Assembly (NCBI GenBank): GCA_041658665.1
Contig: JBAZZR010000001.1
Coordinates: 320,576-384,575 of the forward strand
Length of the DNA: 64,000 nt
From: Patescibacteria group bacterium
Lineage (GTDB): Bacteria; Patescibacteriota; Patescibacteriia; Patescibacteriales; UBA12465
Reading direction: 5' to 3'
Under the pieces are notes generated by a model. That model was given only the letters and a program-made list of their open reading frames with translations, was not told the origin of the DNA and did no database searches. The position numbers and the translations under genes were made by a program. Position 1 is the stretch's first letter. Each line of letters opens with the position of its first letter. Positions 1 through 64,000 of the stretch are shown piece by piece.

Positions 1-610
1 TAGATATTTTAAATCGGGGGCGAAATTGCTGGATCTAGGTTCTTTATTCGGTCATTTATGTGCCGGCGCTAAAGCGATTGGCTATGAAACATCCGGTCTT
101 GACCGGCCCGAATCGGTGCAAGAGTTCGCGCCGCGCTTTGAGCAGCTGGATATTAAAAATATCGCCTGTGATTTAGAAAAAGAAGCTATTCCTTGCCCGG
201 ACCAAGAATTTGATCTTGTCTTAGCTAGTGAAATTTTAGGCCATTTAAATTTTCATCCGACTCGTTTTTTTAAAGAAATAGAGAGAGTCTTAAAACCGGG
301 AGGGCTTTTAATTCTTAGTACTCCGAATTTAATGCGTCTTAATAATGTGGTCAAGATGTTTTTCGGATTTAAAACTAATTGGGACAGTCAGGATGATTAT
401 TGGAGCGGCGCCAGTCACCGGGAGTTTACGGCCGCCGAAGTAGTTTATTTGCTTAAGAAAAGTGGTTTAAAAATAAAGCGACTAGAATATAAAAATTTCC
501 GTCATTCGAATTTAAGCCGGATTAATAAATTATTTAATAAATTAAGTGGCCCAATTTTACCTCATCGTAAAGGTAGTTTAGTGATTGTGGCCAAGAAACC
601 GCAAAACTAG
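1..610 (+). CDS. Class I SAM-dependent methyltransferase (5' end outside window)
   Basis: The frame stays open from nt 2 to the window edge (..KSGAKLLDLGS resembles motif I). DLVLASEILGHL and VLKPGGLLILSTPN are typical of the methyltransferase type-11 fold. The ORF-track TTG start at 26 is probably internal. Confidence 0.7.
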   Translation, partial: RYFKSGAKLLDLGSLFGHLCAGAKAIGYETSGLDRPESVQEFAPRFEQLDIKNIACDLEKEAIPCPDQEFDLVLASEILGHLNFHPTRFFKEIERVLKPGGLLILSTPNLMRLNNVVKMFFGFKTNWDSQDDYWSGASHREFTAAEVVYLLKKSGLKIKRLEYKNFRHSNLSRINKLFNKLSGPILPHRKGSLVIVAKKPQN

Positions 611-636
611 TAAAATTATTTTTTATTTTAAAAAAT

Positions 637-3633
637 ATGGGAGATCAACAAAAAAGGATGAACGGACCGGCGGCGTCAGCCGCAACCTCTTTTCCTCAAA
701 TGGAAGACGAAGTAATAAATTTTTGGTTTAAGTCCGATACTTTTAAGTCGAGCTTGGAGAAAGAGGCGCCGCGGGGTGAATATGTCTTTTACGATGGCCC
801 GCCCTTTGCCACGGGCACGCCGCATTACGGCCATATTGTGGCCAGTCTAATGAAAGATATTATTCCGCGTTACCAAACTATGCGCGGCTATCATGTTGAT
901 CGTAAATGGGGCTGGGATTGCCACGGTTTGCCAATTGAAAATATTGTAGAAAAAGAATTGGGGACGAAAACTAAACAGGATATTGAAGATATTGGGGTAG
1001 AGAAATTTAATGATCTTTGCCGTTCTAAAGTTTTAACTTATGTTGATGAATGGAAGAAAGTAATCAATCGCCTGGGTCGTTGGGCCGATATGGAGAATTC
1101 TTATAAGACCATGGATTTATCTTTTATGGATTCTATTTGGTGGGCTTTTAAACAGCTTTGGGATAAGGGGCTAATCTATAAAGACTATCGCTCCATGCAT
1201 ATTTGTCCGCGTTGTGAGACGACTTTATCACAGTCGGAGGTTAGTGAGGGCTATCGCGATATTAAGGATTTGTCGGTGACGGCGAAATTTCATCTGAAAC
1301 CGGGTCAGAAATGGGGACAGGGGAAATATGAAACGAAAGACTCTGCCTATATTTTGGCTTGGACGACTACCCCTTGGACTCTTATTGGTAATGTGGCTTT
1401 AGCGGTCGGATCGGAAATAGTATACTCAGCACTCCGGGTGAAAGATGGGTCAGAATTATTTATAGTGGCGCGTGACCGCGCTAAAGACGTGTTTAAAGAT
1501 AAAGAAATAGAAATTGTCCATGATAATATGTCGGGCAGCGATTTGGTCGGTTTGGAATATGATCCCCTCTTCAATTATTATGTTAACGATGAATCATTAG
1601 TCAATCGTGATAACGGCTGGGAAATTTATGCCGCCGATTTTGTAACGACGACTGATGGCACGGGTGTCGTTCATATCGCTCCGGCTTTCGGTGAGGATGA
1701 TATGAATCTGGGTAAAGCAAATTCGCTGCCCTTCGTTCAGCATGTCAGGATGGATGGAGTTTTTAAGCCTGAAGTCAAAGATTTTCCCGGGTTACATGTT
1801 AAGCCCAGCGGTGACCACACTTCGACTGATGTGGAAATAATAAAATATTTAGCCGCGCAGGGTTTATTATTCTCAAAAGAAAAATATACTCATAGCTATC
1901 CGCATTGTTGGCGCTGTGATACGCCGCTTATTAATTATGCCACTTCTTCTTGGTTTATCGCTGTGACAAAAATTAAAGATCAGCTTCTAAACGATGCTCA
2001 AAAAATTAATTGGTCCCCGGATTATATTAAAGAGGGTCGTTTCGGCAATTGGCTCGAAGGCGCGCGCGATTGGTCAATTTCTCGTCAACGTTTTTGGGCG
2101 AGCGCGATACCGATTTGGGAGTGCGCTTGTGGCCAGCGCCAAGTTATCGGCAGTGTCGCGGAATTAGAAAAATTAACTGGCGCGAAAATTACCGATATTC
2201 ATAAAGATAAAGTTGATAAACTAACTTTTCAGTGTTCTAAATGTGCGGGGGAAATGAAACGGATTCCCGATGTTTTAGATTGTTGGTTTGAGTCCGGTTC
2301 AATGCCTTTTGCCCAGCTTCATTATCCGGCGGAAAATAAGAAAAAATTTGATGATAATTTTCCGGCGCAATTTATTGCCGAGGGTGTCGACCAGACGCGC
2401 GCTTGGTTTTATTATCTTCATGTCATTGCCGGCGGAATTTTCAAGAAAAATGCTTATCAGAATGTTATCGTTAACGGTATCGTGCTCGCCGAGGACGGCA
2501 AAAAGATGTCTAAGCGTTTAAATAATTATCCTGATCCGATGTTGATTATGGAAAAATATGGGTCCGACGCTTTGCGCGCCTATTTGGCCGCTTCGCCGGT
2601 CATGCAGGCGGAGAATTTTAATTTTTCGGAAAAAGGCGTTCAGGAATCATTGCGCAAGAATATTATGACTCTCTGGAACGTTTATAAGTTTTACGAGATG
2701 TTCGCGGCTGATTTAGGGGATGATATTAATGAAACAAAAAAAGAATCAGTGAGCGCTAATGTTTTAGACTCTTGGATTTTGGCAAAATTAATTAAGTTGA
2801 CTAGCGAAGTGAATTTAGCCTTGGAGAGTTATGATTTGCCCAGAGCTATGCGTCCGCTTACTAAATTTATTGATGAGCTTTCAACCTGGTATCTGCGCCG
2901 CAGTCGTGATCGTTTTAAGTCCGATGATGAAGCTGACAAGCAGCGAGCCTTATTGACGACTAGATATGTCTTGATTGAACTAGCGAAATTAATGGCCCCT
3001 TTCATGCCGTTTATGGCGGAAACTTTATGGCAGAAAATTAGTGGCTGTGATTTTAAGGACAAGAATAGATCGGTTCATCTGGAAAATTGGCCAGCTATCA
3101 GTGGCCTGACTACAGAGCAGGATAAATCTTTAGATGCTATGGAGACAGTTCGTCATATCGCTGAGCTTGGTCTCGCTAAACGCGATGCAGCCGGTATTAA
3201 GATTAGACAGATGTTGAGCGCGCTCACGGTCAAAACTAAATTAGAATTGACGCCGGAATATGTTTCTCTAATCGTCGATGAACTTAATATCCAGTCGCTT
3301 AAATTTGTGTCGGCCGAAGATGATAATATTTCCGTTGAACTTAATACGGAGATCACTCCAGAATTGAGGCGGGAAGGATGGAAACGGGAATTAATTCGTC
3401 TTATTAATGGTTTGCGTAAGGAGGCTAATTTGACTTTGACTGATACGGTAAGCATTTCTATTTATGGCGCGAGCGCAGAAATCAAAGCGGTTATTACGGA
3501 AAAAAAAGAAGCGCTGCAGAAAGATACTTTGAGTCGGGAAATAAAATTAGTCGATGTTCCGCTTACTAGCGTTATTCAGAAAGAAGTAAAGATCGATGAG
3601 GCTAAGTTTATTCTAGGTTTAGAAAAAGTATAA
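637..3633 (+). CDS. ileS: Isoleucyl-tRNA synthetase, type 2 (eukaryote-like)
   Basis: Class I HIGH-type motif PHYGH and a KMSKR motif. The N-terminus FYDGPPFATGTPHYGH plus WDCHGLPIE is characteristic of IleRS. Length 998 aa. Confidence 0.9.
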   Translation: MGDQQKRMNGPAASAATSFPQMEDEVINFWFKSDTFKSSLEKEAPRGEYVFYDGPPFATGTPHYGHIVASLMKDIIPRYQTMRGYHVDRKWGWDCHGLPIENIVEKELGTKTKQDIEDIGVEKFNDLCRSKVLTYVDEWKKVINRLGRWADMENSYKTMDLSFMDSIWWAFKQLWDKGLIYKDYRSMHICPRCETTLSQSEVSEGYRDIKDLSVTAKFHLKPGQKWGQGKYETKDSAYILAWTTTPWTLIGNVALAVGSEIVYSALRVKDGSELFIVARDRAKDVFKDKEIEIVHDNMSGSDLVGLEYDPLFNYYVNDESLVNRDNGWEIYAADFVTTTDGTGVVHIAPAFGEDDMNLGKANSLPFVQHVRMDGVFKPEVKDFPGLHVKPSGDHTSTDVEIIKYLAAQGLLFSKEKYTHSYPHCWRCDTPLINYATSSWFIAVTKIKDQLLNDAQKINWSPDYIKEGRFGNWLEGARDWSISRQRFWASAIPIWECACGQRQVIGSVAELEKLTGAKITDIHKDKVDKLTFQCSKCAGEMKRIPDVLDCWFESGSMPFAQLHYPAENKKKFDDNFPAQFIAEGVDQTRAWFYYLHVIAGGIFKKNAYQNVIVNGIVLAEDGKKMSKRLNNYPDPMLIMEKYGSDALRAYLAASPVMQAENFNFSEKGVQESLRKNIMTLWNVYKFYEMFAADLGDDINETKKESVSANVLDSWILAKLIKLTSEVNLALESYDLPRAMRPLTKFIDELSTWYLRRSRDRFKSDDEADKQRALLTTRYVLIELAKLMAPFMPFMAETLWQKISGCDFKDKNRSVHLENWPAISGLTTEQDKSLDAMETVRHIAELGLAKRDAAGIKIRQMLSALTVKTKLELTPEYVSLIVDELNIQSLKFVSAEDDNISVELNTEITPELRREGWKRELIRLINGLRKEANLTLTDTVSISIYGASAEIKAVITEKKEALQKDTLSREIKLVDVPLTSVIQKEVKIDEAKFILGLEKV

Positions 3634-3660
3634 TTTAATTTATTTTTTAATAATAAATTT

Positions 3661-4422
3661 ATGGAATTCTTTACCCCCTTAGTCATGATAATAATATTTG
3701 TTATCCTGATTAGCTTAAAACAAATTAATCAATATGAACGGGGCGTTAAATTTACGATGGGCCGTTATCACGGTATTATGGAACCGGGTTGGCGTATCGT
3801 TTGGCCGATTTTTCAAACTTTTAAAAAAGTTGATGTGCGCGTTAAGGCGGTTGATGTCCCCGATCAGAAAGCCATTACCCGTGATAACGTTTCTGTGACC
3901 GTTAACGCGGTTATCTATTATAAAGTCGCTTTTGCCGAGAAAGCGGTCATTGAGGTCGAAAATTTTTATTACGCGATTTCCCAATATGCGCAGACAACGA
4001 TGCGCAATATCGTCGGTTCGGTCACTTTAGACGAGTTGCTTAGTAAGCGTGATGAGATCGCTGATCGGATTAAGGAAATAGTCGATCGGGAAACCGATGA
4101 ATGGGGAATTAAGGTAAATAATGTAGAGCTGAAAGATGTCTCTTTACCGGAATCGATGGAGCGGACTATTGCTAAGCAAGCTGAAGCAGAGAGAGAAAAG
4201 CGGGCGGTCATTATCAATTCTGAAGGAGAACTGGCGGCAGCGGAAAATTTAGCTAAAGCCGCCGGCATTTTAGCTCATTCTGATGGTGCTCTGCATCTGA
4301 GAACCCTACAGTCTATCAATGATATATCTAGCGATCAATCCAATACCGTGGTTTTTGTCACTCCGGTCGAGATTCTGAAGGCTTTTACGACCTTCGCTAA
4401 TAAGAGTGATAAGAAAGAATAA
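3661..4422 (+). CDS. SPFH/band-7 (stomatin/prohibitin-like) membrane protein
   Basis: N-terminal TM helix followed by the YERGVKFTMGRY...DVRV..VDVPDQKAITRDNV pattern and an EAEREKRA coiled region, typical of the slipin/HflK-C superfamily. Confidence 0.85.
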   Translation: MEFFTPLVMIIIFVILISLKQINQYERGVKFTMGRYHGIMEPGWRIVWPIFQTFKKVDVRVKAVDVPDQKAITRDNVSVTVNAVIYYKVAFAEKAVIEVENFYYAISQYAQTTMRNIVGSVTLDELLSKRDEIADRIKEIVDRETDEWGIKVNNVELKDVSLPESMERTIAKQAEAEREKRAVIINSEGELAAAENLAKAAGILAHSDGALHLRTLQSINDISSDQSNTVVFVTPVEILKAFTTFANKSDKKE

Positions 4423-4450
4423 ATTTAATTATTATTTAAGTTTTATCCCC

Positions 4451-5401
4451 ATGACTACTAAACAAATATATGACCTCGCCATTTCGTTAGGCATTACTTA
4501 TGACTTGCGTGGCGCTGAAAAGGTCGGTAAATATTTAGCCCGCGTTAAGAAAAATTATGAGGCTAGCCCCGATAAGGCGAAAGCGGAATTTGATTCGGAA
4601 AGATTCACTAACCCCTATTCGGACTCGAAAATTTTAGTGGATAGCGGCCGAGTCGTTAAGAAGGTTTTGACGGGTATTGATATGGAGGGAGCTGAACTTT
4701 TATTAGCTAAACAGCTAGGCGTTGATTTAGTAATTGCTCATCATCCGGCCGGTTCGGCTTTGGCTGATTTATCTGATGTCATGCATTTACAAGCTCAGGT
4801 TTTAGCTAATTATGGCGTGCCGATTAATATTGCCGAATCAGTAATTAAACCCCGGATTAGCGAAGTGACTCGCGGGATTTCGCCAATCAATCATGAACAG
4901 CCAGTTGATTTAGCCAGAATTTTGGATTTAGATTTTATGTGTGTTCATACTCCGGCGGATAATATGTCCGCTAGTTTCATAATAAAATTATTGCAAGACA
5001 ATGAAGGAAAAATCGAGACAGTTGGAGAAGTCGTTGATTTACTTAAGACGGTTCCGGAATATGCCGCCGCAATTCGTCATAAATCTGGCCCCATGATTTT
5101 TGCTGGCGCCCCGGAAAATAGTTGTGGCAAAATTGTCGTCACGGAGTTTACCGGTGGCACTAATGGTTCTGAGGATATCTACGAGAAAATGGCGCAATAT
5201 GGACTGGGCACAATTATCGGCATGCATATGAGCGAGGAACATCTTAAGGAAGCTGAGAAATATCACATTAACGTTATTATCGCTGGCCATATCGCTTCCG
5301 ACTCCTTAGGTATGAATTTATTTTTAGATGAAATAGAAAAGCAGGGGATTGAAGTAATTCCGATTTCGGGATTAATCAGAGTTAAGAGATTTAAAATTTA
5401 A
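4451..5401 (+). CDS. NIF3-family dinuclear metal centre protein
   Basis: DLVIAHHPAG, CVHTPADN and IIAGHIASDSLG motifs match the NIF3/YbgI metal-ligand pattern. I prefer the ATG at 4451 over the ORF-track start at 4406, which overlaps the upstream gene. Confidence 0.6.
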   Translation: MTTKQIYDLAISLGITYDLRGAEKVGKYLARVKKNYEASPDKAKAEFDSERFTNPYSDSKILVDSGRVVKKVLTGIDMEGAELLLAKQLGVDLVIAHHPAGSALADLSDVMHLQAQVLANYGVPINIAESVIKPRISEVTRGISPINHEQPVDLARILDLDFMCVHTPADNMSASFIIKLLQDNEGKIETVGEVVDLLKTVPEYAAAIRHKSGPMIFAGAPENSCGKIVVTEFTGGTNGSEDIYEKMAQYGLGTIIGMHMSEEHLKEAEKYHINVIIAGHIASDSLGMNLFLDEIEKQGIEVIPISGLIRVKRFKI

Positions 5402-5431
5402 GTAAAGTAATACTCGGCGATGCTATAAATT

Positions 5432-6718
5432 ATGACTAAATTAGAATTACTCGCACCGGCGGGAAATGAATTAAAAATGAAAACGGCTTTCGCCTTCGGA
5501 GCGGAGGCGGTCTATTTAGGCATCCCGGATTTTTCGCTGCGCGTGCGTATCAATGATTTTGATTTGGCGGGAATAAAAGCCGCGGTAAAATACGCGCACG
5601 AGCAAAAAAAGAAAGTTTATGTCACCGTTAATATTTTTGCCCATAATCAACATTTTAAAAAATTACCAGCTTACTTGAAAAAATTAAAAATGATGGCGGT
5701 TGATGCCTTGATTGTTTCTGACCCCGGAATAATTTCCGTAGTTAAAAAAGTTTGGCCACAGGCAGAAATCCATCTGTCAACTCAGGCTAATTGTACTAAC
5801 TCCGAGGCCGTAAAATTCTGGGCGCGTCAGGGTCTGCGGCGGATTATTTTAGGGCGGGAAGTAACTCTGCGAGAAATAAAAGAAATCCACCAAGCGGCCC
5901 CTCGGGTAGAATTAGAATATTTTGTTCACGGGGCGATGTGTATGGCTTACTCCGGCCGTTGTTTTCTGTCAAAATTATTAGTCGATCGCAGCGCTAATCT
6001 GGGCGATTGCGCTCAGCCTTGTCGTTGGGAGTATGATGTTAGCGAACATCGGCTGAAAACCGGCGGGCATCCGGAGGAATTAGAGCTAGTAGAAGAGAGA
6101 CACGGAACTTATTTATTGAATTCTAAGGATCTTTGCCTAGTAAAATATTTAAAGGAATTAGCCGACGCTGGCGTTACTAGTTTTAAAATAGAGGGACGGG
6201 CAAAAAGTGTTTATTATCAGGCGACCGTAGTAGGAATTTATCGTCAGGCTTTGAATTTACTAACGCAAAAAGTAACCGGCCAAAAATTAAAAAAAGAATT
6301 AGCCTATTTATTTTCGGAATTAGAAACCAAGCTAATTCATCGCGGTTATACGACGGGATTTTTACTGGCCGATAAAGCGGATCAGAATATTATCGATTCT
6401 CATAATAAGAGCGCTTGGGAATTCTGTGGGCAAGTGATTAGTTATTCGGCCGCCGCGATTAAGAATCTAGGTTTAAAAAATCCTTTAGTTTTTCAAGTCC
6501 ATAATACGATTAGAGCAGGCGAAAAATTAGAGCTTATCCGACCTAATTATGATATAATTAAAATATGTCCGACCAAACTTTGGGATTTTAAAACTGGCGC
6601 AGAGATTAGGGAAGCGCATGGTGGTGGCGGTGGACAAGTAGTAGTTCTAGAATTACCTAGCGTAGTTGGGTTAGTACCGGAATTTTCAGTTTTAAGACGC
6701 CAGACAAAAATAATATGA
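5432..6718 (+). CDS. Peptidase U32 family protein
   Basis: N-terminus ELLAPAGN..AFAFGAEAVYLG, then the cysteine-rich segment GAMCMAYSGRCFLS..CAQPCRW and FKIEGRAKS, all typical of U32 collagenase-like proteins. Confidence 0.85.
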   Translation: MTKLELLAPAGNELKMKTAFAFGAEAVYLGIPDFSLRVRINDFDLAGIKAAVKYAHEQKKKVYVTVNIFAHNQHFKKLPAYLKKLKMMAVDALIVSDPGIISVVKKVWPQAEIHLSTQANCTNSEAVKFWARQGLRRIILGREVTLREIKEIHQAAPRVELEYFVHGAMCMAYSGRCFLSKLLVDRSANLGDCAQPCRWEYDVSEHRLKTGGHPEELELVEERHGTYLLNSKDLCLVKYLKELADAGVTSFKIEGRAKSVYYQATVVGIYRQALNLLTQKVTGQKLKKELAYLFSELETKLIHRGYTTGFLLADKADQNIIDSHNKSAWEFCGQVISYSAAAIKNLGLKNPLVFQVHNTIRAGEKLELIRPNYDIIKICPTKLWDFKTGAEIREAHGGGGGQVVVLELPSVVGLVPEFSVLRRQTKII

Positions 6719-7293
6719 TTTCGTTTTTAAGAGGGACAGTAATTAATAAAAGTCTAAATTACGCGATAATTGAAGTCGCTGGTTTAGGTTATCAGGTCTA
6801 CGGCACGGAGAATTTTTTGGCCGAAATAAAAATAAATTCTCCGGTAGAAACCTATACTCATCACCAGCTTCGTGAGGACGCCAGCGATTTGTACGGTTTT
6901 AAGACTTTAGCGGATTTAGAATTATTTGAATTATTGTTAACGGTTTCTGGCGTCGGGCCGAAGTCCGCTCTCGGCGTTTTAGCGATTGCCACAACGGATG
7001 ATATTAAAGAGGCGATTATTAGAGGCGACGCTAATCTTTTAACGAAAGTTTCCGGAATCGGCCAAAAGACGGCGGAACGCTTAGTCCTTGAATTAAAAAA
7101 TAAGGTTATTCGGTCGACTGGAGCGGCGACGCTTATTAATTCCACTTTAGTCGGCAATGATGAATTAGACGCTCTAATGTCCTTAGGCTATTCGCTAGCG
7201 GAAGCGAGAACGGCTCTTAATTTAGTCGAGGCGTCTCTTACTAATAGCGCCGATAGAGTCCGGGAGGCGCTTAAAAAAATGGTTAAAAAATAG
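6715..7293 (+). CDS. ruvA: Holliday junction branch migration complex subunit RuvA
   Basis: MISFLRGTV..IIEVAGLGYQV start, HhH segments LLTVSGVGPKSAL and VSGIGQKTAERL, and a C-terminal domain III. ATGA overlap with the upstream gene. Confidence 0.9.
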   Translation: MISFLRGTVINKSLNYAIIEVAGLGYQVYGTENFLAEIKINSPVETYTHHQLREDASDLYGFKTLADLELFELLLTVSGVGPKSALGVLAIATTDDIKEAIIRGDANLLTKVSGIGQKTAERLVLELKNKVIRSTGAATLINSTLVGNDELDALMSLGYSLAEARTALNLVEASLTNSADRVREALKKMVKK

Positions 7294-7328
7294 AGTTTAA
7301 AATGTGATTTTTAGAATAAAAAACAGCC

Positions 7329-7357
7329 TTTACAACCCTCATTTTTTTGGTTAAGAT
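7329..7357 (+). promoter_or_regulatory. Candidate sigma70-type promoter for proS (TTTACA-17-TAAGAT)
   Basis: Hexamers read directly from the sequence with a 17-nt spacer, about 15 nt upstream of the proS ATG. Confidence 0.35.
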
Positions 7358-7371
7358 GGGGATATAAATTT

Positions 7372-8808
7372 ATGGCTATTAATGAAAAGAAAACTATTAC
7401 TAAGCAAGCCGATGATTTCCCACAATGGTATCAAGACGTAGTCAAGGAAGCGGAGCTGGCTGAATCTTCAGAAGTCCGTGGTTGCGGAATTGTGCGCCCC
7501 TATGGTTTAAAGATTTGGGAACTGATTAAAGCAGAATTGAGTCGGCGTCTCGAAGAAGATGGCGTAGAAAATGTTTATTTTCCGATTTTTGTCCCGTTAG
7601 AAAATTTTGAAGCGGAGAAAGAACATGTAGAAGGATTTTCTCCGGAGCTAGCGATAGTGACTCACGCCGGCGGGGAGGAGTTGACTAATAAATTAGCGAT
7701 TCGACCGACGAGCGAAGCAGCGATGTATAAGACTTATGCTCGTTGGATTCAGAGTTATAAAGATTTGCCCTTGCGTTTGAATCAATGGGCTAATGTTGTT
7801 CGTTGGGAAAAAAGACCCCGGGCTTTTTTGCGTTGGAGTGAATTTTTATGGCAAGAAGGACATACTGTTTTTGCGACCGAAGGAGAAGCTAGGGACGAAG
7901 AAATAAAAATGTTAAATATTTATAAAGATATTTACGAATTTATGGCCATCCCTTCTTTTACTGGGCAGAAATCGGAAAGCGAGAAATTCGCCGGTGCCGT
8001 GACGACGATGACCGCCGAAGTTATGGCCAGAGATGGTAAGGCGATCCAAGGTGCGACTAGCCATTATTTAGGTACTAATTTTGCTAAGGCTTTTGGGGTT
8101 AATTATTTAGGGGCCGACGGTGAATCGCATCTGGCTCATCAAAATAGTTGGGGGTTAGCTTGGCGTGCGGTGGGCGCGGTGATTATGGTACACGGCGACG
8201 ATAGCGGTCTGCGTTTACCGCCGAATGTAGCCCCTATTCAAATAGTGGCCGTTCCGATTTATCGTGATGAAGCCGGTCGTCAACAAGTTTTGGAATTTTG
8301 TCAGAAATTAAAAAATGATTTTAGCGGCCGATATCGTTTTAAGACAGACGAGCGTGACGGACAGACTCCTGGTTTTAAATTTAATTATTGGGAAGTGCGC
8401 GGCGTTCCAGTTCGGCTAGAAATTGGCGCTAAGGAAGTGGCGGATAGTAAAGTGACTGTTTTTCGGCGCGATACGAGCGTCAAAGAAACCGTCGCTTTAG
8501 CTGATTTAGTTAAATATTTGGAAAAACTAATGATTGATATCCATAATAATCTTTTTCAGCAAGCGACGGATTTTGCTCAGAGCCATATTTATCGCATAGA
8601 AAGCTGGGAGGAAATTGATGATCGTCCGGGATGGTTTGAGGCTAGCTGGAGCGAAGATCCGGCTACTGAAAAGCAATTAAAAGAAAAGTTTTCTATGGTC
8701 TCGCGGGTCTTGCCGCCGGAATCTGCCGCCCGCGCCCCAAAAAATAAAAAATGTTTTATTAGTGGTCAGCCGGCTAAACACGACTGGTTATTTGCTAAAA
8801 GTTATTAG
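7372..8808 (+). CDS. proS: Prolyl-tRNA synthetase, archaeal/eukaryote-like type
   Basis: FPQWYQDVV..AEL...VRGCGIVRPYG N-terminus, class II motifs (RPTSE, FLWQEGHT) and the C-terminal ...SY ending typical of type-3 ProRS. Confidence 0.9.
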   Translation: MAINEKKTITKQADDFPQWYQDVVKEAELAESSEVRGCGIVRPYGLKIWELIKAELSRRLEEDGVENVYFPIFVPLENFEAEKEHVEGFSPELAIVTHAGGEELTNKLAIRPTSEAAMYKTYARWIQSYKDLPLRLNQWANVVRWEKRPRAFLRWSEFLWQEGHTVFATEGEARDEEIKMLNIYKDIYEFMAIPSFTGQKSESEKFAGAVTTMTAEVMARDGKAIQGATSHYLGTNFAKAFGVNYLGADGESHLAHQNSWGLAWRAVGAVIMVHGDDSGLRLPPNVAPIQIVAVPIYRDEAGRQQVLEFCQKLKNDFSGRYRFKTDERDGQTPGFKFNYWEVRGVPVRLEIGAKEVADSKVTVFRRDTSVKETVALADLVKYLEKLMIDIHNNLFQQATDFAQSHIYRIESWEEIDDRPGWFEASWSEDPATEKQLKEKFSMVSRVLPPESAARAPKNKKCFISGQPAKHDWLFAKSY

Positions 8809-8832
8809 TTTTTATTCTGTTTAAATTTAAAT

Positions 8833-9873
8833 ATGTTCAATAATTTTTTAGGAAAATTTAGTCACGATCTCGGCATTGACTTAGGAACTAAGAATACTTT
8901 AGTTTATGTGGCCGATAAAGGAGTGGTGATAAATGAACCGAGCGTCGTCGCGATTAATAAACGGACTAATGAAATTTTGGAGGTCGGTGAAGCCGCTAAA
9001 AAAATGGTCGGTAAAACTCCGGGACATATTGACGCGATTAAACCTCTCGTCGAAGGAATTATTTCGGATTTTGAAGTGACGGAAAAGATGTTGAAATATT
9101 TTATTAATAAGGTTCATAGTGAAAATTTTGCTCTTATTCCGCGTCCCCGAGTAGCGATTGGTATCCCGCTTGATTTAACAGAAGTAGAGAAAAAAGCGGT
9201 CGAGGATGCGGCCAAGTCGGCGGGAGCCCGTAAAGTATATTTAATTGAGGAAGCGATGGCGGCCGCGATTGGCGCTCATTTGCCGGTTATTTCCGCGACC
9301 GCGACGATGATTGTTGATATTGGCGGCGGCACGACGGAAATAGCGGTTATTTCTTTAGGTGGAGTGGTTACCTGGAAATCATTGAAAGCGGCGGGTAATG
9401 AATTTGACAATAATATTATTGAATATATTCGAGAAGAATTTAATATTTTAATCGGCGAGCAGTTAGCGGAAAATATTAAAATTAAAATTGGTTCGGCCGT
9501 GCCTTTAGATTCGCCGGAAGAGATTGAAGTCCGAGGGCGCGATCTTTTGACCGGTCTACCAAAAGCTTTAATGGTGAGCGATAAGCAGATTAGGGAAGCG
9601 ATTAGCCGAACTGTTTTTAAAATTATTGAAAATATTAAAATTATTCTCGAGACAACACCGCCGGAATTAGTTTCCGATATATACGAACGGGGTTTATATT
9701 TATCAGGGGGCGGGGCTTTACTGCGCGGCTTAGATAAAGCCGTTTCGTCAGCGACTAAGATTCCGGTTAAAATAGTCGATGATCCTCTGACCTCGGTCGT
9801 TCGGGGGGCGGGGATTCTGCTGGGTGACGAAGAACTATTAAGTAAGGTGGTTCTACCAACCAATATTGAGTAG
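8833..9873 (+). CDS. mreB: Rod shape-determining actin homologue MreB
   Basis: DLGIDLGTKNT, INEPSVVA, DIGGGTTEIAVISLGG and LSGGGALLRGLD motifs. Followed directly by mreC and mreD. Confidence 0.95.
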   Translation: MFNNFLGKFSHDLGIDLGTKNTLVYVADKGVVINEPSVVAINKRTNEILEVGEAAKKMVGKTPGHIDAIKPLVEGIISDFEVTEKMLKYFINKVHSENFALIPRPRVAIGIPLDLTEVEKKAVEDAAKSAGARKVYLIEEAMAAAIGAHLPVISATATMIVDIGGGTTEIAVISLGGVVTWKSLKAAGNEFDNNIIEYIREEFNILIGEQLAENIKIKIGSAVPLDSPEEIEVRGRDLLTGLPKALMVSDKQIREAISRTVFKIIENIKIILETTPPELVSDIYERGLYLSGGGALLRGLDKAVSSATKIPVKIVDDPLTSVVRGAGILLGDEELLSKVVLPTNIE

Positions 9874-9877
9874 TCTT

Positions 9878-10681
9878 ATGAAAATTAAAAAGAACGATCC
9901 AGTCTTAATCTTTACCATCGTAATTATTCTTCTGTTCTTTTCGCATTTTTTAGGAATTCTTAAACCAGTCGAAGACTCTTTACTTTGGTTGGCTAAACCG
10001 TTTAGTAGTCGCTTATACAACTGGGGAGCGACTTTTAATAATTCCTATAATACTAATAAGAAAAATAGTGATTTACAATCTAGGGTGGAAGCTTTAACTA
10101 AGGAAGTGGCGCTCTTGACCGTGGCCGGTTCCCAGTGTCGGGAAATGAGTGAAGAGAATAAAAAACTCAGAGACATTTTAAAATTTTCGGCTGTTAGTGG
10201 TTTTCATAATATTGCGGCTAAAATTATGGCCAAGGAAACTATGACTGATGGCGGAAATCTAATTATTGATCGCGGCCGTTTTGATGGTTTGCGCAGCGGC
10301 TTAGCCGTCGTTAGTGAAGAAGGAATTATGGTCGGCAAGATAGTCGAAGTCAAAGATTCTAGCGCTCTTATTTGTTTAACAATTAGTCCTAATTGTCAAT
10401 TGGCGGCCATGGTGCAAAATCAAAATCAAAATAATACTCAGGGAATCACTGACGGTGATCTGGGGCTAACTATTAAGATGAGTTATATCCCTCAATTAGA
10501 GAAGATTGCGCCAGGCGATGTCATTACCACTTCCGGTTTAGGAGATGATATTCCGCGGGGTCTAGTGATTGGACGGATAACTCAGGTTCGTAACGGCAGC
10601 AATGAGGTTTGGCAGGAAGCGACTATTGAGCCGCCCCTTAATTTCGATGGTCTAACGGTTGTGTCGGTCATTATTCCTTAA
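9878..10681 (+). CDS. mreC: Rod shape-determining protein MreC
   Basis: N-terminal TM helix, a coiled-coil (LQSRVEALTKEVALL) and a C-terminal beta-rich domain with VITSGLGDDIPRGLVIG. Sits after mreB. ATG at 9878 preferred to TTG at 9866. Confidence 0.8.
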   Translation: MKIKKNDPVLIFTIVIILLFFSHFLGILKPVEDSLLWLAKPFSSRLYNWGATFNNSYNTNKKNSDLQSRVEALTKEVALLTVAGSQCREMSEENKKLRDILKFSAVSGFHNIAAKIMAKETMTDGGNLIIDRGRFDGLRSGLAVVSEEGIMVGKIVEVKDSSALICLTISPNCQLAAMVQNQNQNNTQGITDGDLGLTIKMSYIPQLEKIAPGDVITTSGLGDDIPRGLVIGRITQVRNGSNEVWQEATIEPPLNFDGLTVVSVIIP

Positions 10682-10686
10682 TTTTT

Positions 10687-11220
10687 ATGTGGTTCAAAAT
10701 AGGCCAGGTGGTTATTTTTATCGGTTTAGTTTCCGTTTTAACTCTCGGACAGTGGTCTTTTATTTTAGCCTTGCCGACTTTTTTTAAAGCGCTTAATCTA
10801 ATTATTATTTTTTTAGTTTTTACTCTTTTCTTTTATGATTTACGAACCGCCAGTGCTTTCGCGTTAATTAGCGGTTTTTGGTCAGATTTACTATCTTTTC
10901 ATTTTTTTAGTTTTTATTTGCTTGTCTTATTTCTAACGGTTTGGGCAGCGGCGGGGATTTTGACTAATTGGCTTACTAATCGTTCTTTATATTCTTTTTT
11001 ATTACTGATAATTACGGTGACCTCAATTTATAATTTTTTATTGGGCATTTTATCTTATTTATTTTTTTATGACCGCGGCCAGTTTATTTTATGGCAATCT
11101 AGTTTTTGGCTTTTTTTAGTTTATCAAATAGCTTGGAGCGCTCTAGTGGCTATTTTTTTATTCAGTTTGGCGAGCGCTTTTACGAGACGCTTCAAACCTT
11201 TTTTCTTGGAGAGACATTAG
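10687..11220 (+). CDS. mreD: Polytopic membrane protein, probable MreD
   Basis: About five hydrophobic helices and no other motif. Assigned from its position immediately after mreB-mreC. Confidence 0.55.
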   Translation: MWFKIGQVVIFIGLVSVLTLGQWSFILALPTFFKALNLIIIFLVFTLFFYDLRTASAFALISGFWSDLLSFHFFSFYLLVLFLTVWAAAGILTNWLTNRSLYSFLLLIITVTSIYNFLLGILSYLFFYDRGQFILWQSSFWLFLVYQIAWSALVAIFLFSLASAFTRRFKPFFLERH

Positions 11221-11254
11221 GTTTGTGTTATTATAAAAAATAAGAATTAAATTT

Positions 11255-12235
11255 ATGAATTATGACTTTATAACGATTGGCGGCGCCACTAGAGATATTT
11301 CTTTTTTTACCGACCAGGGGGTTATTATTAATAATAAAAAAGATATTTTACGTCAAAAAGTTTTAGCGTTTGAGTCGGGCGCGAAAATTAAAGTTGATAA
11401 ATATTATTATTCTTACGGTGGCGGCGCGGCTAATGCGGCCGTTTGTTTAGCCAATTTCGGTTTAAAAACGGCCTGTTTAACAGTGGTTGGTGACGATGAA
11501 AATGGGCATTTAATAGTAGAAGATTTAAAAAAGAACCGGGTAGCGGTTAATTTTATTTCGCGAGTACCAAAAAAAGAAAGCGGCTCTTCCTTTATTTTAA
11601 TTAGTCCGTCGGGCGAACGAATAATTTTTGCACAACGGGGCGCGAATAAAGATCTCCGTATTAGCGGTTCTGACCAATCGGCGCTCCAGAAGACTAAGAA
11701 TATTTATATTGCTTCTTTATCGGGGGCATGGTCGGCTAATTTAAAAAAGATTTTTTCGGTGGTTAAAGAGGGGCGACCAAAAATATTTTGGAATCCCGGT
11801 TTGACGCAATATGCTCATGGTTTGGAGGGGATGAGACCGTTTATGGATAAAGTTTATGTTTTGGCTTTAAATAAAGATGAGGCGATAGAATTAGTTCTTA
11901 AAACTAAGGGGTATGGTCATTTAAGTCAGCCATTTTTAAATAAAACTGAGAATCTTGGGAAAATCATTCAGAGTTTCGGTCCGCAGATTGTTTTAATTAC
12001 TTTAGGAGCCAAAGGCGTGCTGTGTTATGATGGGCATAAAATTTATCAGCGGCCGATTTTAAAAGAACATAAACGGGTTGACACAACCGGCATCGGCGAT
12101 GTTTTTAATTCTTCGTTTGCGGCCGGCTTAAATATGTTTAATAATAATATTAATCAAGCTCTTAGCCTTGCCCTTAAAAATGCCGCGGCTAAAGTCGGCC
12201 ACTTGGGCGCCCATAATGGTTTAATTAAATTATAA
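11255..12235 (+). CDS. PfkB-family carbohydrate kinase (ribokinase-like)
   Basis: GGGAANAA near the N-terminus and the DTTGIGDVFNSSFAAGL anion-hole motif near the C-terminus. Confidence 0.8.
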   Translation: MNYDFITIGGATRDISFFTDQGVIINNKKDILRQKVLAFESGAKIKVDKYYYSYGGGAANAAVCLANFGLKTACLTVVGDDENGHLIVEDLKKNRVAVNFISRVPKKESGSSFILISPSGERIIFAQRGANKDLRISGSDQSALQKTKNIYIASLSGAWSANLKKIFSVVKEGRPKIFWNPGLTQYAHGLEGMRPFMDKVYVLALNKDEAIELVLKTKGYGHLSQPFLNKTENLGKIIQSFGPQIVLITLGAKGVLCYDGHKIYQRPILKEHKRVDTTGIGDVFNSSFAAGLNMFNNNINQALSLALKNAAAKVGHLGAHNGLIKL

Positions 12236-12258
12236 AATGGTTTAATGAAATTTATAAT

Positions 12259-12711
12259 ATGTTAGCAGGAGTAATAATTAAAAAACTGGAAAAATATTCT
12301 GACGAGCGCGGTTGGCTGACGGAAATTTTCCGGACGGATGAATTAAATTTTACGCCCCACATGTCTTATGTCAGCCTGACGAATCCCGGCGTAATTCGCG
12401 GTCCTCACGAGCATGTCGCCCAGAGTGATTGTTTTGTTTTCTTAGGGCCGGGTAATTTTCGCTTATATTTATGGGACAGACGGCCGAGTTCAGCTACTCT
12501 GGGCGAGTCTTTAGAACTCGAAGTAGGAGAAAATAATCCAGTTTTAGTAATTGTCCCGCCCGGAGTCGTTCATGGTTATAAGTGTATTTCAGCCGTGCCC
12601 GCTCTCAGCATTAATTTGCCGGATAAATTATATAAAGGAGAAGGAAAAGAGGCGGCGGTCGACGAGATCCGTTGGGAAAAAGATCCCGAATCCCCATATC
12701 AAATAAGTTAA
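12259..12711 (+). CDS. Short RmlC-like cupin (dTDP-4-dehydrorhamnose 3,5-epimerase family)
   Basis: DERGWLTEIFR, RGPHEH and VPPGVVHGY are cupin/epimerase motifs. At 150 aa it is shorter than canonical RmlC. Confidence 0.65.
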   Translation: MLAGVIIKKLEKYSDERGWLTEIFRTDELNFTPHMSYVSLTNPGVIRGPHEHVAQSDCFVFLGPGNFRLYLWDRRPSSATLGESLELEVGENNPVLVIVPPGVVHGYKCISAVPALSINLPDKLYKGEGKEAAVDEIRWEKDPESPYQIS

Positions 12712-12828
12712 AATTATTATAAATTATATTTTAGAGAGCGAGTATTTTTTCGTAAAGTAAAAATTAACGTTAGTTAATTTTTACCACAGAAAAAGTCCCG
12801 AGCGAACAAAATATAATTTATAATAATT
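12712..12828. repeat. 117-bp nested palindrome filling the cupin-HIT intergenic spacer
   Basis: Perfect 21-bp arms: AATTATTATAAATTATATTTT at 12712-12732 and its reverse complement at 12808-12828. An inner perfect 12-bp inverted repeat, GTAAAAATTAAC (12757-12768) / GTTAATTTTTAC (12773-12784), has a 4-nt loop. A T-run and A-run pair between the two. Confidence 0.85.
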
Positions 12829-12839
12829 CTACTAACCAT

Positions 12840-13235
12840 ATGTGTATATTCTGTCAGATTGTGAGCGGCGAATTACCGTCCTACAAAGTCTATGAAGATG
12901 AGAAGACTTTAGCCTTTTTAGACATCACGCCGGTGAGTCCCGGCCATACTTTAGTGGTGACTAAAACTCATTATCAAGATTTGGAAAATATTCCGGAAAC
13001 GGAATTAGTTGATTTAATAAAAGTAGTTAAAAAAGTTAGTCAGTTATTGAAAGATAAATTAGGTTTTGTCGGTTATAATGTTACTAATAATAATGGCGTT
13101 GCGGCCGGTCAAACTATTAGTCATCTGCATTTTCATATCATCCCGCGTCATGTTGGTGATGGCCATGGACCCTGGAAACACGGCCAGTATCAGCCCGACG
13201 AAGCCGAAGAAATTATTAGAAAAATAACAAGTTAA
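12840..13235 (+). CDS. HIT (histidine triad) family nucleotide hydrolase/transferase
   Basis: N-terminal CIFC and the histidine triad HLHFHIIPR. Confidence 0.9.
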   Translation: MCIFCQIVSGELPSYKVYEDEKTLAFLDITPVSPGHTLVVTKTHYQDLENIPETELVDLIKVVKKVSQLLKDKLGFVGYNVTNNNGVAAGQTISHLHFHIIPRHVGDGHGPWKHGQYQPDEAEEIIRKITS

Positions 13236-13236
13236 T

Positions 13237-14202
13237 ATGAAACTATTAGTTACCGGCGGCGCCGGATTTATCGGTTCTAATTTTATTCACTATTGGTTGA
13301 CTAAATATCCAACCGATCAGATTATTAATCTAGATCTTTTAACTTACGCCGGGAATTTGGATAATTTAAAAGATTTACAAGATAACGTCCATTATAAATT
13401 TGTTAAAGGCGATATTACCGACGCGACGCTAGTGAGTGAGCTTACTCAAGACGTAGAACTGATTGTTCATTTCGCGGCCGAAAGTCATGTCGATCGGTCG
13501 ATAAAAAATAGCGCGGATTTTATTAAAACCAATGTCGAAGGAACCCGTGTCTTATTGGAAGCCGCGAAAAATAACGGTCATATTCGTTTTCATCATATTT
13601 CGACCGATGAAGTTTTCGGCACTTTGGCTTTTGACGCTCCGAAATTTAAGGAAACTACTGCGTACGATCCGCGCTCGCCTTATAGCGCCTCTAAAGCCGC
13701 CGCTGACCATTTAGTTCGGGCTTACTATCATACTTATAAATTACCGATTACAATTTCTAATTGTTCTAATAATTACGGGCCGTATCAGTATCCGGAAAAA
13801 TTAATTCCGCTGTTTATTACTAATTTGTTAGAAGGAAAAAAAGTCCCGGTTTATGGCGCGGGCGCTAATATTCGCGATTGGATTCATGTCGATGACCATA
13901 ATCGTGGTGTCGATTTGATAATTAAAAAAGGAAAAATTGGTGAAACTTATTGTTTGGGTGGTCGTAATGAAAAAACTAATTTAGAAATAACTAAACTTAT
14001 CTTGCGTTTAATGGAGCAGGGCGAAGACATGATCGAATATGTAACGGATCGCGCTGGCCATGATTTACGTTACGCCATTGATTTTACTAAAGCCCAAACG
14101 GAACTGGGTTGGGAACCCCAAATAGATTTTAGCGCTGGTTTAACTAATACTTTAAATTGGTATAAAAATAATGAGGCTTGGTGGAAAAAATTAAAACCCT
14201 AA
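13237..14202 (+). CDS. rfbB: dTDP-glucose 4,6-dehydratase
   Basis: TGGAGFIGSNF Rossmann motif, STDEVFG, YSASKAAADHL (YxxxK), and a C-terminal RAGHDLRYAID. Confidence 0.9.
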   Translation: MKLLVTGGAGFIGSNFIHYWLTKYPTDQIINLDLLTYAGNLDNLKDLQDNVHYKFVKGDITDATLVSELTQDVELIVHFAAESHVDRSIKNSADFIKTNVEGTRVLLEAAKNNGHIRFHHISTDEVFGTLAFDAPKFKETTAYDPRSPYSASKAAADHLVRAYYHTYKLPITISNCSNNYGPYQYPEKLIPLFITNLLEGKKVPVYGAGANIRDWIHVDDHNRGVDLIIKKGKIGETYCLGGRNEKTNLEITKLILRLMEQGEDMIEYVTDRAGHDLRYAIDFTKAQTELGWEPQIDFSAGLTNTLNWYKNNEAWWKKLKP

Positions 14203-14218
14203 ATATTAAGGAGAAAAT

Positions 14219-14647
14219 ATGAAAAACAAAAAAATTTTTATTATTGAAGATGACGCTAATTTGCTCTATGGTCTAGAGGCGCAGTTCACCGCCGATGAAT
14301 TTGAGGTGGAAACGTCGTCCGGCGAAGAAGAATTAGAGGAAATAATTGATCAGCTTAAAGATTTTAATCCCAGCTATGTAATTTTAGATTTAATTTTACC
14401 GAAAGTCGACGGTTTTGAAATAATTAAAAAGATGAAAGCGGATACGGAATTAAGTGAGAAACAGATTTTTATTTTTACTGATGTGAGCGATCAAGATAGT
14501 CGCCAGCGGAGTCTCGATTTAGGAGCTGATTTCTTATTTTTAAAAGATGAGTTTGATACTTTTGAATTTGCGGAAAAAGTAAAGAAAATTGTGGCTAATC
14601 AAGAGAAAGTAGCGGGGGATGATGAAGATCGCGATTATGAAGAATAA
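14219..14647 (+). CDS. Stand-alone response-regulator receiver domain (CheY-like)
   Basis: Acidic pair IIEDD, phospho-acceptor context VILDLILPKVDG, and downstream IFIFTD and FLFLKD (T and K positions). No output domain. AAGGAG Shine-Dalgarno sequence upstream. Confidence 0.8.
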   Translation: MKNKKIFIIEDDANLLYGLEAQFTADEFEVETSSGEEELEEIIDQLKDFNPSYVILDLILPKVDGFEIIKKMKADTELSEKQIFIFTDVSDQDSRQRSLDLGADFLFLKDEFDTFEFAEKVKKIVANQEKVAGDDEDRDYEE

Positions 14648-14703
14648 TTAGGAGCGAGGTTGACCGGAGGCTCTAAAAATATTAAGATAGATTAGTAAAG
14701 CCT

Positions 14704-15711
14704 ATGTTTATTAAACGAATCGGGATTGATCTCGGAACAACTTATACTTTAATTTATGTCCCTCGTCGGGGCATTGTTATTAACGAACCGAGCGTCGTCG
14801 CGGTGTCTATTGCTGATAAAAAAATTCTGGCGGTTGGCAACGAAGCAAAAGATATGATCGGACGAACGCCAGACACGATTAAGGCAGTCCGTCCTTTAAA
14901 AGATGGGGTAATTGCTGATTATCGGGCGACGGAAGCGATGATCCGTTATTTTGTTAATAAAACTTTAGGAGGGATTCGTCTCTTCCGTCCGGAAGTGATG
15001 GTTGCGGTTCCGGCCGGAATTTCTTCAACGGAACGACGAGCGGTTATTGAAGCGACTATTGCGGCGGGTGCTAAAGCCGCTTATATTATTAAAGAACCGG
15101 TGGCGGCCGCGATTGGCGCGGATATTCCGATTGGTTCCGCGACTGGGCATATGGTTATTGATATCGGGGGCGGTACGGCCGAAATGGCCGTCATTTCCTT
15201 AGGCGGTATTGTCGCTTCGACCTCGGTTAGAATTGGCGGTAATAAATTCGATGCGTCTATTTTAGAGCATGTTCGCAAAAAATATAATTTGGCGATTGGT
15301 GAGAGAACCGCCGAAGAGATAAAGATTAATATTGGCTCCGCTTTATATATGGAAGATAAATTATATTTAGAAGTGCGGGGCCGGGATATTGTTACCGGAC
15401 TGCCACGCAGTATTACCGTCTCTAGCGACGATGTGACGGAAGCTATTCAAGGAGAACTAGAAGCGATTATTTCCGTAGCGAAAAAAGTGCTTCAGAAAAC
15501 GCCGCCGGAATTATCCGCTGATATTATGGATAAAGGCATCGTACTAACGGGTGGGAGTTCTCTTTTGCGTAATATTGACCAATTAATTGCTCGGACGACA
15601 GGAGTCTCTGCTTATGTCGCTGATGACGCGATGCTTTGTGTCGCCAAGGGGACAGGTATTGCTTTAGATAATTTAGATTCTTATAAACGTAGTATTCTAG
15701 CGACTAAATAA
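14704..15711 (+). CDS. mreB: Second MreB-family actin homologue
   Basis: IGIDLGTTYT, INEPSVVA, DIGGGTAEMAVISLGG and LTGGSSLLRNID. A paralogue of the gene at 8833. Confidence 0.9.
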   Translation: MFIKRIGIDLGTTYTLIYVPRRGIVINEPSVVAVSIADKKILAVGNEAKDMIGRTPDTIKAVRPLKDGVIADYRATEAMIRYFVNKTLGGIRLFRPEVMVAVPAGISSTERRAVIEATIAAGAKAAYIIKEPVAAAIGADIPIGSATGHMVIDIGGGTAEMAVISLGGIVASTSVRIGGNKFDASILEHVRKKYNLAIGERTAEEIKINIGSALYMEDKLYLEVRGRDIVTGLPRSITVSSDDVTEAIQGELEAIISVAKKVLQKTPPELSADIMDKGIVLTGGSSLLRNIDQLIARTTGVSAYVADDAMLCVAKGTGIALDNLDSYKRSILATK

Positions 15712-15714
15712 TCG

Positions 15715-15739
15715 GCCGGCTTAAGTTTGTCGGCTTTTT
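15715..15739 (+). terminator. Rho-independent terminator after the second mreB
   Basis: GCCGGC / GTCGGC stem (one G-U pair), 8-nt loop, then TTTTT. Confidence 0.5.
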
Positions 15740-15748
15740 GTTAATGAT

Positions 15749-16960
15749 ATGATTATTGGCATTGATGCTTCACGCGCCAATCTCAAACATAAAACCGGTA
15801 CCGAATGGTATTCTTTTTATCTTATTAAGAATTTAGCGGAAATTGATAAAGTTAATATTTATTGGCTATATTTAAATCAGCCACCGCGAGAAGATTTGAT
15901 TACCGCGGTTAAAAATAATCCTAATTTTTCTTTTAAACTATTAAATTGGCCGTTTTTTACTTTTTGGACTTTAGGCCGCCTAACTCTAGAAATGTTGTAT
16001 CGTCGGCCGGATGTTTTATTTATTCCGGCGCATGCTTTGCCATTATTTGGACCGCGCAAAACAGTCAATACTATTCATGACTTAGCTTTTATCAGAGAAA
16101 AAAATTTATATCATTCCTTTAAAGTTAAGACCCATAGTCAATTTTTTAGTCGCATCATAAATTTTTTTGTTCGGCTAGTTACTTTAGGACGCTATCGTTC
16201 GGGGTCATTGGATTATTTGTACTGGTCTACTAACTTTGCCCTGCATCATGCTAAAAAGATTATTGCTGTTTCACAGAGCACGCGGCGGGAAATACTAAGT
16301 CAATATCCGAAGACGCCTGCCGACAAAATTATTACTGTGCTTAATGGTTACAACCAAGAGTTATTTAAAAAGATTGATAATCCCGAAAAAACCAAGGCAG
16401 TTTTAGAAAGATATGGTTTGGATGAACCTTATTTTTTGTATATTGGACGTCTGGAAAAGAAGAAGAATACGGTTAAATTAATTGAGGCCTTCGCGCTTTT
16501 AAAGGAAAAGTATCCGCAAATTAAGGAAAAACTAGTTTTAATTGGTTGCGCCGGTTTTGGCTATGATCAAGTATCTTATACTATTCATGAGTTCGATGTG
16601 TCGCGTCAAGTTCTGATGCCCGGTTGGGTAGCGGAGGAAGATTTGCCTTATATTTTAAATCGGGCCAGTGCCTTTGTTTTTCCCTCAAAATATGAAGGTT
16701 TTGGTATTCCGGTTTTGCAGGCTTTAGCCTGTGGAGTACCGGCCGTTGTTTCTGATATTCCGGTATTGCGCGAAATTGGCGCGGACGCGGTCTCATATTT
16801 TGATCCTAATGATAAAAAATCCATGGCCGAATCTTTAGCGGCGATTATTCTAAATCAAGAATTAAGAGAGAAGCTGATAGCTAGAGGACTAATAATTTCT
16901 CAACAATATAGTTGGCGGCGCTGCGCCTCAGAAACTTTGGAAGTTATCAAGGCTTTATAG
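15749..16960 (+). CDS. Glycosyltransferase family 1 (GT4-type, GT-B fold)
   Basis: C-terminal FVFPSKYEGFGIPVLQALACGVPAVVSD (EX7E-like motif). Confidence 0.85.
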   Translation: MIIGIDASRANLKHKTGTEWYSFYLIKNLAEIDKVNIYWLYLNQPPREDLITAVKNNPNFSFKLLNWPFFTFWTLGRLTLEMLYRRPDVLFIPAHALPLFGPRKTVNTIHDLAFIREKNLYHSFKVKTHSQFFSRIINFFVRLVTLGRYRSGSLDYLYWSTNFALHHAKKIIAVSQSTRREILSQYPKTPADKIITVLNGYNQELFKKIDNPEKTKAVLERYGLDEPYFLYIGRLEKKKNTVKLIEAFALLKEKYPQIKEKLVLIGCAGFGYDQVSYTIHEFDVSRQVLMPGWVAEEDLPYILNRASAFVFPSKYEGFGIPVLQALACGVPAVVSDIPVLREIGADAVSYFDPNDKKSMAESLAAIILNQELREKLIARGLIISQQYSWRRCASETLEVIKAL

Positions 16961-17012
16961 GGAGGAGTCTTTTTGGAAAAAAAGAGCGGATGTGATATTA
17001 TGAAGATGTAAT

Positions 17013-19034
17013 ATGAAGAAAATATTGGCATCTTTTTTTATTTTATTGTTTTTTGTGGCGCGAGCAGCTACGGCCTCTTTAATTCCTAACGACACTTATT
17101 ATAATAATCAGTGGTATTTAGGTAAAATTAAGGCCGATAGCGCTTGGAGCAAGATTTCCGCTAGTCCGGACATTACTATCGCCGTGATTGATGCCGGAAT
17201 ACAAATTACTCATCCGGATTTACGGGATAATATTTGGCGTAGTAGTCGCGAAATAGCGGGTAACGGAATTGATGATGATCGTAATGGTTTTATTGATGAT
17301 GTAAACGGTTGGGACTTTGTAAATAATCTGCCCGATCCGGCGCCTAAATTCATGTCTGGCTGGACTGAAGCGGGCGTGTCACACGGAACTATGGTTACAG
17401 GGGTAATCGCTGCGCGCGGTAATAATCGAGAGGGTATCACCGGCCTGACCTGGGCGACTAAAATTATGCCGCTTAAGGCTTTAAATGATAAAGGGGAAGG
17501 ACGGACGAGCGATGTGGTTCGAGCGATTGATTATGCTATTAATAATGGCGCGGATATTATTAATTTGAGTTTTGTCTCTTTAAATTATAATGCTAGTTTG
17601 CAAGAAGCTATTACTCGTGCCTATCAGGCGGGAGTAATCGTGGTCGCGGCCGCCGGTAATGAACAAAGCGGTGGTGAAGGTTATAATACCGATAAGACCC
17701 CTATTTATCCGGCTTGTTATGACGGCAGCGCGGGAGAAAATATGGTTATTGGTGTTGCTGCCACGGATGCTTTAGACCAAAAGACTAAGTTTTCTAGTTA
17801 TGGGTCGCGCTGTGTTGATTTAGTCGCCCCTGGTATTAGTTTTTTTAGTACAATTAGTGCCGGTAGTGTCAAAAATGACCCTAATCGGATTTACGATGGC
17901 TATTGGTCGGGAACTTCGATGGCCGCCCCTTTAGTGTCGGCAACTTTAGCTTTAATTGAACAGGCTGATCCCGCTTTGAGTCCTAAAGAGGCGGTTAATA
18001 TATTATTGGCCTCGACTGATAATGTAAGCCGTTTGAATCCGGCCTATTTAGGCCAGCTCGGTTTAGGACGTTTAAATGTAAACCGGGCGATTGAGATGAC
18101 TAAGGAGAAATTATATCGGCAGGTTGGACATTTAATAATTATTCCCGCCCGCGGCGATAAAGAGGCGAAGCTAACAGTCGCTAACGGTGATTTAGTTGAT
18201 AATCTGTCTAGCGCTAATTTTAAAAGTGGATCTAATCCGGTAGCGGGTGATGTTAATAATGATGGAATAGAAGAATTTGTGATTGGCGCCGGCGCCGGCT
18301 CAGAACCGCAGGTTAAAATACTCGATGCCCATGGGAAACTATTAGAAAAATTTTTAGCTTTTGATAAAAATTTTCGCGGCGGCGTGGCGCTCGCTCTCGG
18401 CGATCTTGATGGTAACGGCAGCCAGGAAATTATTACGGCTCAGGCGTCTTTAGGCAATGGACAAATACGAGTTTTTGATTCTCGCGGTAAGTTAAAAAAA
18501 CAATTTTTTGTTGACAATAAATATTGGCGCGGCGGCCTTAATTTAGCGGCGGGTGATTTAGAAGGGAGCGGTCGCGCTTCAATCGTTGTCGGTTACGGAG
18601 CGGGGAAGGAGCCGCTCATAAAAATTTTTAAATCAGATGGTCGCTTGCTTAGCAGTTTTTATGCTTACGAAAAAAAGTTTCGCGGTGGCGTTAGATTAGC
18701 ACTGGCTAATTTGTATGGCCGGAAAGCCCATAATCGACTAAATATTATTGTGGCGCCGGGCCCTGGCCGCGAACCGCTTTTGAAAATTTTTGATTACAGT
18801 AGTTTGAAAAAAGAATTTTTAGTTTATGGAGAGAATTGGCAGGGAGGAGTAAGCCTCGCCGCCGGCGATCTTAATAATGACGGCGTAGCGGAAATCGCGC
18901 TAGGCGCTTTACCAGGCGCCGCGCCACATGTGCGAGTTTTTAGCGGCCAAGGCGATTTATTAGAATCTTTCTATACCTGGGAAGAGGGTTTTAAGGGGGG
19001 GGTAAATGTTGGTATAATAGAGATAAATAATTAA
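17013..19034 (+). CDS. Secreted S8 (subtilisin-like) serine protease fused to FG-GAP-like repeats
   Basis: Signal-peptide-like N-terminus. Catalytic triad contexts AVIDAGI (D), SHGTMVTG (H) and GTSMAAPLVSA (S). The C-terminal half carries repeated (F/W)RGG..A.GDL.G.G motifs. Confidence 0.85.
   Translation: MKKILASFFILLFFVARAATASLIPNDTYYNNQWYLGKIKADSAWSKISASPDITIAVIDAGIQITHPDLRDNIWRSSREIAGNGIDDDRNGFIDDVNGWDFVNNLPDPAPKFMSGWTEAGVSHGTMVTGVIAARGNNREGITGLTWATKIMPLKALNDKGEGRTSDVVRAIDYAINNGADIINLSFVSLNYNASLQEAITRAYQAGVIVVAAAGNEQSGGEGYNTDKTPIYPACYDGSAGENMVIGVAATDALDQKTKFSSYGSRCVDLVAPGISFFSTISAGSVKNDPNRIYDGYWSGTSMAAPLVSATLALIEQADPALSPKEAVNILLASTDNVSRLNPAYLGQLGLGRLNVNRAIEMTKEKLYRQVGHLIIIPARGDKEAKLTVANGDLVDNLSSANFKSGSNPVAGDVNNDGIEEFVIGAGAGSEPQVKILDAHGKLLEKFLAFDKNFRGGVALALGDLDGNGSQEIITAQASLGNGQIRVFDSRGKLKKQFFVDNKYWRGGLNLAAGDLEGSGRASIVVGYGAGKEPLIKIFKSDGRLLSSFYAYEKKFRGGVRLALANLYGRKAHNRLNIIVAPGPGREPLLKIFDYSSLKKEFLVYGENWQGGVSLAAGDLNNDGVAEIALGALPGAAPHVRVFSGQGDLLESFYTWEEGFKGGVNVGIIEINN
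18210..19031 (+). repeat. Coding tandem repeats of about 50 aa (FG-GAP/VCBS-like propeller blades)
   Basis: Five to six degenerate units of the form F/W-[RQK]-GG-V-x-L-A-x-GDL-x-G-x-G...EI...G...P-x-[IV]-K-[IV]-F, read in the translation. Confidence 0.7.
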
Positions 19035-19038
19035 CTAT

Positions 19039-20061
19039 ATGTCTAAACAAGTTATCTTTGATAAAAAAAATATTTTAGTGGCCGGGGGAGCGGGGTTTAT
19101 TGGTTCGCATTTGTGCGATGAATTACTGAAGACTAATAAAGTCATTTGCGTCGATAATTTTATTTCGGGGAGTGAACGTAATATTGATCATTTATTGTCT
19201 AACCCAGATTTTATTTTTATTAATTATGATTTAACTCAGCCGCTTGATTTAGAAAAATTAGATGAGTTGAAAAAATTTAAAATTGAATTTCAAGGTTTGC
19301 AAACAATTTATAATTTAGCTTGTCCGATGTCGACGCGCTATTTTTTAGATAATCGTTTAGCCACGCTAACCGCTAATTCTTATGTCGTTAAAAATCTTTT
19401 GGATTTAGCGGTTAAATATAATTCCCAGTTTTTACAATTTTCTTCCTCAGTGGTTTATGGCTTGCGGAGTACAGACCAAACTAATCTTAAAGCTAAGGAG
19501 GGTGATTGGGGCTCCCTTAATCAATTATCAGAACGGAGCGCATATGACGAAGGGAAACGTTTCGCGGAAACGCTAGTTAGCAATTATCGAGCGATTTACA
19601 ATATTGACGCCCGTATTGCTCGGGTATTTCGTGTTTATGGTCCTCGAATGAAAGACGAGGATGATCAAATGATTCCGGATTTTATTTCTGCCGCTTTGGA
19701 AAATAAGGAGATAGTGATAAGCGGTGACGCTAATTTTTCTTCTTCTTTTTGTTATATTGACGATATTATCGACGCGACTCTTAAATTTATGAGTTCAGAA
19801 TTAACCGGGCCGGTGAATATCGGTTCTGATGTTGATGTTAATTTAACGGAGTTAGTAAAAATAATTATCAGAGAAACTGGGTCAGAGTCAACCATTGTTT
19901 ATTCTGATAGCAAATTATTTTTCTCGGAATTAGTTTTGCCGGATATTTATTTTATTAAAAATGAACTTGGTTGGATGCCGGTAGTAACTCTGGAAAATGG
20001 TTTGAAAAAGACAATTTTTGATATTAAAGCTAATAAAAAATTACAGAATTTTGGCGGCTAA
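19039..20061 (+). CDS. NAD-dependent epimerase/dehydratase, UDP-glucuronate decarboxylase-like
   Basis: VAGGAGFIGSHLCDEL Rossmann motif and SAYDEGKRFAE (YxxxK), with extended-SDR architecture. Confidence 0.75.
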   Translation: MSKQVIFDKKNILVAGGAGFIGSHLCDELLKTNKVICVDNFISGSERNIDHLLSNPDFIFINYDLTQPLDLEKLDELKKFKIEFQGLQTIYNLACPMSTRYFLDNRLATLTANSYVVKNLLDLAVKYNSQFLQFSSSVVYGLRSTDQTNLKAKEGDWGSLNQLSERSAYDEGKRFAETLVSNYRAIYNIDARIARVFRVYGPRMKDEDDQMIPDFISAALENKEIVISGDANFSSSFCYIDDIIDATLKFMSSELTGPVNIGSDVDVNLTELVKIIIRETGSESTIVYSDSKLFFSELVLPDIYFIKNELGWMPVVTLENGLKKTIFDIKANKKLQNFGG

Positions 20062-20084
20062 TTTTGCTGATTTTTTAGTCACAT

Positions 20085-20118
20085 AAAAAACTCGCTGGCG
20101 GCGCCAGCGAGTTTTTTT
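20085..20118. terminator. Bidirectional rho-independent terminator between convergent operons
   Basis: AAAAAA-CTCGCTGG..CCAGCGAG-TTTTTTT. A GC-rich stem flanked by an A-run and a T-run, lying between the stops at 20061 (+) and 20124 (-). Confidence 0.85.
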
Positions 20119-20123
20119 ATGTT

Positions 20124-21233
20124 TTATGCTAAATTGTTTAATTTACTGATTAGATCAGTTGCATCGCCTGGTCGGAATAAAATGTCGCTAGCCGTGAGCA
20201 TCTCGGGGATGCCGCCGAGATTGGCGGCGATGACCGGGAGGCCTAGCGATTTAGCTTCATAAATAACGCGGGGAGAATTCTCGTAGCAGAGCGAGGGCAC
20301 GATTAAATAATCGTTGTTTAACATAATCTCGTGAATGGTGGCAGCCGCCTGACGTCCGAGAAAGCGGATATTTTTATGAGGAGCGGCGGCGGCTTGAGCG
20401 GAGTGGAACTGAGTGCCGTTGCCAACAATAGTCAAGAGGAAATTCGGTTTATTAAGATTTTTAAAAACATTGATTAAGAAAAAAACGCCTTTATGGTTTT
20501 CTATTTGTCCGACGAATAAGAATTTTTTTATTAGCGAATTAGTGATTGGGGTAGGGGGCGGCGTATCCACTAGTTTAGCTGTCTGGTTAGTTAAAATTTT
20601 AGCCGCCGGTGGAAGAGATTTTTCTGATAACCAGGGGCTAACCTTAGTCGCGGAATGAGGAAAAAATTTATGTTGTTGGTGTAGTTTAAGAAGCCAAGCC
20701 GAGGGAGAAACGATTTGATCAGGAGAACCGATTAGTCCGCGCGTAATTGTTTGATAAACTTTAGCCGCAGGGTTGTTTATTTTATTTTCTTGGCCTAAAA
20801 GCATTAGGCCGGAAGGATGAAGGAGCTGGATATCGTGTAAAACATGTTCGTGCCTAGCTTTTTGTCGTCTAATCGCGATAGGTGTTAGATAACCTAGGCC
20901 CATTAGATTATGGGTAACTATTAAGTCGGGTTTCTCGGTTTGGAGAATTTTTCTTAGCCGGCGGTATTTCCAGAAGGAGAGGATATTACCGATTTGCCAA
21001 ACGGCTCTATATAGTAGGCCGTGTCGGCCGAGATTATAAAAATCAGAGTTTAAATAGTAAGAACGCGGTTCGCTAGTTGGAACAATTTCTTCTGGTTTAT
21101 TCTTATTTTTAGTGCTTACCATAAAAAGATCGTGGCCCTGAGATTGTAACTCTTGGGCCTGAGCTTTAACGACAGCTTCCGCGCCGCCTCGGCTATCTGA
21201 TCCCGATAGATTATGAATTAGACCGATTTTCAT
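20124..21233 (-). CDS. Glycosyltransferase family 1
   Basis: N-terminal SGSDSRGGAEAVV and C-terminal VPSLCYENSPRVIYEAKSLGLPVIAANLGGIPE. Confidence 0.8.
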   Translation of the reverse strand: MKIGLIHNLSGSDSRGGAEAVVKAQAQELQSQGHDLFMVSTKNKNKPEEIVPTSEPRSYYLNSDFYNLGRHGLLYRAVWQIGNILSFWKYRRLRKILQTEKPDLIVTHNLMGLGYLTPIAIRRQKARHEHVLHDIQLLHPSGLMLLGQENKINNPAAKVYQTITRGLIGSPDQIVSPSAWLLKLHQQHKFFPHSATKVSPWLSEKSLPPAAKILTNQTAKLVDTPPPTPITNSLIKKFLFVGQIENHKGVFFLINVFKNLNKPNFLLTIVGNGTQFHSAQAAAAPHKNIRFLGRQAAATIHEIMLNNDYLIVPSLCYENSPRVIYEAKSLGLPVIAANLGGIPEMLTASDILFRPGDATDLISKLNNLA

Positions 21234-22353
21234 AAAATATTTGTTTTAATCTAGATTTGATATTTTTTTCATCATACTTATTTTCGGCAAGCAATCGAGC
21301 GGCTCGAGCCATAGCCAACCGTTTGTCTTCATGATCTAAGATAAATTTTAATTTATTTTGCAAATCTTGAGTACTCCCCGCTTGAATAAGTAAGCCTTCC
21401 TGCGAGTCGTTAAAGACGCGGCGAACGCCGGGGAGATTAGAGGCCAAAACGGGCACGCCGCAGGCTAAAGCCTCAATTAGAACTAAGCCGAAAGCTTCAT
21501 TGTTGTTAATTGATGGTAAGACTAAAAGATCGGCTGTTTGATAAGTCCGGATTAAATCGTCATCACTTAATTTCCCTCGGAAAGAGATTTGTCGGTTAAT
21601 TCCTAAGGCTCGAGACAGGGCCTCGTAACCTGGTTGTAAATCGCCCGCTCCGACAATATCGAGCCGCCAGTCCGATCGGACTAAGTTCGCGAGTGATTTT
21701 AATAAAATAGGGAGGCCTTTAAAATAATGAGCCTGATCGAGACCGCCCACAAAAAGTAGTTGCCGCCGACCCTTTTTAATAAATTTATTATTTATAAAAT
21801 CGACTATTTTTTTAGCATAAGTTAGCCCCGGCTGGCCCGACGTTTCGTTTGATTTAGGTTTGTAGGCGCTTAAATTTAGGCCGAAAGGAATTTCTCGGAA
21901 TTTACTAGAGTGATTTTTATAATAATTCTTAATTGAACTACTCGCGACATAATCCAGGCTAGCGCTAATAATAGTTTCGGCTTGATTAAATAATTGGTCG
22001 CGAATAATGAGGCTAGGCAAGCTCAATACTTGGTTAATCCAGCGGTCGCTTTTAACATCCATATGATAATGGATGATAAGTTTAGGGCGACGAAAAAATA
22101 GTTTAAATAGCCAGATGATTTCGGCCGTGCCAAAAAAAGGATAATGCAAATAAATATAATCAAAGCCTCGGAGACGCCAAAGTAATTGTGGCAAAAAAGC
22201 GCCATGGCCGTAATGTAGCCAGGGTTTTAAGGTAGTCGGCGAGAAAGTAATTATTTCATAATCTTCCGCCAGGATTTTATTTTCGCGGTGAGCGCTCGTC
22301 GCTATGCCGCTAGCGTCCGGCGGATAGGTACAAACAACCGAGGCTATTTTCAT
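21211..22353 (-). CDS. Glycosyltransferase family 1
   Basis: LVLPSINNNEAFGLVLIEALACGVPVLASNLPGV motif. Overlaps the downstream GT1 gene by 23 nt. Confidence 0.8.
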   Translation of the reverse strand: MKIASVVCTYPPDASGIATSAHRENKILAEDYEIITFSPTTLKPWLHYGHGAFLPQLLWRLRGFDYIYLHYPFFGTAEIIWLFKLFFRRPKLIIHYHMDVKSDRWINQVLSLPSLIIRDQLFNQAETIISASLDYVASSSIKNYYKNHSSKFREIPFGLNLSAYKPKSNETSGQPGLTYAKKIVDFINNKFIKKGRRQLLFVGGLDQAHYFKGLPILLKSLANLVRSDWRLDIVGAGDLQPGYEALSRALGINRQISFRGKLSDDDLIRTYQTADLLVLPSINNNEAFGLVLIEALACGVPVLASNLPGVRRVFNDSQEGLLIQAGSTQDLQNKLKFILDHEDKRLAMARAARLLAENKYDEKNIKSRLKQIFYENRSNS

Positions 22354-22355
22354 AC

Positions 22356-22682
22356 TTATTTTTTATTATCTAAAGCAACGTGGCGGGTCATAGTCGTTAA
22401 ATCAGAATCGAGTTTCGCTAATCTTAATCTTAATTTAAAAACTAAATAGAAAAGTGCTATGACGGCTAAATAGATTAAGAAATTAATGCCACTACCGGAA
22501 AAGCCTAGCCAGTTAACTAGGCGGTCAATTTGTTTAATTAAAATTATGGCCGCCGCCCCGCTGAGCCAGAAAATTAACCAAACCGCGAATTCTTTATTAT
22601 TAATTTCCTGGTTATTTTTTTCTTTAATTAAGCGGGAAATAAAATAGATGATAATTAACAGGGCAATAATTTGTTGTAACAT
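22356..22682 (-). CDS. Small three-helix membrane protein (DUF2304-like GT2 partner)
   Basis: 108 aa with three hydrophobic helices and a charged C-terminus. Abuts the GT2 gene, an arrangement typical of DUF2304. The family assignment is from memory, not a search. Confidence 0.45.
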   Translation of the reverse strand: MLQQIIALLIIIYFISRLIKEKNNQEINNKEFAVWLIFWLSGAAAIILIKQIDRLVNWLGFSGSGINFLIYLAVIALFYLVFKLRLRLAKLDSDLTTMTRHVALDNKK

Positions 22683-22683
22683 A

Positions 22684-23346
22684 TTATTTAATTAGTTTAT
22701 TGATTAGAAGATCGCGGATGATTCGGAAACCACCGCTTAGTTTTTGTCCAAAATCTTGGTAGATAACGGTAATCGGAACTTCCACTACTCGTAACTTATT
22801 TTGAAAAGCCTTAATTTGGATTTCGCTAGCGTGGGCCATCCCTTGATTGTTGATAGTGATAGTTTTTAGAGCGACCCGGCTTAAAGCGCGTAAGCCACTT
22901 TGCGGATCGCTTAGCTTTATGCCTAAAAAGAAACGAGTAAAAAATTTAGCGAGCGGCATGATAATATATTTTTTGCCAAAAGGGAAGGCCGTTTTTTTAC
23001 TTAAAAAACGTGAGCCGAAAACTATATCAGCTTGGTTTTTTAAAATTGGCTCAATCAGCTCGGGAATTTCGGTAGCTAAGAATTGGCCGTCGGCATCGAA
23101 ATGAATAACTAAATCCGCGCCATTTTTAAGAGCATAGTTGTCCCCTGTCTCCAGTGCCGCCCCCTGGCCGCGATTAATCGGATGTTTAATAACAATAGCG
23201 CCTGACTGGGCCGCTAACTGAGCAGTCGAGTCTGTCGAGCCGTCGTCGACAACAATAATCTCATGAACATAGGGCCGGAGGCTGCTAATTACTGTCGTAA
23301 TATTTTTTTCTTCATTAAGGGCCGGTAGGACACAACTTATTTTCAT
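22684..23346 (-). CDS. Glycosyltransferase family 2 (polyprenyl-phosphate sugar transferase-like)
   Basis: SCVLPALNEE, VVDDGSTDST and HFDADGQ (DxD) motifs. Confidence 0.85.
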   Translation of the reverse strand: MKISCVLPALNEEKNITTVISSLRPYVHEIIVVDDGSTDSTAQLAAQSGAIVIKHPINRGQGAALETGDNYALKNGADLVIHFDADGQFLATEIPELIEPILKNQADIVFGSRFLSKKTAFPFGKKYIIMPLAKFFTRFFLGIKLSDPQSGLRALSRVALKTITINNQGMAHASEIQIKAFQNKLRVVEVPITVIYQDFGQKLSGGFRIIRDLLINKLIK

Positions 23347-24353
23347 AATAATCCTTCTTTTATTTTTTGAGTTTTATCGTCTTCCCAAGATCGGTAGCCT
23401 TCTTTCAGAGCGGATTTTTTTAGTTTATCTAAAAATTTTTGGTCGTTTAATTCTGGTTTGGTTAAGATAATATTTTTCAGAGTCGGCGATAATTTAAATA
23501 ATTCAAAAAGACCGATTAGTTGTCTGTGGTTAGAATTATTTATTTTTGGTTGCCGGCTTAATTTCGCTAAGCGTTGGTTGATAATTAACTTGAGACTATC
23601 TAATTTTAAACGAGCCGGCAGATTAATTTGCCACACTTTTTGCAAAACTTCCCAAGAACTAGCGGCGGTTAGCGAGCCAATAACTAGCCGCCCGGTTGCG
23701 GCCGCCCGTAGCGCGCCTTTAAGCAAAGCGGGCTGATCGAGATTATCAATAAAGAGACAATCAGAATCCTGCCGCAGTATTCTTTCTAAATTTTCCGAAC
23801 GAGCCGACATCGTACTTACTCCCGGTAGCTTATAAGGCGGATGATCTTCTAAAGAATAGATGCTTAGATCGTTACTATTTAAATAAAGAAGGAGCGCTCG
23901 CAGGGTCGAGCTTTTTCCTTGGGCGGGCGGGGAACTAATAATAATTAAGCCGGATTTTTTTTGACAGCTCAGTTTTAAATTTTTTAAGTCAACTCGGGAC
24001 AACCCTAATTGTTCTAAGCGCCATAATTCTAACGACGGTTTGATAATGTTAATAATGATTTTTTCGCGCTTATTGTCCGGCAGGACGCTGAGGCGATAGT
24101 TTAAGTGATCCAGTGATCTCTTAATTTTTCCTCTTTTTTCGGTCATTAGTTCTCCTGGGCTGATCGCTAGTATTTTTTGGAGATTAATAAAAAATTCTTG
24201 TTCCAATTTTTTTGGCAAGAGGAAACGGCGGCTGGTACCATTTTTTTGATAGCCGTCGATAATGATATTTTTTTCCGCCGCGCTTATCACCAGTTTATCT
24301 AGATTAGTTTTTTGGGCGTAAGTGCAGAGATTATTAAAAATTTTTCTATTCAT
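23343..24353 (-). CDS. GspE/PilB-like secretion-ATPase homologue with degenerate catalytic motifs
   Basis: The N2-like segment LNYRLSVLPDNKREKIIINII and a core collinear with type II/IV secretion ATPases. Walker A reads SPPAQGKSS. The Walker B/Glu region reads LRQDSDCLFIDNLDQ (canonical LRQDPDvimvGEiRD). The His box reads TGRLVIGSLTAA (canonical TGHLVlSTLHTN). Confidence 0.6.
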   Translation of the reverse strand: MNRKIFNNLCTYAQKTNLDKLVISAAEKNIIIDGYQKNGTSRRFLLPKKLEQEFFINLQKILAISPGELMTEKRGKIKRSLDHLNYRLSVLPDNKREKIIINIIKPSLELWRLEQLGLSRVDLKNLKLSCQKKSGLIIISSPPAQGKSSTLRALLLYLNSNDLSIYSLEDHPPYKLPGVSTMSARSENLERILRQDSDCLFIDNLDQPALLKGALRAAATGRLVIGSLTAASSWEVLQKVWQINLPARLKLDSLKLIINQRLAKLSRQPKINNSNHRQLIGLFELFKLSPTLKNIILTKPELNDQKFLDKLKKSALKEGYRSWEDDKTQKIKEGLL

Positions 24354-24430
24354 GGCCTTATTATAGCATGGTTTTGTATTATTTAAAAATATGATAAACT
24401 TAGATTAAATCAATAATTTGGTTATTTTTT

Positions 24431-24844
24431 ATGGTTTACTCTAATTTTTATGATCGTTTCTACCGCGCTCGTCGCGCTAGCGCTAAAGCTTTTTTAGCTC
24501 TTTGGTATTTTTTACCTAGTCGTTTCTATTTTTTAGCGTCTGGTTTACTTAATATCTTAGCTTGGGCCGAAGCCGCGTTTATTCGTCATAGTTTAAGCGG
24601 TGATCTCTTAGTGCTCCATTATAATGTTGATTCGGGTATTGATTTGGTAGGCGATCCGGCTCAAATTTTCTGGTATCCAATTTTTGGTTTAGTGATTTTA
24701 ATTATAAATTATTCTCTCGCCGCCGCCTATTCTAAACAGCCAAATTTTCGATTCGGCGCCCATTTACTCCTGGCGACCGCCTTGATTTTTTCTGGTCTGT
24801 TAAATTTCGTCTTGATGTTCGTTTATCTGGTTAATTTTAAGTAG
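24431..24844 (+). CDS. Hypothetical membrane protein
   Basis: 137 aa with three to four hydrophobic helices and no recognised motif. Lies just upstream of mraY. Confidence 0.5.
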   Translation: MVYSNFYDRFYRARRASAKAFLALWYFLPSRFYFLASGLLNILAWAEAAFIRHSLSGDLLVLHYNVDSGIDLVGDPAQIFWYPIFGLVILIINYSLAAAYSKQPNFRFGAHLLLATALIFSGLLNFVLMFVYLVNFK

Positions 24845-24855
24845 TTTAGTCTATT

Positions 24856-25905
24856 ATGACAGAATTCTATATTATTAAAATCTTATTCTTTTCGGTTTTA
24901 GCTTTTATTTTTTCAATGTCGCTCGCGCCCGCTTTGACTCATTATTTGTATAAATATAAATTAGGTAAGCAAATCCGCAATAGTGGCGAGACGCCAATTT
25001 TTAGTCAGCTCCATGCCCATAAAGTCGGCACCCCGACTATGGGGGGAATTTTAATTTGGGGAACACTTTTGATTTTTATTGTCTCCTTCGCTTTATTAGA
25101 AAAATTTTTTACCTGGAATATTTTAGCTCATCTTAATTTTTTTTCTCGGTCGGAAACTTTATTACCGCTCGCCGCCTTAATTATTAGCGCTTTAATCGGT
25201 TTATTTGACGATTGGCTGGATGTGCGCGGTAAAGGAGTGCTCGGTGGCGGCGGTTTAAAATTACGTCATCGTCTTTTAATTTATACTTTAATTGCCATCG
25301 TAGGCGCACTATGGTTTTATTATAAATTAGACTGGACGGTTTTTCATGTGCCTTTTTTAGGTAATTTTGAAATCGGGGCTTGGTATATACCAATTTTTAT
25401 TTTTATGATTGTTGCGACCTCTTTTTCCGTTAATGAAAGCGATGGCTTGGACGGACTGGCGGGCGGGACTTTATTAGTTGCCTTTGTCGCTTATAGCGTG
25501 ATTGCTTTTTCCTTAGGTCGCTACGAACTAGCAACTTTTTGCGGAGTAATTATCGGTTCTTTATCGGCTTTCTTATGGTTTAATATTCCGCCGGCTCGAT
25601 TCTATATGGGAGACACGGGCGCGATGAGTTTAGGCGTGACTCTAGGCATCATTGCCATGCTGACCAACAGTTCTTTATTTTTGATTTTTATTGGTTTTAT
25701 TTTTTTATTAGAATCTCTGTCGGTAATTATACAGATGCTGTCGAAAAAAATTAGAGGGAAAAAAATTTTTTTATCCGCGCCTTTGCATCACCATTTACAA
25801 GCGATTGGTTGGCCAGAAGCTAAAATCGTGATGCGTTTTTGGGTGGTTTCGGCGATTGGCGCCGCCTTAGGCTTGATTATTTTCTTATTGGATAGGCGCT
25901 TTTAA
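24856..25905 (+). CDS. mraY: Phospho-N-acetylmuramoyl-pentapeptide transferase
   Basis: GTPTMGG, FDDWLDV, NESDGLDGLAGG, MGDTGAMSLG and APLHHHL motifs. Confidence 0.95.
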   Translation: MTEFYIIKILFFSVLAFIFSMSLAPALTHYLYKYKLGKQIRNSGETPIFSQLHAHKVGTPTMGGILIWGTLLIFIVSFALLEKFFTWNILAHLNFFSRSETLLPLAALIISALIGLFDDWLDVRGKGVLGGGGLKLRHRLLIYTLIAIVGALWFYYKLDWTVFHVPFLGNFEIGAWYIPIFIFMIVATSFSVNESDGLDGLAGGTLLVAFVAYSVIAFSLGRYELATFCGVIIGSLSAFLWFNIPPARFYMGDTGAMSLGVTLGIIAMLTNSSLFLIFIGFIFLLESLSVIIQMLSKKIRGKKIFLSAPLHHHLQAIGWPEAKIVMRFWVVSAIGAALGLIIFLLDRRF

Positions 25906-25913
25906 TTGTCTAT

Positions 25914-27056
25914 ATGTTTGCAAAAATCAGGAAAAATATTTTTGGCGTTCAGTCCGGTGAACATGAGCCAGATAAGAGTTTATTGTCTGCGCTCGCTGTT
26001 TTGATAATTTTTGGGTTAGTGATGCTTTTTAGCGCTTCCTCCGTCGACTCTTATATTCGTTTTAGTAACACCTATCATTATTTAGTGAAACAGCTTATTA
26101 GTTTAGCGGTTAGTTTATTAGTTTTTTGGTTTGCCGTGCGCGTTAATTATCATTATTGGAAAAAGTTTGCTAGTTTTTTTCTTTTATTTTCTATTTTATT
26201 GTTAGTTTTGGTATTTATTCCTGGTTTACGCTCGGAATACGGTACGGCTCGCAGTTGGATTAATATTTTTGGCCAATCTTTTCAACCCTCAGAACTAGTT
26301 AAAATTTCTTTTTTAATTTATTTAGCTACTTGGCTTGAAGCTAAGAGAGGTTCTCTCCATGATTGGGCTAGTGGAGTCGTGCCGTTTTTAGCTATTTTAG
26401 GAGTAATTAGTGTTTTGATGTTGGCGCAACCTGATTTAGGAACTTTATTTATTATTGCGTTTACGGCTTTTGTCGTATTTTTTGCCGGCGGCGGGAAAAT
26501 AAGTCATATTGTTATTACTCTAGTTTTAGCTATCTTAGCTTTATTCGTGATGGTTGGTTTGAAACAGTCCTATCAGAGTGATCGCATTAAATGTATGGAA
26601 GACCCGAGTTTTAGCGCTCAGGATAAATGTTATCAGATAAATCAGTCGATGATTGCTGTTGGTTCCGGTGGTCTCTTCGGTCGCGGTTTAGGCGGAAGCC
26701 GTCAGAAATTTATGTATTTACCGGAAGTTTGGGGTGATTCTATTTTTCCGATTATTGCTGAAGAAACTGGTTTTATTGTGAGTGCTATTTTAATTTTACT
26801 TTATTTATTTATATTTTATCGTGGTCTTTTAATTGCCCGGGGAGCACCGGACATCTATGGCAGTACTCTGGCGATTGGCATAGTCGTCTGGTTATCGGTT
26901 CAGACATTTTTAAATATTGGTGGCATGATTAATTTAATTCCGATGACGGGCGTTCCTTTGCCCTTTATATCGTCGGGCGGTTCGGCGACTTTATCATCGC
27001 TTTTAGCGATGGGAATTATTATTAATATTAGTAAGCAGGCGAAGATTAATCGTTGA
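25914..27056 (+). CDS. ftsW: SEDS-family peptidoglycan polymerase FtsW/RodA
   Basis: QPSELVKI, QPDLGT, GLGGSRQKFMYLPE..DSIF and PLPFISSGGS motifs. Positioned between mraY and murG. Confidence 0.9.
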   Translation: MFAKIRKNIFGVQSGEHEPDKSLLSALAVLIIFGLVMLFSASSVDSYIRFSNTYHYLVKQLISLAVSLLVFWFAVRVNYHYWKKFASFFLLFSILLLVLVFIPGLRSEYGTARSWINIFGQSFQPSELVKISFLIYLATWLEAKRGSLHDWASGVVPFLAILGVISVLMLAQPDLGTLFIIAFTAFVVFFAGGGKISHIVITLVLAILALFVMVGLKQSYQSDRIKCMEDPSFSAQDKCYQINQSMIAVGSGGLFGRGLGGSRQKFMYLPEVWGDSIFPIIAEETGFIVSAILILLYLFIFYRGLLIARGAPDIYGSTLAIGIVVWLSVQTFLNIGGMINLIPMTGVPLPFISSGGSATLSSLLAMGIIINISKQAKINR

Positions 27057-27085
27057 GTTTTATTTAATGGAATAACGAAAATATA

Positions 27086-28204
27086 ATGAGTGAACAACTT
27101 CAGAAAACAAAAACGATATTTTTAAGCGGTGGCGGATCGGGCGGTTCAGTGACGCCGCTTTTGGCCGTGGCCGAAGAATTATTAAAATCTGATATTCAAG
27201 ATTATCGTTTAGTTTTTATTGGCACCGCTCAGGGACCGGAAAGAGATATGGTCGCCGATTTTAATCGAAAAGTCGGGGTATTAGAATTTCGTAGTATTAC
27301 TGGCGGGAAATGGCGGCGTTATTTTTCTGGACATAATATTTTCGATTTTTTTAAAATTATTTTCGCTTTTTACCAATCTTTACGCCTCTTGTCAGCCGAG
27401 AAAGTCGATTTAATAATTAGCGCGGGGAGCTTTATTAGCGTTCCTTTAGTTTGGGCCGCGGCTTGTAAAAAAGTGCCGATTTTAATTCATCAACAAGATG
27501 TTCGGCCGGGTTTTGCTAACAGGTTAATGGCTCCTTTTGCTTCAGTGATTAGTGTGGCTTTAGAAAAATCTTTGTTAGACTACGGCCCGCGAGCGATTTG
27601 GATTGGTAATCCGGTCGCACCGGATCAAGCGGATCAAGACGCCTTATCGGTTAAAGAAATAAAAGATAAGTATAGTTTAGACATAAGTCGGCGGCTCATC
27701 TTTATCACTGGTGGCGGCACCGGCGCTCAGGCCGTTAATGAATTAATTTTCGCCGCCGCTCCGGAATTAGTGAAGTCTTACCAAGTTATTCATTTAGTCG
27801 GCAGAGGGAAGTTACCGTCTAGAAAGATTAAGTTACCTAATTATCAAGTTTTTGAATTTTTAAATAATGAAGAGGTTTTAGATTTAATGCGTGCGGCCGA
27901 TTTAGTAATTTCCCGCGCCGGCATGTCGGCGCTTAGCGAATTATCTTTATTGAATAAAGCCGCGATTTTAATTCCTATTCCTAATTCGCATCAAGAAGAT
28001 AACGCGGCGGTTTTCGCACAGGCGAAAGCGGCTGTCGTTCTAAAGCAAAACGATTTAGTGCCGGAAAGTTTGCTAGCGGAAATAAAAAAGATATTGGATG
28101 ACGGTCAAGAGAGAGTTAGACTATCTAATAGTATAGGCAAGGTAATTAAACGCGGCGCGGCGGAGGCTATGGCCGGGATAGTTTGGGAGATGTTGGGGAA
28201 ATAA
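27086..28204 (+). CDS. murG: Lipid II synthase MurG (UDP-GlcNAc transferase)
   Basis: GGGSGGSVTPLLAVAEEL N-terminal loop and the C-terminal ISRAGMSALSEL...HQEDNA motif. Confidence 0.9.
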   Translation: MSEQLQKTKTIFLSGGGSGGSVTPLLAVAEELLKSDIQDYRLVFIGTAQGPERDMVADFNRKVGVLEFRSITGGKWRRYFSGHNIFDFFKIIFAFYQSLRLLSAEKVDLIISAGSFISVPLVWAAACKKVPILIHQQDVRPGFANRLMAPFASVISVALEKSLLDYGPRAIWIGNPVAPDQADQDALSVKEIKDKYSLDISRRLIFITGGGTGAQAVNELIFAAAPELVKSYQVIHLVGRGKLPSRKIKLPNYQVFEFLNNEEVLDLMRAADLVISRAGMSALSELSLLNKAAILIPIPNSHQEDNAAVFAQAKAAVVLKQNDLVPESLLAEIKKILDDGQERVRLSNSIGKVIKRGAAEAMAGIVWEMLGK

Positions 28205-28228
28205 AAAAGGTCTCTAAGAGTAGAGACC
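28203..28228 (-). terminator. Rho-independent terminator for the minus-strand small gene (may also stop murG read-through)
   Basis: GGTCTCT / AGAGACC stem at 28209-28228, preceded on the plus strand by AAAAAA, which is a U-run on the minus strand. Confidence 0.6.
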
Positions 28229-28251
28229 AGTAATGGCGTATGGGTACGAAA

Positions 28252-28458
28252 TTAACTTTTATGAGTACCATTTTCTATAGCCAAAAGAAATATGAATACA
28301 AAGAACGATCCGATTATAGTTACAACCATCCCCTTAAAATAATGATCACCGCCGTTGGGCAATAAATACATCAGAAGGGTACATATGGCGGCAATAACGG
28401 CTGTCAATGATGCCCAGATAATTAGGCTTTTTCGACTGAATGTTAAATTTGCTAACAT
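28252..28458 (-). CDS. Small two-TM hypothetical membrane protein
   Basis: 68 aa with two hydrophobic helices. GAGGT Shine-Dalgarno sequence 5 nt upstream of the ATG on the minus strand, and its own terminator. Confidence 0.5.
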   Translation of the reverse strand: MLANLTFSRKSLIIWASLTAVIAAICTLLMYLLPNGGDHYFKGMVVTIIGSFFVFIFLLAIENGTHKS

Positions 28459-28541
28459 TTTTACCTCGGTTTCTAACTTGTTAATGAATTATTTTATTTA
28501 GATTGAATTAGTATATCATATTAGTTAATTTTTGTCAATAA

Positions 28542-30011
28542 ATGGATAGAACTAAGATTTTTAAGCTAATTATGCCTAAAAAATTAAGCAAAAAACAGAA
28601 CATCTACTGTATCGGCGTAAAAGGAGTCGGCATGACTATGTTGGCCCAATTTTTGGCGGCGAAAGGGAATAAGATAAGCGGGTCGGATATTGTTGATGTC
28701 TTTTTAACCGATCGGGTTTTGCGGAAAGCTAAAATCAAGGTTTTTTCTCCTTTTGCCGTAAAAAATATTCCGGATAAAATAGATGCCATTATATATTCTA
28801 CTTCCCAAGATTTGAAAAATAATCCGGAGCTAGCTTTTATTAAGAATAACCCGGCTCGTTTCCAGGGGGTATCGTTTTTGTCTTATGCCGAAGCGCTCGG
28901 TCAAGTTTTTAATCAATATCGAGGCGTAGCCGTCTGCGGCAGCCATGGTAAGACGACGACTTCGGCTTGGCTCGGCTATGTTTTAATGAAGGCCGGAAAA
29001 AAACCTAATGTTCTAGTGGGTTCGCGCGTTCCACAATTCGCTGGCAGCGGCCTGTCCGGATCGTCGTCAGATTTTATTGCCGAAGTTGATGAATATCAGA
29101 ATAAGCTCCAGTATTTTCAGCCGCACGGCGTAGTCTTGAATAATATTGATTATGACCATCCAGATTTCTTTAAAACCCCGGCGGCTTATACTAAAGTCTT
29201 CGCGGATTTCGTAAAGAAAATTCCGGCTCGCGGATTCTTAGTCGTTAGTCAACGCGACTTAGAAAGCCAGAAAATAAAAAGATATTGTCGCGGTAAGCTT
29301 ATTAGTTATAATTTAGTAACTGGCTCGTATGGCGCTGGCGCCGACTACTTAGCTTATGACGTAAAAACGTCAGGGATCTTTCAATCATTTTCTTTAAGTT
29401 ATCAGGGCGAGGCTTTGGGTCGCTTTAAGATCAAGCTTTGGGGCGAGCATAATATCTTGAATGCGCTTGCGACTATCGCAGCGGCGCGCGAAATGAAAGT
29501 CGCTTGGCCGCAGATTAGAAAACATTTAGCCGGTTTTCGTGGGACAGATCGCCGGGCGCAAATTTTAGGAAAATATAAAGGCGCTCTAATCGTTGATGAC
29601 TATGCCCATCATCCGACTGAAATTAAAAGCACTCTAGCCGGTTTACGTCGCCATTATCCGACTAAGAACATTATCACTGTTTTTCATCCCCATACTTTTA
29701 CTCGTACTAAAGCTTTCTTTAAAGATTTCGCCGTGTCTTTCGCCGATACGAATGAACTGATAGTCCTGGATATCTATGGCTCGGCGCGCGAGAAGCAAGG
29801 CGATGTCTCGAGCCGGGAATTAGTCGTTGCGATTAAGAAATATAATCAAAGCGCTCGGATCAAACAGCCGGTTCGCGCTATTGCTAATATTCCTGAGGCT
29901 ATTCAATATTTAAAAAATCGTCTCCAGGCCAGAGATTCGTTGGTTCTAATGGGAGCGGGCGACGTTTTCCGAATCGCTGACGGGTTGCTAAAACCTAATC
30001 AAAGAAAATAA
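28542..30011 (+). CDS. murC: UDP-N-acetylmuramate--L-alanine ligase
   Basis: IGVKGVGMTMLAQFLAAKGNKISGSD N-terminal Rossmann motif, GSHGKTTTS P-loop, and DDYAHHPTEI. Confidence 0.9.
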   Translation: MDRTKIFKLIMPKKLSKKQNIYCIGVKGVGMTMLAQFLAAKGNKISGSDIVDVFLTDRVLRKAKIKVFSPFAVKNIPDKIDAIIYSTSQDLKNNPELAFIKNNPARFQGVSFLSYAEALGQVFNQYRGVAVCGSHGKTTTSAWLGYVLMKAGKKPNVLVGSRVPQFAGSGLSGSSSDFIAEVDEYQNKLQYFQPHGVVLNNIDYDHPDFFKTPAAYTKVFADFVKKIPARGFLVVSQRDLESQKIKRYCRGKLISYNLVTGSYGAGADYLAYDVKTSGIFQSFSLSYQGEALGRFKIKLWGEHNILNALATIAAAREMKVAWPQIRKHLAGFRGTDRRAQILGKYKGALIVDDYAHHPTEIKSTLAGLRRHYPTKNIITVFHPHTFTRTKAFFKDFAVSFADTNELIVLDIYGSAREKQGDVSSRELVVAIKKYNQSARIKQPVRAIANIPEAIQYLKNRLQARDSLVLMGAGDVFRIADGLLKPNQRK

Positions 30012-30080
30012 ACTGTAACATTAGCCAGATTTTTTCGTATATTATAGTAGAGACTTAAGTCTAGCCATATTTTTGTTGTT

Positions 30081-31871
30081 ATGAATAAAGTAAAAAAGAC
30101 AATTAAAGAAACAGAGACTATTCCCCTAAAGATTTTTTGGGCAGAACTTTGGCGTTTGCTGGCGTCTTTTCGCGGTCTTTTTTGGGGAATCATTATTACT
30201 ATTTTTGCCGCCGCTCTTTTAGATTTAGGCAAACCTTATATTTTGAAGTTTGTTATTGACGGAGTAAGTAATTTTAGCGCCGATAGTCTGCCAGATTTAC
30301 TTAAACTGATTGTTCTTTATTTAGCTACCGACGAAGTTCGTTCTTTTGTCCAATATCTGAGTGATCGAAGAATTCTTAAGTTATTAGTAAAAGCTGAATA
30401 TTTTTTAGGGATTAAGGCTCAGGAAAAATTGGTCTACTTAAGCTTGGGTTATCATGAGCGAGAAAATACTGGTAGCAAAATTATTAAAATCGAAAAAGGG
30501 ATCGATAAGATTTCGGAATTTCTTAATAATATGTCTTGGGAGGTTATTCCGACCATGATTCAACTCGCCCTAACCCTGCCGGCTTTATTCTGGGCGGATT
30601 GGCGTATTGGTTTATCTTTTTTATTTTTTGCGCCGCTCTTTATTACGGTAACCTATTGGTCGAACCGCAAGATGTATCCTGTTCGTAAACAAATCTATCG
30701 TGATTACGAAATGGCGAGCGGCAAAATGGGGCAAGCTATTTTAAATATCAATGCCGTCCAGTCCTTTGTCCAAGAGCCGCGCGAGATGAGCGGTTTTGAT
30801 GAGATTAAGCGTCATGTTCGGGATAATGAAGATAAACAATGGGGTTGGATGATGAAGGTTGGACTAGGTCGTAACCTAATTGTTGATGTCGGTCGCGCCT
30901 CTGTTCTTTTTCTCGGCGTCTATTTAGTTTTTAAAGGTTTAATTAGTGTTGGCTCTTTAATTTTTGTTTTTACGCTGAGCGAAAAAGCTTATGCTTCTTT
31001 ATATCGTTTGTCTCGTTTCTACGATAAGATGGAAGAGGGTCGGGAGGGAGTCAATCGTTTACTCGTTTTATTTAAGGCGGAAAATGACATAATTAATAAA
31101 GCTAATGGTTATAAACCCAAGCAGATTAAAGGTGAAATAAAATTTCAAACGGTTTCTTTCCGTTATGGAGATAATAAGCGGCCGGCGGTCAGCCAACTTA
31201 ACTTTAAAATTAATGCCGCCTGTGTGACGGCTTTAGTGGGGCCTTCCGGCGGCGGGAAAACGACAGTAGCGCGTCTAATTTATCGTCACTACGATCCTCA
31301 GGAAGGCCGAGTTTTGTTAGATGATAAAGATTTGCGTGATTACGACTTATATTCTTTTCGAAAATTTTTAGCCATTGTTCCGCAGGAAGTGGAAATTTTT
31401 GATTTAAGCGTGGCGGAAAATATCGCTTACGCTAAGCCAGGCGCGACTAAGAAGGAAATAGTGGCTGCGGCTAAAATTGCTAACGCCGCCGAGTTTATTG
31501 ATAAATTGGAAAATGGTTATGAGACAACAGTCGGCGAACGCGGGATTAAACTTTCCGGCGGACAACGCCAGCGCGTCGGTATCGCTCGAGCGATTTTAGC
31601 TAATCCGCGAGTCTTAATTTTTGATGAAGCGACTTCTAACTTAGATAGTCAGAGCGAATTTTTAATTCAAGATGCGCTCGAAAAAATTAGTCGGGATCGA
31701 ACGATGATTATTATTGCTCATCGTTTAAGTACGATTAAACGAGCCGATAAAATAATTGTCTTAGAGAATGGCCGCGTCGCCGAGGAAGGGAGTCATATTG
31801 AGTTAGCTAAAGTAGGCGGTGGTCTTTATGCTAAGCTTTTGAAGTTACAGACTATGGGGGAGGTGGACTAA
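30081..31871 (+). CDS. ABC exporter, fused permease/ATPase (MsbA-like type)
   Basis: Six-helix TMD followed by Walker A GPSGGGKTT, the signature LSGGQRQR, Walker B LIFDEATSNLD and the H-loop IAHRLST. Confidence 0.9.
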   Translation: MNKVKKTIKETETIPLKIFWAELWRLLASFRGLFWGIIITIFAAALLDLGKPYILKFVIDGVSNFSADSLPDLLKLIVLYLATDEVRSFVQYLSDRRILKLLVKAEYFLGIKAQEKLVYLSLGYHERENTGSKIIKIEKGIDKISEFLNNMSWEVIPTMIQLALTLPALFWADWRIGLSFLFFAPLFITVTYWSNRKMYPVRKQIYRDYEMASGKMGQAILNINAVQSFVQEPREMSGFDEIKRHVRDNEDKQWGWMMKVGLGRNLIVDVGRASVLFLGVYLVFKGLISVGSLIFVFTLSEKAYASLYRLSRFYDKMEEGREGVNRLLVLFKAENDIINKANGYKPKQIKGEIKFQTVSFRYGDNKRPAVSQLNFKINAACVTALVGPSGGGKTTVARLIYRHYDPQEGRVLLDDKDLRDYDLYSFRKFLAIVPQEVEIFDLSVAENIAYAKPGATKKEIVAAAKIANAAEFIDKLENGYETTVGERGIKLSGGQRQRVGIARAILANPRVLIFDEATSNLDSQSEFLIQDALEKISRDRTMIIIAHRLSTIKRADKIIVLENGRVAEEGSHIELAKVGGGLYAKLLKLQTMGEVD

Positions 31872-31914
31872 AGTTTATTTAGACTTTTCTCTATCTTTTT
31901 ACTATAATTAAATC

Positions 31915-32934
31915 ATGTTGAAAATAGAAGAGAATATAGTTCTCGCTCCATACACGACTCTCAAAATCGGCCCAGCAGCCGAATTTTTTGCTGTTATTAG
32001 AACCAAAGCTGAATTATTAGAAGCAATTAGCTGGGCTAAGGCCAACAAGAAACCGATTCATATCTTGGGTGGCGGTTCTAACGTTTTGATTATTAGTAAG
32101 TTAAAAGGTTTGGTTTTAAAGAATGAAATAAAAGGGATGGATTTGGTTGAAAAGGGAGAGACCCATGTTTTAGTCGAAGGGAAGTCGGGCGAAGTATGGA
32201 CGAAGTTTGTTAATTTTTGTGTCGGTCATAACCTGTACGGCTTGGAGAATTTATTTTTAATATATGGTACCGTCGGCGCTGCTCCGGTCCAGAATATCGG
32301 TGCTTATGGCGTCGAACTTAAAGATGTTTTTTATCATTTAAAAGCGATTGATCTAAAAACCGGTCATGAAAAGATATTCGCCAGTCGGGATTGCCATTTC
32401 AGTTATCGTAATAGTATCTTTAAGAATAAATTAAAGGGTCGTTATTTTATATATTCGGTGACGGTTAAGTTAAGTCGTCAGTCGGAATTAAAATTAGACT
32501 ATGGCTCAATTCGAGAAGAATTATTAAAAAAGAATATTAATGATCCAAGTTTGCGCGACGTTGTTAGAATTATTGAAGAAATTCGTAATGCTAAATTACC
32601 TAATCCCGTCGCTACCCCTAACGCCGGCTCTTTTTTCAAGAATACGGAAGTCAGCGTCCTTAAGTTTAAACAGTTACTCAAAAAATATCCTGATTTGCCA
32701 CATTTCGCGGCGGCCAGAGGAAAGATAAAAATCCCGACCGGCTGGCTGATCGAAAAAGCTGGATTCAAAGGCAAAAAAATCGGTCCAGTCGGCATGCACG
32801 ATAAACAAGCTCTCATCCTAGTAAATTACGATAACGCCAGCGCCCGTCAGGTTTTGACCTTGATTAAGAAAGTAAAAGCGGCGGTCAAAAAAAAGTTTGC
32901 TCTTGATTTAGAGGAAGAAGTTAATATATTATAA
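31915..32934 (+). CDS. murB: UDP-N-acetylenolpyruvoylglucosamine reductase
   Basis: TTLKIGPAAEFF, the FAD-binding ILGGGSNVL, GAAPVQNIGAYG and NAGSFFKN motifs. Confidence 0.9.
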   Translation: MLKIEENIVLAPYTTLKIGPAAEFFAVIRTKAELLEAISWAKANKKPIHILGGGSNVLIISKLKGLVLKNEIKGMDLVEKGETHVLVEGKSGEVWTKFVNFCVGHNLYGLENLFLIYGTVGAAPVQNIGAYGVELKDVFYHLKAIDLKTGHEKIFASRDCHFSYRNSIFKNKLKGRYFIYSVTVKLSRQSELKLDYGSIREELLKKNINDPSLRDVVRIIEEIRNAKLPNPVATPNAGSFFKNTEVSVLKFKQLLKKYPDLPHFAAARGKIKIPTGWLIEKAGFKGKKIGPVGMHDKQALILVNYDNASARQVLTLIKKVKAAVKKKFALDLEEEVNIL

Positions 32935-32940
32935 ATTGAT

Positions 32941-33378
32941 ATGAAAATAGTAATTTGCGCTAGTATTGATCTGACGCCGAAAATTAAAGAAGTGAAAGAT
33001 GTTCTAGAAAGTTTAGGGCACCAGACGGAGATACCTTTTATGTCACAAAGAATTATTCAGGGAGAAGTTTTGTTGGCCGATTTTTTGGCGGTTAAAGATA
33101 AGGAGGGCGATGCCAGTTTTCGAGCGGCCGCTGGCGAAGATTTAATTAAGAGGTATTATAATCTAATAAAAGAGGCCGATGCCGTTCTAGTCGTTAACGG
33201 AGAAAAGAAGGGAATTAAAAATTATATCGGCGGCAACGTTTTCCTCGAAATGGGTTTCGCTTATACTATGGATAAGAAAATATTTCTTTTTAATCCTATT
33301 CCGGAAATGGGTTACAGTGATGAGATAAAAGCCATGCAGCCGATAATTTTAAATAATGATTTAAGTAAAATTAATTAG
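32941..33378 (+). CDS. Nucleoside 2-deoxyribosyltransferase-like small Rossmann protein (tentative)
   Basis: MKIVICAS start, DAVLVVN, and GGNVFLEMGFAYTMDKKIFLF, which resembles the E-x-G-x-A segment of the NDT/YtoQ-like superfamily. Confidence 0.35.
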   Translation: MKIVICASIDLTPKIKEVKDVLESLGHQTEIPFMSQRIIQGEVLLADFLAVKDKEGDASFRAAAGEDLIKRYYNLIKEADAVLVVNGEKKGIKNYIGGNVFLEMGFAYTMDKKIFLFNPIPEMGYSDEIKAMQPIILNNDLSKIN

Positions 33379-33379
33379 T

Positions 33380-35284
33380 ATGCCATTAGTCGTTTCGCCA
33401 CTAAAAATTACTTCGTTCGAGCTTCGTCAAAAATATCTCGATTTTTTTAAAACTAAAAAACATTTGGTGATTTCCAGTGCTTCTTTAATCCCGGAAAATG
33501 ACCCGACTGTTTTATTTACGACGGCCGGTATGCACCCGCTAGTTCCTTATTTATTAGGAGAAAGACATCCGGCCGGCGAGCGGCTAGTTAACGCTCAGAA
33601 ATGTATTAGGACTGGAGATATCGAAGAAGTTGGCGATACGACTCATCATACTTTTTTCGAGATGATGGGCAACTGGTCTTTGGGCGATTATTTTAAAAAT
33701 GAGGCGATTGCTTATAGCTGGGAATTTCTAACTAGCGCTCAGTGGCTTGGTCTTGATAAAAATCGTTTAGCGGTTTCCGTTTTTGCGGGCGATGAAGACG
33801 CGCCGTTTGATGTCGAGGCCTATAATATCTGGGCGAAGATTTTTAGTGATAATAATCTCCCTCTAGAGAGAATCGCTAAATTGCCAAAAAAAAATAATTG
33901 GTGGGGGCCGGCGGGCCTGACCGGGCCTTGTGGACCGGATACGGAAATATTTTATTGGGCCGGCCCTCCAAGTGAAGTTCCGGCTAGCTTTAATGATGAT
34001 AATAATTATTGGGTAGAGATCTGGAATAATGTTTTCATGCAATACAATAAGAACGCCGCGGGGAAATTTGAGCCACTCGCTCAGAAAAACGTCGATACCG
34101 GCCTGGGTTTAGAAAGAGTTTTAGCCGTTATTAATGGTCTAGCTGATAATTATCAGACGGATTTATTTATAAATTTACTTAGAAAATTAGAGGAATTGAG
34201 CGGTCATGAGTATAACCAGAATCCTGAGATAACGCGGATGATGCGGATTATTGCCGATCATATTAAAGCGGCCACTTTTATCATCGGCGATATTCGTGGG
34301 GTGACGCCTTCTAATACGGATCAAGGCTATGTTGTTCGCCGTTTAATTAGACGAGCGGTTCGTTATGGACGCCAGCTCGGCATAACTCAAGAATCTTGGA
34401 CCGCTAGTCTTGCGGCCGCCGTGATCCGCGATTATCAAGATGTTTATTCCGATCTGCTCAGCCGTCAGGCCCTTATTTTAAATGAATTTAATAAAGAAGA
34501 AGATAAGTTTAGCCGGACGCTAGAAAAGGGGATGGAAAGAATTGAGAGATTATTTAAGAGTTATTCCGATATTTTAAAAGAATTCCAATTAGACGCCAAA
34601 ACACTTTTTGATTTATATCAGACTTATGGTTTTCCGATTGAATTAAGTTTTGAAGAAATAAATAAGTTAAGAGTGAAGAGTGGTGGGCTGTTAGTGCCTA
34701 AAGATGTGGAGTTAATGTTTTCAACTGGCTTTGCGGCTGAGCTAAAAAAACATCAAGACTTATCTCGGACCGCTTCAGCCGGCCGTTTTAAGGGCGGCCT
34801 AACCGATGCTGGTGTGGAGACGACTAAATTACATACGGCTGCCCATTTGCTACTCGCGGCGTTACGCCAAGTTTTAGGTGATTATGTCGTCCAAAAGGGG
34901 AGTAATATTACTCCAGAACGCCTGCGTCTCGATTTTTCCCATTCTGAAAAAATGACGCCGGAAGAGATTAAACAAGTTGAAGATTTGGTTAATGACGCTA
35001 TTAAACAGGATTATCCCGTTATTTGCGAAGAACTATCTTTAGCCCAAGCTAAGAGTAGGGGCGCTATGGGTGTCTTTGATTCTAAATATGGCGAGCGCGT
35101 TAAAGTCTATACGATTGCCCATTCACAAGAATTGAATACTCCTGATCTTAAAAAGGCTTTTTCTCAGGAAATTTGTGGCGGTCCGCATGTGGAACGAACT
35201 GGTATTTTAGGTCATTTTAAAATTCAGAAAGAGGAGGCCTCGAGCGCTGGAGTTCGACGCATTAAAGCTATTTTAGAGCTTTAG
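33380..35284 (+). CDS. alaS: Alanyl-tRNA synthetase, short form (catalytic plus editing domains only)
   Basis: FTTAGM, FFEMMGNWSLGDYFK and WVEIWNNVFMQY catalytic motifs. Editing-site HTAAHLL and CGGPHV. The protein ends about 30 aa later at 634 aa. Confidence 0.9.
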   Translation: MPLVVSPLKITSFELRQKYLDFFKTKKHLVISSASLIPENDPTVLFTTAGMHPLVPYLLGERHPAGERLVNAQKCIRTGDIEEVGDTTHHTFFEMMGNWSLGDYFKNEAIAYSWEFLTSAQWLGLDKNRLAVSVFAGDEDAPFDVEAYNIWAKIFSDNNLPLERIAKLPKKNNWWGPAGLTGPCGPDTEIFYWAGPPSEVPASFNDDNNYWVEIWNNVFMQYNKNAAGKFEPLAQKNVDTGLGLERVLAVINGLADNYQTDLFINLLRKLEELSGHEYNQNPEITRMMRIIADHIKAATFIIGDIRGVTPSNTDQGYVVRRLIRRAVRYGRQLGITQESWTASLAAAVIRDYQDVYSDLLSRQALILNEFNKEEDKFSRTLEKGMERIERLFKSYSDILKEFQLDAKTLFDLYQTYGFPIELSFEEINKLRVKSGGLLVPKDVELMFSTGFAAELKKHQDLSRTASAGRFKGGLTDAGVETTKLHTAAHLLLAALRQVLGDYVVQKGSNITPERLRLDFSHSEKMTPEEIKQVEDLVNDAIKQDYPVICEELSLAQAKSRGAMGVFDSKYGERVKVYTIAHSQELNTPDLKKAFSQEICGGPHVERTGILGHFKIQKEEASSAGVRRIKAILEL

Positions 35285-35315
35285 TCGGATATTGTTTGAT
35301 TTTAGGCGGTATCTA

Positions 35316-35344
35316 TTGACAACTTCTAATCTTATCTCTATAAT
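35316..35344 (+). promoter_or_regulatory. Perfect-consensus sigma70 promoter (TTGACA-17-TATAAT)
   Basis: TTGACA at 35316-35321, exactly 17 nt of spacer, and TATAAT at 35339-35344. Located upstream of infA-rpmJ-rpsM. Confidence 0.75.
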
Positions 35345-35395
35345 AATTTTATTAAGATTATTATAAAAAATAACTTAACTAATTTTTAAAGAATT

Positions 35396-35431
35396 TTGAT
35401 AAAGCCAAGCTAGTCTTTATCAAATTTTTTT
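35396..35431 (+). terminator. Terminator-like hairpin plus U-tract directly before infA (attenuator or end of a short transcript)
   Basis: TTGATAAAG (35396-35404) pairs with CTTTATCAA (35415-35423) around a 10-nt loop, followed by ATTTTTTT (T-run 35425-35431). Confidence 0.5.
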
Positions 35432-35437
35432 GTGTTA

Positions 35438-35695
35438 ATGTCAAAAGAAAAAGCAAATAGCCAGGACAGCTCCTCTACCCTTAATGCTAAGGATTTTATT
35501 GAGGTCACTGGCGAAGTTTTAGAACTTATGCCCGCCGCTACTTTTAGAGTGGCTCTGGACAGCGGACATGAAATTTTAGCTCATCTATCGGGCAAGATGC
35601 GGATGAATAAAATTCGTTTACTGCCGGGTGATAAAGTTAAGCTACAAATTAGCCCTTATGACCTTTCAAAGGGACGCATAACTTATCGTATGTAG
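35438..35695 (+). CDS. infA: Translation initiation factor IF-1
   Basis: The S1-like fold sequence [65 protein letters not shown] at 35438 preferred to GTG at 35432. There is a short N-terminal extension. Confidence 0.9.
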
Positions 35696-35744
35696 AGGTT
35701 ATTTCGAGCTTGTTTATTCTGTTAATTTCTAGATAAATTTTAAT

Positions 35745-35858
35745 ATGAAAGTAAGATCCAGTGCTAAAAAAATTTGTAAAGATTGCAAAGTTGTCCGTCG
35801 TAAGGGTCGGGTTCACGTTATTTGCAAAAATCCTAAACATAAACAAAGACAAGGGTAA
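35745..35858 (+). CDS. rpmJ: 50S ribosomal protein L36
   Basis: Absent from the ORF track because it is below the length cut-off. I translated it by hand as [37 protein letters not shown] (37 aa, CxxC...C...H zinc motif). It sits between infA and rpsM as expected. Confidence 0.9.
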
Positions 35859-35953
35859 TTTTTCCAATTTCTAGCGAGCGGCCGGAAAGAAAGCTAAACT
35901 TTCATTCTCGAGCAAGCGACGAAATTTTATGCGCCTAAGGCGCTTATAATATT

Positions 35954-36349
35954 ATGGCAGTAAGAATTTCCGGGGTTAATATCCCTAATGATAAAAGAGT
36001 AGAAATTGCTTTAACCTATATTCACGGCATTGGCCGGACTCGTTCTAATAAGATTTTAGCGGAAGCTAAAATTGATAAAAATATTCGGGTTAAGGATTTA
36101 AAAGAAGCCGAGGCTAATACACTACGCGAAGCGATTGAAAAACATTATACGGTTGAAGGCGATTTGCGCCGCGAAGTTCAAGGTAATATTAAACGTTTAC
36201 GGGAAATCGGTTGTTACCGTGGCCTGCGTCACAATAAACATTTACCAGTCCGTGGTCAGAGAACAAAAACTAATAGCCGAACTGTGCGTGGTAATAAACG
36301 GGTGACTATGGGTAGCGGCAAGAGTAAAGCCGGTCTGCAGAAGACTTAA
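35954..36349 (+). CDS. rpsM: 30S ribosomal protein S13
   Basis: [22 protein letters not shown] and GCYRGLRH motifs. Confidence 0.95.
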
Positions 36350-36363
36350 TTTATTATTTTAGG

Positions 36364-36387
36364 CCAAAGCGATTAGGCTTGGTTTTT
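36364..36387 (+). terminator. Terminator-like hairpin between rpsM and rpsK (possible internal attenuator)
   Basis: CCAAAGC / GCTTGG stem with one bulged A, a 6-nt loop, then TTTTT. Confidence 0.35.
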
Positions 36388-36414
36388 ATTAAAAATAATT
36401 AAAAAAGATTAAAT

Positions 36415-36996
36415 ATGCCTGAAGAAGTAAAACCTGCTACCAGTGAAGAAACTAAGGCGGCCAGTAGCCCGACTATTAAAGAAGATATGGCTCTCGAGTC
36501 TAAAGAGGACAAAGAGGGTCCGGATTTTTCTTTTGATTCTAGCGTAGAAGAATTACCTGAAGAAATTAAACAAAAATTAGAAAAGAATAAGGCGGCGAGA
36601 GCGAAAAAAAAATTAGTCAAAAAGAAAAAGAAAAAAACGGCTAAAGTCGTGAAAGTCGGCCGCGCGTATATTCAAGCTACTTATAATAATACGATAATTA
36701 CTTTGACTGATGCGGCGGGAGACGTAATTTCTTGGGCGAGTGCTGGTTTGGCGGGTTTTAAAGGGGCAAAAAAGGCGACCCCTTATGCAGCGCAAATTAT
36801 TACTAAAATTGCTAGTCAGAAAGCTAAAGAAGAATATGGTTTAGAAGAAGTCAGTGTTTTTGTGTCTGGTGTCGGTACTGGCCGGGAAGCCGCTATTCGG
36901 GCTTTGAATGCTAATGGCCTGAATGTCGTAGCTATTAAAGATACTACGCCCGTCCCTCATAACGGTTGCCGTCCTAAAAAACCACGCCGCGTCTAA
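36415..36996 (+). CDS. rpsK: 30S ribosomal protein S11 with an N-terminal charged extension of about 65 aa
   Basis: Core [39 protein letters not shown]. It is preceded by an E/K/S-rich low-complexity region and a K-run. Confidence 0.9.
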
Positions 36997-37027
36997 TAGC
37001 TTATTTTCAAATTATAAATACTAAAAT

Positions 37028-37657
37028 ATGGGAAGAAATATCGATAGTACATGCAAACAGTGTCGTCGGGCTGGCGAAAAACTATTCTTAAAAGGGGATC
37101 GTTGTTTAACGCCTAAATGCGCGATGGTTAAACGTAATTCTATACCGGGTTTTCATGGGGCTAAGCCGCGCCGACGTTTAAGCGACTATGGTACGCAGTT
37201 AGCGGAAAAACAGAAAGCCAAGAAATTTTATGGTTTACTGGAGAAACAATTCCGTTTGACTTTTGTTAAAGCCTCTAAAAAAGCTGGTGATGCGGGCAAG
37301 AATTTTTTGCGCGCCCTAGAAATGCGTTTAGATAACGTAGTGTATCGGGCAGGCTGGGCTAGTTCGCGAGCGCAAGCACGTCAATTAGTTAATCATGGTC
37401 ATTTTACTGTTAACGGTCGTAAAGCCGACATCCCTTCTTTCAGTGTTAAAGCCGGACAAGTGATTAAGGTTAAAAAGAATAGCGTTACTAAAAAATATTT
37501 TAAAACGGCCGATGAAAAGTTAAAAAAAGCGGATCGACCGAGCTGGTTAAATTTTGATGTCAGCGACCTAAGCGCTAAAGTTCTCCATGAACCACAAGAT
37601 TCGGATCTACCTAAGAATTTAAATGTGCAAATTATAATTGAGTATTACTCAAAATAA
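37028..37657 (+). CDS. rpsD: 30S ribosomal protein S4
   Basis: CKQCRRAGEKLFLKGDRC..PKC zinc-finger N-terminus, LEMRLDNVVYR, and an S4 RNA-binding domain. Confidence 0.95.
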   Translation: MGRNIDSTCKQCRRAGEKLFLKGDRCLTPKCAMVKRNSIPGFHGAKPRRRLSDYGTQLAEKQKAKKFYGLLEKQFRLTFVKASKKAGDAGKNFLRALEMRLDNVVYRAGWASSRAQARQLVNHGHFTVNGRKADIPSFSVKAGQVIKVKKNSVTKKYFKTADEKLKKADRPSWLNFDVSDLSAKVLHEPQDSDLPKNLNVQIIIEYYSK

Positions 37658-37661
37658 AGTA

Positions 37662-37696
37662 ATTCGTTCCCGCTGAGTTTGGCTCGGTGGGCGAAT
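37662..37696 (+). promoter_or_regulatory. Imperfect 14-bp hairpin in the rpsD-rpoA spacer
   Basis: Pairing is ATTCG..CCC GCT GAG / CTC GGT GGG CGAAT with the loop TTTGG. No U-tract follows. Confidence 0.35.
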
Positions 37697-37702
37697 AAAT
37701 TT

Positions 37703-54241: not shown

Positions 54242-55078
54242 ATGGGTATTAAAAAAGTAAAAGCGAATACTCCTGGGCGCCGTGAAGCGACTTTTGATGA
54301 TTTTAAAGATTTGACTCAATTCTCTCCGGCCAAGAATTTAGTGGTGATTAAAAAAAGAAAAGGCGGTCGTAACTGTCAGGGGAAAATCACTGTTCGTCAT
54401 CGCGGTGGTGGCGCTAAACGTTATGTTCGTTTAATTGATTTTAAGCGGGATAAATTTAACGTCCCGGCTACAGTAGCGACGATTGAATATGATCCAAACC
54501 GTGGTGCTCGTTTAGCTTTATTAAATTATGCGGATGGCGCTAAACGTTATATTATTGCCCCGGCCGATTTAAAAGTCGGCGATCAAGTAACGAGTTCTCA
54601 CGAATTAATTGAAATTAAAAATGGCAATGCTTTACCTTTGCAGTTTATTCCCGCCGGTTTACCAGTCCATTGCGTGGAATTAGAGCCGGGTCAAGGAGCG
54701 AAGATCGCTCGGGGAGCGGGTAATGTCGTTTTTGTGATGGGTATTGAAGGAAAATATGCTCAGCTGAAGATGCCTTCGGGCGAAATTCGTCAAGTCAAAA
54801 AAGAATGTTTATGCACAGTTGGTCGGGCTAGCAATCCTGATCATCGCCATATTTCCCTAGGTAAAGCTGGTCGCAGTCGTCATTTAGGAATTCGTCCGAC
54901 TGTCCGCGGTACGGCCATGAATCCGGTTGATCATCCACACGGTGGCGGTGAAGGCAAACAGCCGATTGGTTTACGTCATCCTAAAACTATCTGGGGTAAG
55001 CCCGCTTTAGGGGTTAAGACTAGAAAGAAAAGACATTCGGATCGGTTAATAATTAAGAGACGAGCTAAGCGCAAGTAA
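54242..55078 (+). CDS. rplB: 50S ribosomal protein L2
   Basis: [20 protein letters not shown] and [13 protein letters not shown] motifs. Confidence 0.97.
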
Positions 55079-55091
55079 ATCAAATAATTTT

Positions 55092-55382
55092 ATGTCCAGA
55101 AGTTTAAAAAAAGGGCCTTATATTAATTTGCGCCTGTTAAACAAAGTAAAAAATTTAAAGCCGGGTGATAAGACGATTATTAAAGTATGGGATCGCGCCT
55201 GCTCCATAACTCCAGAAATGGTTGGTTTAACCTTTGGCGTTCATAATGGCAAGACTCATGTGCCAGTTTATATTGTAGAAAATATGGTTGGCCATCGTTT
55301 AGGTGAATTTTCGGCGACCCGTAAGTTTTTAGGCCATGGTGGAAAAATTGCTAAATCGCAAGCAGCGGCGGCTAAGAAATAA
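55092..55382 (+). CDS. rpsS: 30S ribosomal protein S19
   Basis: [11 protein letters not shown] and HNGK.H.PVYI.ENMVGH.LGEF..TR motifs. Confidence 0.95.
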
Positions 55383-55396
55383 TTAATTTTTATTAT

Positions 55397-55903
55397 ATGG
55401 AAGTTAAAGCCAGTTTAAAACATTTAAGAATGTCTCCGCGGAAAGCCCGCTTAGTGATTGATGTCGTCCGTCAAATGTCGGTCGATAAGGCTTTGGATCA
55501 ATTAAAATTTATTAATAAATTAGCGGCCGTACCAATTGCTAAATTAATTAAGTCGGCTATTGCTAATGCCCAAAATACTTATAGTTTAGAAGCTAGTAAT
55601 TTATATATTAAAGAAATACGGTCTGACGAAGGAGTAATGTTAAAGCGTTGGATGCCGCGGGCGCATGGTCGGGCAACTTCGATTAGAAAACGGGGCTGCC
55701 ATATTAGTTTAATTCTGGCGGAAATAAAAGAGACTGGTAAGGCGGAGAAAAAAGTTCTTAAAGTCGCTGATCCGGTTAAATTGGAAAAATTAGCTAAAGA
55801 AGGTGAGAATGCTATGTCGAAAGCTAAAGCTAAGGCGGATAAAGAAAAAGTTAAAAGATCGGCGGGCGAGAAAACGAAAATGTTCCGTCGTAAAGCCGGA
55901 TAA
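55397..55903 (+). CDS. rplV: 50S ribosomal protein L22 with a C-terminal K/A/E-rich extension of about 55 aa
   Basis: A.LKHLRMSPRKARLVIDVVR and RWMPRAHGRA..I.KR..HI motifs, followed by a lysine-rich tail. Confidence 0.95.
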   Translation: MEVKASLKHLRMSPRKARLVIDVVRQMSVDKALDQLKFINKLAAVPIAKLIKSAIANAQNTYSLEASNLYIKEIRSDEGVMLKRWMPRAHGRATSIRKRGCHISLILAEIKETGKAEKKVLKVADPVKLEKLAKEGENAMSKAKAKADKEKVKRSAGEKTKMFRRKAG

Positions 55904-55928
55904 ACTAAGGTAATTATTAATAAATTAT

Positions 55929-56609
55929 ATGGGTAAAAAAGTAAATCCGAAAATTCTGCGCATGGGTATCACCAAGACTTGGCCGTCTTTATGGTTTGAT
56001 AAGGGGGATAAGTATATCAAAAATATCAAGCAGGATATCGGTGTCCGCAAATATTTAATTAAAGAATTTAAAGAAGCGGGGATTGATAAGGTAGAAATTA
56101 TTCGCAGCATCGGTAAGATAGAAATAAATATTACCACGGCTAAACCCGGTTTGATTATTGGTCGCGGCGGTAATGGCGCCGAAGAACTCAAGAAAAAACT
56201 CCATACTAAATTTTTAAAGAGCTTACGTTTAGGAGAAATTAATTTAAATATTAAAGAAGTTAGTCGTCCTAATTTGAGCGCGCAAATTACTGTTCAGGGG
56301 ATGATTTTAGATATTGAGAAGAGAATGCCTTTTCGAAAAATAATGAAACAAGCCTTAGGTAAAATTGAACGTGCCGGAGCATTAGGAGCGAAAACAGTGG
56401 TCGCCGGACGTTTGAACGGCGCGGAAATTGCCCGTACGGAAAAATTAGTTTGGGGTAAAGTACCGCTGCAGACTTTACGGGCGGATATTGATTATGCGCG
56501 AGGCGCCGCTCATACGACTTATGGCGCGATTGGTATTAAAGTCTGGATTTATAAAGGAGAAGTTTTTGAAAAAGAAAAAGATGTCAAAGGCGAAGTTATC
56601 GCTGAATAA
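55929..56609 (+). CDS. rpsC: 30S ribosomal protein S3
   Basis: MGKKVNP...R.GI, the KH-domain GLIIGRGG, and GRLNGAEIAR.E motifs. Confidence 0.95.
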   Translation: MGKKVNPKILRMGITKTWPSLWFDKGDKYIKNIKQDIGVRKYLIKEFKEAGIDKVEIIRSIGKIEINITTAKPGLIIGRGGNGAEELKKKLHTKFLKSLRLGEINLNIKEVSRPNLSAQITVQGMILDIEKRMPFRKIMKQALGKIERAGALGAKTVVAGRLNGAEIARTEKLVWGKVPLQTLRADIDYARGAAHTTYGAIGIKVWIYKGEVFEKEKDVKGEVIAE

Positions 56610-56632
56610 AATAAACAATAGTTAGAAAAAAT

Positions 56633-57040
56633 ATGTTAATGCCCAAGAAAACTAAATGGAGAAAAGACCAAAAACGACGCCGGGGCGGTAAAGCCAGCCG
56701 TCATTTAAATATTAGTTTTGGTAGCTATGGTTTAAAGAGTCTAACGGCTTGCTGGGTGACTTCTCGTCAGATAGAATCAGCTCGTCGCGTCATGACTCAA
56801 TATGTTAAAAAAGGCGGACAGCTTTGGATTAGAATTTTTCCGGACAAGCCCGTAACCGCGCACGGCGGTGAGATCCCGATGGGTAAAGGGAAGGGCGCGG
56901 TTGACCATTATGTAGCGATTATTAAACCGGGGATGATTATGTTTGAAATGGAAGGGATTACTAAAGAAACTGCTAAGAAAGCCATGGAGCTAGCGGCTTA
57001 TAAATTACCGATTAAATGTCAGTTTATCAGTAAGGAATAA
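56633..57040 (+). CDS. rplP: 50S ribosomal protein L16
   Basis: MLMPKKTKWRK start and IRIFPDKPVT..G.E..MGKGKG motif. Confidence 0.95.
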   Translation: MLMPKKTKWRKDQKRRRGGKASRHLNISFGSYGLKSLTACWVTSRQIESARRVMTQYVKKGGQLWIRIFPDKPVTAHGGEIPMGKGKGAVDHYVAIIKPGMIMFEMEGITKETAKKAMELAAYKLPIKCQFISKE

Positions 57041-57054
57041 ATGTTTTAAATTAT

Positions 57055-57240
57055 ATGGATTTTAAAGAATTAAAAATCAAGACCGTCGCAGAATTGCAGA
57101 AATTATTAGATTTGAATCGTGAAAAATTACGGGATTTACGTTTTAAAGATTCTAATAAGCAGTTGAAAAATATTCGAGAAATTAGAAGTATTAAGCAGTT
57201 AATCGCTCAGATTTTAACCTTAATCAATAAGCAAAAATAA
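57055..57240 (+). CDS. rpmC: 50S ribosomal protein L29
   Basis: 61 aa with the ELK.KT..EL...L..L..EL..LRF pattern. Positioned between L16 and S17. Confidence 0.9.
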
Positions 57241-57242
57241 AT

Positions 57243-57536
57243 ATGGTCACTGCGAAATCTAAAAAAATGAAAACCGAAGAAACCGCCGCGTTACCAGTCG
57301 CTCAACTTATCCAGCGCAAGTTTACTGGCGTAGTGGTTAGCGATAAGAACGATAAAACAATCGTGGTTAAAGTTGAGTCAGTCAAGAAACATCCTAAATA
57401 TCATAAACGTTATACGGTTAGTAAGAAATATAAAGTCCATGATGAAGCTAATAGTTATAAAATTGGTGATAAGGTGAGCTTTATGGAATGTCGGCCCTTA
57501 AGCCGCGATAAAAGATGGCGGGTAATAAAAAAATAA
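57243..57536 (+). CDS. rpsQ: 30S ribosomal protein S17
   Basis: F.GVVVSDK.DKTIVV.VE....HP.Y.K.......Y.VHDE motif. Confidence 0.95.
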
Positions 57537-57540
57537 TTAT

Positions 57541-57915
57541 ATGGTGCAAGTACAAACCTATTTAAAGGTGGCGGATAACTCTGGGGCTAAGGAAGCGCAG
57601 TGTATTCGAGTTTTAGGCGGTTATAAACGTCGTTATGGCCACGTGGGTGATATTATAGTTGTCACGGTTAAATCGGCTGTTCCTCATGCTGCGGTTAAAA
57701 AGAGTGACGTGGTTAAAGCAGTTATTGTCAGAACTAAGAAAGAAATCCGTCGCGCGGATGGCTCTTATGTTCGTTTTGATGATAATGCCTGTGTAATTAT
57801 TAATGATGCTGAAAAAAAGGAGCCGAAAGGAACCCGTATTTTTGGACCAGTCGCGCGAGAGGTAAGAAAAGCCGGATTTATAAAAATAGCTTCTCTAGCG
57901 CCTGAAGTTTTATAA
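57541..57915 (+). CDS. rplN: 50S ribosomal protein L14
   Basis: [21 protein letters not shown] and IRFDDNA.V.I motifs. Confidence 0.97.
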
Positions 57916-57940
57916 AATTTTTTTGTGACTTGTTAATAAT

Positions 57941-58264
57941 ATGAATATAAAAAAGAATGACAATGTGAAAATTTTAGCCGGTAAAGATAAAGGAAAAACC
58001 GGTAAAGTTTTGCAGGTTTTGCCGGCAGAAAATAGAGCGAGCGTTGAAGGCTTAAATTTACTCATTAAGCATCTGCGTCCTCGTCGTAATGGCGAAAAAG
58101 GGCAGAGAATTGAATTCCCGGCTTTCATCAGTATTTCTAATCTAGCGCTTATCTGTCCGAAATGCGGTCGGGCGACTCGAATCGCTTCTCAAGTTGTCAG
58201 TGGCGCGAACCAAAAAGCTAAAAAAATGAGAAGTTGCCAGAAATGTAAGGAAATAATCGACTAA
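57941..58264 (+). CDS. rplX: 50S ribosomal protein L24 (with a C-terminal CxxC...CxxC)
   Basis: The KOW motif IKKNDNVKILAGKDKGKTGKVL, plus VEGLNL.KKH. The C-terminus contains CPKC and CQKC. Confidence 0.9.
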   Translation: MNIKKNDNVKILAGKDKGKTGKVLQVLPAENRASVEGLNLLIKHLRPRRNGEKGQRIEFPAFISISNLALICPKCGRATRIASQVVSGANQKAKKMRSCQKCKEIID

Positions 58265-58268
58265 TCTT

Positions 58269-58814
58269 ATGAGATTAAAAGAAAAATATCAAAAACAGAT
58301 AGTGCCAAAAATGCAAGAAAAGTTTGGTTTTAAAAATGGCATGCTCGTGCCGCGTTTGACCAAAGTTGTTTTGAACGTCGGTTTTGGCCATCACCTGAAA
58401 GAAAAAGAATTTATTGCTGATGTCGAAAAAGGCTTAATCAAAATTTCTGGTCAGAAACCGGTTTTTACGACAGCGAAAAAATCTATTTCTGCTTTTAAAA
58501 TTAGAGAAGGCTTGGTGATTGGCGCGAAAGTAACTTTACGGGGGACGCGAATGTATGACTTTGCTGATAAATTAGTTAATATTACTTTTCCTCGAGTGCG
58601 CGATTTTCGCGGTATTAGCGAAAAGGCCGTTGATGCTAATGGTAATTTAACAGTTGGTTTTAAGGATTGCACCTCATTTTCGGAAGTTAAGGTTGAAGAG
58701 ATTAATAATATTTATGGTTTAGAAGTATGTCTAGCCACTGACGCTAAAGATCGCGAATCAGGTTTAGAGTTATTCCGCCTCTTAGGTTTTCCTTTTAAAA
58801 AAGACAGTAAATAA
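58269..58814 (+). CDS. rplE: 50S ribosomal protein L5
   Basis: RLKEKY.......M.EKF...N.M.VPRL.KVV.N.G and FPRVRDFRG motifs. Confidence 0.95.
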
Positions 58815-58824
58815 TTTAAATATT

Positions 58825-59010
58825 ATGGCAAGAACCGCATTAATTGTTAAGGCCAGTCGTAAGCCGAAATTTTCCACCCGCAGCATTAATCGTTGTTGGC
58901 GCTGTGGTCGTAATCACGGCTTTATTCGAGATTTTAAGCTGTGCCGTATTTGTTTTCGTGAATTAGCCGATAATGGCGATTTACCAGGCATTAGAAAATC
59001 TAGCTGGTAA
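58825..59010 (+). CDS. rpsN: 30S ribosomal protein S14, zinc-binding type Z (61 aa)
   Basis: [21 protein letters not shown] and a C-terminal KSSW. Confidence 0.95.
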
Positions 59011-59037
59011 TTTTCAACTTTTTAAATTTCAATTTAT

Positions 59038-59448
59038 ATGATGGATCCCATCGCAGACATGTTTACAAGAATTAGAAACGCTTCCGCTGTTAAAAAAACG
59101 GAGCTCGTTTTGCCGTTCAGCAAATTAAAATACGAAATCGCTAAGATTTTGGAGACGGAAGGTTGGCTGAAGAGGGCGACGCTAGTGCCGGGCGGTTTGA
59201 ATGGCCGACACAGCAGCTTTGATGAGTTAAAACTTGAGCTTAAATATCGTAAGAATGGTAAACCACAAATAAGCTCGATTCAGAGAGTAAGTCGACCGGG
59301 TCTAAAAATTTATGTTTCTAAAGACGAGATTCCGACGGTCCTAAATAATTTTGGCATGGCTATTATCTCTACTTCTCAAGGTTTATTAACTAATAAAGCA
59401 GCTAGGAAACAGAAAATCGGTGGTGAAGTAATCGGTGAAATATTTTAA
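59038..59448 (+). CDS. rpsH: 30S ribosomal protein S8
   Basis: DPIADMFTRIRNA and GGEVIGEIF motifs. Confidence 0.95.
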   Translation: MMDPIADMFTRIRNASAVKKTELVLPFSKLKYEIAKILETEGWLKRATLVPGGLNGRHSSFDELKLELKYRKNGKPQISSIQRVSRPGLKIYVSKDEIPTVLNNFGMAIISTSQGLLTNKAARKQKIGGEVIGEIF

Positions 59449-59470
59449 TTAAATACTTGTTTATATATTT

Positions 59471-60016
59471 ATGTCACGTCTAGGAAAATTGCCAATTAAA
59501 TTTGCCGCCTCAACTCAAGTTAGCTTGACGCTCGATAAGCTTAGTTTTAAGGGTCCGAAGGGACAGCTTAATTTAAGCTTGAATCCGCTGATGGGAGTTA
59601 AGATTGAAAATAACGAAATTCAGGTTATTCCACACGATAAAGCGGCTAAAAATAACAGCGCTATTTGGGGCTTAACTTGGAGTTTGATTAAAAATGCGGT
59701 GCAGGGAGTAAGCGTTGGTTTCGTTAAAAAGTTAGAAATAAACGGGGTCGGTTATCGAGCGGCAGTCAGTGGTAATCAGCTGAATATGAGTTTAGGCTTT
59801 TCGCACCCGGTTGAATTTAAATTGCCAACGGGCATTAGCGCGAGCGTCGCGGCTAATGTTATAACTTTAGAGGGAATTGATAATTGCCTTTTAGGAGAAG
59901 TAGCGGCGCAGATTCGGAAAATACGTAAGCCGGAACCTTATAAAGGGAAAGGAATTAAATATTCCGATGAAGTCGTGAGACGTAAAGCCGGTAAGGCGGC
60001 CGCTAAAGGTAAATAA
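59471..60016 (+). CDS. rplF: 50S ribosomal protein L6
   Basis: MSRLGK.PI, GVGYRA, LGFSHPV and PEPYKGKGI.Y motifs. Confidence 0.95.
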   Translation: MSRLGKLPIKFAASTQVSLTLDKLSFKGPKGQLNLSLNPLMGVKIENNEIQVIPHDKAAKNNSAIWGLTWSLIKNAVQGVSVGFVKKLEINGVGYRAAVSGNQLNMSLGFSHPVEFKLPTGISASVAANVITLEGIDNCLLGEVAAQIRKIRKPEPYKGKGIKYSDEVVRRKAGKAAAKGK

Positions 60017-60049
60017 GCCACATTAGGTTAGCAATAAATTAATGATTAT

Positions 60050-60403
60050 ATGGATAAAATAAAAGAAAAAACACAAAGAGAAGCTCGCCGTCATGGACGG
60101 GTGCGCGCTAAGATTTCTGGGACAGCTCATCGGCCTCGTCTCAGCGTTTTCCGATCTAATAAGGGAATGTTTCTCCAATTAATTGATGATTTAAGTGGTC
60201 GGACTTTGGCGAGCGCTAGTATGAAAGAAATAAAAAATTCTAAAAATAAATTAGAATCTAGCCAAGCGCTAGGACAATTGATTGCGCAGAAAGCTAAAGA
60301 TAAAAAAATTGCTAAAGTAGTTTTTGATCGGGGCGCTTATAAATATCATGGTCGGGTTAAATCCGCGGCGGACGGCGCGCGCACTGGCGGTTTAGAATTT
60401 TAA
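60050..60403 (+). CDS. rplR: 50S ribosomal protein L18
   Basis: RH.RVR.KISGT..RPRL.VFRSNK and FDRG.YKYHGRVK..ADGAR.GGL.F motifs. Confidence 0.95.
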   Translation: MDKIKEKTQREARRHGRVRAKISGTAHRPRLSVFRSNKGMFLQLIDDLSGRTLASASMKEIKNSKNKLESSQALGQLIAQKAKDKKIAKVVFDRGAYKYHGRVKSAADGARTGGLEF

Positions 60404-60447
60404 CCAGTTTAATTTTTAATTTGCGAATATATATAATTTACAGAAAT

Positions 60448-61113
60448 ATGCCCGAAGATAAAAAAAATAAAATAGCCTCTCCGGCGACTAATTCTAAATT
60501 AGGCGCGGCGGCCACTGTTGCTAAAGATTTATACGGCAATAAAGATAAACGTGGTCAAGGGAGCCAAGGCGGTCGCGGTAGAAATTTTAATCGCGACGAT
60601 CGCCCTAAGGATGATATGGAACAGCGTATTTTAGAAATAGCGAGAGTAACGCGGGTTATGGCTGGCGGTAAAAGAATGAATTTCCGAGCCTGTGTCGCTT
60701 TAGGCGATAAAAAAGGCAATGTCGGCGTCGGTTTAGGCAAAGGCGCTGATGTTACTATGGCGGTCAATAAAGCGGTCAATCGGGCGAAAAAAGATATGGT
60801 GAATGTTACTTTAGTCAATGAGACCATTCCTCATATGGTTACTTATAAAATGGGAGCGGCGAAGATTATTTTTAAACCGGCGAAAAAAGGCCGCGGCGTT
60901 ATCGCTGGCGGGGTTGCGCGGATTATTTTAGAATTAGCGGGGGTTAAAAATGTCACCAGTAAAACTCTTGGTTCAAAAAATAAAATAAATAATGCCCGTT
61001 GTACGATTGAAGCGCTACGCAGCCTGCGTCACGCCGAGACTAAAGCGGTTAAAGTTGAAAAAGAAGTTTTAAAAGAAGTATCGACGGAGGCTTCCTTAGA
61101 GATTAAAAAATAA
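60448..61113 (+). CDS. rpsE: 30S ribosomal protein S5 with an N-terminal extension of about 55 aa
   Basis: Core RVTRVMAGGKRMNFRA.VA.GD..G.VG.G.GKA..V..A..KA. ATG at 60448 preferred over TTG at 60421. The N-terminus is G/R/K/D-rich. Confidence 0.93.
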   Translation: MPEDKKNKIASPATNSKLGAAATVAKDLYGNKDKRGQGSQGGRGRNFNRDDRPKDDMEQRILEIARVTRVMAGGKRMNFRACVALGDKKGNVGVGLGKGADVTMAVNKAVNRAKKDMVNVTLVNETIPHMVTYKMGAAKIIFKPAKKGRGVIAGGVARIILELAGVKNVTSKTLGSKNKINNARCTIEALRSLRHAETKAVKVEKEVLKEVSTEASLEIKK

Positions 61114-61117
61114 AAAT

Positions 61118-61534
61118 ATGTTATCACTCAACACTATTTCTCAGGCTTCGGGCCGAGCTAAGAAACGTAAAAGAGTCGGTCGCGGTAATTCCTCTGGCCA
61201 TGGTACTTATAGTACGCGCGGTTTAAAGGGTCAGAAGTCGCGCTCTGGTGTCTCTGGTTTAAAGCGTTTAGGCCTTAAAAAACAGTTATTACAAATTCCG
61301 AAGTCACGGGGTTTCCGTTCTTTGAATCCTAAAAATCAAGTGCTGAGCGTTAAAGTTATCAATCAGAATTTTAAAGATGGAGAGGTAGTGACGCCGGCGG
61401 CTTTATTTGCTAAAGATTTAGTTTCTTCGTCTTCCCGCGCGATTAAAATATTAGGTAAAGAGAAGTTGACGGTTAAGGTTAAATTTGAAAGAATAAAGAT
61501 GAGTGAGAGCCTTAAGAGCCAAATTCAGTCATAA
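61118..61534 (+). CDS. rplO: 50S ribosomal protein L15
   Basis: K.RKRVGRG.SSGHG.TS.RG.KGQK.RSG motif. It starts 4 nt after the S5 stop, so no L30 gene is present. Confidence 0.95.
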   Translation: MLSLNTISQASGRAKKRKRVGRGNSSGHGTYSTRGLKGQKSRSGVSGLKRLGLKKQLLQIPKSRGFRSLNPKNQVLSVKVINQNFKDGEVVTPAALFAKDLVSSSSRAIKILGKEKLTVKVKFERIKMSESLKSQIQS

Positions 61535-61535
61535 T

Positions 61536-62807
61536 ATGTTTGATAAATTAACTCAAATTTGGAAAGCTGGAGATTTGCGTAATAATATTTTATACGTCTT
61601 GGCGATGCTCGTTATTTTTCGTTTAGCCGCTCATATTCCGGTGCCGGGCGTTGATACGGTTGCTTTAAAGAATTTATTCGCTTCTAATCAAGTTTTAGGT
61701 TTGATGAACCTTTTTTCAGGCGGGGGTATGGAAAATTTTTCTATTGTCATGATGGGAGTGGCTCCTTATATTACTTCCTCTATTATTTTTCAGCTTTTAG
61801 GCATGATTGTGCCGGCGATTGAGGAAATGCAAAAAGAAGAAGCCGGGCGTCAGAAAATTAATATGTGGACGCGTTGGCTAACTGTGCCTTTAGCGCTTTT
61901 TCAATCTTATGGCATGATTACTCTTTTACGTCGGGGTTCCGCCGGTCTTTTAGGTAATATCAATGCATTTGATTTAAGCGTGATTTTATTAACGATTACG
62001 GCTGGTTCGATATTTTTAATGTGGATTGGAGAACTGATTACCGAAAAGAAGGTTGGTAACGGCATCTCCTTATTAATTTTTGCCGGTATAGTCGCCGGTT
62101 TGCCAAAAGTTATTCAGCAAATTTTAGTTACTTTTGACCAAACGCAGTTATTTACTTTAATTGGTTTTGTTCTAGTCGGTTTAGTTACCGTCATTGGAGT
62201 CGTAATAATTAACGAAGGACAGCGTAATATTCCTGTTCAATACGCTCGTCAGATTCGGGGGAATCGGGCTTTTGGCGGCACGAGCACTCATTTGCCGTTG
62301 CGCGTTAATATGGCCGGCGTTATTCCGATTATTTTTGCTATATCCGTAGTTTTATTTCCGTCGATGATTTCCCAATTTTTAATTCATGCTAAAACGGCCT
62401 GGATTGCTAACGCGGCCACCGCGACGATTAATTTATTTAACAATCAACTGTTTTACGGAATTATTTATTTTATCTTAGTTTTTGCTTTTACTTATTTTTA
62501 TACCGAAGTAATTTTTCATCCGACACAAATCGCTGAAAATTTGCAAAAACAGGGTGGTTTTATTCCGGGAATTCGTCCCGGTAAACATACGAGTGATTAT
62601 TTATCTAATACTACTCATCGGATTATTTTAGTCGGGGCGCTATTTTTAGGCCTGATTGCTGTTTTGCCTTTAATTATGCGTTATTTTACGGGGATTCAGT
62701 CTTTAGCGGTCGGTGGCACTAGTCTCTTAATCGTTGTTTCCGTTGTCATCGAAACAGTTAAACAAATTGAGTCGCAACTAACGATGAGAGAATACGACGG
62801 GCTCTAA
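61536..62807 (+). CDS. secY: Preprotein translocase subunit SecY
   Basis: L..R.....L.M.VIFR.....PVPG, GV.PYITSSII.QLL and GNGISL.IF.GI motifs, with ten TM segments. ATG at 61536 preferred over the ORF-track start at 61503. Confidence 0.95.
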   Translation: MFDKLTQIWKAGDLRNNILYVLAMLVIFRLAAHIPVPGVDTVALKNLFASNQVLGLMNLFSGGGMENFSIVMMGVAPYITSSIIFQLLGMIVPAIEEMQKEEAGRQKINMWTRWLTVPLALFQSYGMITLLRRGSAGLLGNINAFDLSVILLTITAGSIFLMWIGELITEKKVGNGISLLIFAGIVAGLPKVIQQILVTFDQTQLFTLIGFVLVGLVTVIGVVIINEGQRNIPVQYARQIRGNRAFGGTSTHLPLRVNMAGVIPIIFAISVVLFPSMISQFLIHAKTAWIANAATATINLFNNQLFYGIIYFILVFAFTYFYTEVIFHPTQIAENLQKQGGFIPGIRPGKHTSDYLSNTTHRIILVGALFLGLIAVLPLIMRYFTGIQSLAVGGTSLLIVVSVVIETVKQIESQLTMREYDGL

Positions 62808-62829
62808 TTATTTTAAGATTTTTTTATTT

Positions 62830-62858
62830 AAAAATTGGCTTTATAGCCAATTTTTTTT
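62830..62858 (+). terminator. Rho-independent terminator after secY
   Basis: A perfect 10-bp stem, AAAAATTGGC / GCCAATTTTT, with the loop TTTATA. The T-run continues to 62858. Confidence 0.75.
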
Positions 62859-62859
62859 G

Positions 62860-62868
62860 TGGTATAAT
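62860..62868 (+). promoter_or_regulatory. Extended -10 promoter element (TGgTATAAT)
   Basis: TG at 62860-61 and TATAAT at 62863-68, about 35 nt upstream of the 98-aa ORF. Confidence 0.45.
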
Positions 62869-62902
62869 TAAAACAGTTAAAATTTTATTAATTATTAATT
62901 AT

Positions 62903-63199
62903 ATGGATTTTCAAGATGTGACCCGTGATTTAACCCAGCAAAATAGTTATTGGCTGGAAAAACGTTTTGAGGAAATGATGTATAAAAATCCTCATTATAA
63001 AAATCTCAGTGCCGCTAATCGTCAGTTAATTCTCGATTTAATTAAAAAATATAAAGAAAAATTACGCCGGGGTCTTAAACCGTCTCTTTTGACGATTAAA
63101 AATGACAAATATCATTTATATCAAAATCGAATAAAATTAGGTTTAACGCCTACTGATTTGGAACAGATTAATGATTTACTAGATAGCTTTTTAAAGTAA
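62903..63199 (+). CDS. Hypothetical protein (98 aa) at the position where adk is usually found
   Basis: Open frame with helical, K/L-rich sequence and no motif I recognise. It has its own promoter-like element and lies between secY and map. Confidence 0.45.
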   Translation: MDFQDVTRDLTQQNSYWLEKRFEEMMYKNPHYKNLSAANRQLILDLIKKYKEKLRRGLKPSLLTIKNDKYHLYQNRIKLGLTPTDLEQINDLLDSFLK

Positions 63200-63210
63200 T
63201 AAGCAACCTT

Positions 63211-64000: not shown

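Follow-up and report, generated by a model that had tools for sequence, protein, structure and literature searches.

The question raised by this locus is why a gene of the PilB/GspE family of secretion and pilus ATPases, with its catalytic motifs altered, should stand at the head of a glycosyltransferase operon. The gene (23343..24353, minus strand) lies in a 64-kb stretch of DNA, here called the window, and encodes a protein of 336 aa from an ATG start. As the initial annotation had proposed, gene order and an ATGA overlap place it first in a minus-strand operon, followed by GT2, DUF2304 and two GT4 genes, and the two overlaps reported then were found again: 4 nt (23343-23346), where the GT2 start overlaps the upstream stop, and 23 nt (21211-21233) between the GT4 genes. 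The best-scoring promoter candidate within 19900-25000 was a σ70-like site (24360..24387, minus strand; TTTAAA-16-TATAAT with a TG extension), a consensus match only, at 10/12 positions. The -10 element of this site ends 7 nt upstream of the ATG, and the transcript may thus have a very short leader or none at all. At the other end, a strong bidirectional intrinsic terminator (20085..20117, either strand; 15-bp stem with 7 GC pairs) sits between the end of the operon and a convergent epimerase gene.

The partner genes indicate what kind of pathway the operon may serve. GT2 (22684..23346, minus strand) is a 220-aa protein with no TM segment that matched PF00535 at 92 bits in Pfam and belongs to the polyprenyl-phosphate sugar synthase class (PpgS/GacI/DPM-synthase-like), its nearest relatives being PpgS, AglJ, DPM synthase (PDB 5mlz, 1e-15) and ArnC. 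Against the NCBIfam PpgS model it scored 156.5 bits over the full length, for a cutoff of 370, which assigns the class and not the substrate sugar. The next gene begins 1 nt downstream and encodes a small membrane protein of 108 aa (22356..22682, minus strand; PF10066, 66 bits) of the DUF2304 family that includes GacJ and Rv3632. GacJ binds and stimulates its partner GT2, GacI, and Rv3632 stimulates PpgS (10.1101/180810). Together, the soluble GT2 and its DUF2304 neighbour resemble GacI/GacJ of S. pyogenes and PpgS/Rv3632 of M. tuberculosis, pairs that make polyprenyl-P-sugars for the decoration of cell-wall polysaccharides; neither described system has a PilB-like third component. Two glycosyltransferases of the GT4 family (GT1-fold), assigned by Pfam and NCBIfam, complete the operon: one of 380 aa (21211..22353, minus strand) and one of 369 aa (20124..21233, minus strand). 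No GT-C acceptor transferase was found among the window ORFs, most of which were scanned with Pfam. Weak "GT4-conflict" Pfam matches had raised the idea of a defence system, which was ruled out as none of six proteins had a PADLOC match.

The ancestry and fold of the 336-aa protein are those of the PilB/GspE family, and the collinearity with type II/IV secretion ATPases claimed earlier was borne out. In Pfam, T2SSE (PF00437) covered aa 7-268 at 76.9 bits (E=1.5e-21; cutoff 24.9). The NCBIfam equivalog models for GspE, PilB, ComGA and PilT scored 57-90 bits against cutoffs of 300-850, with PilB (TIGR02538) and GspE (TIGR02533/NF007755) at 83-90 bits, below their equivalog cutoffs of 617-676. 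An AlphaFold model (pLDDT 88.4) gave PilB 5tsh (E=2e-27) and EpsE 1p9w (TM 0.76) as top Foldseek matches, and the HMMER alignment to Vibrio cholerae EpsE 1p9r (E=2.7e-16) placed the motif blocks in collinear order. The predicted structure thus retains the two-domain arrangement of N2D and RecA-like CTD that characterizes Geobacter metallireducens PilB (5tsh) and EpsE (1p9r), and contains nothing else: the N1D/MshEN domain (PF05157) is missing entirely, and the N-terminus begins at N2D. In size (about 340 aa) and in having neither N1D nor a zinc motif the protein is like PilT/PilU, and the NCBIfam PilT model aligned end to end (86-335 of the protein with 80-328 of 343). However, PilT is catalytically intact, and its sequence and structure scores fell below those of PilB/GspE. 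Intermediate forms that keep the zinc motif show that the protein goes back to a PilB type, not to PilT.

Conservation across all PilT-like ATPases is reported for the His box, for the Glu of the Asp box, for the arginine fingers and for the catalytic Glu (10.1101/082750). In the 336-aa protein the motif registration of the initial annotation held in the alignment to EpsE 1p9r, and the residues were indeed not intact. The Walker A sequence GPTGSGKST of EpsE reads SPPAQGKSS (23907..23933, minus strand; aa 141-149), in which Ser has taken the place of the first Gly, Lys147 and Ser148 being kept. In the Walker B and catalytic Glu block, VMVGEIRD is replaced by LFIDNLDQ (FIDNLDQ at 23733..23753, minus strand; aa 201-207), so that the atypical Gly has become Asp and the catalytic Glu has become Asn. 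The His box TGHLVMSTLHTN appears as TGRLVIGSLTAA (23661..23696, minus strand; aa 220-231), its first His replaced by Arg and its second by Thr. As reported before, the C-terminal zinc site is absent: there is no CxxC in the whole protein, which has three scattered Cys, in place of the tetra-Cys motif of the PilB/GspE CTD, of which related forms of 346-419 aa keep two CxxC. Besides the missing N1D/MshEN domain, two losses go beyond the initial annotation, namely the N2D motif PQDGR, which reads TEKRG, and the second arginine finger, where vvmRiL has become IINII. The first arginine finger (YRLS, Arg87) is retained, being mostly Tyr or His in the clade, and the Asp-box region SLEDHPP (23835..23855, minus strand; aa 167-173) still has Glu169 and Asp170. 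On these residues, we would expect the protein to be inactive as an ATPase.

This degeneration was not peculiar to one protein. The clade is a small group of about 100 proteins or database clusters within the Patescibacteria (Falkowbacteria), ultra-small bacteria of the CPR, and across 69 aligned members the loss of catalytic motifs was clade-wide. The first Walker A position was Ser in 52, Ala in 10 and Gly in 5; the Walker A Lys was Arg in about 13, and the following Ser/Thr was often Asn, Gly or His. At the position of the Asp-box Glu, which coordinates Mg2+ in PilT-like ATPases (10.1101/082750), Gly was found in 29 of the 69, and Glu, Asp and Ser in 11 each. New invariant residues have also arisen, among them an LPKKLE motif and Arg222 (in TGRLV), the Arg that takes the place of the first His-box His in 66 of the 69; Arg277, Glu284, Gly319, Asp326 and Lys330 are further clade-invariant positions.

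Such a pattern bears on whether the protein still depends on a nucleotide. It might act as an ATP/NTP-binding switch, or as a slow, non-canonical NTPase, that controls the downstream enzymes, an idea that we consider unlikely; there is a similarly low probability that, like a Walker B Glu-to-Gln trap, it binds nucleotide and barely hydrolyses it. Gly146-Lys147-Ser148, Glu169/Asp170 and Arg87 would be in keeping with this, as would Asp203, which restores a canonical hhhhD Walker B, and Arg222, which could contact phosphate from its position in the His box; furthermore, some zinc-containing relatives have a perfect GxxxxGK[ST] (e.g. AGPQSSGKST in L039 and IGPKSSGKSA in L019). However, the catalytic Glu, the second arginine finger and the γ-phosphate His are missing, and none of the residues listed is conserved in the clade, P0002, at 63% identity, already having an altered Asp box. 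Several sublineages have Arg, Leu or Ala in place of the Walker A Lys, or a loop that is destroyed altogether, and these forms are under equally strong selection, from which it follows that the conserved function cannot depend on nucleotide.

To place the gene in its lineage, the GT2 partner was used as a probe in 80 species genomes, giving 77 evaluable loci. A PilB-family gene stood upstream of GT2 in 56 of these, of which 50 were degenerate and six were intact PilBs of 572-578 aa, complete with the MshEN domain, occupying the same slot. The degenerate forms, from about 50 species genomes, make a graded series from 419 to about 290 aa. The degenerate gene thus corresponds in position to a full-length, intact PilB gene of sister genomes, intermediates are extant, and its closest canonical relatives in a database of 5.8 billion proteins belong to the same PilB group as the intact slot PilBs. 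Descent from the slot PilB is supported by synteny, by these best database matches and by the intermediate forms, and not by a resolved tree: a neighbour-joining tree of the ATPase core, built from all forms and canonical proteins, was uninformative on the origin of the degenerate forms because they sat on long branches outside the canonical cluster. In the remaining 21 loci the glycosyltransferase operon had no PilB-family gene, which makes the protein an accessory one, dispensable for the pathway. Directly upstream of GT2 was an epimerase gene in 15 of these and m137 in five, the latter with otherwise identical synteny; the last was L063, where a candidate match was rejected as an ordinary intact PilT gene located 2 kb downstream and unrelated to the slot.

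An empty slot in five genomes could suggest that the gene is a pilB relic without a function of its own and on its way to being lost, the more so as L058, L030 and L022 seem to have it in truncated or displaced form and as it evolves fastest among 13 neighbours (mean identity 37%, compared to 63% for GT2). We regard this as very improbable and strongly disfavour it. Intact ORFs with a conserved length recur across about 50 species genomes and about 100 database clusters, the AlphaFold model is a confident one, and the clade has gained new invariant residues. The gene is under purifying selection and is not decaying: its dN/dS was 0.042 at dS 0.40, like that of its neighbours, and ω was 0.06-0.09 in other degenerate forms, equal to that of intact PilB (0.05-0.06) and of the neighbouring enzymes, with GT2 comparable. 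Selection of this strength (dN/dS 0.04-0.09) fits the earlier suggestion of a repurposed, functional pseudo-enzyme.

If the protein is functional, the pilus is one place to look for its role. The gene may encode a pseudo-ATPase of PilB descent with a continuing role in the pilus, capping or poisoning PilB hexamers or occupying PilC/PilM and so regulating piliation, a possibility we regard as rather doubtful. It would imply, again with less than even probability and tentatively at best, that adjacency to the glycosyltransferases was merely inherited from an ancestral pilB site beside m137/mraY. Intact PilBs in the same slot of six sister genomes, and the identity of the nearest canonical proteins with that slot group, are in line with this, and in L093 an intact PilB stays at the m137/mraY side though GT2 is not downstream; with intact PilB anchored to m137/mraY in this way, the original adjacency to GT2 may be a historical accident. 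Pseudo-enzymes commonly regulate their active paralogues. The PilT gene in L063 shows that type IV pili exist in the group, and Patescibacteria can have two pilB paralogues (PMC11623550). Against it stands the loss from the degenerate protein of N1D/MshEN, the domain that in PilB/GspE mediates regulatory inputs and partner binding. Moreover, and unlike PilB/GspE genes, the degenerate gene has no pilC or pilin neighbours and is instead coupled to the glycosyltransferase operon. No pilB, pilC, pilT or pilin gene was found in the 64-kb window by prepilin motif regex, by phmmer with PilB, PilC, PilT and pilin probes and by Pfam scans (the latter covering most ORFs, with the block of ribosomal-protein genes at about 50-61 kb covered by phmmer only), and neither pilC (T2SSF), pilin nor pilM was associated with the gene in the window or in about 90 related loci (L001-L090). 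The link between pilin or surface-protein glycosylation and the pilus machinery offered in the initial annotation is therefore unsupported.

Tight adjacency to GT2, on the other hand, is conserved and sets the degenerate genes apart. GT2 lay directly downstream in 10/10 loci retrieved via the degenerate protein, and a degenerate form stood upstream in about 50 of the 77 found via GT2, as expected from the linkage proposed at the outset. The stop-to-start gap had a median of 1-2 nt among 48 degenerate genes, often as an ATGA overlap, in contrast to a median of 106 nt for intact PilBs (n=5), and this close coupling, seen in the degenerate forms and not in intact PilB, speaks against a pilus regulator. 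As the 17-kb neighbourhood is syntenic throughout the lineage, adjacency alone is weak evidence. In two inverted blocks (L042 and L078), however, the degenerate gene remained on the side of the glycosyltransferase operon and parted from m137/mraY, so that the linkage survives inversion, and this too counts against a pilus regulator. The distance from the gene to GT2 downstream is 73 nt in L042, and in L078 an ORF of 1119 aa (3.4 kb) intervenes. DUF2304 followed GT2 in essentially all 90 loci; in L005 and L006 the two are separated by an opposite-strand gene of 164 aa.

We postulate, with about even confidence, that the protein is a pseudo-ATPase, derived from PilB, that has been exapted as a structural or regulatory, non-catalytic partner of a lipid-linked sugar pathway. 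Its ancestor was PilB, the extension ATPase of type IV pili, and the descendant has kept the N2D and RecA-like CTD fold while shedding N1D/MshEN, the subdomain with the tetra-cysteine zinc site and most of the residues that ATP hydrolysis requires. The gene has been drawn into an operon with a GacI/PpgS-like GT2, a GacJ/Rv3632-like DUF2304 activator and two GT4s, with which it is probably co-transcribed, and is probably translationally coupled to GT2. Its role would most likely be that of a non-enzymatic subunit of the pathway that provides lipid-linked sugar for envelope glycans, and not that of a motor; for example, it could assemble into an oligomer in the cytoplasm and serve as a platform for recruiting the soluble GT2 to the membrane or gating it there. 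We infer an action, physical or functional, on the GT2/DUF2304 system; among the observations in its favour, the coupling follows degeneration (1-2 nt compared to 106 nt), and GT2 enzymes of this class are known to pair with a small accessory protein (GacI/GacJ, PpgS/Rv3632). Against a partner role we count the 21 loci whose operon has no such gene, the separation of the two genes in L078 and the position of the gene as the fastest-evolving of 13 neighbours, which would be unusual for an obligate enzyme subunit. More speculatively, the protein could be a catalytically dead, probably ring-forming PilB descendant in the cytoplasm, acting as a subunit of a polyprenyl-phosphate sugar synthase complex, its stepwise transition preserved in living Patescibacteria. 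The order that this would entail is itself tentative, running from intact PilB through N1D loss, P-loop decay, zinc-site loss and C-terminal shortening to loss of the gene.

A precedent for an influence of a PilB-family protein on polysaccharide output exists in Myxococcus xanthus, where PilB regulates the production of exopolysaccharide without pilus assembly being involved (PMC5544727, PMC6957770). M. xanthus PilB differs, however, in being a fully active motor that has an N-terminal c-di-GMP-binding domain and acts via a regulatory pathway, whereas the degenerate protein has no such domain and its gene is part of the glycan operon. We found no description of a degenerate PilB-family protein linked to glycosyltransferases in a literature search of incomplete coverage. 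If the more speculative reading of a subunit in a synthase complex is true, pseudo-PilB, GT2 and DUF2304 would make up a three-part system of a new architecture for making lipid-linked sugars, and a PilB-family pseudo-enzyme would be working outside filament assembly. PilB/GspE/PilT ATPases have been studied almost only as motors, and the combination of lost catalysis with strong selection and a tie to the operon suggests a function of the N2D-CTD scaffold that is transferable and not that of a motor. Envelope glycans likely matter to these bacteria in their episymbiotic lifestyle, so an additional regulator of their synthesis would be of biological interest. With the gene intact in some genomes, intermediate or degenerate in others and absent from the rest, all at a single syntenic slot, the lineage offers an unusually clean natural experiment on the order in which parts are lost from a motor ATPase. 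Public records name these proteins "ATPase, T2SS/T4P/T4SS family", "PilB" or "TadA", and such names could inflate the pilus capacity inferred for CPR genomes.

The open reading frame (23343..24353, minus strand) was real; it begins with ATG and encodes 336 aa. Its product matched Pfam T2SSE (PF00437; 76.9 bits, E=1.5e-21) but scored only 57-90 bits against the NCBIfam equivalogs GspE, PilB, ComGA, TfpB and PilT, whose cutoffs are 300-850. Motif positions were read by aligning the protein with HMMER to EpsE of V. cholerae (1p9r, E=2.7e-16), and all degenerate positions proposed in the initial annotation were upheld: Walker A GPTGSGKST was replaced by SPPAQGKSS, the Walker B/catalytic Glu block VMVGEIRD by LFIDNLDQ and the His box TGHLVMSTLHTN by TGRLVIGSLTAA, and the CxxC zinc site was absent. 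Beyond the earlier list, N2D had lost its PQDGR motif and the second of its arginine fingers, and the entire N1D/MshEN domain was missing; this individual protein retained Glu-Asp in the Asp box and the first of the two arginine fingers. The roles of these elements follow McCallum et al. (bioRxiv 10.1101/082750), according to whom all PilT-like ATPases conserve Walker A and B, the catalytic Glu, the Asp-box Glu and two Arg fingers. From these replacements we infer that ATP hydrolysis has been lost. The AlphaFold model, computed from the clade alignment, was confident (pLDDT 88.4, pTM 0.69), with PilB and EpsE as top PDB matches (E about 1e-27, TM up to 0.76) and PilT and DotB behind them (about 1e-20). 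PilB ancestry and fold can be regarded as shown. By domain and fold the protein thus belongs to the T2SSE superfamily, but it fails the superfamily's defining catalytic features and lacks those that mark the PilB/GspE clade: N1D, Zn site, equivalog-level scores and pilC linkage. The names PilB, GspE, TadA and PilT, which public annotations give to proteins of this type, should therefore be avoided for it.

With this protein as query, a database search yielded 68 proteins at E<=1e-43, all about 335 aa long; after a sharp gap came canonical PilB/GspE of 500-590 aa (E about 1e-21). In a profile search the clade grew to about 98 members, again followed by a gap (3e-84 to 4e-49), and when 1.84 billion representatives were scanned exhaustively with HMMER, 28,609 T2SSE relatives emerged, with only about 45 clusters above 250 bits. 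Named clade members were Candidatus Falkowbacteria or Patescibacteria, and the carriers are uncultivated organisms. Loss of catalytic residues was clade-wide: Walker A read SSPxxQG[K/R][S/N/G/H], the Asp box YFLGxxxE, Walker B DSDiIxx(D/-)(E/D/N), the His box TGRLVxxTxxAN, the counterpart of PQDGR KKYCK and the arginine-finger region FYLT...IIINII, and new invariant residues such as Arg222 had arisen. About 15 proteins of roughly 980-1050 aa (P0193-P0214), each with 2-4 separate T2SSE-like stretches, scored 193-245 bits against the clade profile, above ordinary PilB, and may be tandem or fused secretion-ATPase modules. Dozens of species-representative MAGs with a Falkowbacteria-type locus (L015-L089) were titled 'uncultured Gammaproteobacteria bacterium', and the same locus type occurred in one 'Nanoarchaeia archaeon' and one 'Saccharimonadales' record; these titles are evidently placeholder or wrong taxonomy.

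The gene leads a glycosyltransferase (GT) operon, and the overlaps reported for it earlier were both found: its stop codon overlapped the GT2 start by 4 nt (ATGA at 23343-23346), DUF2304 started 1 nt after GT2 and the first GT4 2 nt after DUF2304, and the two GT4 genes overlapped by 23 nt. The region's best promoter-like site (24360-24387, minus strand; TTTAAA-16-TGcTATAAT), a consensus match only, had its -10 ending 7 nt before the ATG; there was no obvious Shine-Dalgarno before that ATG, and the transcript may be leaderless. A predicted bidirectional terminator with a 15-bp stem, likewise a consensus match only, closed the operon (20085-20117, both directions). GT2 (220 aa, without membrane segment) aligned full-length to NCBIfam PpgS, a polyprenyl-phospho-GalNAc synthase, at 156.5 bits, under the cutoff of 370, followed by AglJ, DPM synthase and ArnC. 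DUF2304 belonged to the GacJ/Rv3632 family; GacJ, in complex with the GT2 enzyme GacI, stimulates GlcNAc-P-undecaprenol synthesis, and PpgS is stimulated by Rv3632 (bioRxiv 10.1101/180810). With a PpgS-like GT2 and a DUF2304 of this family, the most likely product of the operon is a polyprenyl-phosphate sugar used to decorate an envelope glycan. Neither a GT-C transferase nor pilus genes were found within the window, and there was no PADLOC defence match.

All 10 loci retrieved via a query-like protein (31-96% identity) had one layout, with GT2 downstream in 10/10: MurB-ABC-MurC-MurG-FtsW-MraY-m137, then the PilB-family slot-GT2-DUF2304-GT4-GT4, then epimerase-S8 peptidase-GT4-MreB, where m137 denotes a 137-aa membrane protein. 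Two of the related loci carried an insertion in this otherwise constant operon, an opposite-strand 164-aa gene between GT2 and DUF2304 (L005 4800-5294, L006 9738-10232). Since linkage in 10 loci could be mere synteny, the better-conserved GT2 was used to probe 185k species genomes, yielding 80 loci, 77 of them evaluable after annotation. A PilB-family gene lay upstream of GT2 in 56/77, and the linkage, whose conservation the initial annotation proposed to check, is conserved; m137 abutted GT2 in 5/77, leaving no space for a gene, the epimerase was directly upstream in 15/77, and none of the three was there in 1/77 (L063). In L042 and L078 the block was inverted relative to its flanks, and the PilB-like gene had stayed on the GT operon side, parted from m137/mraY. 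It lay 73 nt upstream of GT2 in L042; in L078 a 1119-aa, probably secreted ORF (3569-6925; 3.4 kb) separated the 418-aa PilB-like gene from GT2. Overall, the gene's adjacency to GT2 is tight and persistent.

Across loci, the slot gene formed a graded series. Sister genomes carried an intact PilB of 572-578 aa at the same slot (L024, L045, L052, L054, L060, L064), with MshEN, all motifs and the tetra-Cys site intact (T2SSE 453 bits). Forms of 418-419 aa (L042, L078) had no N1D and Walker-A GK changed to AR or GR, and kept the Zn site (T2SSE 177 bits; 258-288 bits against intact PilB). Those of 346-399 aa (15 loci; 26-101 bits) also kept the Zn site, their P-loops ranging from perfect (AGPQSSGKST) through K-to-A or K-to-L to destroyed. 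The query clade of 320-354 aa (23 loci; 77 bits) had lost the Zn site, forms of about 290 aa (about 10 loci; 42 bits) had a shortened C-terminus, and at 21 loci the PilB-family gene was missing upstream of GT2, leaving no score. Database-wide, the query's nearest canonical proteins (P0069, P0070, P0071) were 56-75% identical to the intact slot PilBs; m137 and MraY adjoined P0070, and P0071 and P0160, more distant in that PilB group, sat in classical pilB-pilC-pilin loci. Because of long branches, a neighbour-joining tree of the ATPase core could not resolve the origin of the degenerate forms, so in-place degeneration rests on synteny, best database matches and intermediates. A motor turned pseudo-enzyme with its degeneration series preserved is surprising to specialists. 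Truncated PilB-like fragments of 200, 272 and 180 aa lay upstream of GT2 in L058 (5842-6468), L030 and L022, with gaps to GT2 of 529 nt in L058 and 258 nt in L030; they may reflect true pseudogenes or frameshifts, or else errors of assembly or the ends of contigs.

The only feature co-varying with degeneration was fusion into the GT operon. Median spacing from the slot gene's stop codon to the GT2 start was 2 nt for 320-354-aa forms (range -4 to 35, n=23), 2 nt for 355-399-aa forms (-4 to 8, n=15), 1 nt for shorter forms (n=10; two outliers look truncated) and 106 nt for intact PilBs (16-156, n=5); GT2 starts were assigned heuristically, so that single distances could err by several codons, but the contrast between degenerate and intact forms is large despite this.

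Against a 96%-identical relative (L001), dN/dS of the query was 0.042 at dS 0.40, equal to GT2 (0.039) and the epimerase (0.040), showing purifying selection. Unsaturated pairs of other degenerate forms, one with Walker-A Lys changed to Leu, gave 0.060-0.086, and intact PilB 0.052-0.063. Over longer distances it was the fastest-evolving of 13 neighbours (mean identity 37%, versus 63% for GT2 and 77% for MraY); with its low dN/dS, this indicates a maintained protein with constraint relaxed at many positions, and a decaying relic is very improbable. A nucleotide-binding switch, for which the perfect P-loops of some forms might speak, is improbable to a lesser degree: forms under equal constraint differ in their P-loop Lys, so nucleotide cannot be required for the conserved function.

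The adjacency and spacing suggest that the protein works with the GT2/DUF2304 system, and the reading we favour, at about even odds, is that it partners the polyprenyl-P-sugar synthase in a structural or regulatory, non-catalytic capacity. As a precedent, PilB in Myxococcus affects polysaccharide output independently of piliation (PMC5544727, PMC6957770). An incomplete literature set yielded no account linking a PilB-family pseudo-ATPase to glycosyltransferases. Against such a partnership, the GT operon occurs without the gene in 21/77 loci, the entire region is syntenic, the protein evolves fast, and intact PilB keeps its place on the m137/mraY side even where GT2 does not follow it (L093). 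A regulator of a pilus system that merely inherited its location is rather unlikely, though less so than the switch; Patescibacteria can have two pilB paralogues (PMC11623550).

Several neighbouring genes also stood out. MurG (27086-28204, plus strand) was only 79% identical to L001 (dN 0.139, dN/dS 0.23) and MurC (28542-30011) 89%, flanked by FtsW and MraY at 99%, which suggests that murG underwent local recombination or replacement, or diverged unusually. The window encoded a competence channel, ComEC (PF03772 and DUF4131; 42365-43768, plus strand), although pilus or competence-pilus genes were absent from it. Two MreB paralogues (8833-9873 and 14704-15711, both plus strand) and mreC (9866-10681) lay within a 7-kb stretch of this small CPR genome; the conserved glycan/dcw neighbourhood has one mreB at its edge. 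A secreted S8 subtilisin of 673 aa, fused to FG-GAP/beta-propeller repeats (17013-19034, plus strand) and with type VII secretion mycosin as its best NCBIfam match, under cutoff, was a conserved neighbour of the glycan genes across almost all related loci. The m137 gene (24431-24844, plus strand), without Pfam, NCBIfam or PADLOC match, almost always encoded exactly 137 aa. In nearly all related loci it directly preceded mraY in the same orientation; it remained with mraY where the GT block was inverted (L042, L078) and also flanked the intact PilB of L093. Its product may belong to the dcw cluster of Falkowbacteria as a component not characterised so far.
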